The notes below the pieces were generated by a model. It searched no databases and had not been told where the DNA came from. It saw only the letters and a program-made list of their open reading frames with translations. This document shows, piece by piece, positions 1 to 64,000 of a DNA stretch of 64,000 bases. How positions within the stretch are numbered: position 1 is the stretch's first letter; the number at the start of each line of letters is the position of its first letter. The DNA is from Marsupella aquatica (taxonomy: Eukaryota > Plantae > Marchantiophyta). A program made the position numbers and the translations under genes. The stretch is taken from contig OZ316899.1 in assembly GCA_973895155.1 (NCBI GenBank), positions 4,033,241-4,097,240 of the forward strand. Direction: 5' to 3'.

Positions 1-111
1 TACTTGAATGAGGTTAGTTACTTTATTGTGGATTTAAGGTTTATTTGGGACTTTTATATTTTCAAGAAGATTCACATTATATGACATTTAGGCCTGGAAG
101 TATTTACATAT

Positions 112-275
112 TGTTATAACCCTAGTTAGACCTAGTATAACCCAGGGTTATGTCTACTCTACCAGGGGCAGGAATAACTGCCTAACTACCAAGTCCTTAG
201 GGACACACTATGTAACACCTCGAAGATGGAATGGAAGGATTGATTCTATGGAGAACACAACACGTTATCAGCACG
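112..275 (+). mobile_element. Short copia-type LTR (112-262) plus PBS (263-275); rest of element not found
   Basis: TGTTATAAC...ACAACA followed directly by CGTTATCAGCACG, the same PBS motif seen at 9151 and 18282. No partner LTR seen. Confidence 0.55.
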
Positions 276-417
276 ATGTGCTCCACACATTTTTTTCTTC
301 CTCCCGATCAATTCGTCAGCCAAAGGGACAGCGGACAACATTTCTCTTTCTGATCCACAATTCGGACGATCCACAATTCGGACGATCAGAAGTAGCAATC
401 CAACAAATTATTATGAA

Positions 418-3400
418 TGTGGTGCGTCCCCTGCCTCCCCAAACCCAAGAAACCCCCTTGGTCAAGCCGATTCCCGCAGGTTTCGTCCTTGGCGAGGCCG
501 TTTCCGCGGTTTAGCGGCATGGGACGTTGCTAATCTATTATCAACATTTTACACACATATACAGGACAGATCCTTCATCGGGTCATAAGATACTTAGCCG
601 GCCTATTCTAGTCCCTCCCTTGTATTCCTCTCCTGGTCCTCCATTAGGTATGTTTGGATTCCGCCACCGGAATGATCCCCAATTGGCTTGGTTAAGCCGC
701 TAAGAACTCTCTCAGCTCGACACATCCAACTCTCACTCCCCTGCTTACTTCTATTCCTCTATTAGTTGATGTGGGCACTCTTCACACAAGTTAATGCGAC
801 ACACAAATAGCAAAATGACTCCTTCTGACTGAGTTATACCATGCACTTGCCATACAAACAGTACATCTCATACACAAGCTCTGCGAACTAAGCCGTGAGG
901 CCAACTCTATTCAGTTCTTAAGTATGAGGAAACATGAATATATACAAGGGTCACTGTATAACTAACCGAGAGCTTCTCTTACTACTTGATCCCAGCCCTG
1001 CTGGTGCAACTAAAAACTTGCTAAAGAAGAGGCCCTGAACTCCCCGCAGCCCAGGTACTTATCCTGGTTGTGGATCCGCCTAATTCCTTGCAGCGTAAGC
1101 CTAAACTACCTATTGTAATCTACCTAACTATAATCTACCTAAGTATAGCGAGGCAGGAGCACAAGTGTCGTCCACACCCGTGGATCCAAAATCCCACTAA
1201 TCTAAGTGTCAGGGCCGTCTCCTGATCCTGATCCTAAGTCTAAACTTGGAGATCAGCGCCCGCCCTGCCCACTCACGCCTCCTACCTCCACGTCCGCCCT
1301 CCCTAAAAGGGACGGCGCCCTTACACCGTCACGACACCGGTGGCTGGTCCTCAATGGACGCCCCCAACGCTTCCTCTATAGCCACTGCCATTGGTCCGTC
1401 CTCTGACAGATTACCTGCCCCTGATCGAGTCAACTCTTCATCGGCCTGACTGGGTCCACCCTCGGCTTCGGCCTTTAGCATTGGTCACGGCCTCTGCTAC
1501 GGCTACGGCCTCCCCGGCATGTTCTAGTGAAGGACCTGGTATCTCGGCAGCATTACTGGTTCTCCCGTCTTCGGCCTTGCCATCTTCACTTCCTAGGACT
1601 GGTGGATCCACTACCGTGCCGATGCCGGAGGTTGGTGCCGGGTTTATCTTCTCGGTCACAATCGCTTGAGAAGCCGTATAACTCCCAGACCTAGAAGGTT
1701 TCCGCTTCTTCTTCTTCCCTATTTCGACAGCCGGTTCCTTCCCCTTGCCACTTACCTCCAACACCGGGGTGAGTGTTATGGCTTGTCCTTCGGCCAATAC
1801 TACCCCTGGTAATTGGGTTCCACCAATTGGAGTTGGACCTGATGAAGCCAAGCATTTAAATACTGCGGCTTGTGTCTTCAGCCGCTCCGTTTGGTTGTCG
1901 GCCCGCCGCTGTAGGTTCTCCATCTTCCTCGTGATTTCCTCCAACTCCTCCTGGGTCTCGTCCAGGTCCTTGCGCGCCTCCTCCGCTCCTTATTGGCTTC
2001 CCCCAATTCTCTTTTCAAGGTAGCCCTCTCCTCTTGGGTTGCTCTTAGCTCCCTGTCGAGCTCTACGACGACCACAGACTCCATCTTATTCATCTTGGCA
2101 TAAGTCTGGTCGAGCTGGTCGTCCTTTTCATGCAGGTCGGCCTTGAAGCTGGCCGTCAGGGATGCAAGCTCCTGCTGCAGCGCAATAATCCCTTGATAGG
2201 ATTTCCCTAACTCTGCTTCCTTATGCTCAAGAGCTCCGCGGATATCTTCGAGCTCTCCTTTCAATGCCCTCTCCCTTCTCTGGTTCTCCGCCATGGCCCG
2301 ATTGTTGGTTGCTAAGTGGGCTTCCTCTGCATCCCTTAGCTCCCACTTCCATTTCTCTCTCTCCTTGACTGCGCCGACCAACTCTCCTTGGGTCCGAGTC
2401 AGTTTATCTTTGATAATCTGATTGTCAGACTGAGCGGTATCCAACTGCCCCTGCATGATGTTTAGCTCATGCCGCTTAATCCGCAACTCATCTTGGGCTT
2501 TCTTGGCCGCCTGCAGGTCTTCCACCTCGGCTTCCTTCTCCCTAAGCCGTCGGATGACCTCATCCTTCTTGCTTCTCTCCAAAGCCACCGCTTCTTCTAA
2601 TCGGTGCTTTTCCAACATCTCCCTCTGGAAAAAGGGTCCCTACTCCAACTCCTCCCCAAAGATGCTGAGCGCCAGGTCCCCACACATCTCCCCGTACTCC
2701 ATGGCTCTATCCTTAGCATAGGTGGAGTAACTAGAAGTCATCGGCATCAACCACCGCGGCCTCTGCTCCCAAGCCGTCTTGCGGATTTCTTCTACGGTGG
2801 CAAGAGGGTTGCTTCTTTTCTTGGCAAGCCGCTTGATGTCCTCCGGCCAATCTCCTCCTGGTAAATCCTTCTCCCTAGCCAGGGCTGCTCTCTCTTCCTC
2901 CCTAAGTCGCTCCTGGAATTCTTGTGCCGTCTGCTTTATGCCATCAAAGCTCGGGGGAGCAACCTCTGGTGGGGGAGACTCGGGGTTACTCTGCTGGGTG
3001 GGGTCCCCTCGAACTACTCTTGGAAGTGTGGGGATGAATCGGCCACAGGTCCTTACTCTTGGAACATGATGATCCGACCCATAGCCGGAGTTATCATTGC
3101 TGTAGTCTTCCATTGCCTCCTCCACTACTTGGACTCCCGGCTCCTCTGCCTCTGATTCGGGGCTTGAGGCTCCCACGTACATTCGCACTCCCGGCTTGTG
3201 TTCCGGCCTTAATCTCTCCTTGGTTCCGGTAAAGGGTCTTCCCTTCTGAGTCGGCTTAGGTCGACTTATGGGGCAGCGTCCTGTGCCGTTGCCGGAACTG
3301 TTCTCTTTTCCTTCTCCAGTAATTTCAGCAGTTTTTGCATGCCTGGTTGCTGCATCGGCAAGTCTTCTTTCCTTGGCCTAAACACCTGCTCGATCGTTGG

Positions 3401-5018
3401 ACTGTCGGGCTGGTTGGGCTTCTCTGGTGCCGGCCTCTGCTCCGGGACCTCCCCCGGTGCCCTTGCCGATAGGGGAAGTATTGGGGCAAAGATTTGACTT
3501 CTGGCATACCGGCACAACAGCGGCATGTGATAGCCAAGCCGGGACACGCTTCCCACGCCGATCACCTGCTGTTCCTCCTTCAAGATCTTCTTCAGTTGGT
3601 TGAGGAGGAACCCGTTGTAATCCCGGCTTGGGTCTGGCCTTTCTGCCAGGTAGACCTGAGCCTTGCCGATCTCTGCCCTCGGCAAGTTACAGTGCATGGT
3701 CACTCGCAAGAAATCAATCATCTCTCCGATGTGCGGGTTGGTGCAGGTGTTCCGGAAGAAGCCATTCTTCGTTGATGGTCCTGGAAATGACCGAAACTCC
3801 TTGTCAGGTAAGGTCTTCCTGGTATCAACCTTGGTCTTATTACCCATCGGCAAGCCAAACACTTCAGCAATCACCCGGGGAGTGAGATAGAAATCCTTCC
3901 CATACACCCTCGTGGAATTGGTCTCGGGTTCCCATGATCCCACGAATTCTAACAAGTCTGAGTCCGGCACCTCCGGCTTCAGCCAGGGTAATCTTACGAA
4001 GGCTTCCAAGCCGGATCCGGCCATGAAGCCTTGGTACTTCTTGGTCTGCATGGCCGTAAAGCATGCATCCTCCTCCCGTGCAAAGTGTAATTGCACTTCC
4101 TCCGGTAGGGTCGCCGCCCAGCCTTTCCAAGTGTCATCGTTTGTTGGAATGGCATTGATGGGATCAACCTCTTCCTCATCGGCTTCTCCCCTTGTCCTGC
4201 TCGACTGCTCTGCTGGCTTCCTAGGTGCCGCCAACCTTGTTCTTTTTTCCAGGGTGGCCTTGTCATTGTTGTTTCCTTTCCTCTTCATCTCGGCTGCTGT
4301 GGATGTTTCTCCTAGCAAGATTGCCTTCGTCCACCCCTTCGTGTTACCCTTCAACTCCCAGTGTAGGTCGTTGCAGCGATTGATGGCTTCCCGGATGCCG
4401 ACAATTCTGTTTTCGCAAAACAAAAGGTCGTCGAGCTGATTGGCAGTAGGAGTCCACAAGAACTCGGCCTTGATAAGTTCTCCTCCTAAGAAAGCCGTCT
4501 TCTGCAGTTCCCAGAGCCGAGTGAGCTCCTGCCGTTCTCGAGCTGCTCTCTCCAATTCTTCATCCTCGTAAGTCCTGACGTACTCACCTGCCCGTTCGTA
4601 CAGGCATCCCCAAAAATATGCCGCTTGATTGACGTTGCTCATACCCTCCTTGATCGATCGTTGGTATCTGTTCCCACCCCGAGTGCTTGTCTAAGTAGTT
4701 GACAGCATTTGGCCTCCCGTAGTCGTCTGCCCAGTTCATTCTTGCAAATGAGCCACTATTCCTCGCAAGCGGTTCTTACCCCTCTCCTCCTCTGGTCCCT
4801 CCTCCCGTTGGTCACCCCTAGCTGCCGACGCTTAGCGCACCCTAACCCTAATCGTGTTCTCTCCCCCGGCATCCTTACTTCCGGCCTCGGCCCGGGTTCC
4901 ATAGTCACCCTTAATTGTTTATATTTTCCTTGTTTTTGGTCCTATACTAAGGTGTTTCCAGGGTACACTCCTGCTTACCATGTAAACCGGGCTTAGTGAT
5001 TCCTGGCTAGGCATCACA
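418..5018 (-). mobile_element. ORF-bearing TG...CA unit, family F1 (4601 bp); giant solo LTR or LTR-less unit
   Basis: Ends TGTGGTGCG...GGCATCACA; perfect 5-bp TSD ATGAA (413-417 / 5019-5023). Termini and ORFs are homologous to 57562-62148. Confidence 0.85.
1438..4642 (-). pseudogene. Disrupted large ORF of the F1 unit (retroelement accessory-type domain plus C-terminal coiled coil)
   Basis: ORF pieces 3266-4642, 2640-3188, 1878-2618 and 1438-1944 are collinear with the homologous pieces at 58467-61878. In-frame TAG at ELE*GPF where the second copy reads ELESGPF. Confidence 0.7.
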
Positions 5019-5172
5019 ATGAACCTTTTTAACCATCCCCATGATGGTCTTACTAAGCCGACATATATATATACAATAAATAATAAAAAGCTAAAATAAT
5101 TAATAAGTATCAGGACTACTTGTTTCCCTCCAGGGATGCTAGATATGTGTTTGCGCTCAATGTGTTTAGTAT

Positions 5173-6710
5173 TGTTGCACAATCGAGCGACAGATCACTT
5201 GTGCATGAGCAGAGAATCTACAACACTTTCACAGTCAACAGTTTAATCAAAGAAGGATCCGACGGTCATAAACAAATTGGGCTTTAATTAAGCAAGGGTT
5301 TAGGGTTTAATGCATCAGTGCGCCTTGGATTCCATTTGCGTGGAGCCGTTACTCAATTTTCCCATAGCGTCCTCACAAAAATGGAGATCGAGCATTTTGT
5401 CACTGAGTAGGAATGTGCATCAACTGTGGGTAATGTGAGTGACTTGCAAGAAGAGCGAGGGATTGTGAGTGAGGAGCAAGCTTACCTAGGAGAGCAAGGG
5501 ATAAGTTTCTACTATTGAGTTTGTTAATGTTGATCAATCCAGTGAGAGTGTGCGGCTAGTCGATCCAATGAGACTGATAGTGTTGCGGTATCGTTTGGCT
5601 TTCTATGCTGATCTGTTTGGGGAGCAAACAACACACTCTCACCATTTTGAAGCCTTGTGGTGATTGCTATTGGTCTCATCATTTTTTGCTACGGTGTGAA
5701 GCTAAGGCGACTGAGCTGCACTGACAATAGTTTTAGTTGCAAGTGGTGGGCTGCGTTGTACTGATGCTGTTCATGAACTGAGAGGGAGCCCAAGTTTGTA
5801 ACCGAGCTGAACTGAACTGCTGAGTTTAGTTTATACTCATTGATCAAGTTGTGAAGCTGCATGTCGTTGGGACCTCATTTGAGCTGGCCAAGTGAGCTGA
5901 GCTCAAGAGCTACGACTTTGAGTGGGGTCACGTGACCGGGACCTGCTCATATAGCTAGAAGGGAGCTTGAACCTCATAATGTAGTGAGGATCAAGGTGGA
6001 TCTCTCCTAACGTGTAGACTGAAGATGCAAGATGAGTGAGCGGTGGTGTTGATCGACTCAATGTACGTTAGGGTCAAGTGAGCTCCAATGCTTGGTGAAC
6101 CGATTGGAAGGCCATAGTGACTGGGGGTCCTCATTGATTGAACGGAGGATGAACCTGAATGAGCTAAGCTGCTGATCGAGTGAGGTGTTGAGCAAACAAA
6201 GCTGCAATCAATGTCTGTGTACAGCTGATTGACTTAGCAGGAGCTGCAATCCCGCAACGTCACCGCTACTGCAAGGTTTTGGCTGCATGAATTTGTCTGA
6301 GTTTGAGCGATGTGCTACTATGACATCTACTTGCAAGTTCACTTCCTCCTTGGTATTTGAGCTACCAATACCGTTCAGTCTCTTCTATTCTCTACATTTC
6401 TCTTCTACCGGCTCGTCTGAACAAGTTCCAAAATCATGAGAAATGAACCTCTCATTGAAGTTTATGAAAAACAAATTTGTTTCAAATTAGCTCCTTCGGC
6501 TATAGTCGCACCTTATTCCTTTCTTGAAGCATATTGAATAGCAGCTCCACGTATCTAATCTACGATAGGAGCACTTTTGTGTGGACTTTATTCTTGTCTA
6601 GAAGCAAGGGGTTCAGGTCTTGCTCACAGTCCTAGCGAGCTGCATTATTTATTGTTTCTAGAGAATATTCTTTGTGAATTTTGACACTGAGCGCATTTGT
6701 CCTCCGCACG
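5173..6710. repeat. Probable LTR-like or repeat-derived non-coding DNA, boundaries unresolved
   Basis: Starts TGTTGCAC, no ORFs, repetitive GAGCTG-type words. No TSD found. Confidence 0.25.
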
Positions 6711-6714
6711 TTGC

Positions 6715-7910
6715 TTAGTTCTTCTCCCTTGTGGAGACTCAAATCCTAGTGTCCTTCTTGTCTTTACGATGGGACCAACTGAATAATTCCTTGATCCTAA
6801 CAATAATCAGTCGGAAGGGCGGAAGCATTGTATAGAATCATATATGCTGAAAATAAGAAATCAGAAAGAATGCAGCTCAATAGTTGATAAAGACCTGTCC
6901 TAATTTGGCCTATAGTACACTAATTATATAGTCCAGCTCCTGCCACAAGTTTTGTTTGAATCTTGTCTTTCTGTAGAATGTCTTTTGTGCTATTTGTGGT
7001 TGTTGTCGTAGCTACACTTTGTATCTCATTGCGCAAGTAGGGTATTTTGTCCACTCCGCTTTGATTCTTTGAGCCTGTGGGGCCTATTGGGACATTGAGA
7101 AGAATGTCCCTTTCTGTAGATTTTCTCTGTCAGCCGCCACCATCTATTGAGCTCTTAGTTTGAAAAAACTTTGCTTACAATGATGCCACCTGCACCACTG
7201 TACGTAGCTCCCTGGACTTTGTCAAAAGGGTGATGAAGCAATGACATTGTTTTATAGATATCAGACAAGGTGAAAAATATAGTAAAGAACTTTCCTCACC
7301 CATGGCTGAAAAGGTCTCTTGTATATCAGACAGATCTAGAAATAAGCCAAAACATCATTTACTTTTCATTTTGCTATTATCTTATGTATTCATTAGGACT
7401 TTGTGCTCATTGTATATAGCCTTCTCACCTCTTAGGACATCAGTTTGTATTTACTTTTAATTTTCTATTTATAGAATAATACTTCTCTTCAGATTTTGCG
7501 TTGAGTGATCCATTTGTCTGTCCATCTGTAGTCTGAACTTTGCTTAGTTCTTCTCTATTTTTGAGACTAAATCCTACTGTCCTTCTTGCTGTATGGTGGG
7601 GCCATCTAAATAATTCCATGATCCACACTATCAGCGTCACGAGGTTTGACAGCATTTTTTAACATAGACTGAAAATAATTTTTAGAACGAGGTTAAGTCT
7701 GGCTGGAAATGTAAGAGGCAAACTAAACCAATTTTGGAGTAATTTGTAATATGGTACAAACCATGCCACAATAGTGGGGTAACTTCTCTTTCTGTACAAC
7801 ATTGTGCTGAGTTAGGTAATTCTTGTAGCTAGTTTTTGCAGTTCAATAGGCTAGTGCTTTTTTGTGCTCCATGCTCCTTTAATTCTGTGATTTGGTGGGG
7901 CCTATTAGGA
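6715..7910 (-). repeat. Diverged direct duplication (about 6715-7100 vs 7545-7910), possibly decayed LRR-like coding sequence
   Basis: TTAGTTCTTCTC...AAATCCTA(G/C)TGTCCTTCTTG...AATAATTCC...GGGGCCTATT(G/A)GGAC recurs in both copies. Minus-strand translations are related (IKELFSW / IMELFRW...EELSK). Confidence 0.4.
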
Positions 7911-8958
7911 CTAGGCTACATTTCTTTTTATTTTTTAAATGCAGAGTTCATTATCTACTTGCAACCTATAGCTCACATTAAATACATGTTTTATGCCTTT
8001 GTATGCGGTGAGATACATTAAATGTGCTTACTTTTTTTATGCACTCACTTTCAAAGTCCTTGTCGTCTCTATTAATGGTAGACGTATGGAGGTATGAATT
8101 TGGCAGCGGAGTCAAAGTTTCTCTTGTTTGTATGCAACAGTCTGAACCTCTAGTAGCTTTTTTATTTGTATAGTTTAAATTGACATAAAATGTTGAAAAG
8201 TGATTTCCCTGTACTTGTGTTAAAATCAGAGAGCATCCTTCAAATTCACATGTTTGTAATACATTTTAAGGTCTCGACTAGAAGGTAGTTTTCTTCTAGT
8301 GACAGCGTGCTTGTGATCTGAATAACCTAAATTGTTTGCATGGACATTAGTTAGGGGAAATTTGTGTGATAAAGTAATTGTCAAGCAAGAGAGATATATG
8401 GATGAATGGATGGTCAACTTGGTTGCATTGTCTTACAGTGTGACCATAGATGACATGTGTTTGTCGTCCAGTAGGATGGAATAAAGTGACACACAGAAGG
8501 GAAGCCATGGAAAGTCGAGCATACGTGAATTGTTTGTAGGCCAATTGCATCCATGAAACTGGGTTATGTTTCATTGTCCCTATTTGGTTGTGGATGTTGT
8601 GCAAAAGCTATGGGGGAAAAGGGTGATGACATGGAGTCAGACATAGGGCTTGGACAGTGGGGTGAAGAGAACGGATTAGATGTGGATGAAGACATGAATA
8701 CAGGGGGCTCACAGAAGAATGAATCTATACAGGATGCATAGGGCCCACATCAAGTGCCAGGTTGGTAAGTAGCTGAAGAAAAATCACATAATCAATACCC
8801 TAGAAGGAGCCAGAGTAATTGACAAGGGATGCCTGGTGATAGGTAGTATGATGATGACTGTGATCCACCTCAGGATGTAATTGCAGATGCAATGGGAACT
8901 CTTGAGCTCTGACCATCAGAGTAGGTTTGTTTTCCATAGTGAGTGGGAATGTAGATAG

Positions 8959-11900
8959 TGTTGTAATACAAATATTATCCCAAACACAGTGGATAGGGAG
9001 ACCTGAAAGGGTACGAATTAGTAGAAGGGAGATGAATAGGATCATAACTACCCTAACTAACATTGTATATATATGACCATGAATTGGTCATACTTTAATT
9101 GGAGTTGTTGATGGATTGATTGAGATCTTGATAGAATTAATGTCACAACACGTTATCAGCACCTGATGCCTCAGATTTTTCTCGAGCTAAAAGAGACCAG
9201 ACGCGTTGAACTCTGATAATTTCAATACACACCTATCCTCTGAAAGACAAACAATCGGGACGACAGACAATTTCTTCTGAATCCCCCGAGCCACTTTATT
9301 ATACATGGAGAAATTACAATTCCCAGTATTGAAGATCGATGGATCAAATTTCCTATCCTGGTCACAAAACGCCGAGATCGTCCTCAATGCGAAGGGACTC
9401 GGGGACATAATAATTGCAGATCACCATGGAAACCTACAGACCAAGGCTCAAGCCATATTCATCCTTAGACATCACCTAGACCAAGACTTACAGGCCCAAT
9501 ATCTCAACAAATACAATCCGAGGGCGCTATGGGATGCACTCAAGCGGAGATACGACCACCTCCGACTGATTTCCCTACCGGCAACACAAAACGATTGGAT
9601 ACACCTCCGAGTCCTCGATCACCCAACAATAGCAAGCTACAACAGCGCACTATTCCGGATCACCTCCCAATTGAAGGTATGCGGACAACAAATCTCGGAA
9701 GCCGACCAGATAGAGAAGACGTTGTCGACCTTCCCTGCAGCAAACATGACATTAGCCCAACAGTATCGACAGATGCACTTCACCGAATACTCAGACCTCA
9801 TTGCCGTAATGCTCCTGGCAGAGAAGAACGACCTACTCTTGATGCAAAACTCTAAAACGAGACCACCAGGAACTATCCCGAAACTGGAAATACAATATAA
9901 CTCCACAAAAGCGGCCGACACATTCAAAGGCAAGGGACGATTCCAGGGACACCACGCCAAACAATACCCACGATATACGAAGACCAGATTCCAGAGAGGA
10001 CGATATAACAAACCCCCGATGACACAATCTCCACGAAGGAAGACCTCTTGGCAACGAGACCCCCAGAAACCACCCATCCAATGCTTTCAATGCGGCGGCC
10101 CCGGACATATCAAGCGCGACTGCCGAGCCCAACCACACTTAGTCAAATTATATCAGGCAAGCTTGCCCACAGCGCAAACAATGATGATAGCAAACTACCT
10201 AGAAATCGATGCAGACCTCAGCAAGTATGTGAACTCTGAGCCACCCCCAGAGATACATCTCGCCACAGATGAGAAATTGGCCCCCTCCCTCTCTGACGAC
10301 AACATATGTATCCTGGACAGTGGCACATCACATACTATATTAAGAGACAAACGTTACTTCCAAAAGATATCACCATCGAATCGGCTAGTGACGACCATAA
10401 TGGGAACCAACAACTTAGAGGAAGGCCACGGCCCTGCAAGAATTCTACTCCCAAACAAAACACTGATCAACATACATTCTGCAATATACACACCCAACGC
10501 GACCAGGAACCTATTGAGTTTTCAAGACGTCCACGAAAATGGCTACCAGATTCGCTCAACTTCAGGCCCAAATAATAACTCACTACAGATACTAACAGAA
10601 ACTGGCGAAGACCCAATTATACATGAATCATTACCATACCACCCACCAGGACTATATGCCACCCCGATACACACATACAAGGTGGAAGCAGAGACACCCA
10701 CAATTACTGAGCTGTGGCACCGTCGCCTGGGCCACCCAGGCACCTCAATGTACCATCGAATTCTCAAGGACACCCGCGGAATACCCCATACGGTAAAGCC
10801 CACATCTATGAAGGAAATCTGCCCAGCATGCGCACAAGGAAAACTCCAGATCAGACCATCAGCCTTGAAGACAGTACACAGGATCCCGGCGTTCCTCGAA
10901 CAACTGAACATTGACGGATGTGGCCCCATCGACCCCCCAAGTGGACCCTTTCGATTCTTTTTAGTGATGATCTGCTCCTCAACAAAATGGTCCCAAGTAT
11001 CACTTATCTCAACCCGTAACTTGGTCCTGGCGCGCCCACTTACTCAGATCCTCAGGCTGAGAGCGCAATTCCCGAACTCACCCATTCGCACAATCCGGAT
11101 AGATAACGCCGGCGAGTTTACATCCCCGGCCTTCGACGATATCTGCACTACACTAGGTATAATAGTCCAATACTCAGTGGCTTACGTCCACTTTCAGAAC
11201 GGCACGGCATAATCATTCATTAAAAGCATACAAATGATCTCGAGACCAATGCTTATGCAGACAAAACTTCCATTACCTCCATTACAGCTTGGGGACACGC
11301 CGTCCTGCATGGAGCGGAACTACTGAAATTCAGACCGTCAACATTTAATTCATATTCACCATACCACATGGCATACGGAACCATCCCAGATGTATCACAC
11401 CTTAAGACATTCGGATGCTTAGTAATGGTTCCTATACTAGGCCCCAAGAGGACGAAGATGGGACCACAGCGCCAGAACGGTATATACGTTGGATTTGATT
11501 CCCCCTCGATAATAAGATATCTAGAACCAACGACTGTGGACATATTCCGAGCAAGATACAATGACTGTCAATTCCGCGAGGAGATATTCCCTACATTGAG
11601 CACCACCGACATACAAGACATACTCGAGCCTACCCAACTAAAGTGGCAAACTACGGACCAGTTTTGGAATGACCCCAGGACCAAATTAGCCAATGATGAA
11701 GTAAAACGCATATTACACCTGCATCAAATGATGGAGAAATTACCCGACGCCTTCAATGACGCCGCGAATGTAACCAAATCCCACATAGAGGCAGCAAATA
11801 CCCCTGCCCGGATCTCCATCAACGAACGGCCACACACAGTCAGTGAAGCACGAAAACGAGACGATTGGCCCCTATGGGAAAAAGCCATAAATTCAGAAAT

Positions 11901-14123
11901 CGACTCACTTATCTCCCGTCAGGTGTTTGGCAAACTCTGTCCAGCTCCACCCGACATGAACCTGACAGGATATAGAATTACACTGGTAAGAAAGCGTAAC
12001 GCAAAAGGTGAAGTCATTAGACACAAGGCACGATTGGTTGCAAAGGGATACACACAAATTTGGGGAAAGGACTATGACCTCACCTATGCCCCAGTTATGG
12101 ACGCCATCACATACAGGTACCTGATTGCTTTCTCATTGATTCATAAACTTAAGCTGCACCTGATGGACGTCGTCACAGCATATCTCTATGGAGTTTTAGA
12201 CACAGAGATCTATATGCAGGCCCCGCCTGAACTCATTAACAGAGTTAAATTCCATATTCAGGGGGAGAAACTTCTCCCATTATCCCCAGATCTAAAGTCT
12301 GGCGTAGACCAGATTGTACCTACAGAAATGCAGACGAACTTGATCAACCACAGATCAACCCCCACTGTTTTCGAGAAACAGACAGAGCTTGATGCTATAC
12401 CATCTTGTCCCACCAAGGTTAAGATACCTGTGAACAAGACTGTCAGCAAAGAGAAATCCAAGAACAAGATTGCTGTACAGGTCCTCCGCTCTCTTTATGG
12501 CCTTAAACAGAGCGGGAGGATTTGGTATCAAAGATTTAAGGCAGAAATGCTCGCTCTTGGGTTCGTGAATCACGAGATAGCTCCATGCTTATTTATCAAG
12601 CATATGGGAGATGAGTTCATTATTATCGCGATCTACGTCGACGACATAAGTATTTTTGGTACACCTGAACTCACTGCCACCACGATAGCAACTCTAAAAG
12701 TAGCATTCAAAATGAAAGACATAGGCACACCAAATTACTGCCTTGGTATACAGATCGAGACATTACCGGAAGGCATCTTTATCCACCAGTCTACTTACAC
12801 ACGCAAGGTATTAGCGCAGTTCAATATGGACAAGTCATATCCGGTTACTACACCGATGGACCTTCGATCATTAGACCCTACAAAGGATATATTTCATAAG
12901 AGAACAGACTCAGAGCTACTTCTCGGCCTAGAAAAACCTTACCTCTCCGCCATTGGAGCATTGATGTACCTTGCGAACCAGACCAGACCCGACATAGCGT
13001 TCGCAGTGAACTTACTTGCAAGACATAGCTCCCAACCCACAATCCGCCACTGGAACGGCATCAAGCGAGTCCTCAGGTACCTGCAAGGCACAATAGATAT
13101 GGGACTATACTATGCTAATACGATTCCTAACGAACTCGTGGGCTATGCCGATGCAGGTTATCTATCCGACCCTGACGATTCTAAATCCCAGACGGGATAT
13201 GTGTTCCTTCAAGGCGGGACTGCAGTATCGTGGAAAAGCACCAAGCAGACACTCACCACTACCTCATCGAACCATGCTGAAGTGATCGCACTTTACGAAG
13301 CGTGTAGAGAATGTGTTTGGCTTCGACAACTAGTCAACCACATCCATACCTCTGCCGGAAGACCTAACCTGACAGCTCCAACAACGATCTTTGAAGACAA
13401 CCGACCCTGCGTCAATCAAATCACCAAGGGCTTCATAAAAGGAGACAGAATTAAACATATAGCACCGAAATTTTTCTACACCGCAGAACAACACGGGGAT
13501 CACATCAACATAGTCTGGATCCCTTCCAAAGAAAACAAAGCTGACCTTTTCACGAAACCATTACCTAGAATCCTGCACAATGAACACTGCGAGGGCATCG
13601 GCATGCGTCGACTCTCAATCCTGAAACCTTGACTACAGTACCCACAATAAGTCGACTCACCAACCAACATGACCTAAACCATAATACACCACAAGCAGGA
13701 AAGCACAAAGCCTGAAACACATATTTTTCAATACTCGAGAACACATACATTATAAATTTTTCTGGCCCATCATTGTGGGTGGTAACACTCTTTTTATCCC
13801 TAGAAGAAAGCAGAGGGTTTTTAATGAGGTTACACCTGATGGCAAATCAGATTAGAAATACCACATTTGGATAACTATTTATTACCCATTAGATTGCACC
13901 AAATGATACATTATTAGCAATCTAGGGGGAGTGTTGTAATACAAATATTATCCCAAACACAGTGGATAGGGAGACCTGAAAAGGTACGAATTAGTAGAAG
14001 GGAGATGAATAGGATCATAACTACCCTAACTAACATTGTATATATATGACCATGAATTGGTCATACTTTAATTGGAGTTGTTGATGGATTGATTGAGATC
14101 TTGATAGAATTAATGTCACAACA
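8959..14123 (+). mobile_element. Full-length Ty1/copia LTR retrotransposon with half-tRNA-type PBS (Bianca-like)
   Basis: 192-bp LTRs (8959-9150, 13932-14123) differing at 1 position; TSD GATAG; PBS CGTTATCAGCAC at 9151; PPT AGGGGGAG at 13924-13931. Confidence 0.97.
9305..13632 (+). pseudogene. copia gag-pol (gag, CCHC knuckle, protease, integrase, RT, RNase H), interrupted
   Basis: CFQCGGPGHIKRDC, ILDSGTSHT, LWHRRLGH, IRIDNAGEF, YVDDI and GYADAG motifs in copia order. TAA at 11210-11212 and a small CCATTAC duplication near 11270-11286 break the frame. Confidence 0.93.
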
Positions 14124-14479
14124 GATAGAATATTAGATAGTAATTATGTTAGATTGCAGCATTGACTTGGAGGAAGATCCAAGGCAGACATCATGTACCA
14201 ATTTTACTTGGTAAGCAGGATGAATTATTCTTTGTCATTTGTGTTCCTGCCATTTGTGATCTGTGTATGCATCTATGCAGCAAGTGTGGAAATTGTGTAT
14301 CCCTTTGTATATATGGTGTTTGGTGTTTGAATCTGTTTTGTTTGATGCAGAATGTGTGTACATTGTATGGAGGTACACTTTGTGCAATAGAGTTCAAGTT
14401 GAATGTGAAATAGAGTTCAACCTATGTATGAATGAATGTGTATGAATGTTATTGGTGCATACTTATTAGGTCATTCCTA

Positions 14480-14817
14480 GTTAGAATGAATGACTTACAT
14501 GAACCGGACCTTGATATTTCTCTTAGTCATTTCGTCAACCCAAAGAGTACTTAAAACGACTACCCTACAAACATTGTTTCAATCGTTGAAAATGAGTCAC
14601 CCATCCAGCCCGTATGAAAGACTACAAACGACTGGAAAATCAAGTCTCTTATACAACTAAGCGCTCAGTTTTGAAAACAACTAAGTCTATTTTAGTAACA
14701 AAACATACAACTCGCAATCCTATAAACGACTTGAGTCCTGTCCAGTTGTTTGTGAGTCCTAAACGGTGGTGCATAGTTGTTTAATATGGTCTAAAATAGG
14801 CCAATTTTCTACTAGTG
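14480..14817. mobile_element. Right terminus of a CACTA (En/Spm) element
   Basis: Ends TTTTCTACTAGTG (reverse complement CACTAGTAGAAAA) with dense subterminal AAC(G/A)ACT repeats in both orientations. Left end not seen. Confidence 0.7.
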
Positions 14818-15972
14818 ATACCAGCACGTCCCCCTGAGGACATCTCCGTATCCGATAAACCTTTGAGGCTGCTAGATACCAAAACTACAGGGTTCAGTTG
14901 TAGCAAGCCTCCCCTGGTTAAACGCAAGGAACCCTAAACCCTAAACCCCTACTTTACTCCTGTAGTAGAGTGGTCAGATGGTTAAATAACACTTTAACCT
15001 CTAATGACTTGAATTCGTTCCCTGTAAGAGTTAATGAAAAGCAAATTGGTACTGAAAAGAACAAATAAGATGTTGATTCGGCATAACCTCGCCAAGGAGT
15101 TCTCTCTCCATAGGATTGATGATAATCAATGAAGAAAACTAACAATTAAACAAAAAGGCATGAAAAAGATTAGTGAGAATATACTTTCAATTGGTCTAGA
15201 GCATAAGGTAATGTAATCTGACGACCTCCAGAAGATCAACGGGACTCTAGTTTTTTTAAGATTCAGAATACATTAGAGCTTAAACAATAGCCGAATTCAG
15301 AATGGATAACCACATTAAATAGAAATTGCAATGGAGAACAACAGCTATGAATCCAAGAATCCTTTCAGGTCAACAAAGTAGGACGGTACTGAAATTCTTG
15401 ATTTAATAACTTCTCAATGCTAAAATCACTAAATTGTCAAGTAGTTTCTCAATTTGATTTTGATTGATGGTCATGGAAATTGAACATTCAATTGTAAATA
15501 CCGCAACAATGGTACTTGAATATCACAAAGAATTCAACATGAAGCAAGTCGAATCTCCATCAAATTGTGAAAATAGAGTCTCAAAATTACTAAGGTCTTT
15601 ACTTCTCAACATGAGAAGGAGTTCCAGTTCTACTCCAAACAGGTCCAGGCTCAACAGGAGCACCTGAGGAGGAGCTACGAGGCTTCCAACAGAAACTGAT
15701 AAGCTAAAGGAAATGGATATGTTTTTCTCCTTAAGATGCACAAAGGAAAGATCCCAAAAGTCACAAAGTGTCACTTTCGGTTTTCATGGGGAAAAAGTAA
15801 TTGTCATTAAAATCTGGAAATGAGTATGAGCAAAAATCCGGGAACTGATAACAAAGAAAAATCCGGAAATGGATGTAAGGCAAAATCCGGATACTGATTT
15901 CCGGTTCTACTACTAAATCCGGATTTAGATCCTAGTCAGATCCAAAAATGCTAACTAACTAACTAAAAACTA

Positions 15973-17660
15973 CTAAGCTACTGGAGAATCATCTTCTACC
16001 TCTACTCTAACTGGCTCATGGGTGTCATCAACCGGACTAGTCGGCTTCTGGGAAGTAGGCGTCCCTAAGCTTGTAGTAGCTTCCGCATCCTTCAAATCCA
16101 AAGTAAAGTTGTGTGTGGGACTGATAGTCGAAGGCAACACGGACGGAAAACGGAACTCAACCTTCTCAAATCCGGGTGGAGTGCCCTTTGCATCAAACAT
16201 TCCGGCTTCCGGAATCCAAACTTGAGTAGGTGCAAGCGTTGACTTCACATCTGAAATAACTTTCTCCATCTGGTCGAAAGCTCCAGTGATCTTCTTAGCA
16301 AACCGGTTATTACACTCAATAACCTTGGCAAGGGTGTCTGGGTTGGCTGTGGCTAAATACTTATCAGGTTGGTATCTCAACCAAGTCCAAGGCTGGTACA
16401 TGAAGCGCTTCCTGAACACTGGTGACTGTTGCATTCAGTAATTTCCGGATTTTCAGATGCTCCTCCAACTTCTTCTGTGCAACATCCAACTATTCCACCA
16501 AGGAATCAATCTTTTGTCTGTCCTTGACTGCCTGATCCTCCAAGTCCCAGATCCTCTTCTTGGCCTGGCTTTTAATCACCATATCCAAAGTGGAAATGAT
16601 GACAACCGGACTGCAATTGAGCATCTCAGCAACTTTGCCAACAAGATCCTCTAGTTGTTTTGTCTTGCTGGCGGCACTCTCCACAAAAATCCGGACATGC
16701 TCCAACTCTACTGATGCCGTCCACTTCAAACTTGATGTCACGCCCGGAAGACTTCCTTTGCTTTCCGGTCTCCGGACAGGTTTTGGATCTTTGATTGGAT
16801 CCGGTTCCGGACTCTGAACTAACCGCTTCCGGGTCCTAGGCGGTCAGACTTCAACAATAGGTTCTTCTTCTGACTCAGTCCCCTCAGATGGCTGTCAATC
16901 CGGATCTCCGAGTTGAGCCAACATGGCTTGGTTCTCATATTCCTTTGCCTCTTCATATGTCAGAACCCGGTCCATGGAGGATAGGTTCGCTAGGTAGCAC
17001 AAAAGGGAGGTGGGAGTCTTCAAGTGAAGATTCCGGACTTCCTTAGCGATGACTTCCTCCAACACCTTTGCCCAAGAAATCTTCTTCTCACCCACGTAGA
17101 AAGCAGCAATTGTATTGCCAATCCGGATTGTTACTCGACGAGGTTTGGCAAGGGATAGAATGGGTAAGAGGAAGGCCAGGACATCAAAGCTCCTCATTCA
17201 GGCACTGAGACATCTTCCAGCCATCCTTCGGGTCAACCTCACCATCAAAATAATTGTCAACGTAATTCTCCTTCGAAGTAAAAAAACTCTCTCCCTTTAA
17301 TGGCACATCTAGCAATGAGGAGATGACAGCCGCAGTCCACTTTTCTGGATTTCCTCTGATAGAATCCGGAAAATCCGAAGCAAGGGTGGCACGATTCCGG
17401 TCCTCCTTCACGAACATTGTACTCTGGTATCCCCATGGCAATTCCATCAACTTTGTGCAGCCCATGGCCTCAAGGTTGTTCTGTAAATGGTCCTTCCTTT
17501 CCGGATCCGTAGGAATCTCTGGACGTAGCGGCTTCTTGTTAACAATGACTGTCCACTCCTTAGTCGTCCGCTTTGGAAGCGTCCGGATTCCGGATTTGTC
17601 TAGGGCAAAATCCGGATCCTTTCTCTTCACCACGATGAACAAGGGAGAGAAAGAAACCAA
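15973..17660 (-). pseudogene. Fragmented ORF of the F3 unit
   Basis: Pieces 17184-17660, 16895-17197, 16490-16741 and 15973-16434 are collinear with 54973-56451 (KRKDPDF/MAKRKDPNF, LPWGYQS, FDGEVDPKDGWK). Confidence 0.65.
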
Positions 17661-18121
17661 ATTAAAATCCCTTCACAAAATTCCAGAAATCTCAAATCCG
17701 GAAATTGGAATCAAATCGTCACTTCCCCACTCAATCGAACGATCACCCACTTCCCCCGTAACCAGTTCCTCACAACTAATGCCTCGAATCGACAGCCTCG
17801 TCCGACTCTATTCACTCCTATGACTTCTTGCAAAAGATTTTTACAACAATTCGGTGGTGTGAGGAATGCCCGGTCATAGTGGCCTTAAGAACTCGGTCAC
17901 CAACTTCCGGTCTCTGGTCGGACATCAAACTTATGGTTTTAGTCGGCATTCTTGTACGCCTCCTCTCGCGGTGCAACTGTACCGGTATTTTCAAGTTCCA
18001 AAAAGAGTGCTATCGGGATATTTCTGGATGTCATACTGCAAACTAGACTTTGTAGTCAATTCCGGGTTTATTATACTCCATTAACCTAGTAATGCATGAA
18101 AAATTGCAAAAAATTGCACTT

Positions 18122-19412
18122 TGTTGTAACCCGAGTAACCTGAGTTAACTCTAGCCTACCTAGAACTAAGCCTACCACGGTTAGGCTCAAGACCAACTGC
18201 CCAACCGCCTTACCTACCTAAGGGACTATATGTATCGGATGAGGAATGAATGGAAGAACTGATTGTCGATGAGCTATAACACGTTATCAGCACGAGGCTC
18301 CTTTTTTTTGCTGCTATCGATCGTTCGCAAATTAATTTTTTTTTCTAGAGGACCCTTTGGTGAAAGCTCACGATACGGATTGCAGCGGCAGCGAAAACAA
18401 TGTCGGCCCATTGAGAATCAAGGACTCAACCTCATACACTGAAAATCAGACTCGCAAAAATCATAGTGGACAACCAAAAGCTTAGACAATTAATCAATTG
18501 GATTACCCGGAGATCACACCAGAGCACATACATCGTGGTTATCAGACTCGAATCACAAAGTATCCGCAATAAATTGAAACAGGATGTCTATACCCACCAA
18601 TTCTATCGAGAAACTACTATTCCAACCTCTCAGCATAGATGGCGCCAACTACTTATCCTAGACCTTGGACGTCAAGGCCCACCTCGCAGCTAAGGAAGTC
18701 CAGGACACGATCATCACAGATGCGGGAACTACACTACCGCAAAAGGCAAAAGCCTTGATATTAATTCAACACCATCTATGCGACCCCTTGAAGAAGCAAT
18801 ATATGAACAAATTTAACCCCCGGATACTCTGGGATGACCTCCAATCCCGTTTTGATCACATTTGGACCATCTACCTGCCAGCAGCATGACACGACTGGAT
18901 TAACTTGCGAGTCCAAGATTATAAGACGATCATTGACTACAACAGCGAGCTATTCAGAATCGCAGCACAATTGGCAATTTGCGGACAGCCAGTAAACGAT
19001 GTCGAGCAAATCAAAAAGATGCTATCCACTCTGCATTCCGCCAACCTAATACTTTTGACACAATACCGCAATATGGCCTTTACCAACTCCGAACTAATCG
19101 CCCACATGCTCCTGGCGGAGAAGCATCAGCTCCTGTTACTATAGAATGCACAAAAGCAACCACCAGGAACCCTAAAAGATCAACAAGAATCATTCAAGTA
19201 GGCTTTAGTTGGTTGCAACATTTCCTCAAACCATGTTACACCCAAGGGGGAGTGTTGTAACTCGAGTAACCTGAGTTAACTCTAGCCTACCTAGAACTAA
19301 GCCTACCACGGTTAGGCTCAAGACCAATTGCCCAACCGCCTTACCTACCTAAGGGACTATATGTATCGGATGAGGAATGAATGGAAGAACTGATTGTTGA
19401 TGAGCTATAACA
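18122..19412 (+). mobile_element. Non-autonomous copia derivative (LTRs plus decayed gag only), nested in the F3 unit
   Basis: 160-bp LTRs (18122-18281, 19253-19412) with 3 C/T differences; TSD CACTT; PBS CGTTATCAGCACG; PPT AAGGGGGAG. The gag remnant at 18665-19144 is homologous to the gag at 9305; no pol. Confidence 0.93.
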
Positions 19413-19450
19413 CACTTTTTAATTTCTTTGGCCATAGCCCTGTTATCACA

Positions 19451-20452
19451 ACTCCCCTGCTCTCCCATCCTTCAACTCGCTCCAAGCTCTTGTGTTCCTC
19501 GAGATGTCTATCCCCGCCTCCTGCATCAGACGAACATCCATGTGAGAAGCTCAAGGAACGTTGTTTTTTGGATTCGCCTTTGATTTTGTCCTTTGCAGCC
19601 GAGGGAGGAGTTTGTAGTTCCTGCTTTTGTGCTCGCACCTTAAGTTTGCTATTGGAGATGTAAGTCTCATATTCTGACATCTCAGCGTCAGAATCACCAT
19701 GGTAACAGAATGCTTTGCCCCCTGCCTCCCCGCCAATAGAGTCCACGACCCAAAGCTGTCCCGCGTTCCCCAACATCTCTATCCCCAAGGGAGCATAACT
19801 CATAGCATGCACATCAAGCCTGGACCCAATTTGGCCTGACTCACTCCAACATGCAAGTGGGTAAGCCACCACAACCAGATCCACCATTGCACTCCCCGCC
19901 ACCGCCGGAGGAAGCAAGTCCAATTTTGCCATCGTTATCCTGCTAGCAGTTGCCTTATTGGTCTCAGGAATCGATTGTTGAGAGAAAGAGGCCAAATTCC
20001 GTTCATTGATCCTATTGTTCTCTGTGACCAGTTGCTCAATCTGCACCATATCAGCCTCCACAGCATTTGTAATAGTATCATCCTTTGGCAAGTCTCTAGC
20101 CTCTCTAAACTCCGCTCTGGCCTTGGCATTATCTAGAGCCCGTTGCACCTCCTCAGCATCCACCTCAAAGTGGCGTTCGTCATCCTTCTCATCAGGAATC
20201 TCATCTTCAACCACCTCTGGCACCTCCTTTACTACTTCCTCATTGCAATTCCAAGCCAGGTGACCCTTCTTGTTGCATTTATAGCAATGATAAGGGATAT
20301 TACAAAAGGTCATTGGTTGCCATATCACAATATCCTCTCAAATTCTCACTCTGACACTGGCCGAAACCTCCCAATCCGTGTCCCAAAGAATGCAAGCTTG
20401 ATCATGGGGGAAGGAGCTAAATTGATCTCCCTGTATATAATATAGCAGAGTT
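19451..20452 (-). pseudogene. 3' half of ORF1 of an older L1-type LINE (host of the LINE at 20453)
   Basis: Zinc knuckle CYKCNKKGHLAWNC. The frame joins 27292-27573 across the TSD (LGTLL|YYIQGD). Confidence 0.8.
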
Positions 20453-21449
20453 TGGGAAAGAGAGCTGAGCGAGAGCTGAGGAGAGCTGGGAGAGCTGGGA
20501 GAGCGAAACATCGTCGTTTCTCTTTTCTCTTCCATTTTTTTGTTTCTAATCTGTCATGCTGAGCTTCACTGATTTGTCTATTTGTCAGGCCGACGGGAGA
20601 TTTGAAAAGCTCTGCCTGTGGCCTTTCGAACGAACCGCGTATCACCAACTTTAGACTATCTTAGACATAGGTTTGACTCGCATAAAGTTTTTTGAACTTC
20701 TTTAGTTCCTCCGTTGCAATTGGATAGATTTTGGCTGAACCGTTCGAGCGGGTGGTTGCTTAATCCCTGGTGTGTCAACAACGCTCTATGGATACAAATG
20801 CACACTACGGATTTGGACGATCGTTTTGCTCCACTGGTGTCAAGGGACCGAATCGCTATCCTTATGCCCTTTCTGGCCGAGGAAACGGGAGGGGACCATC
20901 TGATGCCTCTTGGCGGCGTGAAGGTGCGCCTCTCTCTTTGGGGCGACGCCCTTGGAACGGGGATGCGCATGAGAAATTCCTACCGGAGAAAGATTCAAGT
21001 AGATTTTCTATTCAGGATGCACGTGGTGGTCCAAAAGCAGCACCTTTTGATCTGTTTGATAACTCTCGGGCGCAGAGGGAAATAACTCCCCCATAACGAC
21101 TTCAACAAAGTGGCCGTTTCATTCCCCGACATGGCACTTCGTGGGCTGACCAAATGGAAGAAGAAACAACGGCACGAGATGATGCTACTTTGGCCCCGCC
21201 CTTGCCCAGAGGGAAAAATGCATAAAATGTTGCCGAACCGGATCCAACCATTCCACCATCGATGGAATATAATGATGCACATGACAGAAATGGAGGTGAG
21301 CATAGAGACCATCTGGATACTTCACAGGATCACACGATGGATTACAACTTTCCACACGACGGACTACGCAGTAGAGAGGAACTTTCAGAGAACTCACAGG
21401 AAACCTGCCTGGATATCTTAAGGACTATTACCTTGAACTCCACAGAGGA

Positions 21450-23030
21450 TTGGCCGGACCAACTTCACACTACCATCAGTGGTCGATTGAGGAAGCTACT
21501 CTCTCCGTCCAAGAGCTTTACAGTTGCCCTATGATGTGCTTCTTCACTGACCGTGCCCCTCTCCTTCCTTCATTTCGTGATTGGGTGGAAGGAGTTTTCA
21601 TTAGGGATTTAGGCTGGCCGGTTACACAGATCAAGTATGTTGGGAAGAACTTTTTTATGATCTCTTTCGAATACCCGGCACACAGAGACGCAGCGTTGGA
21701 ACTGTCCCCTCTCTTCTTGGATCGGAAAATTGTACACACGTTTCCTTGGGAACCTTCATTCGATGTGAGGAATGATTCTTATACCAAGCTGCCAGTTTGG
21801 ATTGAGATACCCTTTTGAGCTCTTGTTCTTGAAGGTTGTCGTAAAAGGATTGCGGAATCTTTTGGTAAACTTCTTTACTACATCCAAGGTGATGTCCGCA
21901 GCTCTTTTCCTCACGATCGCGCTTGCATTCTTTGGGATACAAGCCGTGAAATTCCTTGTAGTGTTGGAATTGAGATTACAGAAGACATCACTATTTGGCA
22001 GTCGGTCAGATTCAAAAACATTCCTTATCACTGCTTTCGATGCAACAAGAAGGGGCACCTTGCCAAAGAATGCATAATTTTGGAAGAAAATGCCACCTCA
22101 ACTAAAGATACTGAGGCGACTAAGGCAAACGAAGTAGACGCGGGGGCTAAGCAGCACAATAATGATAGCGGTAACGGTGCTACCGACCGACACGTGGACT
22201 CCACTATTGACAGTCAGACAAAGCTACCACCTGGCGCTGACACGATGATTGAATCAACGACAATGGACGCTGCACTGGCTGTCTCTCCTCCTGGTGCGGA
22301 TCTTATGATTGCTACTAACATATTAGCAGCTGAACCAAGTGGTGGGCCATCTGTCTCTACTGACTTTCTTGTCGGTAGCTCCTCTCGACCCCTGCAAGTG
22401 AATGCGCATCGTCTTACTCAAGCCGTCACACTACTACGCACCAACAAGTCTCACAGCATTGACCACCAGATTGTTGAAGCCATAGCATCCCCATCTCCAA
22501 CTCGCTCTCCTCACCACGTTGTAAGCAACGCAAATGAATTTTGTCTCCCCTTACTCAGAGACAACGCTCTTTTTCAAGCACTGCCAAGCTCAGAAGATGG
22601 CCTAGCTGAACATGGGCTTGATCAGGATCCGACTGCCCCTTTGGGGTCTGATAAATTGGCAGTCCTGATTGAGAATCCTTTGGATCCTCCTTCCACCTCG
22701 AACGATGATATGTGCTTACCTGTCATTGGATTAGACACGACTGACCAGCAGTTACCAATTGTGGCCAGCAGGGACGAGATAATATCAGTTCTAGGTGGTT
22801 CGGATGTAGAGATGTCTGAATATGAGGAATACATTTCAAAAGGTCAGCTCAAGAAGGATCATGCCAGGAAACTGGAACTCCAAACTCCTCCGTCTGATCA
22901 GAAGAAGAAGAAAGACAAAAAAGCCAATACAAAGAAAGGTCGCTTGATACAATTCTCGTCTCACGATACTCAGGCTTCTAGCTCTCAGACTCGAACGAGA
23001 TCCAATTCAAATCGCTATCCGACGGCGTAG
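21450..23030 (+). pseudogene. LINE ORF1 (DUF4283-like region plus CCHC knuckle), frameshifted
   Basis: VTQIKYVGKNFFMISFE...PWEPSFD...LPVWIEIP, and a CFRCNKKGHLAKEC-type knuckle near 22030-22075. The true start may lie further upstream. Confidence 0.8.
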
Positions 23031-23166
23031 GCTACATTGGATCTAATCTGGATTGGGCGGACCTCAAGGAATGCATTTTTATGGCTGCGCTTCCCTTTGG
23101 AAATTTGCACTAGAAATAGGAAGCCTTAATCTTTTTCCTCATTTTGCGGCACAAGGATTCAGGAAC

Positions 23167-26100
23167 ATGGACACTCGTCTCTTTATCGGTTCATGGAATG
23201 TTTGTGGCTTATTTGAAACCAATCGGAAACACATTGTGAAAAACTGGATTACCTTGCTCAAAACTCCATTGATTGCTCTAGCACTACAAGAGGTTAAAGC
23301 TGATAGGTTTCGTTTAGACTTAGCTTTACGTACTATTCTACCTTCCTATCAACATCTTTCTGCTGAGTCTGATGAGGGCAAGGGTGGCACTTCCCTGCTG
23401 GTGCACCCTTCGTTTCAAATCACTCAATCCGGTATCATTGACAAGGGCAGAGCAGTCTAGGTCAAAGGTAAACTTGCAGAAGGACATTTGGGGATTGTGA
23501 GTATTTATGCTCCCAATACCCCCAGAGAGCGGGCTATTTTGTGGCACGATTTAAAAATCACTCTACCTCAGGACAACTGGATCATTTGCGGAGATTTCAA
23601 CATGGTCGAAAGAAGTTCAGACTCCACCGGTCCTTCACCACTGCTCAAAGGAAGAGAAGCGGAATTCTGGAGGTTTTTCAAAATGAGATTCGACTTAGAA
23701 GATGCTGCCAACGTTACACAAGCCTTTCGGGGTGCGGAATTTACTTGGCGGCGTATCATAAACAACAAACTAGTGCAATCTTGACTAGATAGGTTCTATT
23801 TTAGTGGAAAAAGCTGGTGGACAGGAGCGGTGATCGACCTGCTACATGAAGGTGGAACGGCTCTATCTGATCATGACCCAGTTATTCTATGTTTTAGTCT
23901 CTCTCCTCCGGCTCTAGAAAGAAATGCGGCACAAAAATCCTCTTTCTTCAAGGTTAACGCCGGGCTACTCAAATTGAAAGGATTTATTGACAAACTAGCA
24001 GTGACCTGGACTTTGAGTGGAGTCACGGTTTCAGACCCGCACCTTCGCTTTTATCAAGCGAATCTACTTTTGAAAGACACATACAAGGAAGTTCAACACA
24101 CCCCGGGGGATTGCGAGAGGGATGTCTCCCTCCTGCGAGGAAAACTTTGAGTCCTGAAAGCTGCTCTTATAAACACTTTCACTGATACGGAGCTCAAAGA
24201 TTATTCTACCATTGAGGACCAGGTCCGTCCCAGCGGAACACGAAGACGCGCAACTAGGCAGAAGACTCTCACGGATCAGATGGCTGGGGCAAGGTGATGA
24301 ACCTTCAAAATTTTACTTCGCCACCATTGGGGCTAAAAGGTCTAGAGAATCGATGCCTTCTCTTCTGTTAGATAATGGGAACACTATCACTCAGGATGTG
24401 TTGATCTTACAAGAAGTAGAGAAGTAGTGCGCTCTTTTGTATGAGGCTCCTGAGGATTTGCGTAACAGTGAATCAAGGGAGGTCCGTAATGCTCGGTGCA
24501 AACTTCTTACGCATACTCACAAGAGTCTCACGGCAAAAGAAATCAGGAAACTAGAATCTCCGCCAACATTGGAGGAAATCCGTTGCACTCTTTGGCTACT
24601 TTCAGCGGACAAAGCTCCTGGTCCTGATGGCATCACTGTTGAGATATACAGATCTTGTTGGCATTTTATGAAGAATGATCTGTACGACATGATTCTCGAC
24701 TTTTGGAGAACAGGCACCCTCTCAGCTAATCTAAAGGAAGGCGTGATTAAGTTGATTCCTAAGAAACCTGACAAGCGGAGACTGAAGGATTGGCGCCCTC
24801 TAACAATGCTCAACACAATATACAAAATTGTAGCTAAGCTTTTGGCCTTAAGACTTAAACCGCTCCTCAATAAGCTCATAAGTCCCCAGCAAACCGGTTT
24901 TATTCCGGGCCGACATATATTAGAAAATATCTCTATTGCTTGGATGACTGTCGATTGGGTCTGTTCCCAGAAGACTAGTGCACTTTTCCTGCTTCTTGAT
25001 TTTGAAAAAGCATTTGATAGAGTATGTCACTCCTATATCTGGGAAGTTATGCATTTACTCGGTTTGGGTGGCCATTTCATTAGCCTGGTTAGATCCCTGC
25101 TTATTGGAGATTATTCCAAAGTTCACGTCAACGGTATGTTCTCTCAGGACATCAAGATGCTTAGAGGGGTTCGTCAAGGGTGTCCTCTTTCCCCCCTTCT
25201 CTTCGTTATTGCCACTCAACCGCTGATGGATTATTTGGACCACGAGATCCGTCAGGGCAGTTTCAGAGGCATTCAGATCTCTGAATCTCTAAACCCTAAA
25301 TTTGCAAACGACTTGGGAATGGTTATACCAGCTACCAAAGAGGACTTCAAGGGAGAAACTGAGGCATTAGCCTGCTACAAACTTGCCTCTGGTGCCAAGC
25401 TCAATCTTCGCAAATTGACGGTGATTCCTCTGACAACAGAAAATGTTCCCGAATGGCTTACGAACACTGGATGCAGAATTAGCCTTCCTGGCAAAATTCA
25501 GCGATATCTGGGTGCACCTCTTGGATGGTGCTTAATTGCCTCTCAAATTCACAAATTCTATCTTGACAAGCTAAGCGCCAGACTCTCTAGCTGGGCTACT
25601 CGTTTTCTATCATTTACAGGACGCACTATTCTCATTAAACATGTGTTACAAGCGATACCCATCTATCACATGATGTTCTTGTGCAGCCCCAACTCACTAG
25701 CCAAATCGATGGTTGCCTTATGCCGTGACTTCCTCTGGAATTACAATGCTGCTGGCGGTAGAAAGATTCCTCTGGTTGCATGGCAAACGATGGCCAGACC
25801 CAAAATTGATGGCGGTCTTGGCTTCAAAGATTTTAGAAGTCATTCAGATGCGCTACTATGCCAATGGTTTACTCGAGCGTTGGATACAAAGTTGTCTGAT
25901 TGGTCTTCCCTATTTGAAGCGAATCTTTGTATGGAAAAATGGAGGAATCCGAAACACATTCGGTGGAACAATTACTCTCTTTCCGATCTTTTATTACTCA
26001 GTTGTCCTCTTTCCTTTGGCCGCCTTCACTACACAGGGGGATTGTGGAAGGCTTGGGAATCACTACCTTCCCATCTTATTTTCTCCCCGGAAGCATCTAG

Positions 26101-27070
26101 TGTCGCTAGCTGGTGGAGCATTGAGGACGTACTTAGATGTTTTGGAATCTTTCAGCAGCTGGATGATCCTACTCTTTGCTCTATGATTAAGCTATTGGGA
26201 AGAATAGGTATCAGGAAAATAGCAGATCTTAGGGGAGAACATGACGTGGTCTTACATTACTACAATGGCAAACTGTCACGTATCAGAGGTTTTGAGTGGA
26301 GGATTCGGGAGCTGTGTCTGCTTTTCATCGGGAAAATCCAGGGCATTTCAGATGCGAGAGGCCCTCTCTGGTTTAGAGCCACACAATGGCGCTGGTCGGA
26401 CAAGGAGGAGCGGCTGGAAATTTTTTATTTGCCCAATGCACGGATGTATCATCTATTGAGACCTAAAGGCTCAGACTTTATCAGGCTCAACAGAATTTGG
26501 GGCCATTCACGCTCTGAACAGCAATGGAATAAGCTCTGGATCTCTCTATGGTCAACTAATCTTCCTCTCAAAGCTCGCACCTTTCTCTGGAGAATAGTAG
26601 CACAAGGTCTTTTTACCGGGGTTAGAGCTGTAAGGATCGGGAAAGGAGACGGCCACTGTTTGCTTTGCGCCAACGTTTTGGAGACGATCCCACATCTTTT
26701 TATTTCTTGCTCTTTTGCGCAACGCTGCTGGACTTTGGTTGGTCAAACTTTTATGGGTACTCTCAACTGGCAACAAGTCGATCTCTTTGCCACTCTGGAA
26801 CTACGTGGTCACCAGGGAGTCCATAAATCCCTCAAAATCTTCATGATTTTCCACACAATGTGGACTTTATGGCTGGCTAGAAATGAACAGGTTTTCAACT
26901 TTAGACAGACTCGTACCTTCAACATGAACCTGGTCTTGTCTGAACTTCTGGATTCTCTTCATGGTATTTGCGAGGCTTCAGGCCCTAGCAGAAAACATAC
27001 TAGACTTCTTAGGATTAAAGAATTAGTAGGTACGGAAAAAATTGAGATGGATTACGCGTACAGATGCTAG
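23167..27070 (+). pseudogene. LINE ORF2 (APE endonuclease, RT, zf-RVT), inactivated
   Basis: GSWNVCGL, ICGDFN, SDHDPV, KAPGPDG, WRPLTMLN, DFEKAFDRV, GVRQGCPLSP and CLLCANVLETIPHLFISC motifs. Several stops; the catalytic F/YADD reads FAND. Confidence 0.92.
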
Positions 27071-27291
27071 GCTCTATAGTTAAACACACACCTTAGGTCG
27101 ATAGGCAGTGGTATGATACTCTTTTTGGAGTGGTCCTCTTTGACATGGAGTTTTGGCAACTACTGGCCTTACTTTTTTGTCCTTTTTTGTCCTTTTCTGG
27201 CTTTGTCCATTTGCCTTGTTTGGCTTTGGCCCTCCTTCCCGTGGGTTTTTGTGGGTTTTATTGGAATTTTTTTTTTTAAATATATATATAT

Positions 27292-28385
27292 ATATAGCAG
27301 AGTTCCAAGAGTGCTCGCAACCTGTCTCTTGCATCCCTCCAGAGCTAGATCCCAAAAGGGAAGCTCAATCCAGACCGACAGCTTGGTAAATGTCTCATTT
27401 TTAATATCAAAGGAAGGGTCCCACAAGAAGGTGTACACATATCGCCGGTCCATCAACCAAGGAGCCAAATTAAGCGCCATGTCCCTATGGTCAGGATGCT
27501 CAAAGACAATCATATAGAATCCCTTTCCAACAAATTTGACTTGGAGAACAGACCAGTTCACTTGGCTCATCATCTCCTCCTCCAGCCAATCTCGGAATAC
27601 CTACAGTAGTGGCGGTCTATCCGTGAAATTGTTTTTGGCATTCAGCAAAGCTGTAGTCATGTTCCATTCCAATGTTGTGTACAGCTTCTTATCAAGGTTC
27701 CTCTTGGATCGTAGAGCAATGTTCTTTAGAATTCTCACACAAGCTTTAGATGGCTCCTCTGCCACTAGCTCTGGCCTCTCTTCCTGCTCCACTCCCTGCA
27801 TTCCTTTGTCCCTCCATCCAGCACCCAAATCTGCTCTATTATGCCTCCCTTCCAACTGTGTTCTCCCCTACTCCGCATTCTCCACCTTCATCTGATCCCC
27901 CCATGCTTGCAGCGCTTGCAAGTCCCCAATAACTCTGCTCCCATTGTCTACAATGCCTCCACCCCCCATCAGCGGGATTTCCCTCCTCTCCTCGTCATCC
28001 CTGCGAGCATCTTGCGCAAAGTAGCAATTCCCCTTCTCCCCTGCCCAGTGCCCGAATGCTCCCAGGCATGGCTGTCCCCGGCCACGTGAAGGTTGCCATC
28101 CTGCAATTTTGCAAGCATGTCCATAGGATGCACCCCTTGCTCCAACAATACTCTACCATGCATAGGAAGGCGACCCCCCCGTGAACCTCTAACACGGACC
28201 AGAGGCTCCACAATGCCATAGTAGTCCATCACTTCCACCTCTCTCCCCTCAATCACGATCGAGCAACAACAGGAATGCAACCAAGTTAACATATGTTCAA
28301 TCTTGCCAGACTTACCTTTTGCAAGCAGTGGACGGCCGAACAGTATCCTTCCCCTTGTTGCCTTTCTTCACGTAAGCCGCAGTGA
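27292..28385 (-). pseudogene. 5' half of ORF1 of the host LINE
   Basis: VKFVGKGFYMIVFEHPDHRDMALNLAPW...LSVWIELPFW is homologous to ORF1 at 21531-21818. Confidence 0.75.
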
Positions 28386-28389
28386 ATTG

Positions 28390-31300
28390 TGTGAAGCCGC
28401 CGGTACGGCGAGTAATGAGTAATTCGGTCTAAACCGCGATTAGCACGTGCGTTAGGGGTATCTTAGGCCACTATTATTAGCATAACGACAGTATTTAGGT
28501 AACCATTATGAGTATGAAATTATTAGTCAAGAAGGGGAATTCATGTTTGGACTGGCGGCGTGTCGCCATTCGCACGCCCGGGTTGCAAGCGTGGAGGGGC
28601 CCCTCCCTCGGGTCCATATAATGAACTTAGGGAAGCGGCCACTGACACGCGCTGACTCAGACCGGCGGAGTGGCCGGTACACTACAAGCGTGAACGGCTC
28701 AGCCTATAAGCAACGAGGAGACGTCGGGTGATCGACGAGCCCTCAAGGTATAAAAGGGGAGCCGACCCTTTGTAGTGCACCAGTCCATCAGTCCACGCGC
28801 CACCTTTGACCCCAGCTCTCTCGTTTGCTCTTAGTCGCCATTGCTTTCTCCTCTGAATGTCGCACACGATCCTCTCCAGTTCGGCCATTCGATTCTAGAT
28901 GCAGTTCCTATCTACTGGAAGACACTTGGCCGACTCATTGAAAAATGCCAACCCGCGCCGATACAAAATCAAACGTGAGTACGAGAGAGCCATCCGCCTA
29001 GCAAGACGACACCACTATATCCTTAACTTTGACTACCCGTCTCAGAGCAAGCTTTACCGACCAGCAGAGGTATCAGGGTACTTCTTCAACGGAGACAAAT
29101 ATATCGGTTTTTGGGAAGCATTGCTTTGGCTTTCGGACGAGGTCTTCAATATCCCGGGTACGATCGACTTGCAACGGCATCACTTTGACCACATCCCTGC
29201 TTAGGTTTGTGCTATCATCAACAGCGAGTCCAACACTACCCGTTCGACAAGGCAGTCTGCACTTGCTTTGGAGAACTTCTACCAGCACATGCAGAGCTTC
29301 ATGGGAACTAGACCCTCAACCGCCGGCGCCGGCCCAGTCAACCCCATACCCGTATCCGCGCCAACGCAGGCTCAGGCTCAGCAAGCCTCAGTCTCAGCCT
29401 TAGCCTAGCCAACCCCCACCGCCGATTGCCCCGCCAGTACAAGTACGCTCCATCATCAACGCTATGGACCTTAGCAACAACGACGAGGCTACCCCACCCT
29501 TGCTCAGGCGGCCCAGAAGAGCGAACACTCAGGGGGCCGATACTACATCGTCCCCTCCCCATGTCCGGACCCAAGGAGCGGCTCCAGCAGACAACACGGT
29601 GACCATGGCCGCCCCGGGCCCAATACTAACGGCGGTAGCACTACCTATGCCCGATCGAGAGGATGGGGAGGTGTCACCCTCCCCGAGCCAGTCACGGGGG
29701 AAGAAGAGGAAGGAACCCGCTGCTGCATCCGGGTTACCAATGGCCACGGTAGCCGCGGCCAAGGTGACAATGCACTGCATGGGGAAAAACGTGCATAAAA
29801 ACATCCTCCATCCCAAACATGCGGTGTACCTGAAAACTCAGGGATTCGAGCACCTCGCCTCTCTCCCCTGGAACACTTGCAGATACTATGAGGAGGACAT
29901 GACGGAATTCGTCAAGAATTATGACGACGCACGTCAACATACTCGGCTGCGGGGAAGGAATATGTCCCTCACGGAAAAATGGCTCAAGATGATCTTTGGG
30001 TTACCCGAAGGTGACCACCGAGTCAAATCATGGGCTCCCGGGGGCAAGGGAGCCAAGTACCAATCCTTGAGTTTTCCCTCCAAGGGATCAGTGGACAACA
30101 GGTTTGTGATGAGGACCTGCCTCATCCCCGAGATAACTGAGCGACTGGAGTTCCAAAGGTACGCCCTCCACATGATGGAACCCCGGGGGAGATCTCCGCT
30201 GCTCAGGTTATCCAGGTCGAGAACTATCGACCTAGGAAGTGGGCATCGTACTTCGCTAAGAAATTCCATGAAGAGATGGAGCGGCAAAGAAAGACGCTTT
30301 ACATTGGCGGGAAGGCGTATTTTGCTAGCCACATCAAGATCATTCTCGAGTGGTACGCTCGGTTTGATCGACGAACCCTTCCCCGTGTCAACGTAACAAA
30401 GCTGGTCCCAGCTAGGTGGGTTTTCCCGGCCTTGGAGAGACGGCCCCAACCCGAGGCCCGAAGTCCAGCGGCCACGCAGGCTTCACCCACCCCACCTCCA
30501 CAAGTAGCTGTAGCCATGGCCGAGGAGGTACCGGATGGGTCGGTAATCCCAACCGTAGATGCGATCAACCAGGCCGGGCCAAGTACAGAAGTTGGGACAG
30601 CGGAGGCCTTACTCGAGCCCGGGTCTCCCGAAGACCCACCGGTGGCTATTCTGGAGGACCGGACATTGCTGGAGGAGGACACTCCAACCCCTTCCAACAC
30701 TACGTCTCCAAGGCTGGATGTCACTGCCCCAGCCCCCGCGCGTGTTGACGTCTGCCCGTGCCCAAATCCGGACAGGCACAACCTGGACCACCCGGAACTC
30801 TTCGTACCAGGTACATTTCTGAACGGGCTTCTGGGAGATTTCTCTCATCAAATTTCCCGGGATATCGGGGAGTTCATGGCCCGGAAGGTAGCCTGTTTCT
30901 TCAATCAGGAGTTGGTTGTCGTAGTAAAGGCAGGTCGGGCCCAGTCAGAGGCCCTTCAGAGGATAGAGCGGTACCGGGTGGAGTCCGTATACTTAAAGAA
31001 CAAAGTTGCGACTCAAGAGGCTGAGCTTCTGCAACTACAACCCAAAGTTGCAGCCGCGGATGAGTTGTTAGCAAAGGCGCACGCCCTTACCGCCCTAGCC
31101 GAACAGGCCAAAGCTGGGAACGAGGTTGAGATTGCACGACTCCGGAACCAGATTGACAGTTTGAAGAATCAAACTGTCATCTGGCAGAAAGACCTGGAGG
31201 AGGCCGAAGAGCGGGCCCAGCGGGACACTACAGAGATAGCCACACTACAGGCCAAAATAGCGCGGCTTCAAACTGAAGCCGAGAAGCAGGACCAGTTGGT

Positions 31301-31780
31301 GGGCAAGCTGACGAGCAACGCCCAGCAGCTGGAGGAGACAGCGGAGGAGACGGACGCGGCGAAGCGAGAGAACGAATCTCTGCTAGACCAGGTCCAGCTC
31401 CTCAAGGCAGACAACGACAGACTTTGTAAGCAGCGGGATGGCCGCTCCCACTCGGGCGGCTCTGGCAAGCGTGCCAGGTATTAGCGACGGAGTAGGAATA
31501 GAATAGGGTTAGGAATAGCTAAATCAGGCTATTGGGACAGGAACCTGCCCTAGTTAGAGCAGCACCGCCATGCTGTCCAGCCTGCGTAGGTTAGGATCTT
31601 CTAATAAGACACAGCCGTTTTTTGGCTTGACAGTCAGATTAGTTAGGACCTAAGTCAGCGAATCTTCGGGCAGGAGGACACTCTGTTCCTCGGCCCTTAG
31701 TATTTAGTGCACCCCTCGGTAGAGGCGGGGGGGGGGTTTTAGTCTCAGTGTTGGACATCCGCGGTATGTGCGGGGAGTCC
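28390..31780 (+). mobile_element. ORF-bearing unit, family F2, 3'-truncated copy
   Basis: Starts TGTGAAGCCGCCGGTACGGCG and is an inverted homolog of about 40025-43421. TATAAAA near 28749. Homology stops at about 31780. Confidence 0.85.
28857..31484 (+). pseudogene. Disrupted copy of the 878-aa F2 ORF
   Basis: Collinear with 40319-42955; several premature stops and at least one frameshift. Confidence 0.85.
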
Positions 31781-32283
31781 TCTATCCTCCGCTCAAACTC
31801 TCCTCCAATGTGAATCCTATGCAATGCTACCGCCAACAATTGCCACAGAGGGAGAACTACTTCCGCGCCACCCCAATCGGGACCCCAATTAAGAGGGCCC
31901 AGTCCCCCCCATGTTTGGTTCCACAGACTCTGTCACGTGGTCACCTCCTCAATCCACCCTAATCCCTCAGACACAGCTCAAGAGCGGATCCCCAACATGG
32001 CAATGTCAAGAGCGCGCAAGAACAACCTCATTCACGAGCTGATTGCCTTGCATTCCACTCCACACCCCTTGAGAAGCAATACCCACACTCGATCCAACAT
32101 GGAAGGGTCCAAAATGCCCAAGAGAGAGCACAAGTCAGTGTCGCCCTAGCGCATTCCAAGTTTTTGTCAGTCGCCAAGCCTCACCCTTGTGATTTTTGGG
32201 GGGTTTTTAAGCCTAGCTACAATATTTCCTCTTTTTGAAAGATGAGTGCTTGGAATTTGTTAGTCTTTGGGTTATAGCATTTG

Positions 32284-32627
32284 TGTTGAACATAGACCAC
32301 ATTCACAACAACAAGCCCATGACACACCCAACACGCAAGTAATCGACACAAGAGATACGTGGTTCACCTCCTCGAGGTTACGTCCACGGGAACACACAAG
32401 ATAGTTTTACTGAACTCTAAGCCCGTTGGCCATACCAAGTCTCCATAGTGTAAGCTCTCATCATCTCTCAAGTGGCTCTGTAACAATGAGCCTTAGTTCC
32501 ACTTGTCCTAGCAAGCACCGCTTAAGATATAGTGTGTAACTTATTTAACCTAACCTCATCTTTGACTATGATTAGCTTAACTACAGTTACATGTTGTAAC
32601 CCTAGTCGTAAGAGTAAATACTTGACA
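32284..32627. mobile_element. Solo LTR (344 bp), copia-like
   Basis: TGTTGAAC...CTTGACA with TSD ATTTG (32279-32283 / 32628-32632). Contains a CACAAGAGATACGTGGTTC...ACGTCCACGG motif typical of reverse-strand copia LTRs. Confidence 0.85.
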
Positions 32628-32867
32628 ATTTGTGGACACAAAATTAGGTGTGCATATTGATAGCAAGGCAATCTTCATTTTGGTGAGTCCTTGATAACAG
32701 CAAAACAAATCAAGGAAAACTAGAAATTTATGCTAATGTAAGGGGAAGTTCTCCTCATACTAGAAGAAAATGCCTGATTTGAGGACAATTTTACTATTGA
32801 CTAACATGATTTGTATACTCCAACTGTTGCAATCATCTTCTTTTAGAATCATAGCCTTCTTTAATTG

Positions 32868-33186
32868 GGGTATTTACAAACGATAAGAAATAGCAAACAA
32901 TAACTGGAAACAAAAATTGGTAATAGGAAAATGAATGGTAATTTTTTTGAATTTTTTTGGGGGCAGAAATAAGTTGTTGTTTTTTTGGCCGACAACATTT
33001 TTTTGCTAGCGCTCAAAGCTAGCCAAGAAAGGTTGTAATTTAAATGTTATCGGAAAATATGACTTTTTAGAAAATATTTTGACATTGTCATTTTTCCTGG
33101 TAATAGTAATTTTTTGCTAGTAATAGTAAAATTTTTGCTGGTACTAGTAAACCTGTTTCCTGTTTACTTTCACGCGTGCCATACCC
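32868..33186. mobile_element. Mutator-type MITE with short TIR
   Basis: GGGTAT...ATACCC ends; perfect 9-bp TSD CTTTAATTG; homologous to 53033-53334. Confidence 0.85.
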
Positions 33187-33837
33187 CTTTAATTGAACTA
33201 GAGAAATTTTCTTGACTCTAAACCTTTTATGATAACTTTCTAGAAAATCAGTATCACAACATGAGTTTACTTGTCTTTCTTGTTTGAAGGGCCATCTAAT
33301 GGATGTTGTGGTAATGTGATAGCAAGCAAAGGCCCTATTCATTTGGATGTTTTTAAAGTGCATACTGTAATAATGTGATATGCAAGTGATAGTTTTCTTG
33401 GACATATTGGTCTTGCTCTTTTGGGGAAATTCTTTGATGGACACTAGGCACCAAAGCAGCCAGCAGGAGTGATAGTTGTGTTTCGCATCTTGTCTAAATA
33501 TTGCAGAGCAAAGCACACCAACTAATCTGATCTGGTATACGGTATTTTTCAAAACCTACCACGCTCTTTGTTGAATTGAATATTGTTTACATCTTCCCAC
33601 AATTGGCTGTATTTTCTCTGTGTCTAGCCATAAAGTAAACAGGTCTCCTGTTTGTGCCATCAATCATCTCCAGTTTTTTCAACAAGCATACTAGTGCCTA
33701 AAACATGTGGGAGAATTTTCACTGGGCATTGAACTTAAAGTTTTATGATTGCTACAAGGAGGTACTGAATTCTAGTGAGCACAACTGGTACACCTCAAAA
33801 CCAATATCATTTCATGTTCCCCCATAAGGATACTCCC

Positions 33838-34074
33838 CTACAGGCTTTGATGGAAGTCATGCTGTCTTGAAGAGTCTGTCTTTGTCACTACCTCCCAGCC
33901 AGGGCCTTTGATAGGGAAAACAAGCCTTGGAATAGGTGTGTGATCCTTCATGCCAAAACACAAATCTGATCTATCAAGGGCTCTCAGGAGGTCAGCGTCA
34001 CTTATTTCTGAGCTTTGTATGCAGTCTTCTTCAATGTCTCTGTCCTGCCGAAGCAGAGCAAGGAGGTCATATTC
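33838..34074 (-). CDS. DDM1: DDM1-type SNF2 remodeller, terminal coding exon
   Basis: GTGCAG acceptor. EYDLLALL...ISDADLLRALDRSDL...FPIKGPGWEVV matches the DDM1 C-terminal signature as I recall it (ISDADLDRLLDRSDL...FPVKGPGWEVV). Confidence 0.85.
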   Translation of the reverse strand, partial: EYDLLALLRQDRDIEEDCIQSSEISDADLLRALDRSDLCFGMKDHTPIPRLVFPIKGPGWEVVTKTDSSRQHDFHQSL

Positions 34075-34202
34075 CTGCACATGAAAAAAAGTCAGGTCAA
34101 CTATTCTTTCAATTAGAATGATATGGTGCACACTCTAACCAGAAAATAATGATTAAAAGAAGGTCGACACAACAATAAGCAGCATGTAAAAGAAACTGGT
34201 AC

Positions 34203-34307
34203 CTCTAGCTTGGTCCTGGGTGCATAATGTTCTTGTTTGAACTGCCCTTTCTCAATGACCATGTGTTCTAGATACATTTTACAGTTAGCCACCCGTATCA
34301 TCTTACA
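34203..34307 (-). CDS. DDM1: DDM1-type remodeller, penultimate exon (35 aa)
   Basis: AACAG acceptor, GTACC donor, phase 0; [14 protein letters not shown]. Confidence 0.85.
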
Positions 34308-34462
34308 CTGTTTAGAGAAAAAGCAAGCTGAAATATCTCAGTGACAATGGTTTGAGTCATGATTTTTATCAGGAAGGAGTCTAAAATCTTGAAAATCAGC
34401 TGATCATGTCTAAACCAAGTGTTGGAAAACACAAACCAACAAGGCTTTGAATGTTTATAAAC

Positions 34463-34561
34463 CTCTATTGATTTTGCTGTTACAAGCCTGTAGACGTGCA
34501 CTGGTTTCTCCTGACCAATCCTATGACAACGGTCCATTGCTTGCAGGTCCATCTGAGGATT
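34463..34561 (-). CDS. DDM1: DDM1-type remodeller, helicase motif VI exon (33 aa)
   Basis: TTCAG acceptor, GT donor, phase 0; [33 protein letters not shown]. Confidence 0.9.
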
Positions 34562-34919
34562 CTGAAGGACAAGATTGGCAATTTTATGAGTAGAAATTAT
34601 GCAAATCCAGGACCCTAAGGCAAGAAACTGTTACTGGTTATCAGACCTTGAGCATTGGGCAGGAAGGGGGGAGATTATCCCAAGTTATCATTTCTCTTTC
34701 TATTTTCACTTAGAGTAGTAAACTATCAAGATAGACCAAGACAAACCCACAATTGGCCTCTTTATTGAAGCAGCCCAAGAAGCTACCTAAAAACCAATGT
34801 GATAACTTCAATATCATCCCAGACTATCTTACAAAATACTTTTGGCTAAAGTTTTGAAGCTCCCTTTGAGATCTCAAGTTGTAAAAGACTAAGTAATTGT
34901 AGCATGTCTATGACTATCT

Positions 34920-35520
34920 CACTAGTAGAAAAGACCCCCCAAAATGACAGCACTTAGGACTAGGGTATGACTCAATTGTGACTGCATTTCACTTGAGTCA
35001 AGTCTAAGACTCAAGTCAAGCCACTCAATAAGTCACTCGAATGACTCTTGTGGGAGTCATTAATAATTACATTGTGCAGTTCCATCTAGAGTCTCCCCAA
35101 TCATAACAAATGGCTCAATATATTAGTCATGATTAAATAGTAGAGATTGACTCCAAGAGTCATAAGTAACAAACCTCTTAGTTTTACTTAAAGACTAGTA
35201 ATTATAATGGTTATAATTAATTACTCCTGTAGTCATTCATATTGAATCAAGGAGTCATACACAAGTGATGATATTAGTTGCAATTACTGACGACATGAAT
35301 GATATGAGTAATAGTTAACAAATATTTGGAATGACTCACACTAATAGATATCCACCAAGAAAGAGATTTTGTAAGATTTTGTAGAGTCACAAGTGACACA
35401 AGTAATGAGACTAAATCATCTTAGATGGGAGAGTTGACAATCATCAGATCATTGAATGAGTTCATGTAGGGCCAAGTTAACATAAGAACACAAATACAAA
35501 CACACAAAACAAAACAAAAC
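34920..35520. mobile_element. Left terminus of a CACTA element
   Basis: Begins CACTAGTAGAAAA, followed by many GACTC/GAGTC subterminal repeats. Right end not in window. Confidence 0.75.
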
Positions 35521-35545
35521 AAAAATGTTAGATAGCTCAATCAAT

Positions 35546-37011
35546 TGTTAACTCAAAGTCATAATCAAAATTTGAAGTCTAGTCGCGGAACTCGACTACC
35601 TTAACACTTAGCTCCGGCGTCGCTGACTCCGACGTCGAGCTCCCTTATGGTTCAGGCCCGGATAGGCAATCTAAGGAGGACTTAGCATGGGGAGACTTGC
35701 GGGCAATGAGACGTGGCACTAGCAAAGGCAAGGAGCCAAGCTGGTGACACACACTAAGGACTTAGGCGAGCTGAGAGCTGAGAGCTGGTCGGGTCAAGTG
35801 GAAAGGGGCCGGACTCAAGGTCGACCATCCGGGCCCCCGGACGGACTTTGAGTTCTGAGGGCTTGAGTGTGAGTTCCTATTGGGCCCAAGGCCAATGGAG
35901 TTGACGCCATGGCCAACGGACGCTTGGGGCGTGAGTTATGGCCAGATCCGGGTTTGGCCGATTGGGGACCCCAAGCGGAAATGAGACCTGAGGGCCTGGG
36001 CATGAGCACTGGGTCGGACCAATCACAATGGGCTAAGGCACTCCGCTTGCGGACGCCTAACGAAGAAGTTATGGGCGTTGCCAATTGGTGGCGCGCCCAA
36101 TATGCGCGATAGGATCCGGGTTGGAGGCCAAATGTTTAGGGACCAAAGTTGGTCCGGGGGTGGCAGGTCTCTAGAAGCATATATAAAGGGAGTGGTGTCT
36201 CCCTTGGGGCCAAGGGCGAGCCGAAGTCGTGAGCCGCGGCGATCGCGACACTAAGGGAAAGCGCCAAACGGAAACGGTGATATCTTCCCAACGGGAAGTC
36301 CGTTGGAGAACTTATTGGGTGCGTTGGAAAGATCTCAAGGAGGGCTACGTCCTCTAAAGCTAAGATGGGTCTGGGGGCGCCATGGTTCTCAAATTTTGCG
36401 GATGTTAGCTCGCCCGCTTGCCAAATCTAACCAAACAGCAGCCAAGCCGCGTTCAGTCTCCCAAGGGAACTTGCGTTGGGGAGACAAGGCCAAGTAGGCG
36501 TGGAGGTTGAGTTCCAAGGGTGCTTGGTTGCTAGAGTCAAGGCCGTTCTGGTCCCGGCGTGTTTGGGACAAGCTTGGGGACAAGCTATGGTATTTGGGCC
36601 ATGAGCATGTCCTGGGGTCAGGGTGGTCAGTTGGTGATGGATAGGTACGAGGGGGAACCCGGGCCGTGCCCAAGGAAGGAGCTGTTTTGGATGAACAGTG
36701 GACGTGGGTTCTGGTTCCGGCTTATGGCATCGGGAGGACCTATTTACCAACGTCTATTGAGCTTGAGTTAGGATGCTAGACTTGGTAAGTTCTAGATCCT
36801 AAAGGGTTACTTACCGAGGTGCTTGGTTGCTTGTGCAGATAGTGAGGACCAATGAGTAGCGGTCATGTTGGAGAGCAAGTGCGGCTTTGTATGGAAGGGG
36901 CCGTTGGTGGTGCAAGGGGCACTAGGTTGCTTGCTCGAGGTATTCCATGGAGGTCTGAGTGCCGTGATTGGTGAGGGCGCTGGGTGGCAAGGTCCACCAC
37001 TCGTCTCAACA
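35546..37011 (+). mobile_element. Probable solo LTR (about 1.5 kb), left boundary uncertain
   Basis: GC-rich, no real ORF, TATATAAAGGG near 36180, ends CGTCTCAACA. Flanks TCAAT/TAAAT match 4 of 5. Confidence 0.5.
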
Positions 37012-37275
37012 TAAATTTACAATTTCTTCTCAAAAACACTCTTCCCAATTCTAAAATTGAGACATCGAGGTATTGTTGTGTAACTCTTGCCCCACACTAC
37101 CTCCCCATCCACTTTCTTTCTTCCAAAATTGCATCCCAAACATTCATGCACTTTAGTGTCCAAAATGGAAATTGGCATAACTTTCTCTTAGAATGTCATT
37201 ATCATTATGGCCACGTCTTGTTGTGTATCCCTTGCTCTAGGCTACCTTCTTATCAACTTGTTAACACAAGACCAC

Positions 37276-37861
37276 TGTTGTGCAAATGCACATCGTCATA
37301 CAACATACATTGCTGGTCATGCCATACTCACATACATGCATAACATGGACAAGAGCATACACAAATACAAGATAGTGTACCGCAACTGAAATCCGTGAAA
37401 GACATACTGTCATAAAACACGTAAGAACACACACAGTCAAGCCAAACCCACTCCACAATGGAGAATCTAGGTCAAAGCTAACGGGACACCATAGCCAAGG
37501 AGCTCCACTCACTACCAAGGCTCTCCCAACGCCAAAGGCTCAGCTCAAAGAACTAACAGTCCTTTGAGCCTCTCCACACTATACCCTCCAACCCTGAGGG
37601 CGGGTCCTACTAGAGGAGTCACCCTCAACAGGGCACCCCCTCTAACCCTCTACCATGGAACCAGACTCCTAACTAGGCACTATGGCCCATCTAAGGTATG
37701 GACTCCGCTAGCACACTACATAGTCTAGTACGCTACGTATGGTCATGACAACTGTCGTGCGAATCCAGATTGTCATACAACATACATCGCTGGTCATGCC
37801 ATACTCACATACATGCATAACATGGACAAGAGCATACACAAATACAAGATAGTGTACCACA
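37276..37861 (-). repeat. 3' terminal repeat block X(109)-AC-L(364)-AC-X'(109)
   Basis: X 37276-37384, L 37387-37750, X' 37753-37861. Each runs TG...CA and X/X' differ at about 7 positions. Followed by AC and the PPT complement TTGCCCCCCT (37864-37873). Confidence 0.88.
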
Positions 37862-38034
37862 ACTTGCCCCCCTAACTGGTGGTTAGGTCCCTTCAACTCC
37901 CAGGTAGCCCTATCCATCTACTACATGCTATACACCTTTGTGGGTGCACGGATCAGAAGGTCGGGTGCTATGTTGCCCCATCATTAATCGCCCATCTGCA
38001 ATCCATACCATGTGAAGATCAAGTCATCCACCTC

Positions 38035-39422
38035 CTAAGTACACCGAGGACAAACCCACCGTCTAGTAGGCACAACATCAACAGGTGGAGTTAAGCATGA
38101 CATATGCCAACCCCTAGAACACCTATCACAAACCAACATTCGGGCTGCTTCACTAGCAGACCCACACAACATGCACCTCAAGCTAGTATCACTACCAAGC
38201 TGGGGTCCATTGTACCATCCACGTTTGGGAGGTGACATGGCGCACAATTACGCACATAGTCCTTCCAAACAACACCATCACAACCCTCCAACATGAGAAC
38301 TCCAGAAGCCAACACCTCTCTCACACGTAAGATAGTGCATCTTGCCGTCACATCCAACGTTGTCGGTGTAGTCTGCTGCAAATAGACATAGTCCCCCACA
38401 TGGAACCTACGAATGGATGGTCGATAACCTCCACCCCAGATGGTTGCATAACGCAACGTATCTCTGTGTTGAGCAATGGCAAGGTTCTCAAAGGCTGTTG
38501 GCATAACTTTCTAAAAGAGCTGTGCCCTTTGAGAACACACCCTCAACCACACCTCCGGGTCATCAAGGTTCACCACCTCACTAGAATCTCAACAAATTGC
38601 TGTGGGCAAGTCTGGGTCTTGGCCGTACAACAGAAAATAAGGTGAGGAGGAAGCCAAGGATGCTTGACGACTGAACCTATACCCCATGGCTAACCATGGC
38701 AACTGAATGTCCCAATCTCCAAGATACCCCTTCTGTAGGCCATACTTGCGCAATCCCCTCTTCATCGTCTGAACAACAAGCTCTGCCAAACCATCCGCCT
38801 CTGGATGATCTCGAGATGTGGTCCAGTGATCAATCAACGCCTTATCACACAAGACCTGAAACTCACCCTGAAACTCCGTACCCTGGTCGGTCAACATCTC
38901 CGCTGGTGCACCAAAATGACTAAGCACTCTATCAAGAAATGCATACGCTATTCCCTCACTTGCCTTGTCAGGCAATGCCACCAACTCAATCCACTTAGAA
39001 AAGTGCTCCACCATCACCAACACATACCGATGATGCCGCCTAGTTAACGGTAATGGTCCTGCAAAGTCCAAACTCCAACGGTAACCCAACCCCATAATAG
39101 GTAAGGGGTGTAACTGTGGTGTAGGGGCATTGAACGATGCCCTCACCCAATTGCAAACCATACAATGTGACACCAACTGTTTCACCTGAGTGTGGGCCTG
39201 AGTGTGCATGCCACACCACCAATATTGACCAAGAAGTAAGCTATACGTACGCTTTACTCCAAAATGTCCCAACTCCTCATGAGCATGTCGCACAATGCGC
39301 TCTCTCTGAGCTATATGGGGTACCACTCGTACTCTACCATCCTCCCACACACGGAGAACATGTGTTCCCTCCAATCGGTACCTCCTAGCACATTGGAGAA
39401 CACGGTCTCGCTCCTTGGCACT
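38035..39422 (-). pseudogene. gypsy DDE integrase followed by a C4HC3 PHD finger
   Basis: HEELGHFG...CMVC zinc motif, SLDFAGP, LTDQGTEF, HPEADGLAE. PHD: CMLC...CDRC...WHMSCL...WVCPRC. Confidence 0.92.
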
Positions 39423-42400
39423 TGTCACGTCGTAGGCTTCGGCCTTAACTCAGACTTGCTTAGACGGGCACATCCCTCGTAAATCTGAGGGTTCGGGCAG
39501 GAAGGGAAGCACGTAATGCACCTTATTCTTGTAAACTAGCGCTAAGTGCGCATACTGCTAAATACAAACACCTCCTAGGTATGGTTTGTGTTCCGCCGCC
39601 GGAACGTACCTTAGTCGATAGCAGGATCGACCCCGGCTTAAGGGCTTCTAAGCCTTCGTGCTGTCCGCCTTCGATCCGGATTCGATGATACAGGTCCTCA
39701 ACCCGTGCTCGCAACCACTTACCCGCAGGCTGCACCCTGTGCACATCTCGGGTAGTGCGTTCGGCCCGGCGCTGCCACCCATATACGAGAAACCCACACA
39801 CATATGCGCACACATGCATACAATCTCGATTTACACGAAGGAAAAATGATGGGAAAGGATTTTACTACAAAGGGAACATATGCGTACACTTAGTTGACAC
39901 GACAGCCCTGGAATGCACAGGTTCAAGGCCAAGGGTGCACACTACAACGGAGCCCGACTCCGCACTCGCCCGGCGAGCTTAGTCCTACCCCCTCCCCTTG
40001 GTACTCTGTCATTCCCAGAGGTCGGGACTCCCCGCATGTCCCGCGGATGTCCGACTCTGAAACTAAAAACCCCCCCTGCCTCTACCGAGGGGTGCACTAA
40101 ATACTAAGAGCCGAGGAACGGGGTGTCCTCACGCTGAAGATTTGCTGACTAAGGTCCTAACTAAGCTGACAGTCAGGCCGGAAAACGGCTGTGTCTTATT
40201 AGAAGATCCTAATTTACGCAGGCTGGACAGCAGGGCAGCGCTGCTGTACCTAAGGCAGGTGCCTGTCTCAAGAGCCTAACTAAGCCAATCCTAATCCTAA
40301 TCTATTCCTACTCTGCCGCTAATGCCTGGCACGCTTGCCAGAGCCGCCCGAATGGGAACGGCCATCCCGCTGCCTTCGAAGCCTGTCATTGTCCGCCTTG
40401 AGGAGCTGGACCTGGTCCAGCAGAGATTCGTTCTCTCGCCTCGCCGCGTCCGTCTCCTCTACTGCCTCCTGACATGCCTCCTCCAGCTGCTGGGCGTCGC
40501 TCGTCAGTTTACTCGCCAGCTGGTCCTGCTTCTTGGCCTCGGTTTGGAGCCGCGCCATCTCGGCCTGCAGCGTGGCTATCTCCGTCGCGTCCCGCTGGGC
40601 TCGCTCCTCGGCCTCCTCCAGGTCTTTCTGCCAGGTGACAGCTTGTTTCTTCAAACTGTCAATCTGGTTCCGGAGTCGTGTAATCTCGGCCTCGTTCCCA
40701 GCTTTGGCCTGTTCGGCTAGGGCGGTAAGAGCGTACGCCTTTGCTAACAACTCATCGGCGGCTGCAACCTTGGGTCGTAGTTGCAGAAGCTCAGCCTCTT
40801 GAGCCGCCACTTCGTTCTTTAGGTACACGGACTCCACCCGGTACCGCTCTATCCTCTGAAGGGCCTCCGACTGGGCCCGACCTGCCTTTACGGCGGCAAC
40901 CAACTCCTGATTGAAGAAACAGGCTACCTTCCGGGCCATGAACTCCCCGGTATCCCGGGCAATTTGATGAGAGAAATCTCCCAGAAGCTCGTTCAGAAAC
41001 GTACCCTGTACGAAGAGTTCCGGGTGGTCCAAGTTGTGCCTGTCCGGATTTGGGCACGGGCAGACATCAACACGCGCAGGGGCCGGGGCAGTGACGTCCA
41101 GCCCTGGGGACATAACGTTGGAAGGGGCTGGAGTGTCCTCCTGCAGCGATGTTCGGTTCTCCGGAATTGCCACCGGCGGGTCCTTGGGAGACCCGGGTTC
41201 GGGTAAGACCTCTGCCGTACCAACTTCTGTACTTAGCCCGGCTAGTTGGGTCGCATCAACGGTTGCGACGACCGACCCCTCCGACGCCTCCTCGGGTACG
41301 ATTACAACTATTTGTGGAGGTGGGGTGGGTGAAGCTGGCGTGTCCACTGGACTTCGGGCCTCGGGTTGGGGCCGTCTCTCCAATGCCGGAAAAACCCACC
41401 TAGCTGGGACCAGCTTTGTAACGTTGATGCGGGGAAGGGTTCGTCGATCAAACCGGGCGTACCACTCAAGAATGATTTCGATGTGGCTAGCGAAATACGC
41501 CTTCCCGCCAATGTACAGCGTCTTCCTTCGCAGCTCCATCTCTTCATGGAATTTCTTAGCGAAGTACGACGCCCATTTCCTAGGTCGATAGTTCTCGACC
41601 TGGATAACCTGGGCGGCGGAGATCTCCCCCCGGGGTTCCATCATGTGGAGAGCGTACCTCTGGAACTCCAGCCGCTCAGCTATCTCGGGCATGAGGCAGG
41701 TCCTCATCACGAACCCGTTGTCTACTGATCCCTCTGAGGGAAAACTTGAAGATTGGTACTTGGCCCCCTTGCCCCCGGGAGCCCGTGATTCGACTCGATG
41801 ATCACCTTCGGGTAACCCGAAGATCATCTTGAGCCGTTCTTCTGTGAGGGACATATTCCTTCCCCGCAGCCGAGTCTGTTGATGTACGTCGTCATAATTC
41901 TTGACGAATTCTGTCATGTCCTCCCCGTAGTACCTGCAAGTGTTCCAGGGGAGAGAGGCGAGGTGCTCAAATCCCTGAGTCTTCAGGTACACCGCATGCT
42001 TGGGATGGAGGATGTTGTTGTGAACGTTTTCCCCCATGCGATGCATCGTCACCTTGGCTACGGCTACCGTGGCCAACGGTAACCCGGATGCAGTGGCAGA
42101 TTCCTTCCTCTTCTTTCCCCGTGACTGACTCGGGGAAGGTGATACTTCCCCATCCTCCCGATCGGGCCTGGGGAGTGCCACTGCGGTTGGTAACGGGCCC
42201 GGGGCGGCCACGGTCACCATGTTGTCTGCTGGGGCCGCTCCTGGGGTCAGAGCAGGGGGTGGGGACGATATAGTGTCGGCCCCCCGCGCGCTTGTTCCTC
42301 TGGGCCGCCTGGTCAAGGGTGGGGTAGCCTCGTCGTCATCGCTAAGATCCACAGCGTTGATGACGGAGCGTACCTGTGCTGGCTGGGTGATAGGTGGTGG

Positions 42401-43421
42401 GGTTTGGCTAGGCTGCGGCTGAGGCTGAGGCTGAAGCTGAGGTTGCATGGGCACGGGTACGGGTACGGGCCCGGCTGAGTTGGTCATGTTGGTTGATGGC
42501 CGAGTTCCCATGAAGCTCTGCAGGTGCTGGTAGAAGTTCTCCGAAGCGAGTGCGGACGCCCTTGTCGAACGGTTGGTACTGGACTCCCCGTTAATGACAG
42601 CCCGAACCTGGGTAGGGATGTGGTCGAAGTGATGTCGCTGTAGGTCGATTGTACCCGGGATATTGAAGACCTCGTCCGGAAGCCGAAGCAATGCTTCCCA
42701 GAACCCGATATATTTGTCTCCGTTGAAGAAGTACCCAGATACCTCAGCTGGTCGGTAAAGCTCGCTCTGAGACGGGTAGTCAAAGTTAAGGACGTAGTGG
42801 TGTCGTCCTGCTAGGCGGATGGCTCTCTCGTATTCGCGTTCGATCTCGTATCGGCGCGGGTTGGCGTGTTTCAATGAATCGGCCAAGTGCCTTCCGGTAG
42901 ATAGGAACTGCGTCCAGAATCGAATGGCCGAGCTGGAGAGGATCGTGTGCGACATTCAGAGGAGATAGTAGTGGCGACCTAGAGAGAACGAGAGAGCTGG
43001 GGTCGAAGCTGGCGCGCGGACTGATGGACTGGTGCACTACAAAGGGTTGGCTCCCCTTTTATACTTTGAGGGCTTGTCGATCCCCGACGTCTCCTCGACG
43101 CCCATAGGTTGAACCACTCACGCTTGTGGTGTACCGGCCACTCCGCCGGTCTGAGTCAGCGTGCGTCAGTGGCCGCTTCCTTAAGTTCGTTATACGGACC
43201 CGAGGGAGGGGCCCCTCCACGCTCGTAACCCGGGTGTGCGAATAGCGACCCGCCGCCAGCCCGAACCTGAAGTCCCCCTTATTGCCTAATGATGTCCTAC
43301 CCCTAATGATTACCTAAATACTGTCGTTATGCTAATAATAGCGGCCTAAGACCCACCTAACGCGCGTGCCGAGCGCAGTTAGACTGAATCACTCATTAAC
43401 CGCCGTACCGGCGGCGTCACA
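39423..43421 (-). mobile_element. ORF-bearing TG...CA unit, family F2, complete copy (3999 bp), inserted in the RNase H-integrase linker
   Basis: TGTCACG...CGTCACA; perfect TSD GCACT (39418-39422 / 43422-43426). Removing it restores PGIVSAKERDRV. TATAAAA at 43057-43063. Confidence 0.93.
40319..42955 (-). CDS. 878-aa protein of unknown function (novel N-terminus, PQ-rich linker, retroelement accessory-type domain, coiled coil, basic NLS-like motifs)
   Basis: Uninterrupted ATG-to-stop ORF about 100 bp below a TATA box. Conserved in the decayed copies at 28857-31484 and 57030-64000. Confidence 0.8.
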   Translation of the reverse strand: MSHTILSSSAIRFWTQFLSTGRHLADSLKHANPRRYEIEREYERAIRLAGRHHYVLNFDYPSQSELYRPAEVSGYFFNGDKYIGFWEALLRLPDEVFNIPGTIDLQRHHFDHIPTQVRAVINGESSTNRSTRASALASENFYQHLQSFMGTRPSTNMTNSAGPVPVPVPMQPQLQPQPQPQPSQTPPPITQPAQVRSVINAVDLSDDDEATPPLTRRPRGTSARGADTISSPPPALTPGAAPADNMVTVAAPGPLPTAVALPRPDREDGEVSPSPSQSRGKKRKESATASGLPLATVAVAKVTMHRMGENVHNNILHPKHAVYLKTQGFEHLASLPWNTCRYYGEDMTEFVKNYDDVHQQTRLRGRNMSLTEERLKMIFGLPEGDHRVESRAPGGKGAKYQSSSFPSEGSVDNGFVMRTCLMPEIAERLEFQRYALHMMEPRGEISAAQVIQVENYRPRKWASYFAKKFHEEMELRRKTLYIGGKAYFASHIEIILEWYARFDRRTLPRINVTKLVPARWVFPALERRPQPEARSPVDTPASPTPPPQIVVIVPEEASEGSVVATVDATQLAGLSTEVGTAEVLPEPGSPKDPPVAIPENRTSLQEDTPAPSNVMSPGLDVTAPAPARVDVCPCPNPDRHNLDHPELFVQGTFLNELLGDFSHQIARDTGEFMARKVACFFNQELVAAVKAGRAQSEALQRIERYRVESVYLKNEVAAQEAELLQLRPKVAAADELLAKAYALTALAEQAKAGNEAEITRLRNQIDSLKKQAVTWQKDLEEAEERAQRDATEIATLQAEMARLQTEAKKQDQLASKLTSDAQQLEEACQEAVEETDAARRENESLLDQVQLLKADNDRLRRQRDGRSHSGGSGKRARH

Positions 43422-43487
43422 GCACTCACTATGCCTGGCACCCTACTGGTCCGTAGGAACTCTAACACCAACGCATCATCATGAATA

Positions 43488-45206
43488 TCATGTTGATCGA
43501 TCTGTAGCACCATCTCCAACCTCCGGATCTGCAGGCTGGCCATCTACCCTCTGACTAGAGGAAGGTGTAAGGTGATCCTCCATACTAGAGTTCACACCCA
43601 ACAAACACAAAAAGGCAGATGCATGCCATGCTGGCACCATCTCCTCATCAACCTCTCCATGCCATCTAGCTCCAGTATCATCCTCCTGACTAGGACATGG
43701 GTTCCTACTCAACCCATCAGCATCAAGGTTGGTAACTCCAGGTCTATGTACCACCTGAAAGTCATACTCCTGTAAGATAAGAGCCCACCGTGCAAGCTTT
43801 CCTGTAAGCTTATCAGCCTCCATCAACCACTTGAGCGGTTGGTGATCAGTAACAAGGGTAAACTCTATGCCAAACAATTAACACCTGAAGTGTGCCACAG
43901 CCCACACTGTTGCCAAGCACTCTCCCTCGTATGAACCATAGCTTGATTCTGTTGCATTGTTTGAACGACTTGCATAGGCCACCACAAACTCCTTGTTCTC
44001 ATCATCATGTTGTGTCAACACCGCTCCAATCCCCAACATACTCCAATCAGTGTGCAGTTGAAATGGGTGACCCCTGATAGGTCTCCTCAAGATAGGCGCA
44101 AACACCAACTTGGCCTTGAGCTCCATAAAAGCTCTCTCCTAGTCATCTCCCCACTGCCACTCCTGATCAGACTTCAACAACTTGTTCAAAGGCTTTGCTA
44201 TAGCACTAAATCCCTTCACATGTCGCCAAGAGTAGTTCGCCAATCCCATGAATGCCCGAACTCTACTCACATCTGTCGGCCGAGGGATACGTGCAATAGC
44301 CTCAACCTTTGCTTGTTGGACCCCCAAACCACTTGGGTAGATCACATGACCCAAGTACTCAACATCCTCATGGAAGAACCTACACTTTCCTGGATGTAAA
44401 CGTAGACCATGAGCTTTCAATCGCTCAAACACAATCTGCAAATGTTGCTGGTGCTCCTCCACAGTATCACTGAACGCCAAGATATCATCAATGTAACACT
44501 GAACAAAATCCAATCCTGCTAGGATCCTGTCCATCACTCTCTGAAACTCGGCAGGTGCATTCTTCAACCCAAAGGGTAAGAATCGCCACTGATACAAACA
44601 ATCCTTGCCATATGAGTTGACTCCCCAAAATGCTGTCTTGGCCTTGTCACTCACTCGAATTGGCAACTGATGGTATCCTGCCCGAAGATCCAAAGTACTG
44701 AAAATCCTTGCATTTCCCACCACATCAAAGATCTCCTCAGGTGTGGGCATGGCATACCTATCGGCCTTTGTCTGCCGATTGATAGGATGGTAATCTCCAC
44801 ACATTCGCCTCTCTGTGTAGTTGCCATGCACATCCTTTTTGATAGGCATGACAGTGGCTGACGCATACTCCCCATGCAACAACTCCACTAATCCAGCCTC
44901 CAAAAGGTCCAATTTCTTACTCCGAATCAAGTCCCTCTCCACATCACTATATCTGTAGGGACGACAAAAGATTGGCGTATCACTAGCCAAATCAATCCGT
45001 ATACCAGGTCCAACCAAAGCACCCAACTCCTTCATGCTAAAGGCAAAACAACTCCTATAAGCACGTAGGAATTGTGTCAACCGTCGTCGTTCACCTCCTG
45101 TCAGCTTGGGTCCAAGTGATGGCTCCCAAGTCTCCTCTACCAGTACACTAGAGGAAGAGGACGATGCCATTGGGTTGCTATGCCACCTCCTCACACGATG
45201 GCACAT
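43488..45206 (-). pseudogene. gypsy RT and RNase H
   Basis: RMCGDYHPIN, STLDLRAGYHQL, PFGLKNAPAEFQR, YIDDIL, LHTDWS, TDHQPLKWL, KLARWAL. Confidence 0.95.
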
Positions 45207-46473
45207 GCTCCTTTACACCATCATTTGAGCAAACAACTCCTCCACCAGCATGGGCCACCAACTCTACATGCCCATCCATCACATCCCATGTACGCCAAGG
45301 ATGCAAACTACCACTCTCCTCGCCCCCAGCCGATGCCTCTACCATCCCGGAAGGCAACAAGCTCATCACCAGGGGTGAAGTAACCACAGACATGGTCCTA
45401 AGTCTCCGCTGCTCGGCCATCGCAAGGTTCACAATCCATGTCAAACAGTTCAGGTCCATAGCCTGACCCAACACCTGGCGACGTGATGCCTCTGAAATTG
45501 AAGAGACTAATGTCACACCGGTAGGAAACCCCATAGCACGCTCTCTCTCATCAACGTTGGACTCCACCAACTGGCGCACATGAGAATCCCATACAAGCCT
45601 AGGACCACCATCCCTATAGGCATGTGATGAGGGAAAACTCACAAATGTAGGCAAAGCCATTCTAGGCTGCCCCACAAGGTTCACTATTGCCATGGGTGAC
45701 CTATCCACTGCTCTCGCCACCTGAGAATGTCGTCCACCATCCAAAATACTATCCATAGTGAGAGATAGAGGCCGCTGGATTGCATCATTGGCGCGCCTCA
45801 AAAGCTCCCTGGATAACAAGTTCGTCCACCACAACCATGGACGATGTGCACGTGAGCCCACCCTCGTTGCATCCAACAAAATAGCTGGCCCAATCCATGA
45901 CCGTACCTCATCTGCAGCCGTGATCACATGAGATCTAGTATCACCCAACAAAGGGACATTCTCCAGAATGTAAGCTGGAGCACGTGCCTGATGCACTTGA
46001 AGATGACACAACACCCACAACATCTCCCAAAACATATGAGAACGAGGGTCACGTAACCCTCCACCATGAGCAGCCCAAGTATGTCCCTGACATGGCCATC
46101 CAGCAATCACCAAATCAATAGGGCCAACCTTCTCAAGGTCTTGTGCCCCCAACAATGAAATGTCTGATGGCAAACTCCATTAATACCCCCAAATTGCGGA
46201 CTGTGACAACAACTCAGGGTATCTCTGCATCAACAATGCAAGATGTCGTGATGAAACCCTCCTCGCGGTCTCATCTCTCTCCACATACAAATACTTCCTC
46301 ACAGGTATCCCGGCCTGCAACACTGCAGCCAAACCCATGCTAATCCCACCAAAGAGGTCCAACACACAGATACCCTCTGGTGGATACTCCCCAAAAATGG
46401 GTGTTGTATCCAAAGGAGATAACCCCATTGGACCACCAGTAGGAGCTCGTCTTGGAGCCTCCTCTACCTCCAC
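45178..46473 (-). pseudogene. DNMT3-like C5 cytosine methyltransferase domain in the polyprotein
   Basis: Motif I VLDLFGGISMG, II YVERD, IV GPIDLVIAGWPCQG, VI YILENV, VIII AHRPWLWWTNL, IX ERERAMGFP, X RRQVLGQAM. One in-frame TAA (46180-46182). In frame with gag-PR across a TAG (46498-46500). Confidence 0.92.
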
Positions 46474-46497
46474 AAGTACAAAGGGTGTACTCCAAGC

Positions 46498-49213
46498 CTA
46501 TGATATCAAATGATCAGCCTTCTGCCTCAACACTCCACCTGAACTCCAAAGTGGAACATCCAAAAAGGAGGGTACCACTGCCGCCAAACTAAAGACCTCC
46601 TCTACCTCCTCATAGACTAGAGAATCCACGGCTAAGAGGTTACCCTCCAACAAATCCCCTGGCCAAGTGACCACTCCACTAAAACCAGCAACTGATGCCA
46701 ATACCTCTGGGGAAGTCCCTCCTGGTCTAACCCCAGAAATAAACCTCACAGGCACCTGGCTCAAATGTCCATCACCAGACTGCCAACCAGGTCTAAAGGC
46801 TGCTGTCTCAGTCCAATAGTCCATCTGAAAACCCATCGGGTACAACACTGCACCTCCAACTAGTACATCATACAACTCTGCTGATGTCACCACAGCAGTC
46901 ACTCCTAATGTAGAGCTATCACTCGCATGATCTGGCCTCATCTGCACTGACACCCTCTCTCGTGTCATGAAGTGAGACCTATCACTGGCTCCTCCAAGTG
47001 ATGTCTGAATCTGGAATGGGCATGGCTCCAACTCTGACCTCCGAATACCCAAACCAATACAAGCTGCCTTCCCCAACATCAAGGGTTGGGCACCAGAGTC
47101 CAACAACACCCTCTCTGGTCTATACACCTGTCCTGAAGGACTCACCAATTGAAAGACACCAGTCCGGTTGTTCAACATACATACTCCAGGTGTAAGCCTC
47201 TCACGATCAATGGCTGGTTGGGCTGGTAATGCATCCATCCTCGCCGCTGCCGCCTGCCAAGTAGCATCGGTACTTAATGCAACATCTGACACTAAGGGTT
47301 GCTCAACAACAACACCCTCACACGCCTCAGCACTTGTAGCAGCAACACTCCCACGTTCACACAACGTGCCAGCTAGCTGAAATACACAAGTCATGTCAAC
47401 TCTTGAGGCCATCAACTCAGTTGCGGAAAATAATGAGGATCCTAATACTGAGGTTGCCATCCGCAACACTGCACTAGAGGCTACATCTGTGTCTACTACA
47501 CGTGATGTAGATGCCCCTGTATCCACTATCGGCTCAATAGTTCTCATAGGAACCATGGATGGAGTCCTAAGCACCTCTGACAACAATAATGACTGAGGAA
47601 GCCTAGCCTGCCTCCCAGCCTCACCCCTCTGTGGGTCCAACTCCACAATGGCACCACGTGGCTCTGAAGCTCTAGTTGCACCTCTCATCAACGCAACTGA
47701 TGCCTCAACTTGTGCCGCACTTGCCATATAAGAGAGATCATCCCCCCCATAAGACGTGGAAGCCCCTGCTCCCGAACCTGCTCGAGGTGGAATACCAGCC
47801 ATAGTAGCAAGTCTCTGCTCCAACTGCTCAATCCTAGCCGCCATAGCAACCTCTATCATAGGGGGAGGGACAGCCACTATAGGCGCTCCAACTGCTGGTG
47901 GACCTCTACCACCCCTACCACCTCTACCAGCTCCACCACCTTGGCCTCTCTGAGGTGCTCCACCATGACCTCGACCACCCATCCTCAACTCTGGGTATAG
48001 GTCAAAACAACGGTCTCGAGGATGACTTGCTTGACCACAATGATCACACTGCACCTGGGCTGACTGAGATCCATCCTCTAAACTCCGTCCCGCACTCTCC
48101 TAGGGACAAACCCTCCGGACATGATCACCTCCACATGTCCAACACATTGGTCCTTGCTGTTGGGCAGCATATGAAGGCAACGGTCTCTACACACTCATCC
48201 CTCTGGAACCTGACTGAGGTTGTGCCAAACTTCCATGACTCCCACTACTACCACCACCACCACTACTACAAGACTGTAAAGTGGCTGGCTGAACTCGAGA
48301 AGTAGTGGCTGTATCCCTACTGAATGTAGATGTCACTACCCTCTCCTCCACCATGTTAAGCTCAATCTTCTCAGCCAAAGCAAACACACGGGACAACGTG
48401 GGTGGATCATCACTCATCAGAGTAGCACCATGTACCCTCCTCCACAACTCTCTGTCCAAAATCCCATACCAGAACTGGACAGCCTGTGCCTCAGTCACAC
48501 CCTGGGTAACTGAAATCAAACGCCGCATACGAGTGTATGCCTCACGAAGACTCTCACTAGTCTTTCTCTCAAACTCCTGGAGACTCCTCAACTTCTCTGT
48601 CTTCACCCCCTGGTAGTTCTTCTTCAACCTCTTGAAGAACTCTGTAACTAGGCTGAACGAAGGTGGAGCGCTAGTGCCTCCACTAGCACCTCCACTAGTG
48701 CCTCCACTAGTACCAACACCACCCTGAGTGATAGACACATAGACTGGAGACCAATGTTGTCTCCATGCCTCAATCTCAATAGCATGGTCCTTCTGGAACT
48801 CATGATAATCATCCATGGGAGGCCCCTCCAAGTGCTGAAACAACCCCTTCCATGCCAAGAAAGGTGTAAATAACGTGGTGTTACGCAACATCTGCATATC
48901 ACACCATGTATCAAACTCTTGAATGAAGTCCTCCAACTCATGGTGCCCACTGCCCTGAGTAACGTCGTGGGCCCTTCATGGCCCCGTACATCCCGTCCAT
49001 ATCCCAAATCAATGGGGCTGCTATACTGGACAATACAACTAAAGACTTGATGTCTGGAACACCCTCGTCCTCATCCTCATCAACTAACGGTAGTGGAAAA
49101 GGTAGCCGATACCTCAATCCACTCTGTGTAAAACCACCAGTGTCAGCACCAAGGTCCCCAACAGGACCACCAAACTGCTCCGTGATGACAAGCCGCAACA
49201 GCACCACCACCAA
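46498..49213 (-). pseudogene. gypsy gag, CCHC knuckle and aspartic protease (frameshifted)
   Basis: EDFIQEFDTWCDMQ gag, CDHCGQASHPRDRC knuckle, RGG-rich stretch, VLLDSGAQP protease. Confidence 0.85.
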
Positions 49214-50847
49214 ATCACCACCACTAATTAACCAAGTAACGTCGATGTCGCCGTACTACTCTAGCCCTAATAGCTACATGGGTGTGGGCAACCTAACCTG
49301 TCATCACCACAAGCAACCTCCCATGGTCTACTGGTCATTACTCCAGTCTCACCGTGAGAGAAACATAGGTAGTCTGACTGGTCATCACTCCAACCTCACT
49401 ACCGGCAGCACACTGGAGTAAAACTACTCCGGAAATCAGCGTCAACCCTAACAATGGGCGCGCAAGCAAGAAGCAGCAATGGAGGGGATCCAAACACATG
49501 AAGTCCAACGACAACCCTCCAATCGCAAATGAAATACAAAACGGAAATCAAGGTAACACAATCCACCAACCGTGACGCCCCTTGAATCCACAAAACAAAC
49601 CACACAATCCTAATGCAATGTAGCTACTCTGCTAGTAGTCTACGACGTGCTCCTCGCACTCCCAACATTTGATAATGTCACCTGCATGGAAACGCTATCC
49701 ACCACCATCCGCTAGGAATCCCAAAACGGGTCCTAACGCAACCTAAAACGATGCATATATGGGGGAAAACGTCCAAATATTACACCAATTCCTCTAAGGC
49801 AGTCTATACACTAGTAGAATTCAGAACTTGCCAGTTAAGCGTCTTGCAGGCAGAATAGTGCAAAGATGGGTGACCAGTTATGCAACACAATACTCACAGA
49901 ACTACTCACAAATCTGCAAAACTATCTCACACCCAAGCAAGCAAGCTTGCTTGCTTGCTCCTTTTCTCTGCCTCTCACGCCCACTCGCCCCGAGCTACCA
50001 CGAGTTGCCTCAAAGCCTCAAAATGCTTGAGACATGCCCCTTTCGCCCTGACTCGCTCCGCCACGCTACGCTACGCTACAAGCAAAGCGCCCCCAGCATG
50101 CAGGTTCGCTATCCACCATAGCCAGACCTTGAGCTAGTCCGCGAAATTTCAATCTCTGATTACTCCGTGAATCCTCGACGAAAAATGAATCTGTCTGGAC
50201 CAGAATTCAATTGGCCACCATAGCTATCTCTCCACAAGAAATCAACTACAACTGAGGTCTGTACTTCGAGCTAAAAATTGGACAACATTTTGGCCTATAC
50301 ATTTCCGAAGTTGCACAGCGCTTTCGCTCACAATCTATGAGCCACAACTAGGACAGCGCTTCCGCGCCATTGATCACACAACACAGATTTGCAACTCTGT
50401 CATCCAGATCTACTACCAATGCACTAAAATCCGGCAGCGCTTCTGCATAGATTCATCAATACAAAAATCTGCAACGGTCCCTCTCTAAACAACAATTTGC
50501 TCCACACACAGTTCTGCACGATTGAATTGATGTTGCAAATCAGACAATGATCAACATCAGAAACCTCTCACCCGATCTGGATGACTTCCAAACAGAGCTT
50601 CTGCACTCAAGCTTTCCAAATCTGAAAAACCGTCGAACACAAACCAGATTCTTCATTCTTTGATTACTTCCAACTCGCTCAACCAAACCAGACGATCTTT
50701 AGTGCGTTGGAAAGCTCTCAGCAACGTGCTTCTTCCCCACCCATACATGCACCAGATCCACAAACCACAATGTATCCACGGCTGATGCTATCAAACAGCC
50801 TACCAGATCCTACTGATCTCTAATCGAAGTTACAATCGATCACTACG

Positions 50848-50858
50848 AGTTCTTTGAG
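50848..50858 (-). promoter_or_regulatory. Candidate self-priming PBS (11 nt)
   Basis: Directly abuts L' and is the exact reverse complement of 51016-51026 inside L'. No tRNA-type TGG PBS is present. Confidence 0.6.
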
Positions 50859-51222
50859 TGAAATCCGTGAAAGACATACTGTCTTAAAACACGTAAGAAC
50901 ACACACAGTCAAGCCAAACCCACTCCGCAATGGAGAATCTAGGTCAAAGCTAATGGGACACCATAGCCAAGGAGCTCCACTCACTACCAAGGCTCTCCCA
51001 ACGCCAAAGGCTCAGCTCAAAGAACTAACCATCCTTTGAGCCTCACCACACTATACCCTCCAACCCTGAGGGCGGGTCCTACTAGAGGAGTCACCCTCAA
51101 TAGGGCACCCCCTCTAACCCTCTACCATGGAACCAGACTCCTAACTAGGCACTACGGCCCATCTAAGGTATGGACTCCGCTAGCACACTACATAGTCTAG
51201 CACGCTATATATGGTCATGACA
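50859..51222 (-). repeat. 5' terminal repeat L' (364 bp)
   Basis: About 11 differences from 37387-37750; TG...CA; lacks the X segment. Confidence 0.95.
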
Positions 51223-51850
51223 CCACCCTTCATAAGGTTTTGCCTTCCTCATTGAGATTCAACCCTCCAACTTTTCATCTCTAAATCCACGTTTTCTGGT
51301 CTGGTCTTGAAGCCCTTGACAACATGGTGTTCCCTATCTGATTTTCAGCCTAAGAAAACTTCTCTACATTTATCAATTTCTCACATCAAGAAAATTGTCC
51401 CAAAAACCGTCAAAAGTCCAATCTCTCCATGTTGACTTGACTTCCTTCCATTTCTCACCAAGAAAGTGACTCATCCATAAAACTCTCCAGTAGAACCTTC
51501 AAACTTCAGTCCACTAGAAGAAAGGAGCAATGGCTATTCTCTACACTCCCATCATCTTCTATTGTCCCTCTCCTAACTCCACATCAGACTCCAAAGCTCT
51601 CCATTCAATACACCTCACCAAAAATTTAGAGACCAACTCTATAATGAATCCTTCTCACAATTCATTAAACCCTAAACCCTTCCACTCCACAATACTCTTT
51701 CCACATCTTCTCTTAGAACTATGCATGCTTCTCCAAACTTTTATCTCAAAGCTCACCTCCTTGAAGCCCAACACTTGGCTGCCCCTCAACGGTAACCAAA
51801 TCAACAAATGCCACATTGCTTTTCCTAGGTGCCACATTGCCCCTCCTGGG

Positions 51851-52185
51851 TGTTGTTAGGAATTGACTTGAGTTCTCGACTTTAGTTAGTTTGGCCTTAC
51901 TAGGGTGAATTAACCCTGGATTACAATAGGATTAGATCCGCTTAGATTAGGCCCATACATCTTGGCTCCCTTCCAAGGGCGGTATAGGTTGGAGGGAGAG
52001 CAATTCATTCTTTCCCTCTTTTTTCACATGTACTTTCTCATGAGCTATGGACCCTTCAGGAGTTTCTCCATCATGGTGTCGTACGTGTTGGTGTAGTGTG
52101 AGATTGAGTGCTCTCATGTTTTCCATTGCTATCTAGTCTGGAGCCAACAATTTTTTACAAATGGTACTAGAGCTTTGTTTCTATG
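51851..52185 (+). mobile_element. Old LTR with degenerate tRNA-Met-type PBS
   Basis: TGTTGTTAGG...TTTTACAA followed by TGGTACTAGAGC (cf. TGGTATCAGAGC). Confidence 0.35.
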
Positions 52186-53032
52186 GTTGATGGCCTAGGC
52201 AGTGGTGAGAGCGTTCATTGTGTTCCAAGATTGTGGTGAAAGATTGAATTGTCATTGACAACTAAATGAGGGATCCTATCACTTGCAGTTTTGCGTTGAT
52301 TGTTTTGTGTTTGGAAGAGGTGACGGTTTCCCGATTCAAACTTCTCTGAAGTGTTGGAGGTGTCACTATGTGTAAGTAGTGAGCAAATTACAAAAACTAG
52401 AAATAAATGGAATTTGGCAATGTCTTTGGTCAAAGAACCTCGTCATTACTATTTTAAATATTTGTGTTGCTTGGGGCTTTGCATACATTGAAACAAATTC
52501 TTTTGGAGAATGCAAAGAATGATTACCTAGGATATGTGAGGTAACTGTGGAATGGCTCAGTAGAGGCTTGAGTAGGATATGCGTAAGGTTTTTGCTTTGG
52601 AGGAATAGTAATAACATAGTTATAGTGATTAGCAAAGTTGTTAGATTTAGGGTAACTTAATAACTAGGGAAGTAGAGTAGGGAAATAAATTGAGGGAGGA
52701 GAAATGTTGCTCTAAGAAGTATCAAGAGTTGAGTAAGCTATTTGGTAAGGCGAAAAGAAGTTACGATACTCGGCAAGTCAGACAGGAGGAATGACCGATA
52801 CTTTATAGCAATATGTTTTGTTAAGACTTACACTATAGGTGCTAGGTAGTACCTAGACCACACATAAAAGTTATGAAGTCAAGTGGGGTCTTAACCTAGG
52901 AGTTTTGAGTATTTTGACAAAACTTAAAATAACCAACTAGCGACTCTTGGATAAAATAGCTAAGGGATACATTTTGTGGGTTAGAGTTTATAATTAAATT
53001 TAATATAGCCCATAATATCCCTTGAATGTATG

Positions 53033-53334
53033 GGGTATTTACAAACGACAGCAAACAGCAAACAATAATAGGAAACAAAAACTGGTAACAGAAAAATGAG
53101 TGGTAATTTTTTTGAAATTTTTTTGAAATTTTTTGCCGAATTTTTTTATAAAATTTTGCCGAAAATATTTTTGCTAGCGCCCAAAGCTAGCCAAAAAATG
53201 TTTTCGGGAATTTTTTTTGTTTGAAAATGTGATTTTTTAGGAAATATTTTTACATTTTCATTTTTTTGGTAACAGTAAATTTTTGTTGGTACAAGTAAAC
53301 CTGTTTCCTGTTTACTGTCACGCATGTCATACCC
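53033..53334. mobile_element. Mutator-type MITE, second copy
   Basis: GGGTAT...ATACCC; 9-bp TSD GAATGTATG / GAATGTATT (8 of 9). Confidence 0.85.
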
Positions 53335-54239
53335 GAATGTATTATAAATACTTTGTCACCTTTTCTTACTTTTTGGGAGCATCTCAAAGTTAAGGAAAAA
53401 GTAATGCGCATTATAGATATGTGTAAACTTAGGTAATGTTAGAAAAGTCATTTTGAAATATTTAGCAAGGTGGAGAAATTCAGGAGTAAGTCCTATGACC
53501 AGGGATTCCAGGGATATGCTTGGAAGCACTTTTGAACATTTGGATGAGTTTTGGCATGGCCTTGAAGAAGGGCCAGTATAACTTTTTCTCCCAGGCGGAA
53601 AGCATTTTTTTCTAAGTGTAAACGGCGTCAAGAGGCAAGAATGACAAAGCAGGTACGATGAGGTGCGGCTAGCTTTGAATTGGGTAGGTTGATTGTTTCC
53701 ATGGCAGCTGCACAATAGACTAGAGGTACTACTACTAATCAGGCATGAGATGCTCATGAGAATTGGCCAGCTGATGCTGCTTTGCTATTTGTGAAATTGA
53801 AGGGCTCGTTGCAAATAGGGGCTGCTGCTCAGACCACGACCTTGACTTGCTTCTAGGCAGCCTGCAAATCAAGAAGAATCAGCATGGGATCCATGCTGCT
53901 GACTGGCAAATAGAAGCTATGAATTGAAATCAGGCTATGAAATTGACCTTCCTAGTTGTGAAATTGAATTGAGGTTGGCTTGATGCTGAGAATAGAGAAG
54001 CTATTGGCTGGTTGAGTGAAGTTGAGCTATGGCTGCTATGGTGGGCTACAATGCTGATTGTGAGGGCTCCTCAGGTGCTCCTCTCAATCTAATTCACTCA
54101 CTCAACAGCCCTCTCAATCTAAGGTCACAATAGGAGCACCTGAGGAGGAGCTTCTATGCTTCCAACAAAAATTGAGAACTAAAAGAAAATGTAACCGTCA
54201 TCCTACTTAAGATGCTGAAGGAAAAGAGGAAAAGATCCT

Positions 54240-56975
54240 TAAATTGGTAACTTATCACACACAAATGACTAGATTGTCAAATAACTTTTCAATTAGATTT
54301 AGACTGATGCTCATGGCAATGGAACATTCAATAACAAGTACTGGAATGGCAACACTTGAATGCTACAAAGAAATCAACATGGAGCAATTCAAATCCATAT
54401 CCAATTGTCAAAGTATGGTCTCAAATTACTAAGGTATTAACTTCTCAATAGGAGAAGGATTCTTTAGTTCTACTCACAACAGGTCAAGGCTCAACAAGAG
54501 CACTTGAGGAGGAGCTTCTATGCTTCCAACAAAAACTAAGAACTAAAAGAAAATGTAATCGTCATCCTACTTAAGATGCTCAAGGAAAAGAGGGTAAGAT
54601 CCCAAAAGGCATCAAGGTTGATTTCCCGATGATGGAAGAAAACATAACTGTTGTTAAGATCCGAAAATGAATACAAGGCAAAATTTGGAAATGGATTTCC
54701 GGTTTTACATAAAACTTTGGATTTGAGTTTTTGCGGATCCAGTAATACTAACTCAAATTAATCTAAAACTACATATACTATAACACTATCCTCTAGATCT
54801 ACTATATCTGGGTCACAAACAATATCAACTTGACTAACGGGTTAATTACTGGGAAGTAGGTGTCCTTAAAGTAGTAGTAGTAGTAGCCTCCACATCCTTC
54901 AAATCCAAGGGAGAACTGCATGGAGTGTTGATAGTCAAAGGTGACACAGACGGAAAACAAAACTCAACCTTCTCAAATCTGGGTGGAATATTTTTTGCTT
55001 TGAATCAAATATTCCGGATTCCGAACACAGACACGTGCCAATGTTGACTTTGCATCCAAAATCACCTTCTCCATCTGGTCAAATGCTCCCGTGATCTTCT
55101 TGGCAAACCGGTTATTGCACTTGATAACCTTAGCAAGGGTGCCTGGATTGGCTATTGCCAAATACTTATCAATCAAATTGGTTTCCAACAAGCCTAAAGT
55201 TGGAACATGAAGAGCTTCCTGAACAGTGGTGAAAGTTGCATTCAGTAGCTTCAGGATTTGCAGATGTTCCTCCAACTCTTTCTGGGCAGCATCTAATTGG
55301 TCCACTAAGGAATCAATCTTCCTTCTGTCTTTATCTGCCTAGTCTTTCAGATCCCAGATCCTCTTATTGGCCTGACTTTTGATCACCATCTCCAAAGTAG
55401 AAATGATAAGAACTGGACTGCAATTCAACATCTCAACAACTGTCCCAACAAGATCCTCTAGCTACTTGGTCTTTTCGGCTACACTCTCCACGAATGTATT
55501 GATGTGTTCCAACTCTGCTGAGGCCGTCCACTTGGAGCTCGGTGTCACACACGGAAGGCTCCCTCTACTTTCCGGTTTTTTGACAGGTTTTGGATCCAGA
55601 ACAGAATCCAGTTCTGGACTATGGACCACTCTCTTCCGAGTCCTAGGGGTCAAACTTCAACAATCGGCTCTTCCTTTGATTGAGTCCCCTCAGACTGCTG
55701 CCAATCCAAATCTCCAAGTTGAGCGAGCATTGTCTGGTTATCATACTCCTCTACTTCTTTGTCATTTAAAACCCAATCCATGGAGTATAGGTTAGCCAAG
55801 TAGCAAGAAAGGGATGTGGGGGTCTTCAAATGAAGATTTCCAAACTTCTGTATGTATGACTTCCTCCAAAATCTTTGCCCAAGAAATCTTCTTGTCTCCA
55901 ACATCGGAAGTAGCGATGGTGTTACCAATCCGGATGGTAACTTGTCGAGGCTTGGCAGGGGATAGAATTGGTAAAAGAGAAGAAAAGAAAGAACATTGAA
56001 GAACTCCTCAATAGAACATTGGGACACCTTCCATCCATCCTTCGGATCTACCTCTCCATCAAAGTAATTATCAGCAAAATTGTCTTTTGAGGTCAGAAAG
56101 CTCTCTCCCTTCAATGGCACATCCAACAATGATGAAATAACAACCACAATCCACTTTTCTGGATTTCTTCTAATAGAATCTGGAAATTCCAGAGCAAGGG
56201 TCACACGTACAATTTTGGACCTTCTTCACAAACACCGCACTCTGGTAACCCCATGGAAACTTGAGTAGCTTTGCATAGCCCATTATCTCTAGGTTGTTTT
56301 GAAGGCGGTCTTTCATTTCTGGATCCGACAGGATCTTGGGTTGCAACGGCTTTTTATTAACAATGATGGTTCGCTCCTTGGTTGATTGCTTGGGTACCGT
56401 CCGGATTCTGGATTTTTTGGGGGCAAAATTTGGATCCTTTCTCTTCGCCATGATGAGGCAATGATTAGAAAGAAACCAAATTAAAAACCGTTAACAAAAA
56501 TCCGGAAATCTCAAATCCAAAAATCAAAATCAAGTCTTCAATCTCTTCCCCACTCAATCAAACAATCACCTACTTTCCCCTAACTAGTTCTTCTCATAAC
56601 TAATGCCTCAAAACGACAACCTTGTCCGGCTCTATTCTCTCCTATAGTTTCACACTAAAGATTTCAGTAGTAGTTTGGTGTGAGGAATTTCGGGTTTAAA
56701 GTGGCCTTAAGAACTCGGAAGCCAATTTTCAGTCTCCATCCGGATGTTCAACTTATGGTTTTAATCGTCATTCTAGAAGATCTCCTAGCGCAACGTGGCA
56801 GGTACTCGTAATTTGGACATCTAAAAGAGTGCTATCGGATTTTTCCGGATCTCATACTTCAAACTAGTTTTTATGGCCATTTTCAGGCTTAATATGCTCC
56901 ATTAACCAGTTAATAAGAGATAAATTATTTTTAAAATCACTTTTTAAATCCGTTGGGCATAGCCATGATATCGCA
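54240..56975 (-). mobile_element. Family F3 unit, decayed copy truncated on the left
   Basis: Collinear with about 15400-19450 (minus the copia insert); right end GATATCGCA; ORF fragments 54973-56451. Confidence 0.8.
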
Positions 56976-57561
56976 CTTATCCTTACTACTAGCATTCCTA
57001 CCTAACTCTAGCTCTATTCTGAAACTACTTTGCCGCTAATGTCTGGCACGCTTGCTAGACCCACCCAAGCCAAACCCGGAATGTGCGTCCCAATTACTCC
57101 TCAGGTGGTTGGCATCCTACTCTAGTAGCAAGACCTGATCATTGAGGGATTCATTCTCCCTTTTGGCCGCGTCCATCTTCTCTGCAGCCTCTTGGCATGC
57201 TCTTCCAACTGCTGGGCGTTGCTCGTCAACTTGCCACTAGTTGGTCCTGGGTTGGGGCCTATTGTTGGACCCGCGCCACATTCACTTTTAGGGCATTGAC
57301 CTCCGTTGCATCTCTTTGGGCCCGAGCTTTGTCCTCCACCACGTCCTTTTGCTAGATTGGAGCTTGCCCCTTCAAGCTATTGATCTGTGCCCAGAGCCGT
57401 GCTATTTTTGCATCCTTACCCGCTTCGGCTTGCAAGGCTAGGGCCGTCTGGGCTTTGGCATTGGTGATCTGGCCTAGGGAGGTTGCTAACTGGGGCCAAA
57501 GGAGTTGTAACTTGGTCCCTTGGGCTGAGGCTTCATTTAATAGTTGGGTTGCCTCAACCTG
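56976..57561 (-). pseudogene. C-terminal part of a decayed F2-family ORF (host of the F1 copy)
   Basis: GCCGCTAATGTCTGGCACGCTTG matches the F2 ORF end at 40315-40340. QVEATQLL...INSLK is homologous to the F2 coiled coil. Confidence 0.75.
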
Positions 57562-60500
57562 TGTGGCGCGTTTTCCAAGACCTCTAACCCAAAGAACTAC
57601 CCTCAGTCGATCATAAACCACTCGCTTATGTCCGTCCTCTTGCCCTTTGGCAGCTATTCGGTTTGGAAACGCGATCCTCTCCTTTGATCCACACACCGGA
57701 CCAATTCTTTCACTGGGCTTGTGAATTGTGCACAACTGAGACACCTAATTCCTCTTTAACTTCTTCAGGTATATTTGTATTCCGCCCCCGGAATGTACCC
57801 TTACGGCTTAATTTCTTAAGCCGGCTGAAGGTCTTTTTCAGACTGACTCAACTCACACTTCACCGACTAAACACTCTCAATCCTCACTTTTCTCTCAAAG
57901 TTTGATTGGGCAGTCTCCAATCAAGACAATGCGATTGTATTTTGCTCAATAGTTCACCCTATCTGACTTAAATCAATCAAGCAACAGATATCATAACACT
58001 CAACTTCTTGGATGGCAAGAATCTGCAAACTATGCAACGAGGCCAACTCAATTCAAACAATTGCTCAGAAATCCAAGGGAACTGGTGGTTTACTGATACC
58101 CTGCGGTCTAGGTTTAGCCGAGAGCTTCCTGTGCTCACAACAATACAGATTTACACTAAAGCCTTGACTAAGAAAAAGCCCCTCGGGCCATGTTGCCCAG
58201 ATTTTTATCCTTGCAACGTGTTCAGGGAAATGGCGGAAATCCTAACCACAACTCACGACCTTCCACCGCGATAATCCTACTAAAAAACTATTACCTAAAA
58301 AACTTGACTAGCCCGGAACCCTGTGTGAACCGAGCATCTAATACTACCTAAGCCAACAGGGCGCTACTTGCCCTGTCCCATCCTACAACGGTCGCGCCCT
58401 TCTGGCCCAAGCCCTTCTCCTGCCGCCACGTCCTCCTTCCAACCGATGACTGGCCCTCCTTAATTGTCAGATGACCAGTGGTAAGTCCAAATTTTCCGAC
58501 TCTGCACCTTCTCCTGCCATCGGCTCCGGCTTGACCCCTTCGGCTTCCTCGACTTCGGGTTCTGGTTTGTCGGCCCCTGCATCGGCTGCTGCATTGGCAT
58601 CCTCCTGGGAAACGGCTTGGAGAGCTTTTGCCTTAACTTCCTCAATCCAAGCCTGCTCCCCGATGCGCTCGGTCTCAATAACCCACGGCTTCACGTTCTG
58701 GGCGTCCATAGAAGCAGTACCATCGTCTGAACCTGTTACCGCAGCTCCAAGTTGATCCGCAGTACTTACCTCTACTACAACTGCCTTCAGGGCCATAGTA
58801 CCACAAATGTGAGCGGCCATGCTCTCGACTTCCTCCGGAGTGGCTTTAAGGGGCTTAACTTTATTATCGCCTGGCCCCATGAACGTCTTTGCCAAATCTG
58901 CTACCAACTGCATGGCTTTGCCCCCAGTCACGCTTGACAACAGTGAGCTCGGCTTCGGCTTTGGCTTCACTGTATTTCCGCCTACCATACTACTGACGGG
59001 AAGCCTTTCAGTTGGTGACCCATATCCCGCTTTGGCATACTTCTTCAATTTCTCCGTTTGATTGTCGGCACGCTTCTGCAACCCGAGCATCTTATCCCTG
59101 GCCTCCTCCAATTCCTGAGATACGTCTTCAACTTCATTGTTAAGCCGTTGTATCTTGGACCTGGCCATCTTCAGCTCCTCATTTAAGATTTGCACGATCT
59201 CCAACTCTTGCTTATCTACGGCTGCTTTCAAGGAGTCATTGATGCCTTCCAGTTTTGTGACCTTGTCCGTCCATGCCTGCTTTGTCCTGGTTAGCTCCTC
59301 CTGAAGCTCCTTGCGTATCTGTTGGACCCGGTTTAGGTGATCATTGGCCGTTGTGCACATGGCGTCATCATGCTTCTCACGCATGGCCTCCAACCGGTTG
59401 AGTAACTTCTCATACTTCCTTTGGGCTTCTGCCAAGGCCTTCTCGCTCTGGGTGGCCTGATCCTTAGCCGTCGTTTTGAGCCTCTCGACCTGGTGATTTA
59501 GACCCTATACTTCTGCTTTTGAATCGGCTAACTCCAGCTCTACCTTCGTCAATTTTTCCTTGATTTGCTGGTTATCCAATTGGTTGTTCGCCACCTCCAA
59601 TTCCTGCTGCTTAGCCAAGAGATCCTGCTGAGTTGGTTGACCAGACTTCATCTTAGCAACTTTGGCTTCCATGGAGCGAAGCTGAGCAATTACCTCCTCT
59701 TTCTTTAACCGCTCCAACGTCATTGCCTCCTCCAGTCTCATTTGATCAGCCACTTCTTTTCTAAGAAATGGCCCGGATTCCAACTCGTTACCAAAGATTT
59801 CAAAGGCTAAGAGTCCACACATGTCTCCATACTCCTTAGCCCGATTTCTTGCGTAGTTTGACCTCCCAGGTGATACTAGCATTTGCCATCGAGGTCGTCT
59901 CTCCCAAGCCTCTGGCCGTAATTGATCAAAGTTAGTGAGAGGTTCAGCATGCCTCTCACTAAGCCATCTTATTTCTTCCGGCCACTCTCCTCCTAGTGGT
60001 TGGCATTCCTGTTCTACATTCCGGGCCCCCCACTCCTTAATCCTCTCTTGTAGCCCGGCTTCAGCTTCCTTCATCTTGTCAAATTCCAATGGCGTCACAT
60101 CTGGTGGAGGAGATTCTGGTGTTTCCTGGTCCTCCGGCTTGCCATAGAAGACTACGGGAAGTCTTCTACAAAACCTTCCCATCATTCTAACTCCTGGTAC
60201 CGGCCTCTCCCCGTGATTGACATAGTCATCATCGTAATCATCCAAATTAACCTGACTACCTAGCATGCTGGCCTCTCCTCCAAAGCCCCCGATCTCTTCC
60301 TCCGAATATTGTTGGGCTGCTACTGGTTGACTTTCCTCCACAGGTCCCTCCACTTGGGCTCTGTTAGAAGCTCTTAATACCGGCCTCTCCTGGCTTTGGC
60401 TTACCTCCTCATCTGTCTCCGAATCCATTCGCTCGTCATATTTCTTTCTCTCTTTGGCAGTCATCTTCCTTTCGACCAATTGGATGCCTGCATATGGATT

Positions 60501-62148
60501 ATTACGAGTAGGCCGACGCAATGGATTTCTCACTACATCATATGTTACTACCTCTGGCTCCTTGATAGGGGAATGCTCCCGTTCTTGTGTTGTCGGTGTT
60601 GCTGACCTCCTCCCGTGGCGTCGTTTGCTTAGAGGCTCCTCGTCCTCCTCCACCTCCTCAAGTGGTGCAATGATCGGCATTCGCTCCTATATAGGCAACA
60701 CCGGTGCAAAAGACTGGCTTCTTGCATATCGGCAAAGTAATTGCAGATGGTACCCTAGTCTGGATACCGCTCCCTCCCCAATGCTCTGCTTCTCTTCATT
60801 TAATGCCTTCTTCAACTGCATTAAGAGATAGCCGTTGTAGTCTCGGCTTGCATCAATATTATCCACCAAAAATACCTGGGCTTTGCCAATTTCTGCTCTC
60901 GGCAAGGTACAATGCAATGTGACTCTTAGGAAATCAATCAGCTGCCCTATATGCGGGTTGGTACATTGATTCCTGAAAAACCCATTCTTAGTGGAAGGCC
61001 CTGGAAATGACCTGAACTGGTCATCCGGCAACGTCTTCCTCTGCTCCACCTTAGTCTTCCTTCCTATTGGTAAAGCGAAGACGGCTTTGATAAGCGCAGG
61101 TTAACTCGAACACCTTTCCATACAGCAGCGTCGTGTTGGAAGAAGCCTCCCAGCATCCCACGAAGTCCAATAGATCCTCATCTGGTATGTCTACCATCCT
61201 CCAGGACAACCTGACAAAGCCCTCCAACCCAGTGTCATTCATATATCCTGCATATTTATTATCCTGAACGGCACTGAAGACCTCATCCTCATCTCTTGCG
61301 AACTATAATTGTAAATCGGCAGGTAACCTGTTTGCCCACCCTGTCATGGTTTTATCCTCTACAGCCCAATCTCTAACTGGCCCGGATTCCATCTTGATTG
61401 GTCTCTCCGACCTAGTTTGCTTTGCTGGAGTGGCGGATCCCGAACCTCCCTTGCGCTTCATCTCTTTAGCGCCTGAATACTCCCCGAGAATGGCTTCCTT
61501 CGTCCACTTCGCAATGTGACCCTTCAATTCCCAAAGTGGCTGCCCTACGTTCTTGATTGCCTCCCTAATCCCCACGGCCTTATTCTCCCGGATCAGCAAT
61601 TTGTCAAGCTCAGCACTGGTGGGTGTCCACGAGAACTTTTCCAACACCTCCTCCATATCTACGAATGCCATTTTGTGAATTCCCCACAATCGCGCAAGCT
61701 CCGCTCGTTCTCTGGCTGCGCGCTCTGGCTCAACGTCTTCATATGTAGGTATCAATTGCCTTGCTTCTTCAAGCAAACAGCCCCAAAACTTCCCTGCCTG
61801 ATTCACCGTGTTCATTCCACCGAATGCCAAGAATTTGCACAATCTCCCAATCCACCTTAGCACTCGACTGATAGTCACTCCTCAATGTCAAAACCGTGTA
61901 CACGAGAATGCAAAATGGTAGAGTATTGGTCACCTTACTCCGAAGCCGCCACTTAGGGGTCCTTGTGATCAAGCATGGATTAGGTCATAACTCCAATCCG
62001 CTGGATCTCAACCGTTGGATCCTTTTCTTTATTATCTACACGTAGAAATCGGCATCGGTCTTTATTGTTACCTTATACTCTCTATCTATCCTTATTTAGC
62101 CATTTTTTAGGCTTAGTTATTACTTCGTGATCCTGGCAAGGCATCACA
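57562..62148 (-). mobile_element. Family F1 unit, second complete copy (4587 bp)
   Basis: TGTGGCGCG...GGCATCACA; perfect TSD ACCTG (57557-57561 / 62149-62153). ORF pieces 58467-61878 are homologous to 1438-4642. Confidence 0.9.
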
Positions 62149-64000
62149 ACCTGATACTTCTCTACTCGCCTCTTGGCTTCAGCCTGGGCATGACCTGCCT
62201 TTACCGCTGCCACCAGTTCTTGACTGAAGAAGTAAGTCACCTTGCGGGCCATAAACTCCCCTAGATCCCGACCAACTTCCAAAGAGAAGTTTTTGAGCAA
62301 CCCGGTCATAAACATACCTGGACTGAAGAATTTTGGGTTTACTAGACTATGCTCACAGGGGTTTAGACATGGCCCTACATCCAATTGGTTGAGGGTGGGG
62401 TGGATAGGTCCACCGTAGGGGTGAGGTGGACGGGGGGTGGTGTGTCTATTGAGGAAGAGGGACCTATCAAGGCCGGTGCAGGGGATACTAGGGCTTATTT
62501 GTAGTAGGGGCCTCCGGCACAAGATCAACTAAAAGGGGGTTGTCTGAAATGTTTGCCCAAGCCTGGTTTTGCACCTCCAAGGCTACAATAATCGCGGTGT
62601 CTGGCAATAGAGATGAGACCTCACTAATCGGCCTTGGGCTGGGGGTAGGGGCAATGGGTGCCGGACTCCGGGCTTTGGATTGAGCCCGTCTCTCTCCATT
62701 AGGAAGACCCATTTGGATTGGATGATGTCCAATTTGTTGCAACAGGAAATCGTCTGGCAATCAAAACGGGCATACCACTCCAAGATAATCTTGATGTGAC
62801 TGGCCAGGTAAGCCTAAGTCCCTCCGATGAACAATGTCTTCCTACGCCATTCCATCTCCTTGTAAAGTTTCTTGACAAAGAAAGATGCCCACTTCCTTGG
62901 CCGGTAATTCTCCACCTGAATTACCTTGCCCACAAATATCTCTCCCCGTGGCTCCATTATGTGGAGAGCATACTGCTGAAACTCTAGCCACTTTGCTATC
63001 TCCGTCTTGATACACGTCCGCAAGAGAAAGTCATTGTCTACCGACCCGCCAGGGACAAGTGGTACTTGGCTCCCTTGCCCCCTGGTGCTCGCAATTCCAC
63101 CCCATCCCTTCCTTTGGGTAGGCCAAAGATGAGCTTGAGTCATGCTTCGGACAAGGACATCACTTGTCCTTGGGCACAAGTTTCCTGGCAGGCCTCATCA
63201 AAGTTTTAAATTAACTCCGTCATGTCCTCCCCATAGTACCACTAGGTGTTCTAGGGAAGGGCTAAGAGGTGCTCAAACCCTTGGGTCTTCAAGTAGCACG
63301 TATGCTTTGGATGGAGGATGTTTTTATGGACATTTTCCCCCATCGGATGCATGGTGAGTTTGGTCACTGTGACGGTGGCCATAGGCAAGCTGGTTGCCAA
63401 GGTTGGCTCCTTTCTCTTCCTACCCCGGTAATGGCTCCCGGGATGAATTGCCAAGGGTGATAACTGTCCTTGCTCTCTTTCTAGTGGTGACGGTATTGCT
63501 ACTGCCATCAGTCCAAACGTCAAAGCTGCAACCATGACCGTAGTGTCTGCCGGGGTTGCCTATCAGGTTTGTGCTTGTTGGGGTTTGGGGTGGTACCCGC
63601 CGTGGGTCGTTGGGTAGCCGGTGGGTTGCGGATGAGGGGATGATCTCCTCATCTTTTGAGCTTAAGTTTACCGCATTCACCACAGACCGCACCCAAACGA
63701 GTGGTGGGGTTGGTGGTGGGGAGGAGCTTGAGGGGGCCCAAGGTGGCGTCTAAGTTTTCCCAAGGAGGTTTGATGTTGGGGCCATTGAAGGAGTAGCCAT
63801 GGGAACTATGGGTCTTGGTGCCAAGCCAAGGGCTGGTGGAGCCTGCGGATGTGCTGCTTGGTGAGTTGGGGCCGTGCCAAACCCACAGTCAACAAATGAC
63901 TGTACCTTGGTGGGTATGTCATCAAAATGGTGTTGTTGCAAGTCTACGGTGCCAAGGATCCCAAAGACTTCTTTCGAGAGTCAAAGGAGGGCTTCTTCAA
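62149..64000 (-). pseudogene. N-terminal part of the decayed F2-family ORF (continues beyond the window)
   Basis: QHHFDDIP, HKNILHPKHTCYLKTQGFEHL, ENYRPRKWAS and GEFMARKV match the 878-aa protein. Confidence 0.85.

What the first reader, a model, noticed from the sequence alone, without database searches (positions are those of the whole stretch)
37272..51226. Split terminal repeats L-ORFs-X-L-X with identical CA-AC-TG joints in a DDE-integrase element
Seen in the sequence, read in element orientation: L'(364)-internal-PPT-GT-X'(109)-GT-L(364)-GT-X(109), with overall TG...CA ends and CCAC on both flanks. The PPT abuts X', so the functional LTR should be X+L. Yet the 5' end has only L, and an extra X follows the 3' L. 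Established: A1-ORFs-B1-A2-B2 split direct repeats are the layout of Ngaro-type tyrosine-recombinase elements, but this element has an ordinary gypsy DDE integrase. Inference: this is the layout expected if a linear cDNA (GT-X-GT-L...X-GT-L) is ligated into a 2-LTR circle and then opened and integrated at the internal X|L att-like site. That layout would regenerate itself each cycle, so it could be the family's normal and possibly undescribed replication route.
Basis: partly seen in the sequence, partly recalled or inferred. Interest (0 to 1): 0.88.

Follow-up and report, generated by a model that had tools for sequence, protein, structure and literature searches.

The report
Gypsy retrotransposon with permuted, split LTRs
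This is a dead copy of a green-plant gypsy retrotransposon whose whole family sits in the genome as L–genes–X–L–X instead of LTR–genes–LTR, apparently because its integrase cuts at a palindrome inside the LTR of head-to-tail joined cDNA; the odd layout was noted once in print (2018) but never explained.

Summary
On the minus strand, window 37276-51222 is L'(364)-internal-PPT-X'(109)-GT-L(364)-GT-X(109), with TG...CA ends and a GTGG 4-bp target duplication.

It is a family trait, not a one-off. The same layout occurs in every related copy I could fetch:
- metagenome copies about 80% identical to the window
- Calypogeia fissa (liverwort)
- Closterium
- Scenedesmus
- a long-read algal contig

Perfect 4-bp TSDs were found in 13 of 22 informative copies. 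A census of 70 X units found no conventional X-L 5' LTR and no L-X-L.

The X|L joint is a conserved near-palindrome (CA-NN-TG) with invariant spacing. The L|X joint is the base before the PBS fused to the base after the PPT, and it is irregular in 8 of 28 copies. Three of those carry PBS-derived inserts, the signature of joined cDNA ends.

So the integrase att sites lie inside the LTR defined by reverse transcription. However, the mirror product L-X-L-int-X that it predicts is absent, so the physical intermediate is unresolved.

The element also carries a DNMT3-like domain, a PHD-finger integrase and a Tf1-like self-priming PBS. It belongs to the kind published as KnitGypsy-Dnmt3 (2018), whose figure legend already noted DIRS-like repeats.

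The parts
51223..51226 (-). 5' copy of the 4-bp target-site duplication (GTGG in element orientation)
   Evidence: Matches 37272-37275.
50859..51222 (-). L' : 5' terminal repeat unit (364 nt). Starts TGTCATGACC and ends TTTCA.
   Evidence: 97.0% identical to L at 37387-37750.
51016..51055 (-). TATA-like box (51055-51051) and, 29 nt downstream, the 11-mer AGTTCTTTGAG (51026-51016), which is complementary to the PBS. This is the predicted transcription start and self-primer.
   Evidence: The same arrangement, with different and covarying sequences, occurs in 7 lineages.
50848..50858 (-). Self-priming PBS CTCAAAGAACT, directly abutting the CA end of L'
   Evidence: It pairs with RNA bases 1-11 in the MFE fold. 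It is not a tRNA-type (TGG...) PBS.
48187..48936 (-). gag remnant
   Evidence: Retrotrans_gag, weak hit; 76% identical to the L001 gag.
46498..48054 (-). gag C-terminus and aspartic protease ORF
   Evidence: weak Asp_protease hits; collinear with relatives.
45178..46473 (-). DNMT3-like C5 cytosine methyltransferase domain, split into two ORFs (46180-46473 and 45178-46173)
   Evidence: PF00145, E=7e-7; the best solved relatives are DNMT3A and DNMT3B; motifs DLFGG, PCQ and ENV are readable.
44139..45206 (-). Reverse transcriptase
   Evidence: RVT_1, E=1e-30.
43488..44126 (-). RNase H (two ORF pieces)
39410..43420 (-). 4,011-bp nested insertion between RNase H and integrase. It carries an 878-aa ORF (40319-42955) and is not part of the family.
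   Evidence: absent from L001 and L003; no ORF878 match in L001, L003, L006 or L007; none in L008 or L009; a second copy lies at 28391-31780 (88% identity), with more diverged copies elsewhere in the window; no homologue found.
38178..39428 (-). DDE integrase (H2C2 zinc domain, rve core and C-terminal part), with a frameshift
38035..38247 (-). PHD finger at the integrase C-terminus
   Evidence: PF00628, E=4e-12. Also present in relatives.
37864..37873 (-). Polypurine tract AGGGGGGCAA, immediately 5' of GT-X'
   Evidence: A G-run sits at this position in all lineages.
37753..37863 (-). X' : internal copy of the short repeat unit (GT plus 109 nt, ends ACA). It is the start of the RT-defined LTR (U3 5' part).
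37747..37757 (-). X'|L joint CGACA-GT-TGTC, a near-palindromic att-like site
   Evidence: the only match in the window; conserved as CA-NN-TG with a fixed 2-nt spacer in all copies and lineages.
37387..37750 (-). L : 3' copy of the long repeat unit. It carries the promoter, self-primer, R and U5.
37383..37391 (-). L|X joint TTTCA-GT-TG. This is the last base before the PBS fused to the first bases after the PPT (a head-to-tail cDNA joint).
   Evidence: The joint is heterogeneous in relatives.
37276..37386 (-). X : terminal copy of the short repeat unit. It ends ...GCACAACA, which is the 3' end of the element.
37272..37275 (-). 3' copy of the 4-bp target-site duplication (GTGG)

Best explanation
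Window 37276-51222 (minus strand) is a mutated copy of a Ty3/gypsy LTR retrotransposon with domain order gag-PR-DNMT3-like-RT-RH-IN-PHD. It belongs to a clade found across green plants, and a 4-kb nested insertion interrupts it.

In this clade the LTR made by reverse transcription is X+L. A G-rich PPT abuts X. A Tf1-type self-priming PBS abuts the end of L. The sequences the integrase uses as DNA ends are not at the LTR tips. They sit back-to-back at an internal near-palindrome, ...CGACA-NN-TGTC..., at the X|L boundary.

Proposed cycle:
1. RNA runs from a start site in L' to the 3' L.
2. Self-primed reverse transcription gives X-L-internal-X-L.
3. The two cDNA termini become joined head to tail (L end to X start). 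A 2-LTR circle is the simplest form.
4. Integrase cuts at the X|L site on the PBS-proximal side and inserts the product with a 4-bp staggered cut. This gives L-internal-X-L-X.

That integrated form still transcribes everything needed to rebuild X+L, so the layout perpetuates itself.

Shown here:
- the layout, the TSDs and the conserved att palindrome
- the composition and heterogeneity of the L|X joint
- PBS/primer covariation
- absence of conventional copies

Inferred:
- the RNA ends
- that joining precedes cutting
- that the joined form is a closed circle
- which enzyme does the joining

My confidence is about 0.75 for 'internal att plus head-to-tail joined cDNA termini'. It is about 0.4 for a closed 2-LTR circle specifically.
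For: Layout recurs. L-int-X-L-X is found in L001, L003 and L009, Calypogeia L006, Closterium L008, long-read contig L136 and Scenedesmus L137, and about 12 further metagenome copies.

TSDs. Perfect 4-bp duplications flank L-start and X-end in 13 of 22 informative copies.

Census of 70 X units:
- PPT-X-L: 21
- L-X-flank: 29
- PPT-X-flank: 12
- flank-X-L: 0
- L-X-L: 0

X'|L joint. Spacing is invariant in 16 of 16 independent copies. The motif CA-NN-TG, with flanking inverted repeat, is conserved from Scenedesmus to liverworts.

L|X joint. In every lineage it equals the sequence before the PBS plus the sequence after the PPT. It is aberrant in 8 of 28 copies: PBS-derived inserts of +10, +14 and +16 nt, then +20, +3, +1, -18 and -26. 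Fisher P=0.036 against the X'|L joint. In L013 the joint contains the whole 11-nt PBS.

Tips are not conserved. Outside the liverwort copies, CA/TG is not conserved at the RT-defined LTR tips: Closterium L008 and L013 have neither, while L136 and Scenedesmus L137 keep only one of the two. The internal palindrome is kept in all.

Possible cryptic site. L027 has TSD ATGT around a left end lying at a cryptic TGTCAT 11 nt before the PBS. This suggests integrase can cut far from a DNA end.

Precedent. Foamy-virus and HIV-1 integrases cleave palindromic LTR-LTR junctions (PMC1180852, PMC1905944, PMC4372172).
Against: A closed 2-LTR circle has two identical X|L sites. The mirror product L-X-L-int-X should be as common as the observed form, but it was never seen (0 versus about 16, P=3e-5).

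About 10 loci end ...PPT-X|flank. They need either a second route (1-LTR circles, or both internal sites cut on one DNA) or later X'/X recombination.

No extrachromosomal DNA, RNA ends or enzyme activity were observed. Everything is inferred from integrated copies.

Contig L013 closes on itself, with the L-to-X joint at the closure. An assembler would produce this from integrated copies as well.

Closterium copy L008 has no clear TSD; its 5' flank is a microsatellite.
Confidence: 0.72

Rival explanations
1. Linear route, with no circle. Integrase cuts internal X|L sites on a linear cDNA whose right end has been extended by a further X(-L). The extension comes from RT end-to-end template switching or from joining of a strong-stop X-L-PBS by-product. 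With three sites J1, J2 and J3, the pairs give three products: L-int-X (J1+J2), L-int-X-L-X (J1+J3) and solo L-X (J2+J3). L-X-L-int-X is never produced.
For: It predicts exactly the three forms seen (about 16 A, 10 B and 13 solo L-X) and the absence of L-X-L. All three PBS-containing joints are in solo L-X copies that have TSDs (L037, L057, L059). The Closterium L end and X start share about 12 nt, which would favour a template switch.
Against: Solo L-X and ...X|flank forms are equally explained by ordinary L'/L and X'/X recombination after insertion. I know of no precedent for regular right-end-only extension. The difference in PBS inserts between solos and full copies is not significant (P=0.08).
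Confidence: 0.3
2. DIRS/Ngaro-like route. A sub-genomic RNA is restored to full length using the internal X'-L block as a bridging template. The resulting circle is then inserted by site-specific recombination.
For: The A1-int-B1-A2-B2 layout is identical to the split direct repeats of Ngaro and PAT-like elements (PMC8969392, PMC7192593). A published legend makes the same comparison (PMC5890265).
Against: No ORF of at least 100 aa in the element has a tyrosine-recombinase domain. A DDE integrase is present in all copies. The 4-bp TSDs and TG...CA ends are DDE signatures, whereas DIRS elements lack TSDs (PMC8969392). The L|X joint is irregular, not templated.
Confidence: 0.03
3. Conventional element whose LTR is L alone. 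X' is ordinary 3' UTR, and the terminal X is a local duplication or rearrangement that arose after insertion.
For: L by itself starts TG and ends CA, and it carries the promoter.
Against: The PPT abuts X', not L, in all lineages. The X' end before L is not purine-rich. The TSDs flank L-start and X-end, not L-start and L-end, in 13 copies. The same 'rearrangement' would have had to recur in every insertion, from chlorophytes to liverworts.
Confidence: 0.02
4. Assembly artefact or a one-off permuted insertion in this window.
For: None beyond the general risk of misassembly with repeats.
Against: The layout recurs in independent assemblies, including a chromosome-scale genome and a long-read contig, each with different flanks and TSDs.
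Confidence: 0.01

Closest known systems
KnitGypsy-Dnmt3 of Klebsormidium nitens (de Mendoza et al. 2018, Nat Commun, PMC5890265)
   Same: Both are gypsy-type elements with a Dnmt3-like cytosine methyltransferase inside pol. The published figure legend states that the repeats are arranged as in a DIRS element while the domains are Gypsy. The window element has the same combination.
   Different: The hosts here are liverwort-like plants (window, Calypogeia, Marchantia), Closterium and chlorophytes. The paper gives no TSDs, att site, PBS type or mechanism. I did not fetch K. nitens copies, so direct phylogenetic relatedness was not tested. In the chlorophyte relatives the DNMT lies between RH and IN rather than between PR and RT.
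Split-direct-repeat elements of the DIRS order (Ngaro, PAT-like)
   Same: The order of terminal repeats, A1-internal-B1-A2-B2, is identical. The layout also implies that the two ends of the replication product meet at a B|A joint.
   Different: Those elements encode a tyrosine recombinase and make no TSD. This family encodes a DDE integrase, has TG...CA ends and makes 4-bp TSDs. Its A2|B2 (L|X) joint is an irregular end-to-end joint.
Retroviral 2-LTR circles and integrase cleavage of the palindromic LTR-LTR junction (prototype foamy virus PMC1180852; HIV-1 PMC1905944, PMC4372172)
   Same: In both, there is a joint made of the U5 end plus the U3 start, with occasional PBS-derived inserts and deletions. 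In both, a DDE integrase can cut a CA...TG palindrome that is not at a DNA end.
   Different: In retroviruses the palindrome is the circle junction itself, so cutting it only regenerates the normal linear genome. Here the palindrome lies 110-230 bp inside the LTR, so cutting yields a permuted provirus. The circle-junction equivalent (L|X) is retained in the genome.
Tf1/sushi and plant Tcn1 self-priming Ty3/gypsy elements (Neumann et al. 2019, PMC6317226)
   Same: The PBS is complementary to the predicted 5' end of the element's own RNA rather than to a tRNA. The pairing covaries across 7 lineages.
   Different: Those clades have conventional LTRs and chromodomains. This clade has split repeats, a PHD finger and a DNMT domain. 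Phylogenetic relationship was not tested.

Membership tests
Ty3/gypsy (Metaviridae) LTR retrotransposon | pol domain order PR-RT-RNaseH-IN, with a DDE (rve) integrase | tested here: met
   The extra DNMT and PHD domains do not change the order.
Ty3/gypsy (Metaviridae) LTR retrotransposon | Short target-site duplication and TG...CA termini | tested here: met
   GTGG in the window. Perfect 4-bp TSDs in 13 of 22 copies.
Ty3/gypsy (Metaviridae) LTR retrotransposon | Two identical complete LTRs at the ends, with the PBS after the 5' LTR and the PPT before the 3' LTR | tested here: not met
   The PBS follows L' and the PPT precedes X'. The 5' end lacks X, and an extra X follows the 3' L. This holds in all copies.
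DIRS order (Ngaro / PAT-like) | Split direct repeats A1-int-B1-A2-B2 | tested here: met
DIRS order (Ngaro / PAT-like) | Tyrosine recombinase instead of a DDE integrase | tested here: not met
   No Phage_integrase hit in the nine longest minus-strand ORFs. rve and H2C2 are present.
DIRS order (Ngaro / PAT-like) | No target-site duplication | tested here: not met
   4-bp TSDs.
KnitGypsy-Dnmt3-like elements | Dnmt3-type C5-methyltransferase domain within the gypsy pol | tested here: met
   PF00145. The best PDB relatives are DNMT3A and DNMT3B. Present in all relatives.
KnitGypsy-Dnmt3-like elements | DIRS-like repeat arrangement combined with gypsy domains | tested here: met
   The published statement is in PMC5890265.
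KnitGypsy-Dnmt3-like elements | Phylogenetic grouping with the K. nitens copies | not tested
   No K. nitens sequence was retrieved. Searches returned unnamed metagenome proteins plus Calypogeia, Marchantia, Closterium, Scenedesmus, Monoraphidium and Cymbomonas.
Self-priming (Tf1-type) elements | PBS adjacent to U5 and complementary to the first bases of the element's own RNA | tested here: met
   Perfect complements of 11-13 nt lie 29-33 nt downstream of a TATA box where one is recognisable. The sequences differ and covary in 7 lineages. The pairing appears in the MFE fold.
Self-priming (Tf1-type) elements | Mapped RNA 5' end and RNase H cleavage that generates the primer | not testable with these tools
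   Needs 5' RACE and cDNA analysis.
Integration via 2-LTR-circle-type intermediate | A joint made of the U5 end plus the U3 start, with PBS/PPT-derived irregularities | tested here: met
Integration via 2-LTR-circle-type intermediate | Both products of opening a symmetric circle (L-int-X-L-X and L-X-L-int-X) | tested here: not met
   0 L-X-L contexts among 70 X units. P=3e-5.
Integration via 2-LTR-circle-type intermediate | Physical circles, and integrase cleavage of the X|L palindrome | not testable with these tools
   Needs eccDNA or mobilome sequencing and enzyme assays.

The most novel reading that the evidence does not exclude
An ancient, still active clade of green-plant gypsy elements has moved its integrase recognition sites from the LTR tips to an internal palindrome. 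Each round of integration therefore has to pass through cDNA whose two ends have been joined (a 2-LTR circle or concatemer).

This would be a natural DDE-integrase retroelement that depends on the LTR-LTR-joined form, which is treated as a dead end in retroviruses. It would also be a living intermediate that explains how the split direct repeats of DIRS/Ngaro elements relate to ordinary LTRs.
Probability: 0.45. Interest if true: 0.85.

Novelty: new member of a known kind. Interest (0 to 1): 0.68.

Why it matters
Textbook LTR retrotransposition puts the integrase sites at the tips of a linear cDNA and treats end-joined circles as waste. This clade has young copies with intact ORFs in Scenedesmus and in a long-read algal contig. 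Its integrated architecture only makes sense if the ends of the cDNA are joined and integrase cuts an internal palindrome.

That gives three things:
- A tractable natural system for the old question of whether joined or circular cDNA can be an integration substrate.
- A concrete bridge between LTR elements and the unexplained split repeats of tyrosine-recombinase retroelements.
- A practical warning for annotation. LTR finders that expect two identical terminal repeats will misplace the boundaries of these elements by one X unit and will misclassify solo L-X units.

The same clade carries a DNMT3-like enzyme and a PHD finger, so it also bears on how transposons interact with host chromatin.

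Tried and rejected
- Marchantia locus L007: the copy is truncated after RNase H and has no terminal repeats, so it is uninformative.
- L014 and L015 (P0154): no terminal repeats or palindrome within the contigs, so uninformative.
- L013: the contig closes on itself with a 55-nt overlap and contains the L-to-X joint. I considered it as direct evidence of a circle and rejected that, because an assembler would give the same path from integrated L-int-X-L-X copies.
- ORF878 in the 4-kb insertion. I considered it as a captured gene of the element and rejected that. It is absent from all relatives and is itself repeated elsewhere in the window. It had no homologue in the word-index search and only coiled-coil Pfam noise.
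- An RT-only scheme that makes L-int-X-L-X from an RNA ending in the terminal X. I found no priming or strand-transfer path that copies the terminal X, and the irregular L|X joints argue against templating.
- tRNA-type PBS: rejected, because the PBS starts CTC rather than TGG.
- Literature: I found no description of a mechanism, or of this layout in gypsy elements, beyond the 2018 figure legend. Subscription-only papers were not searchable.
- The source organism of the window and of the metagenome copies was not identified.

Full report
**1. The observation**

The element lies on the minus strand. Self-comparison gives two repeat families and no other copies in the window:
- L' 50859-51222 versus L 37387-37750 (364 nt, 97.0% identity)
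- X' versus X (121-nt alignment, 92.6%)

- GTGG
- TG-L'-CA
- an 11-mer, then the internal region
- AGGGGGGCAA-GT-X'(109, ends ACA)
- GT-L(364)
- GT-X(109, ends ACA)
- GTGG

The element proper is 37276-51222 (13,947 bp).

**2. What the element encodes**

Minus-strand ORFs, broken by frameshifts and stops, give this order:
- gag
- protease
- a C5 cytosine methyltransferase domain (PF00145; the closest solved structures are DNMT3A and DNMT3B)
- RT
- RNase H
- integrase (H2C2 plus rve)
- a C-terminal PHD finger

No Pfam tyrosine-recombinase hit was found in the ORFs tested.

Between RNase H and integrase there is a 4,011-bp insertion (39410-43420) with an 878-aa ORF.
- It is missing from all relatives.
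- It is itself repeated at 28391-31780 and, more diverged, elsewhere in the window.
- It has no detectable homologues.

It is therefore a later nested insertion, not part of the family. The copy in the window is dead.

**3. Prior description**

De Mendoza et al. 2018 (PMC5890265) described KnitGypsy-Dnmt3 of Klebsormidium nitens, a gypsy element with a Dnmt3 domain in pol. The legend of their Fig. [quoted passage not shown]'

No TSD, att site or mechanism is discussed there. I found no later paper that takes it up. The layout in a DDE-integrase element is therefore in print, but unexplained.

**4. Is it a one-off?**

No. Relatives were found through the RT ORF and their contigs were fetched. 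Every copy with both ends available has L-int-X-L-X:

| Copy | Source | TSD |
|---|---|---|
| L001 | metagenome | TCAT |
| L003 | metagenome | CATA |
| L009 | metagenome | 3 of 4 bases |
| L006 | Calypogeia fissa chromosome | ATGT |
| L008 | Closterium sp. NIES-68 | none clear (5' flank is a microsatellite) |
| L136 | long-read-style contig | AGCT; repeats 99.6-99.8%; ORFs intact |
| L137 | Scenedesmus sp. PABB004 | CGGC; repeats 99.8-100%; 3,225-aa ORF |

All carry the DNMT domain and, where the region is present, the PHD finger. In the chlorophyte lineage the DNMT sits between RNase H and integrase rather than between protease and RT.

**5. Census**

One scan of metagenome contigs with a 16-mer from X gave 49 loci of the liverwort-type family. 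I classified every X unit by what precedes and follows it (70 X units including duplicates of the same locus):

| Context | Count |
|---|---|
| PPT-X-L | 21 |
| L-X-flank | 29 |
| PPT-X-flank | 12 |
| unclear-X-flank | 8 |
| flank-X-L | 0 |
| L-X-L | 0 |

After removing duplicates, three forms remain:
- About 16 full copies of form A (L-int-X-L-X).
- About 10 copies of form B, ending ...PPT-X|flank with no terminal L-X.
- About 13 solo L-X units.

Solo L-X is what L'/L recombination would leave from form A. A conventional element would leave X-L, and none was seen.

TSDs were checked at L-start and X-end (plus). They are perfect 4-bp matches in 13 of 22 informative copies and 3 of 4 bases in four more (P about 2e-26).

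**6. The two joints behave differently**

*X'|L joint.* This is always CA-NN-TG with exactly two bases between. It is embedded in an inverted repeat (window: CGACA-GT-TGTC; Closterium and L013: a perfect GACAGCTGTC). It is conserved from Scenedesmus to liverworts.
- NN varies between sublineages (GC, AC, AT, GT), as expected for an inherited, templated sequence.
- The element termini are the two halves of this palindrome: L-start TGTCATGAC and the complement of X-end TGTCGTGCG (the latter read from the X' copy at the joint; the window's terminal X has one substitution).

*L|X joint.* In every lineage this is the last base before the PBS fused to the first bases after the PPT. It is irregular in 8 of 28 independent copies, against 0 of 16 for X'|L (Fisher P=0.036):

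| Copy | Irregularity |
|---|---|
| L059 | +10 nt, PBS-derived |
| L037 | +14 nt, PBS-derived |
| L057 | +16 nt, PBS-derived |
| L118 | +20 nt |
| L047 | +3 nt |
| L114 | +1 nt |
| L130 | -18 nt |
| L112 | -26 nt |

In L013 the joint contains the complete 11-nt PBS.

Outside the liverwort copies, CA and TG are not conserved at the RT-defined tips: Closterium L008 and L013 have neither, and L136 and Scenedesmus L137 keep only one. This is the behaviour of a joint made anew at each cycle by joining cDNA ends, as at retroviral 2-LTR circle junctions. The functional integrase sites are at X|L, not at the tips.

**7. Priming**

The 11-mer after L' (CTCAAAGAACT) is the exact complement of AGTTCTTTGAG inside L, 29 nt downstream of a TATA-like box. 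The equivalent pair exists in all seven lineages with unrelated or compensating sequences. For example:
- Calypogeia: CTCATTCTTTGAA / TTCAAAGAATGAG
- Closterium: ACTCTGTTTGT / ACAAACAGAGT
- L013 versus L136: these differ by one compensatory pair

In the minimum-energy fold of the predicted 5' RNA, bases 1-11 pair with the PBS. The overall fold energy is not exceptional (z=-1.4).

This is Tf1-type self-priming. In plants it has been predicted so far for the Tcn1 and TAR lineages (PMC6317226). Together with the G-run PPT abutting X' in all lineages, it fixes the RT-defined LTR as X+L.

**8. Mechanism**

Evidence for 'internal att plus head-to-tail joined cDNA ends' is strong (sections 4-7).

There is biochemical precedent. 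Foamy-virus integrase cleaves 2-LTR circle junctions in vivo (PMC1180852). HIV-1 integrase cleaves the palindromic junction in vitro (PMC1905944), and unintegrated DNA can re-enter integration (PMC4372172).

L027 adds a hint that this integrase may cut far from an end. It has a perfect TSD (ATGT) around a left end at a cryptic TGTCAT only 11 nt before the PBS. A later microhomology deletion is an alternative explanation.

What is not settled is the physical intermediate.
- A closed 2-LTR circle carries two identical X|L sites and should give L-X-L-int-X as often as form A. None was found (0 versus about 16, P=3e-5).
- The abundant form B needs one of three things: 1-LTR circles, both internal sites cut on one molecule, or later X'/X recombination.
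- A linear cDNA extended only at its right end by a further X(-L) would give A, B and solo L-X and never L-X-L. I rate this rival at about 0.3.
- Fast loss of L-X-L by L/L recombination is another way out.

These alternatives cannot be separated with integrated copies alone.

**9. Comparison and verdict**

The element works like an LTR retrotransposon in priming and in DDE integration. It looks like a DIRS/Ngaro element in repeat layout, but it fails the DIRS membership tests (no recombinase; TSDs present).

It matches the published KnitGypsy-Dnmt3 kind in all three features I could test. Relatedness to the K. nitens copies themselves was not tested. I therefore file it as a new member of a known, barely characterised kind.

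New here:
- breadth across Viridiplantae
- 4-bp TSDs
- the conserved internal att palindrome
- the de novo, irregular L|X joint
- the self-priming PBS
- the product spectrum, including the missing mirror form

These make the replication route directly testable in hosts with young intact copies.

Noticed in passing
window 39410-43420 (also 28391-31780, about 57000-63900 and 3398-4039): An unclassified repeat of about 4 kb encodes an 878-aa protein with a coiled-coil C-terminus. One copy is nested in the gypsy element, a second is 88% identical, and others are diverged. It has no terminal repeats, no Pfam domain beyond coiled-coil noise and no homologue in the word-index protein search.
   Followed up: partly
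window 45178-46473 (minus strand): A DNMT3-like cytosine methyltransferase domain lies inside pol, between protease and RT. The same position holds in the Calypogeia, Marchantia and Closterium copies. In chlorophyte relatives (L013/P0180) it lies between RNase H and integrase, which suggests either a rearrangement or two separate acquisitions.
   Followed up: partly
window 38035-38247 (minus strand): A PHD finger (PF00628, E=4e-12) sits at the integrase C-terminus, where chromoviruses carry a chromodomain. It is conserved in all relatives with an intact 3' pol.
   Followed up: partly
L013:1-16102 (ENA ERZ1793633 NODE_1090): This contig closes on itself with a 55-nt overlap and reads X-L-internal-X-L-(X). 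It has intact ORFs of 1,274 and 2,087 aa, and its L-to-X joint includes the whole PBS. It may be an extrachromosomal circle or only an assembler path through integrated copies.
   Followed up: partly
L137:6760-19251 (Scenedesmus sp. PABB004) and L136:2469-17481: These are apparently young, possibly active copies. Their repeats are 99.6-100% identical, their ORFs are long and intact, and their TSDs are perfect (CGGC, AGCT). L136 sits inside a satellite array.
   Followed up: partly
L027 (whole contig; element on minus strand, X at 481-593): In this copy the 5' end is only the last 11 nt of L (TGTCATTTTCA) plus the PBS, and the 3' end is PPT-X. It is flanked by a perfect ATGT duplication. Either integrase used a cryptic att-like site, or a microhomology deletion occurred.
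   Followed up: partly
L132 (minus strand, 331-1067 in reverse-complement coordinates): A 737-bp miniature element, L plus 277 nt of leader plus X, with a perfect TSD (AGGG). Its internal breakpoint lies at a GAGT microhomology with the PPT end.
   Followed up: partly
window 9305-13632 (+) and 24437-27070 (+): Other retroelements occur in the window. One is a Ty1/copia-type gag-pol (Retrotran_gag_2, RVT_2). The other is an RT ORF with a zf-RVT domain, typical of non-LTR elements. The region is repeat-rich.
   Followed up: no
L008:13552-13563 (Closterium): The end of L and the start of X share about 12 nt, so the L|X joint there is an overlap rather than a blunt fusion. This may be a template-switch footprint.
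   Followed up: no

Follow-up and report, generated by a model that had tools for sequence, protein, structure and literature searches.

Why retrotransposons should carry an enzyme that normally silences them has been a question since 2018, and one reason for its persistence is that the hosts known so far do not lend themselves easily to experiments. A locus of Marsupella aquatica raises it anew: the window analyzed here, a 64,000-nucleotide stretch of contig OZ316899.1 (positions 4,033,241 to 4,097,240), contains on its minus strand a Gypsy element (37276-51222) in which an unpermuted DNMT3-like C5-methyltransferase (hereinafter DNMT) lies between the protease (PR) and the reverse transcriptase (RT). 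This kind of element is already known, having been published for a streptophyte alga with the same unusual end repeats. Our best reading, drawn from sequence comparisons, is that the Marsupella element belongs to a Gypsy-DNMT3 branch of land plants, with split ends, a likely read-through switch and probable self-priming. The literature searched, with few subscription papers and no Repbase Reports, yielded no description of a land-plant Gypsy-DNMT3, its read-through or its integration route; Figure 4c and Supplementary Figs 13-14 of PMC5890265, like the supplements to the 2026 preprint (bioRxiv 10.64898/2026.05.21.726589), may include land-plant sequences. In their accessible text, the liverwort genome paper PMC12885004 has no mention of "methyltransferase", and PMC11982613 and PMC6673714 contain nothing on the family.

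The element and its methyltransferase domain

The element shows the domain order gag-PR-DNMT-RT-RH-INT-PHD, with an integrase of the DDE type (Table 1), and its gag is ~70% identical to Marchantia ORF1. The nested insertion splits pol between the RNase H and the integrase, and its ORF has no counterpart in the protein collection searched. This copy had been called dead, and indeed stops interrupt gag, pol, the DNMT and the stretch ahead of the DNMT, to which are added frameshifts, the loss of a motif VIII arginine and the 4-kb insertion. Elsewhere in the window there is a spliced exon (about 34459-34590), which we take to be SNF2/DDM1-like.

Table 1. Features of the Gypsy-DNMT3 element in window coordinates, listed in the direction of the element
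Feature	Position	Strand	Basis
4-bp target-site duplication GTGG, 5' side	51223..51226	(-)	sequence
Repeat A1, 364 bp, starts TGTCA; TATA-like box near 51055; inferred transcription start near 51026	50859..51222	(-)	353/364 bases identical to A2
Primer-binding site, pairs with 11 nt inside A (putative self-priming)	50848..50858	(-)	similar pairing in L009, L039/L046, L061
gag and zinc-knuckle region; frameshift near start, two stops	47900..49000	(-)	Retrotrans_gag E 4.5e-4
Aspartic protease, LDSG at 47103	46801..47250	(-)	weak Pfam matches
DNMT3-like C5 cytosine methyltransferase, motifs I-X; internal stop 46180-46182 and one motif VIII Arg gone	45400..46375	(-)	Pfam, phmmer, AlphaFold/Foldseek
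DNMT motif I DLFGG	46359-46345	(-)	sequence
DNMT motif IV GWPCQ	46101-46087	(-)	sequence
DNMT motif VI LENV	45966-45955	(-)	sequence
DNMT motif VIII AHRP	from 45849	(-)	sequence
DNMT motif X GQAM	45468-45457	(-)	sequence
Conserved TAG-CAA stop after gag-PR-DNMT, predicted read-through signal; private one-base frameshift next	45172..45180	(-)	comparison of loci
Reverse transcriptase and RNase H, two decay stops	43430..45128	(-)	RVT_1 E 1e-30
Nested unrelated 4-kb insertion (3999 bp), TG...CA ends, 5-bp duplication	39423..43421	(-)	contigs of X1 and X2 skip the insertion
DDE integrase, H2C2 zinc finger and rve core	38190..39422	(-)	rve E 5.9e-13; Integrase_H2C2 E 3.9e-11
PHD finger, end of pol, frameshifted in window copy	38041..38175	(-)	PF00628 E 1.7e-12; in frame with integrase in L029
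Polypurine tract immediately before B1	37862..37873	(-)	sequence
Repeat B1, 109 bp; its end and A2 form a CA-NN-TG palindromic junction	37753..37861	(-)	only GACA-NN-TGTC in the 64-kb window
Repeat A2	37387..37750	(-)	364-bp match to A1
Repeat B2, terminal CA, 3' end of element	37276..37384	(-)	sequence
4-bp target-site duplication GTGG, 3' side	37272..37275	(-)	sequence

The original prediction described a complete C5-methyltransferase with catalytic PCQ and ENV, in the unpermuted DNMT3 rather than the DRM order, between protease and RT. Motifs I-X were located in just that order on the minus strand in the gag-PR frame, with the protease LDSG upstream and RVT_1 downstream, and the PF00145 match that had been proposed as a check lies above the curated cut-off (E 6.6e-7; 29.5 bits against 22). 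In phmmer searches of the PDB the top match is DNMT3A (E 4.8e-9), as against 9.6e-6 for DRM-type enzymes, while a family profile recovers DNMT3A at 8e-29, DRM-type enzymes at 2e-16, M.HhaI at 2e-10 and DNMT2 at ~6e-6. The AlphaFold model (pLDDT 94.6) retrieves DNMT3A/B in all 34 rows listed by Foldseek (best E 3e-18; TM-score 0.68 over the query), so that DNMT3A/B are the best matches by both sequence and fold. Ranked among solved structures, the domain is, as judged from its sequence and modeled fold, nearer to DNMT3 than to DRM, DNMT2 or the bacterial enzymes. In the Atlas listing for the domain, phage DNMT clusters (0.95) stand next to a streptophyte cluster (0.96). This ranking bears on the possibility that the DNMT acts on element RNA or an RNA-DNA hybrid instead of double-stranded DNA: such a target has been proposed for LINE-borne DNMTs (PMC5890265, accessible text), and the Gag-fused position would place the enzyme next to packaged RNA. 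We nevertheless hold it to be quite improbable given the match to DNMT3A/B and the far weaker one to DNMT2.

The family has the unpermuted motifs I-X, catalytic PC, ENV and RxR of the DNMT3 type, the window copy differing in its internal stop and in the missing second arginine of motif VIII. Among the best 150 relatives, the catalytic cysteine is kept in 137 of 138 that could be aligned, the glutamate in 139/141, and the two arginines in 137/143 and, for the one lost in the window copy, 140/143. These figures also speak to a non-catalytic role, in which the domain would bind or shield cDNA or act as a decoy for host methylation factors, with CpG loss caused by host enzymes. Such a role would sit well with the Gypsy-borne enzyme of Klebsormidium nitens, for which no methylation was seen in yeast in an assay that its authors call inconclusive (PMC5890265, accessible text); yet Cys, Glu and both Arg persist in 96-99% of the relatives aligned, a degree of conservation not easily accounted for unless the domain is catalytic, and we regard this role as unlikely. 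The target-recognition loop is unlike that of DNMT3A, and a CG preference is therefore not readable from the sequence.

A bryophyte family with a conserved stop

Relatives of the domain were sought with searches all seeded with the DNMT, and the domain counts given here accordingly refer to DNMT-bearing relatives. Longer protein relatives number 32, of which 15 are assigned by name to Marchantia polymorpha and one to Sphagnum fallax. When proteins of near-equal length were sought, 283 were found, and the 120 of these that were listed include proteins from Calypogeia fissa (4), Marchantia polymorpha (4), M. paleacea, Riccia sorocarpa, Sphagnum troendelagicum (2) and S. tenellum, as well as one with a bacterial label; no protein named Klebsormidium is among the relatives listed in the protein searches. 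A library of 50% clusters contains 2229 matches at E 0.001 and 206 at 1e-30. Among the best 150 of this library, 68 of the 69 relatives of at least 900 aa also match gag, protease, RT, RNase H or integrase, and the DNMT is seen in two architectures, PR-DNMT-RT as in the window (13/150) and RT-RH-DNMT-INT (78/150); in the other 59 the DNMT is the only domain seen. Metagenomes furnished 82 confirmed loci, of which 80 were fetched; several are the same insertion in different records, so the locus counts are not independent. Among viral contigs, 68 pattern matches yielded no confirmed relative, and the 24 rows listed for sequencing runs include none with RNA. Going by the named sequences, this is a bryophyte (liverwort and peat-moss) family with relatives in Marchantia, Riccia, Calypogeia and Sphagnum.

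Between the window copy and five loci, dN/dS is 0.19-0.22 for the DNMT, 0.12-0.16 for the RT and 0.15-0.25 for the protease, and it is 0.15 for the DNMT between L029 and L030. Among close dead copies the DNMT values rise to 0.44-0.70, as expected from post-insertion decay. From these ratios, the DNMT is judged to be under purifying selection. Trees of the RT and DNMT, built from 21 rows (loci and proteins with both domains, duplicates omitted), agree in their well-supported parts: a clade of seven identical rows is common to both (100/99 and 100/98), as is a group with the RT-RH-DNMT-INT architecture (97/97 for RT; 83/85 for DNMT), while L036 shifts its place with weak support. The original prediction had named a one-off capture, i.e., a host DNMT3 fragment with no role in the element, as the outcome that would undo it. 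The DNMT holds the same position in dozens of loci among the 80 and in named proteins of five genera-level sources, shows dN/dS of ~0.2 between subfamilies, follows the RT in largely congruent trees, has neither introns nor boundaries of its own, and is joined to other element domains in nearly all long relatives. The probability of such a capture is on this evidence close to nil, and by these comparisons the element has carried the domain for a long time.

Two in-frame stops in the window copy had been put down to decay. That interpretation stands for 46180-46182, which is a sense codon in 32/32 relatives, and for 46498-46500, which is sense in 21/33 and a stop in 12/33. We considered the latter as a second conserved signal and rejected it, as near-identical copies may have either a sense codon or a stop there and the bases after it do not form a read-through context; from the same comparison it is best described as a recurrent decay site. 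Decay does not account for the stop at 45178-45180, where the feature originally reported begins: this stop is conserved in the family, and the frame runs on into the RT in relatives. Across 52 loci with the DNMT upstream of the RT, 32 have an in-frame TAR-CAR at the DNMT end, five have TAR-TAR, three have the stop off-frame and 12 have none. The exact TAG-CAR-YYA, which is the plant read-through consensus of the tobacco mosaic virus type (PMC3542737, accessible text), occurs in the distant subfamilies of L007, L029/L030, L041/L042, L059 and L065. Open Marchantia ORF1 proteins terminate at the place matching the TAG stop. No stop follows the DNMT in L039/L046/L047, L076 and L077, and a single open ORF spans DNMT and RT in L039/L046/L047, L076 and the RT-RH-DNMT-INT relatives; in the window the two share the same frame behind the conserved stop. 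A programmed +1 frameshift, considered for the DNMT/RT offset of the window copy, was rejected because relatives are in frame behind this stop.

Judging from its sequence context, the TAG-CAR stop is likely leaky and in frame with RT-RH-INT-PHD, such that gag-PR-DNMT would be the abundant product and pol would be made via read-through; the enzyme would then likely be made at Gag level. Counting against read-through, the window's own close subfamily mostly has TAG-CAA-CCC, which departs from the consensus at a single base, and the stop is missing from 12 of the 52 loci.

Split ends, probable self-priming and possible integration route

The element is organized as A1-coding-B1-A2-B2, with A repeats of 364 bp that differ at 11 positions (3.0%), B repeats of 109 bp and GTGG on both sides. 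A contig of run X3 has the two flanks joined without the element, and another contig shows the A-to-B join in a variant copy. The same A-coding-B-A-B arrangement is found in L037, L012 and L067 (3' part), L009 (ending at the contig edge) and the distant L039/L046 and L060/L061, while ten close-subfamily loci end after a single B (A-coding-B), at least two pairs of which share a site. Where both ends are visible, 4-bp duplications flank the element, as in L037 (CATA), L013 (TACA) and L038 (ATTA), and with one mismatch in L022 and L039. Hence, the TG...CA ends and 4-6 bp duplication expected of Ty3/Gypsy are present, but in place of paired identical LTRs with the primer site and polypurine tract at the element ends, the repeat is split as A-coding-B-A-B or A-coding-B. 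In the close subfamily, six of six visible 5' ends begin at the TG of A and all visible 3' ends stop at B; the mirror product A-B-A-coding-B is absent among those six.

Such split repeats recall the DIRS/Ngaro elements, which are defined by a tyrosine recombinase and the lack of target duplication (PMC8969392, accessible text). No tyrosine recombinase accompanies the rve integrase and 4-bp duplication of the window copy, and Pfam detects none in the complete L029 and L051. The A|B join connects the primer-site start with the polypurine-tract end and has no CA/TG in L039 and L061; the RT-defined ends thus appear to be joined inside the element, with integrase-type ends elsewhere. At the B|A junction, a GACA-NN-TGTC palindrome following the polypurine tract is found in L009, L012, L029, L045, L062 and L067, which include both architectures. 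Motifs of this type number 38 in the 652 kb of loci overall, and 24 of the 33 loci listed have no strict B|A palindrome match, many of them ending at B or being decayed. The primer site is complementary to a stretch of A ~30 nt after the TATA-like box, with 11/11 nt pairing in the window, 16/17 in L009, 12/13 and 15/16 in L039/L046 and 10/11 in L061, whereas that of L037 pairs solely at a different place in A. This complementarity in three divergent subfamilies points to self-priming.

The ends suggest possible integration by way of a circle. The simplest route would be cleavage of circular cDNA at the palindrome: a one-repeat circle would give A-coding-B and a two-repeat circle A-coding-B-A-B. 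The A-coding-B form could equally come from recombination between B1 and B2. A two-repeat circle would have two equal junctions, yet B never precedes A in the six visible 5' ends, which counts against the circle route. Despite heavy CpG loss otherwise, the palindrome keeps a CG (as CGACA) in the window copy and in L009, L029, L045 and L062. These features can be put together in a joint reading that we offer as possible but doubtful: the clade self-primes, circularizes, cuts the internal CA-NN-TG palindrome, packs the DNMT at Gag level via the leaky stop and premethylates its cDNA, and CG methylation of the palindrome could choose which junction is cut, which would tie the enzyme to the odd ends. 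Just as tentatively, that reading would define a large unnamed Gypsy clade reaching liverworts and peat mosses, with a route undescribed for DDE-integrase retroelements.

The nearest known element is KnitGypsy-Dnmt3 of K. nitens, for which DIRS-like repeats and an unpermuted DNMT3 evolving under purifying selection have been described (de Mendoza et al. 2018, PMC5890265). By that published description, the two share the Gypsy domain set, an intronless unpermuted DNMT3-related domain with key residues kept, a Ka/Ks near 0.2 and repeats arranged as in split-repeat DIRS (Fig. 4c legend, PMC5890265). They differ in host, a land plant here and a streptophyte alga there, and in that the DNMT here ends ORF1 at a conserved stop before the RT, while that of K. 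nitens shares an ORF with RT and RNase H (peer-review file of PMC5890265). Read-through, self-priming, the PHD finger, the 4-bp duplication and the att-like B|A junction go unmentioned for KnitGypsy-Dnmt3 in the accessible text of PMC5890265. SymbioDIRS-Dnmt3 and SymbioLINE-Dnmt also represent retrotransposon-borne C5-methyltransferases, with A-coding-B-A-B in the DIRS type (PMC5890265, accessible text), but they use a tyrosine recombinase or a LINE endonuclease in contrast to the DDE integrase, TG...CA ends and target duplication seen here. The EpiLTRs of Cymbomonas and Euglena are LTR retrotransposons combining a DNMT with a chromatin-reading domain; unlike the present element they have a DNMT4-related DNMT, an adenine methylase and a chromodomain, and their authors set them apart from the streptophyte Gypsy-DNMT3 (bioRxiv 10.64898/2026.05.21.726589, accessible text). 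The main text of that preprint mentions "streptophytes (Gypsy-DNMT3)", but not Marchantia, bryophytes or land plants. Tf1/Sushi and the plant Tcn1 chromoviruses likewise have no tRNA-type primer site but one complementing the predicted RNA start, though their LTRs are paired in the ordinary way and they carry a chromodomain; neither "methyltransferase" nor "PHD" occurs in the accessible text of that survey (Neumann et al. 2019, PMC6317226). Finally, Chlamydomonas Gypsy-7a_cRei has a Gypsy pol with a PHD finger and LTRs drawn in sub-parts, but a DNMT and split-repeat ends are not described for it in the accessible text of PMC9940879.

CpG depletion and the possible target of the enzyme

CpG was measured across codon boundaries against synonymous shuffles. 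The observed/expected ratio is 0.32 in ORF1, 0.12 in RT-RH and 0.17 in the integrase, as against 0.62-0.93 in six other ORFs of the window. In a set of 14 relatives, L007, L029, L030, L051, L054 and L062 are at or below 0.43 (e.g., L007, 0.26 and 0.05; L029, 0.32 and 0.39; L051, 0.23; L054, 0.30), GpC not being depleted in them, and L044, L063 and L073 lie at 0.51-0.62. The depletion is weak or absent in L052 (1.00), L076 (0.92), the L009 DNMT frame (0.80, with 0.30 in its pol), L078 (0.79) and L053 (0.71), although L052, L053, L076 and L009 retain the catalytic cysteine. The two A repeats have six CpGs in common and four in one only; the loss since insertion is about a fifth per copy, too small for decay to explain the depletion. 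As read from base composition, the depletion favors the view that the element's own enzyme methylated it at CG; CpG could likewise have been lost through host enzymes or in an earlier host that methylated more heavily.

The DNMT might alternatively be active on host chromatin, be it at the insertion site, on older copies or competing elements, or by shifting host silencing in trans. If the stop is leaky, the DNMT would be made in excess of pol and of what one cDNA per particle needs; pol further carries a chromatin-reading PHD finger, and several catalytically intact relatives are without CpG depletion. Conversely, a DNMT fused to gag and protease suggests a place in the particle, the commoner architecture with the DNMT between RNase H and integrase (78/150) points to the cDNA complex, and CpG loss at the level of lineages agrees with an enzyme that acts on its own element. 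We hence consider host chromatin a rather less probable target, though one to be taken seriously.

We lean, if only slightly, toward the DNMT methylating CG sites on the element's own new cDNA. The retained catalytic residues, the dN/dS of ~0.2, the CpG depletion and the activity of the Symbiodinium retrotransposon DNMT3 domains, which methylate CG in yeast (SymbioDIRS-Dnmt3 showing this CG activity and SymbioLINE-Dnmt CpG depletion; PMC5890265, accessible text), speak for it; the K. nitens yeast result, the relatives without CpG depletion, the host-enzyme alternative and the altered target-recognition loop speak against it. Under self-methylation, the RNA would start inside A and prime itself, and most ribosomes would stop after the DNMT, leading to its packaging at Gag-like amounts, with read-through of TAG-CAR providing RT-RH-INT-PHD. 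Once freed by the protease within the particle, the DNMT would there methylate the cDNA, either ahead of insertion or as it happens, and the new copy would thus arrive with marks like those of host chromatin. The RT-defined ends (the end of A and the start of B) would be joined, and the integrase, anchored to chromatin through the PHD finger, would cut at the internal CA-NN-TG where B meets A, a circular intermediate being the simplest substrate.

Due to the split ends, standard LTR finders would likely miss or mis-cut such elements. In Marchantia polymorpha the family is young, and its open gag-PR-DNMT frames are annotated as ordinary genes (Mp4g09160, MpVg00370, MpVg00540, Mp5g06330 and Mp5g06860); ORF1 gene models of this kind can inflate counts of bryophyte DNA methyltransferases. 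These open copies make activity, cDNA methylation, read-through and circular intermediates testable in a genetic model.

The insertion nested in the Gypsy-DNMT3 element

The 4-kb insertion that splits the pol region of the Gypsy-DNMT3 element contains no internal repeats and carries an open ORF of 878 aa (40319-42955), whose Pfam matches are solely of the coiled-coil type. A further copy with 87.6% identity is present at 28381-31780 of the window, and weaker matches extend across 57025-63427. Two readings are possible for this insertion: a solo LTR of giant size, or an element that is non-autonomous.

The surrounding repeats and the neighboring gene

The Copia element is young and displays two long ORFs in differing frames (9281-11212 and 11224-13632). 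In the LINE, the RT/zf-RVT frame is open (880 aa), with the ORF1-like frame lying upstream of it. The decayed 2.7-kb repeat retains ORF remnants that match no assigned family. The two related decayed elements are multi-ORF and code for proteins rich in coiled coil, likewise without family assignment. The AT-rich dispersed repeat is possibly MITE-like. The SNF2 helicase is presumably DDM1-like.

Features of the window and members of the Gypsy-DNMT3 family
Feature	Location	Strand	Remarks
Two decayed elements	1438-4690; 58467-61881	-	related to each other
Copia element	8957-14123	+	LTRs 194 bp, 99.5% identical
Decayed repeat	15423-18086; 54263-56907		two 2.7-kb copies, 74% mutual identity
LINE	21819-23030; 24428-27070	+	RT/zf-RVT and ORF1-like frames
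Short AT-rich dispersed repeat	32866-33186; 53031-53334		74% identity over 336 bp
SNF2 helicase exon	~34459-34590	-	about 2.7 kb off Gypsy-DNMT3 3' end
4-kb insertion	39423-43421	-	TG...CA ends, 5-bp duplication
Internally deleted family derivative	L022 7011-7417; L031 5081-5487		metagenome loci
Marchantia polymorpha ORF1 proteins	P0002, P0328, P0329, P0335, P0336		Mp4g09160, MpVg00370, MpVg00540, Mp5g06330, Mp5g06860

Family members in other loci and proteins

In the internally deleted derivative the RT is truncated and repeat B, the 3' part of the split end repeat, is attached directly to it; both loci share a common 3' flank. Among the family loci, regions of L014 (6224-6463) and L017 (6234-6473) were singled out jointly. 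A family DNMT with 46% identity (P0071), labeled as a bacterial MAG protein, comes from a 2.4-kb contig and probably represents eukaryotic DNA inside the bin. The five Marchantia polymorpha gene models correspond to the family ORF1 (gag-PR-DNMT); each keeps the full set of catalytic motifs and some are located on the V sex chromosome.
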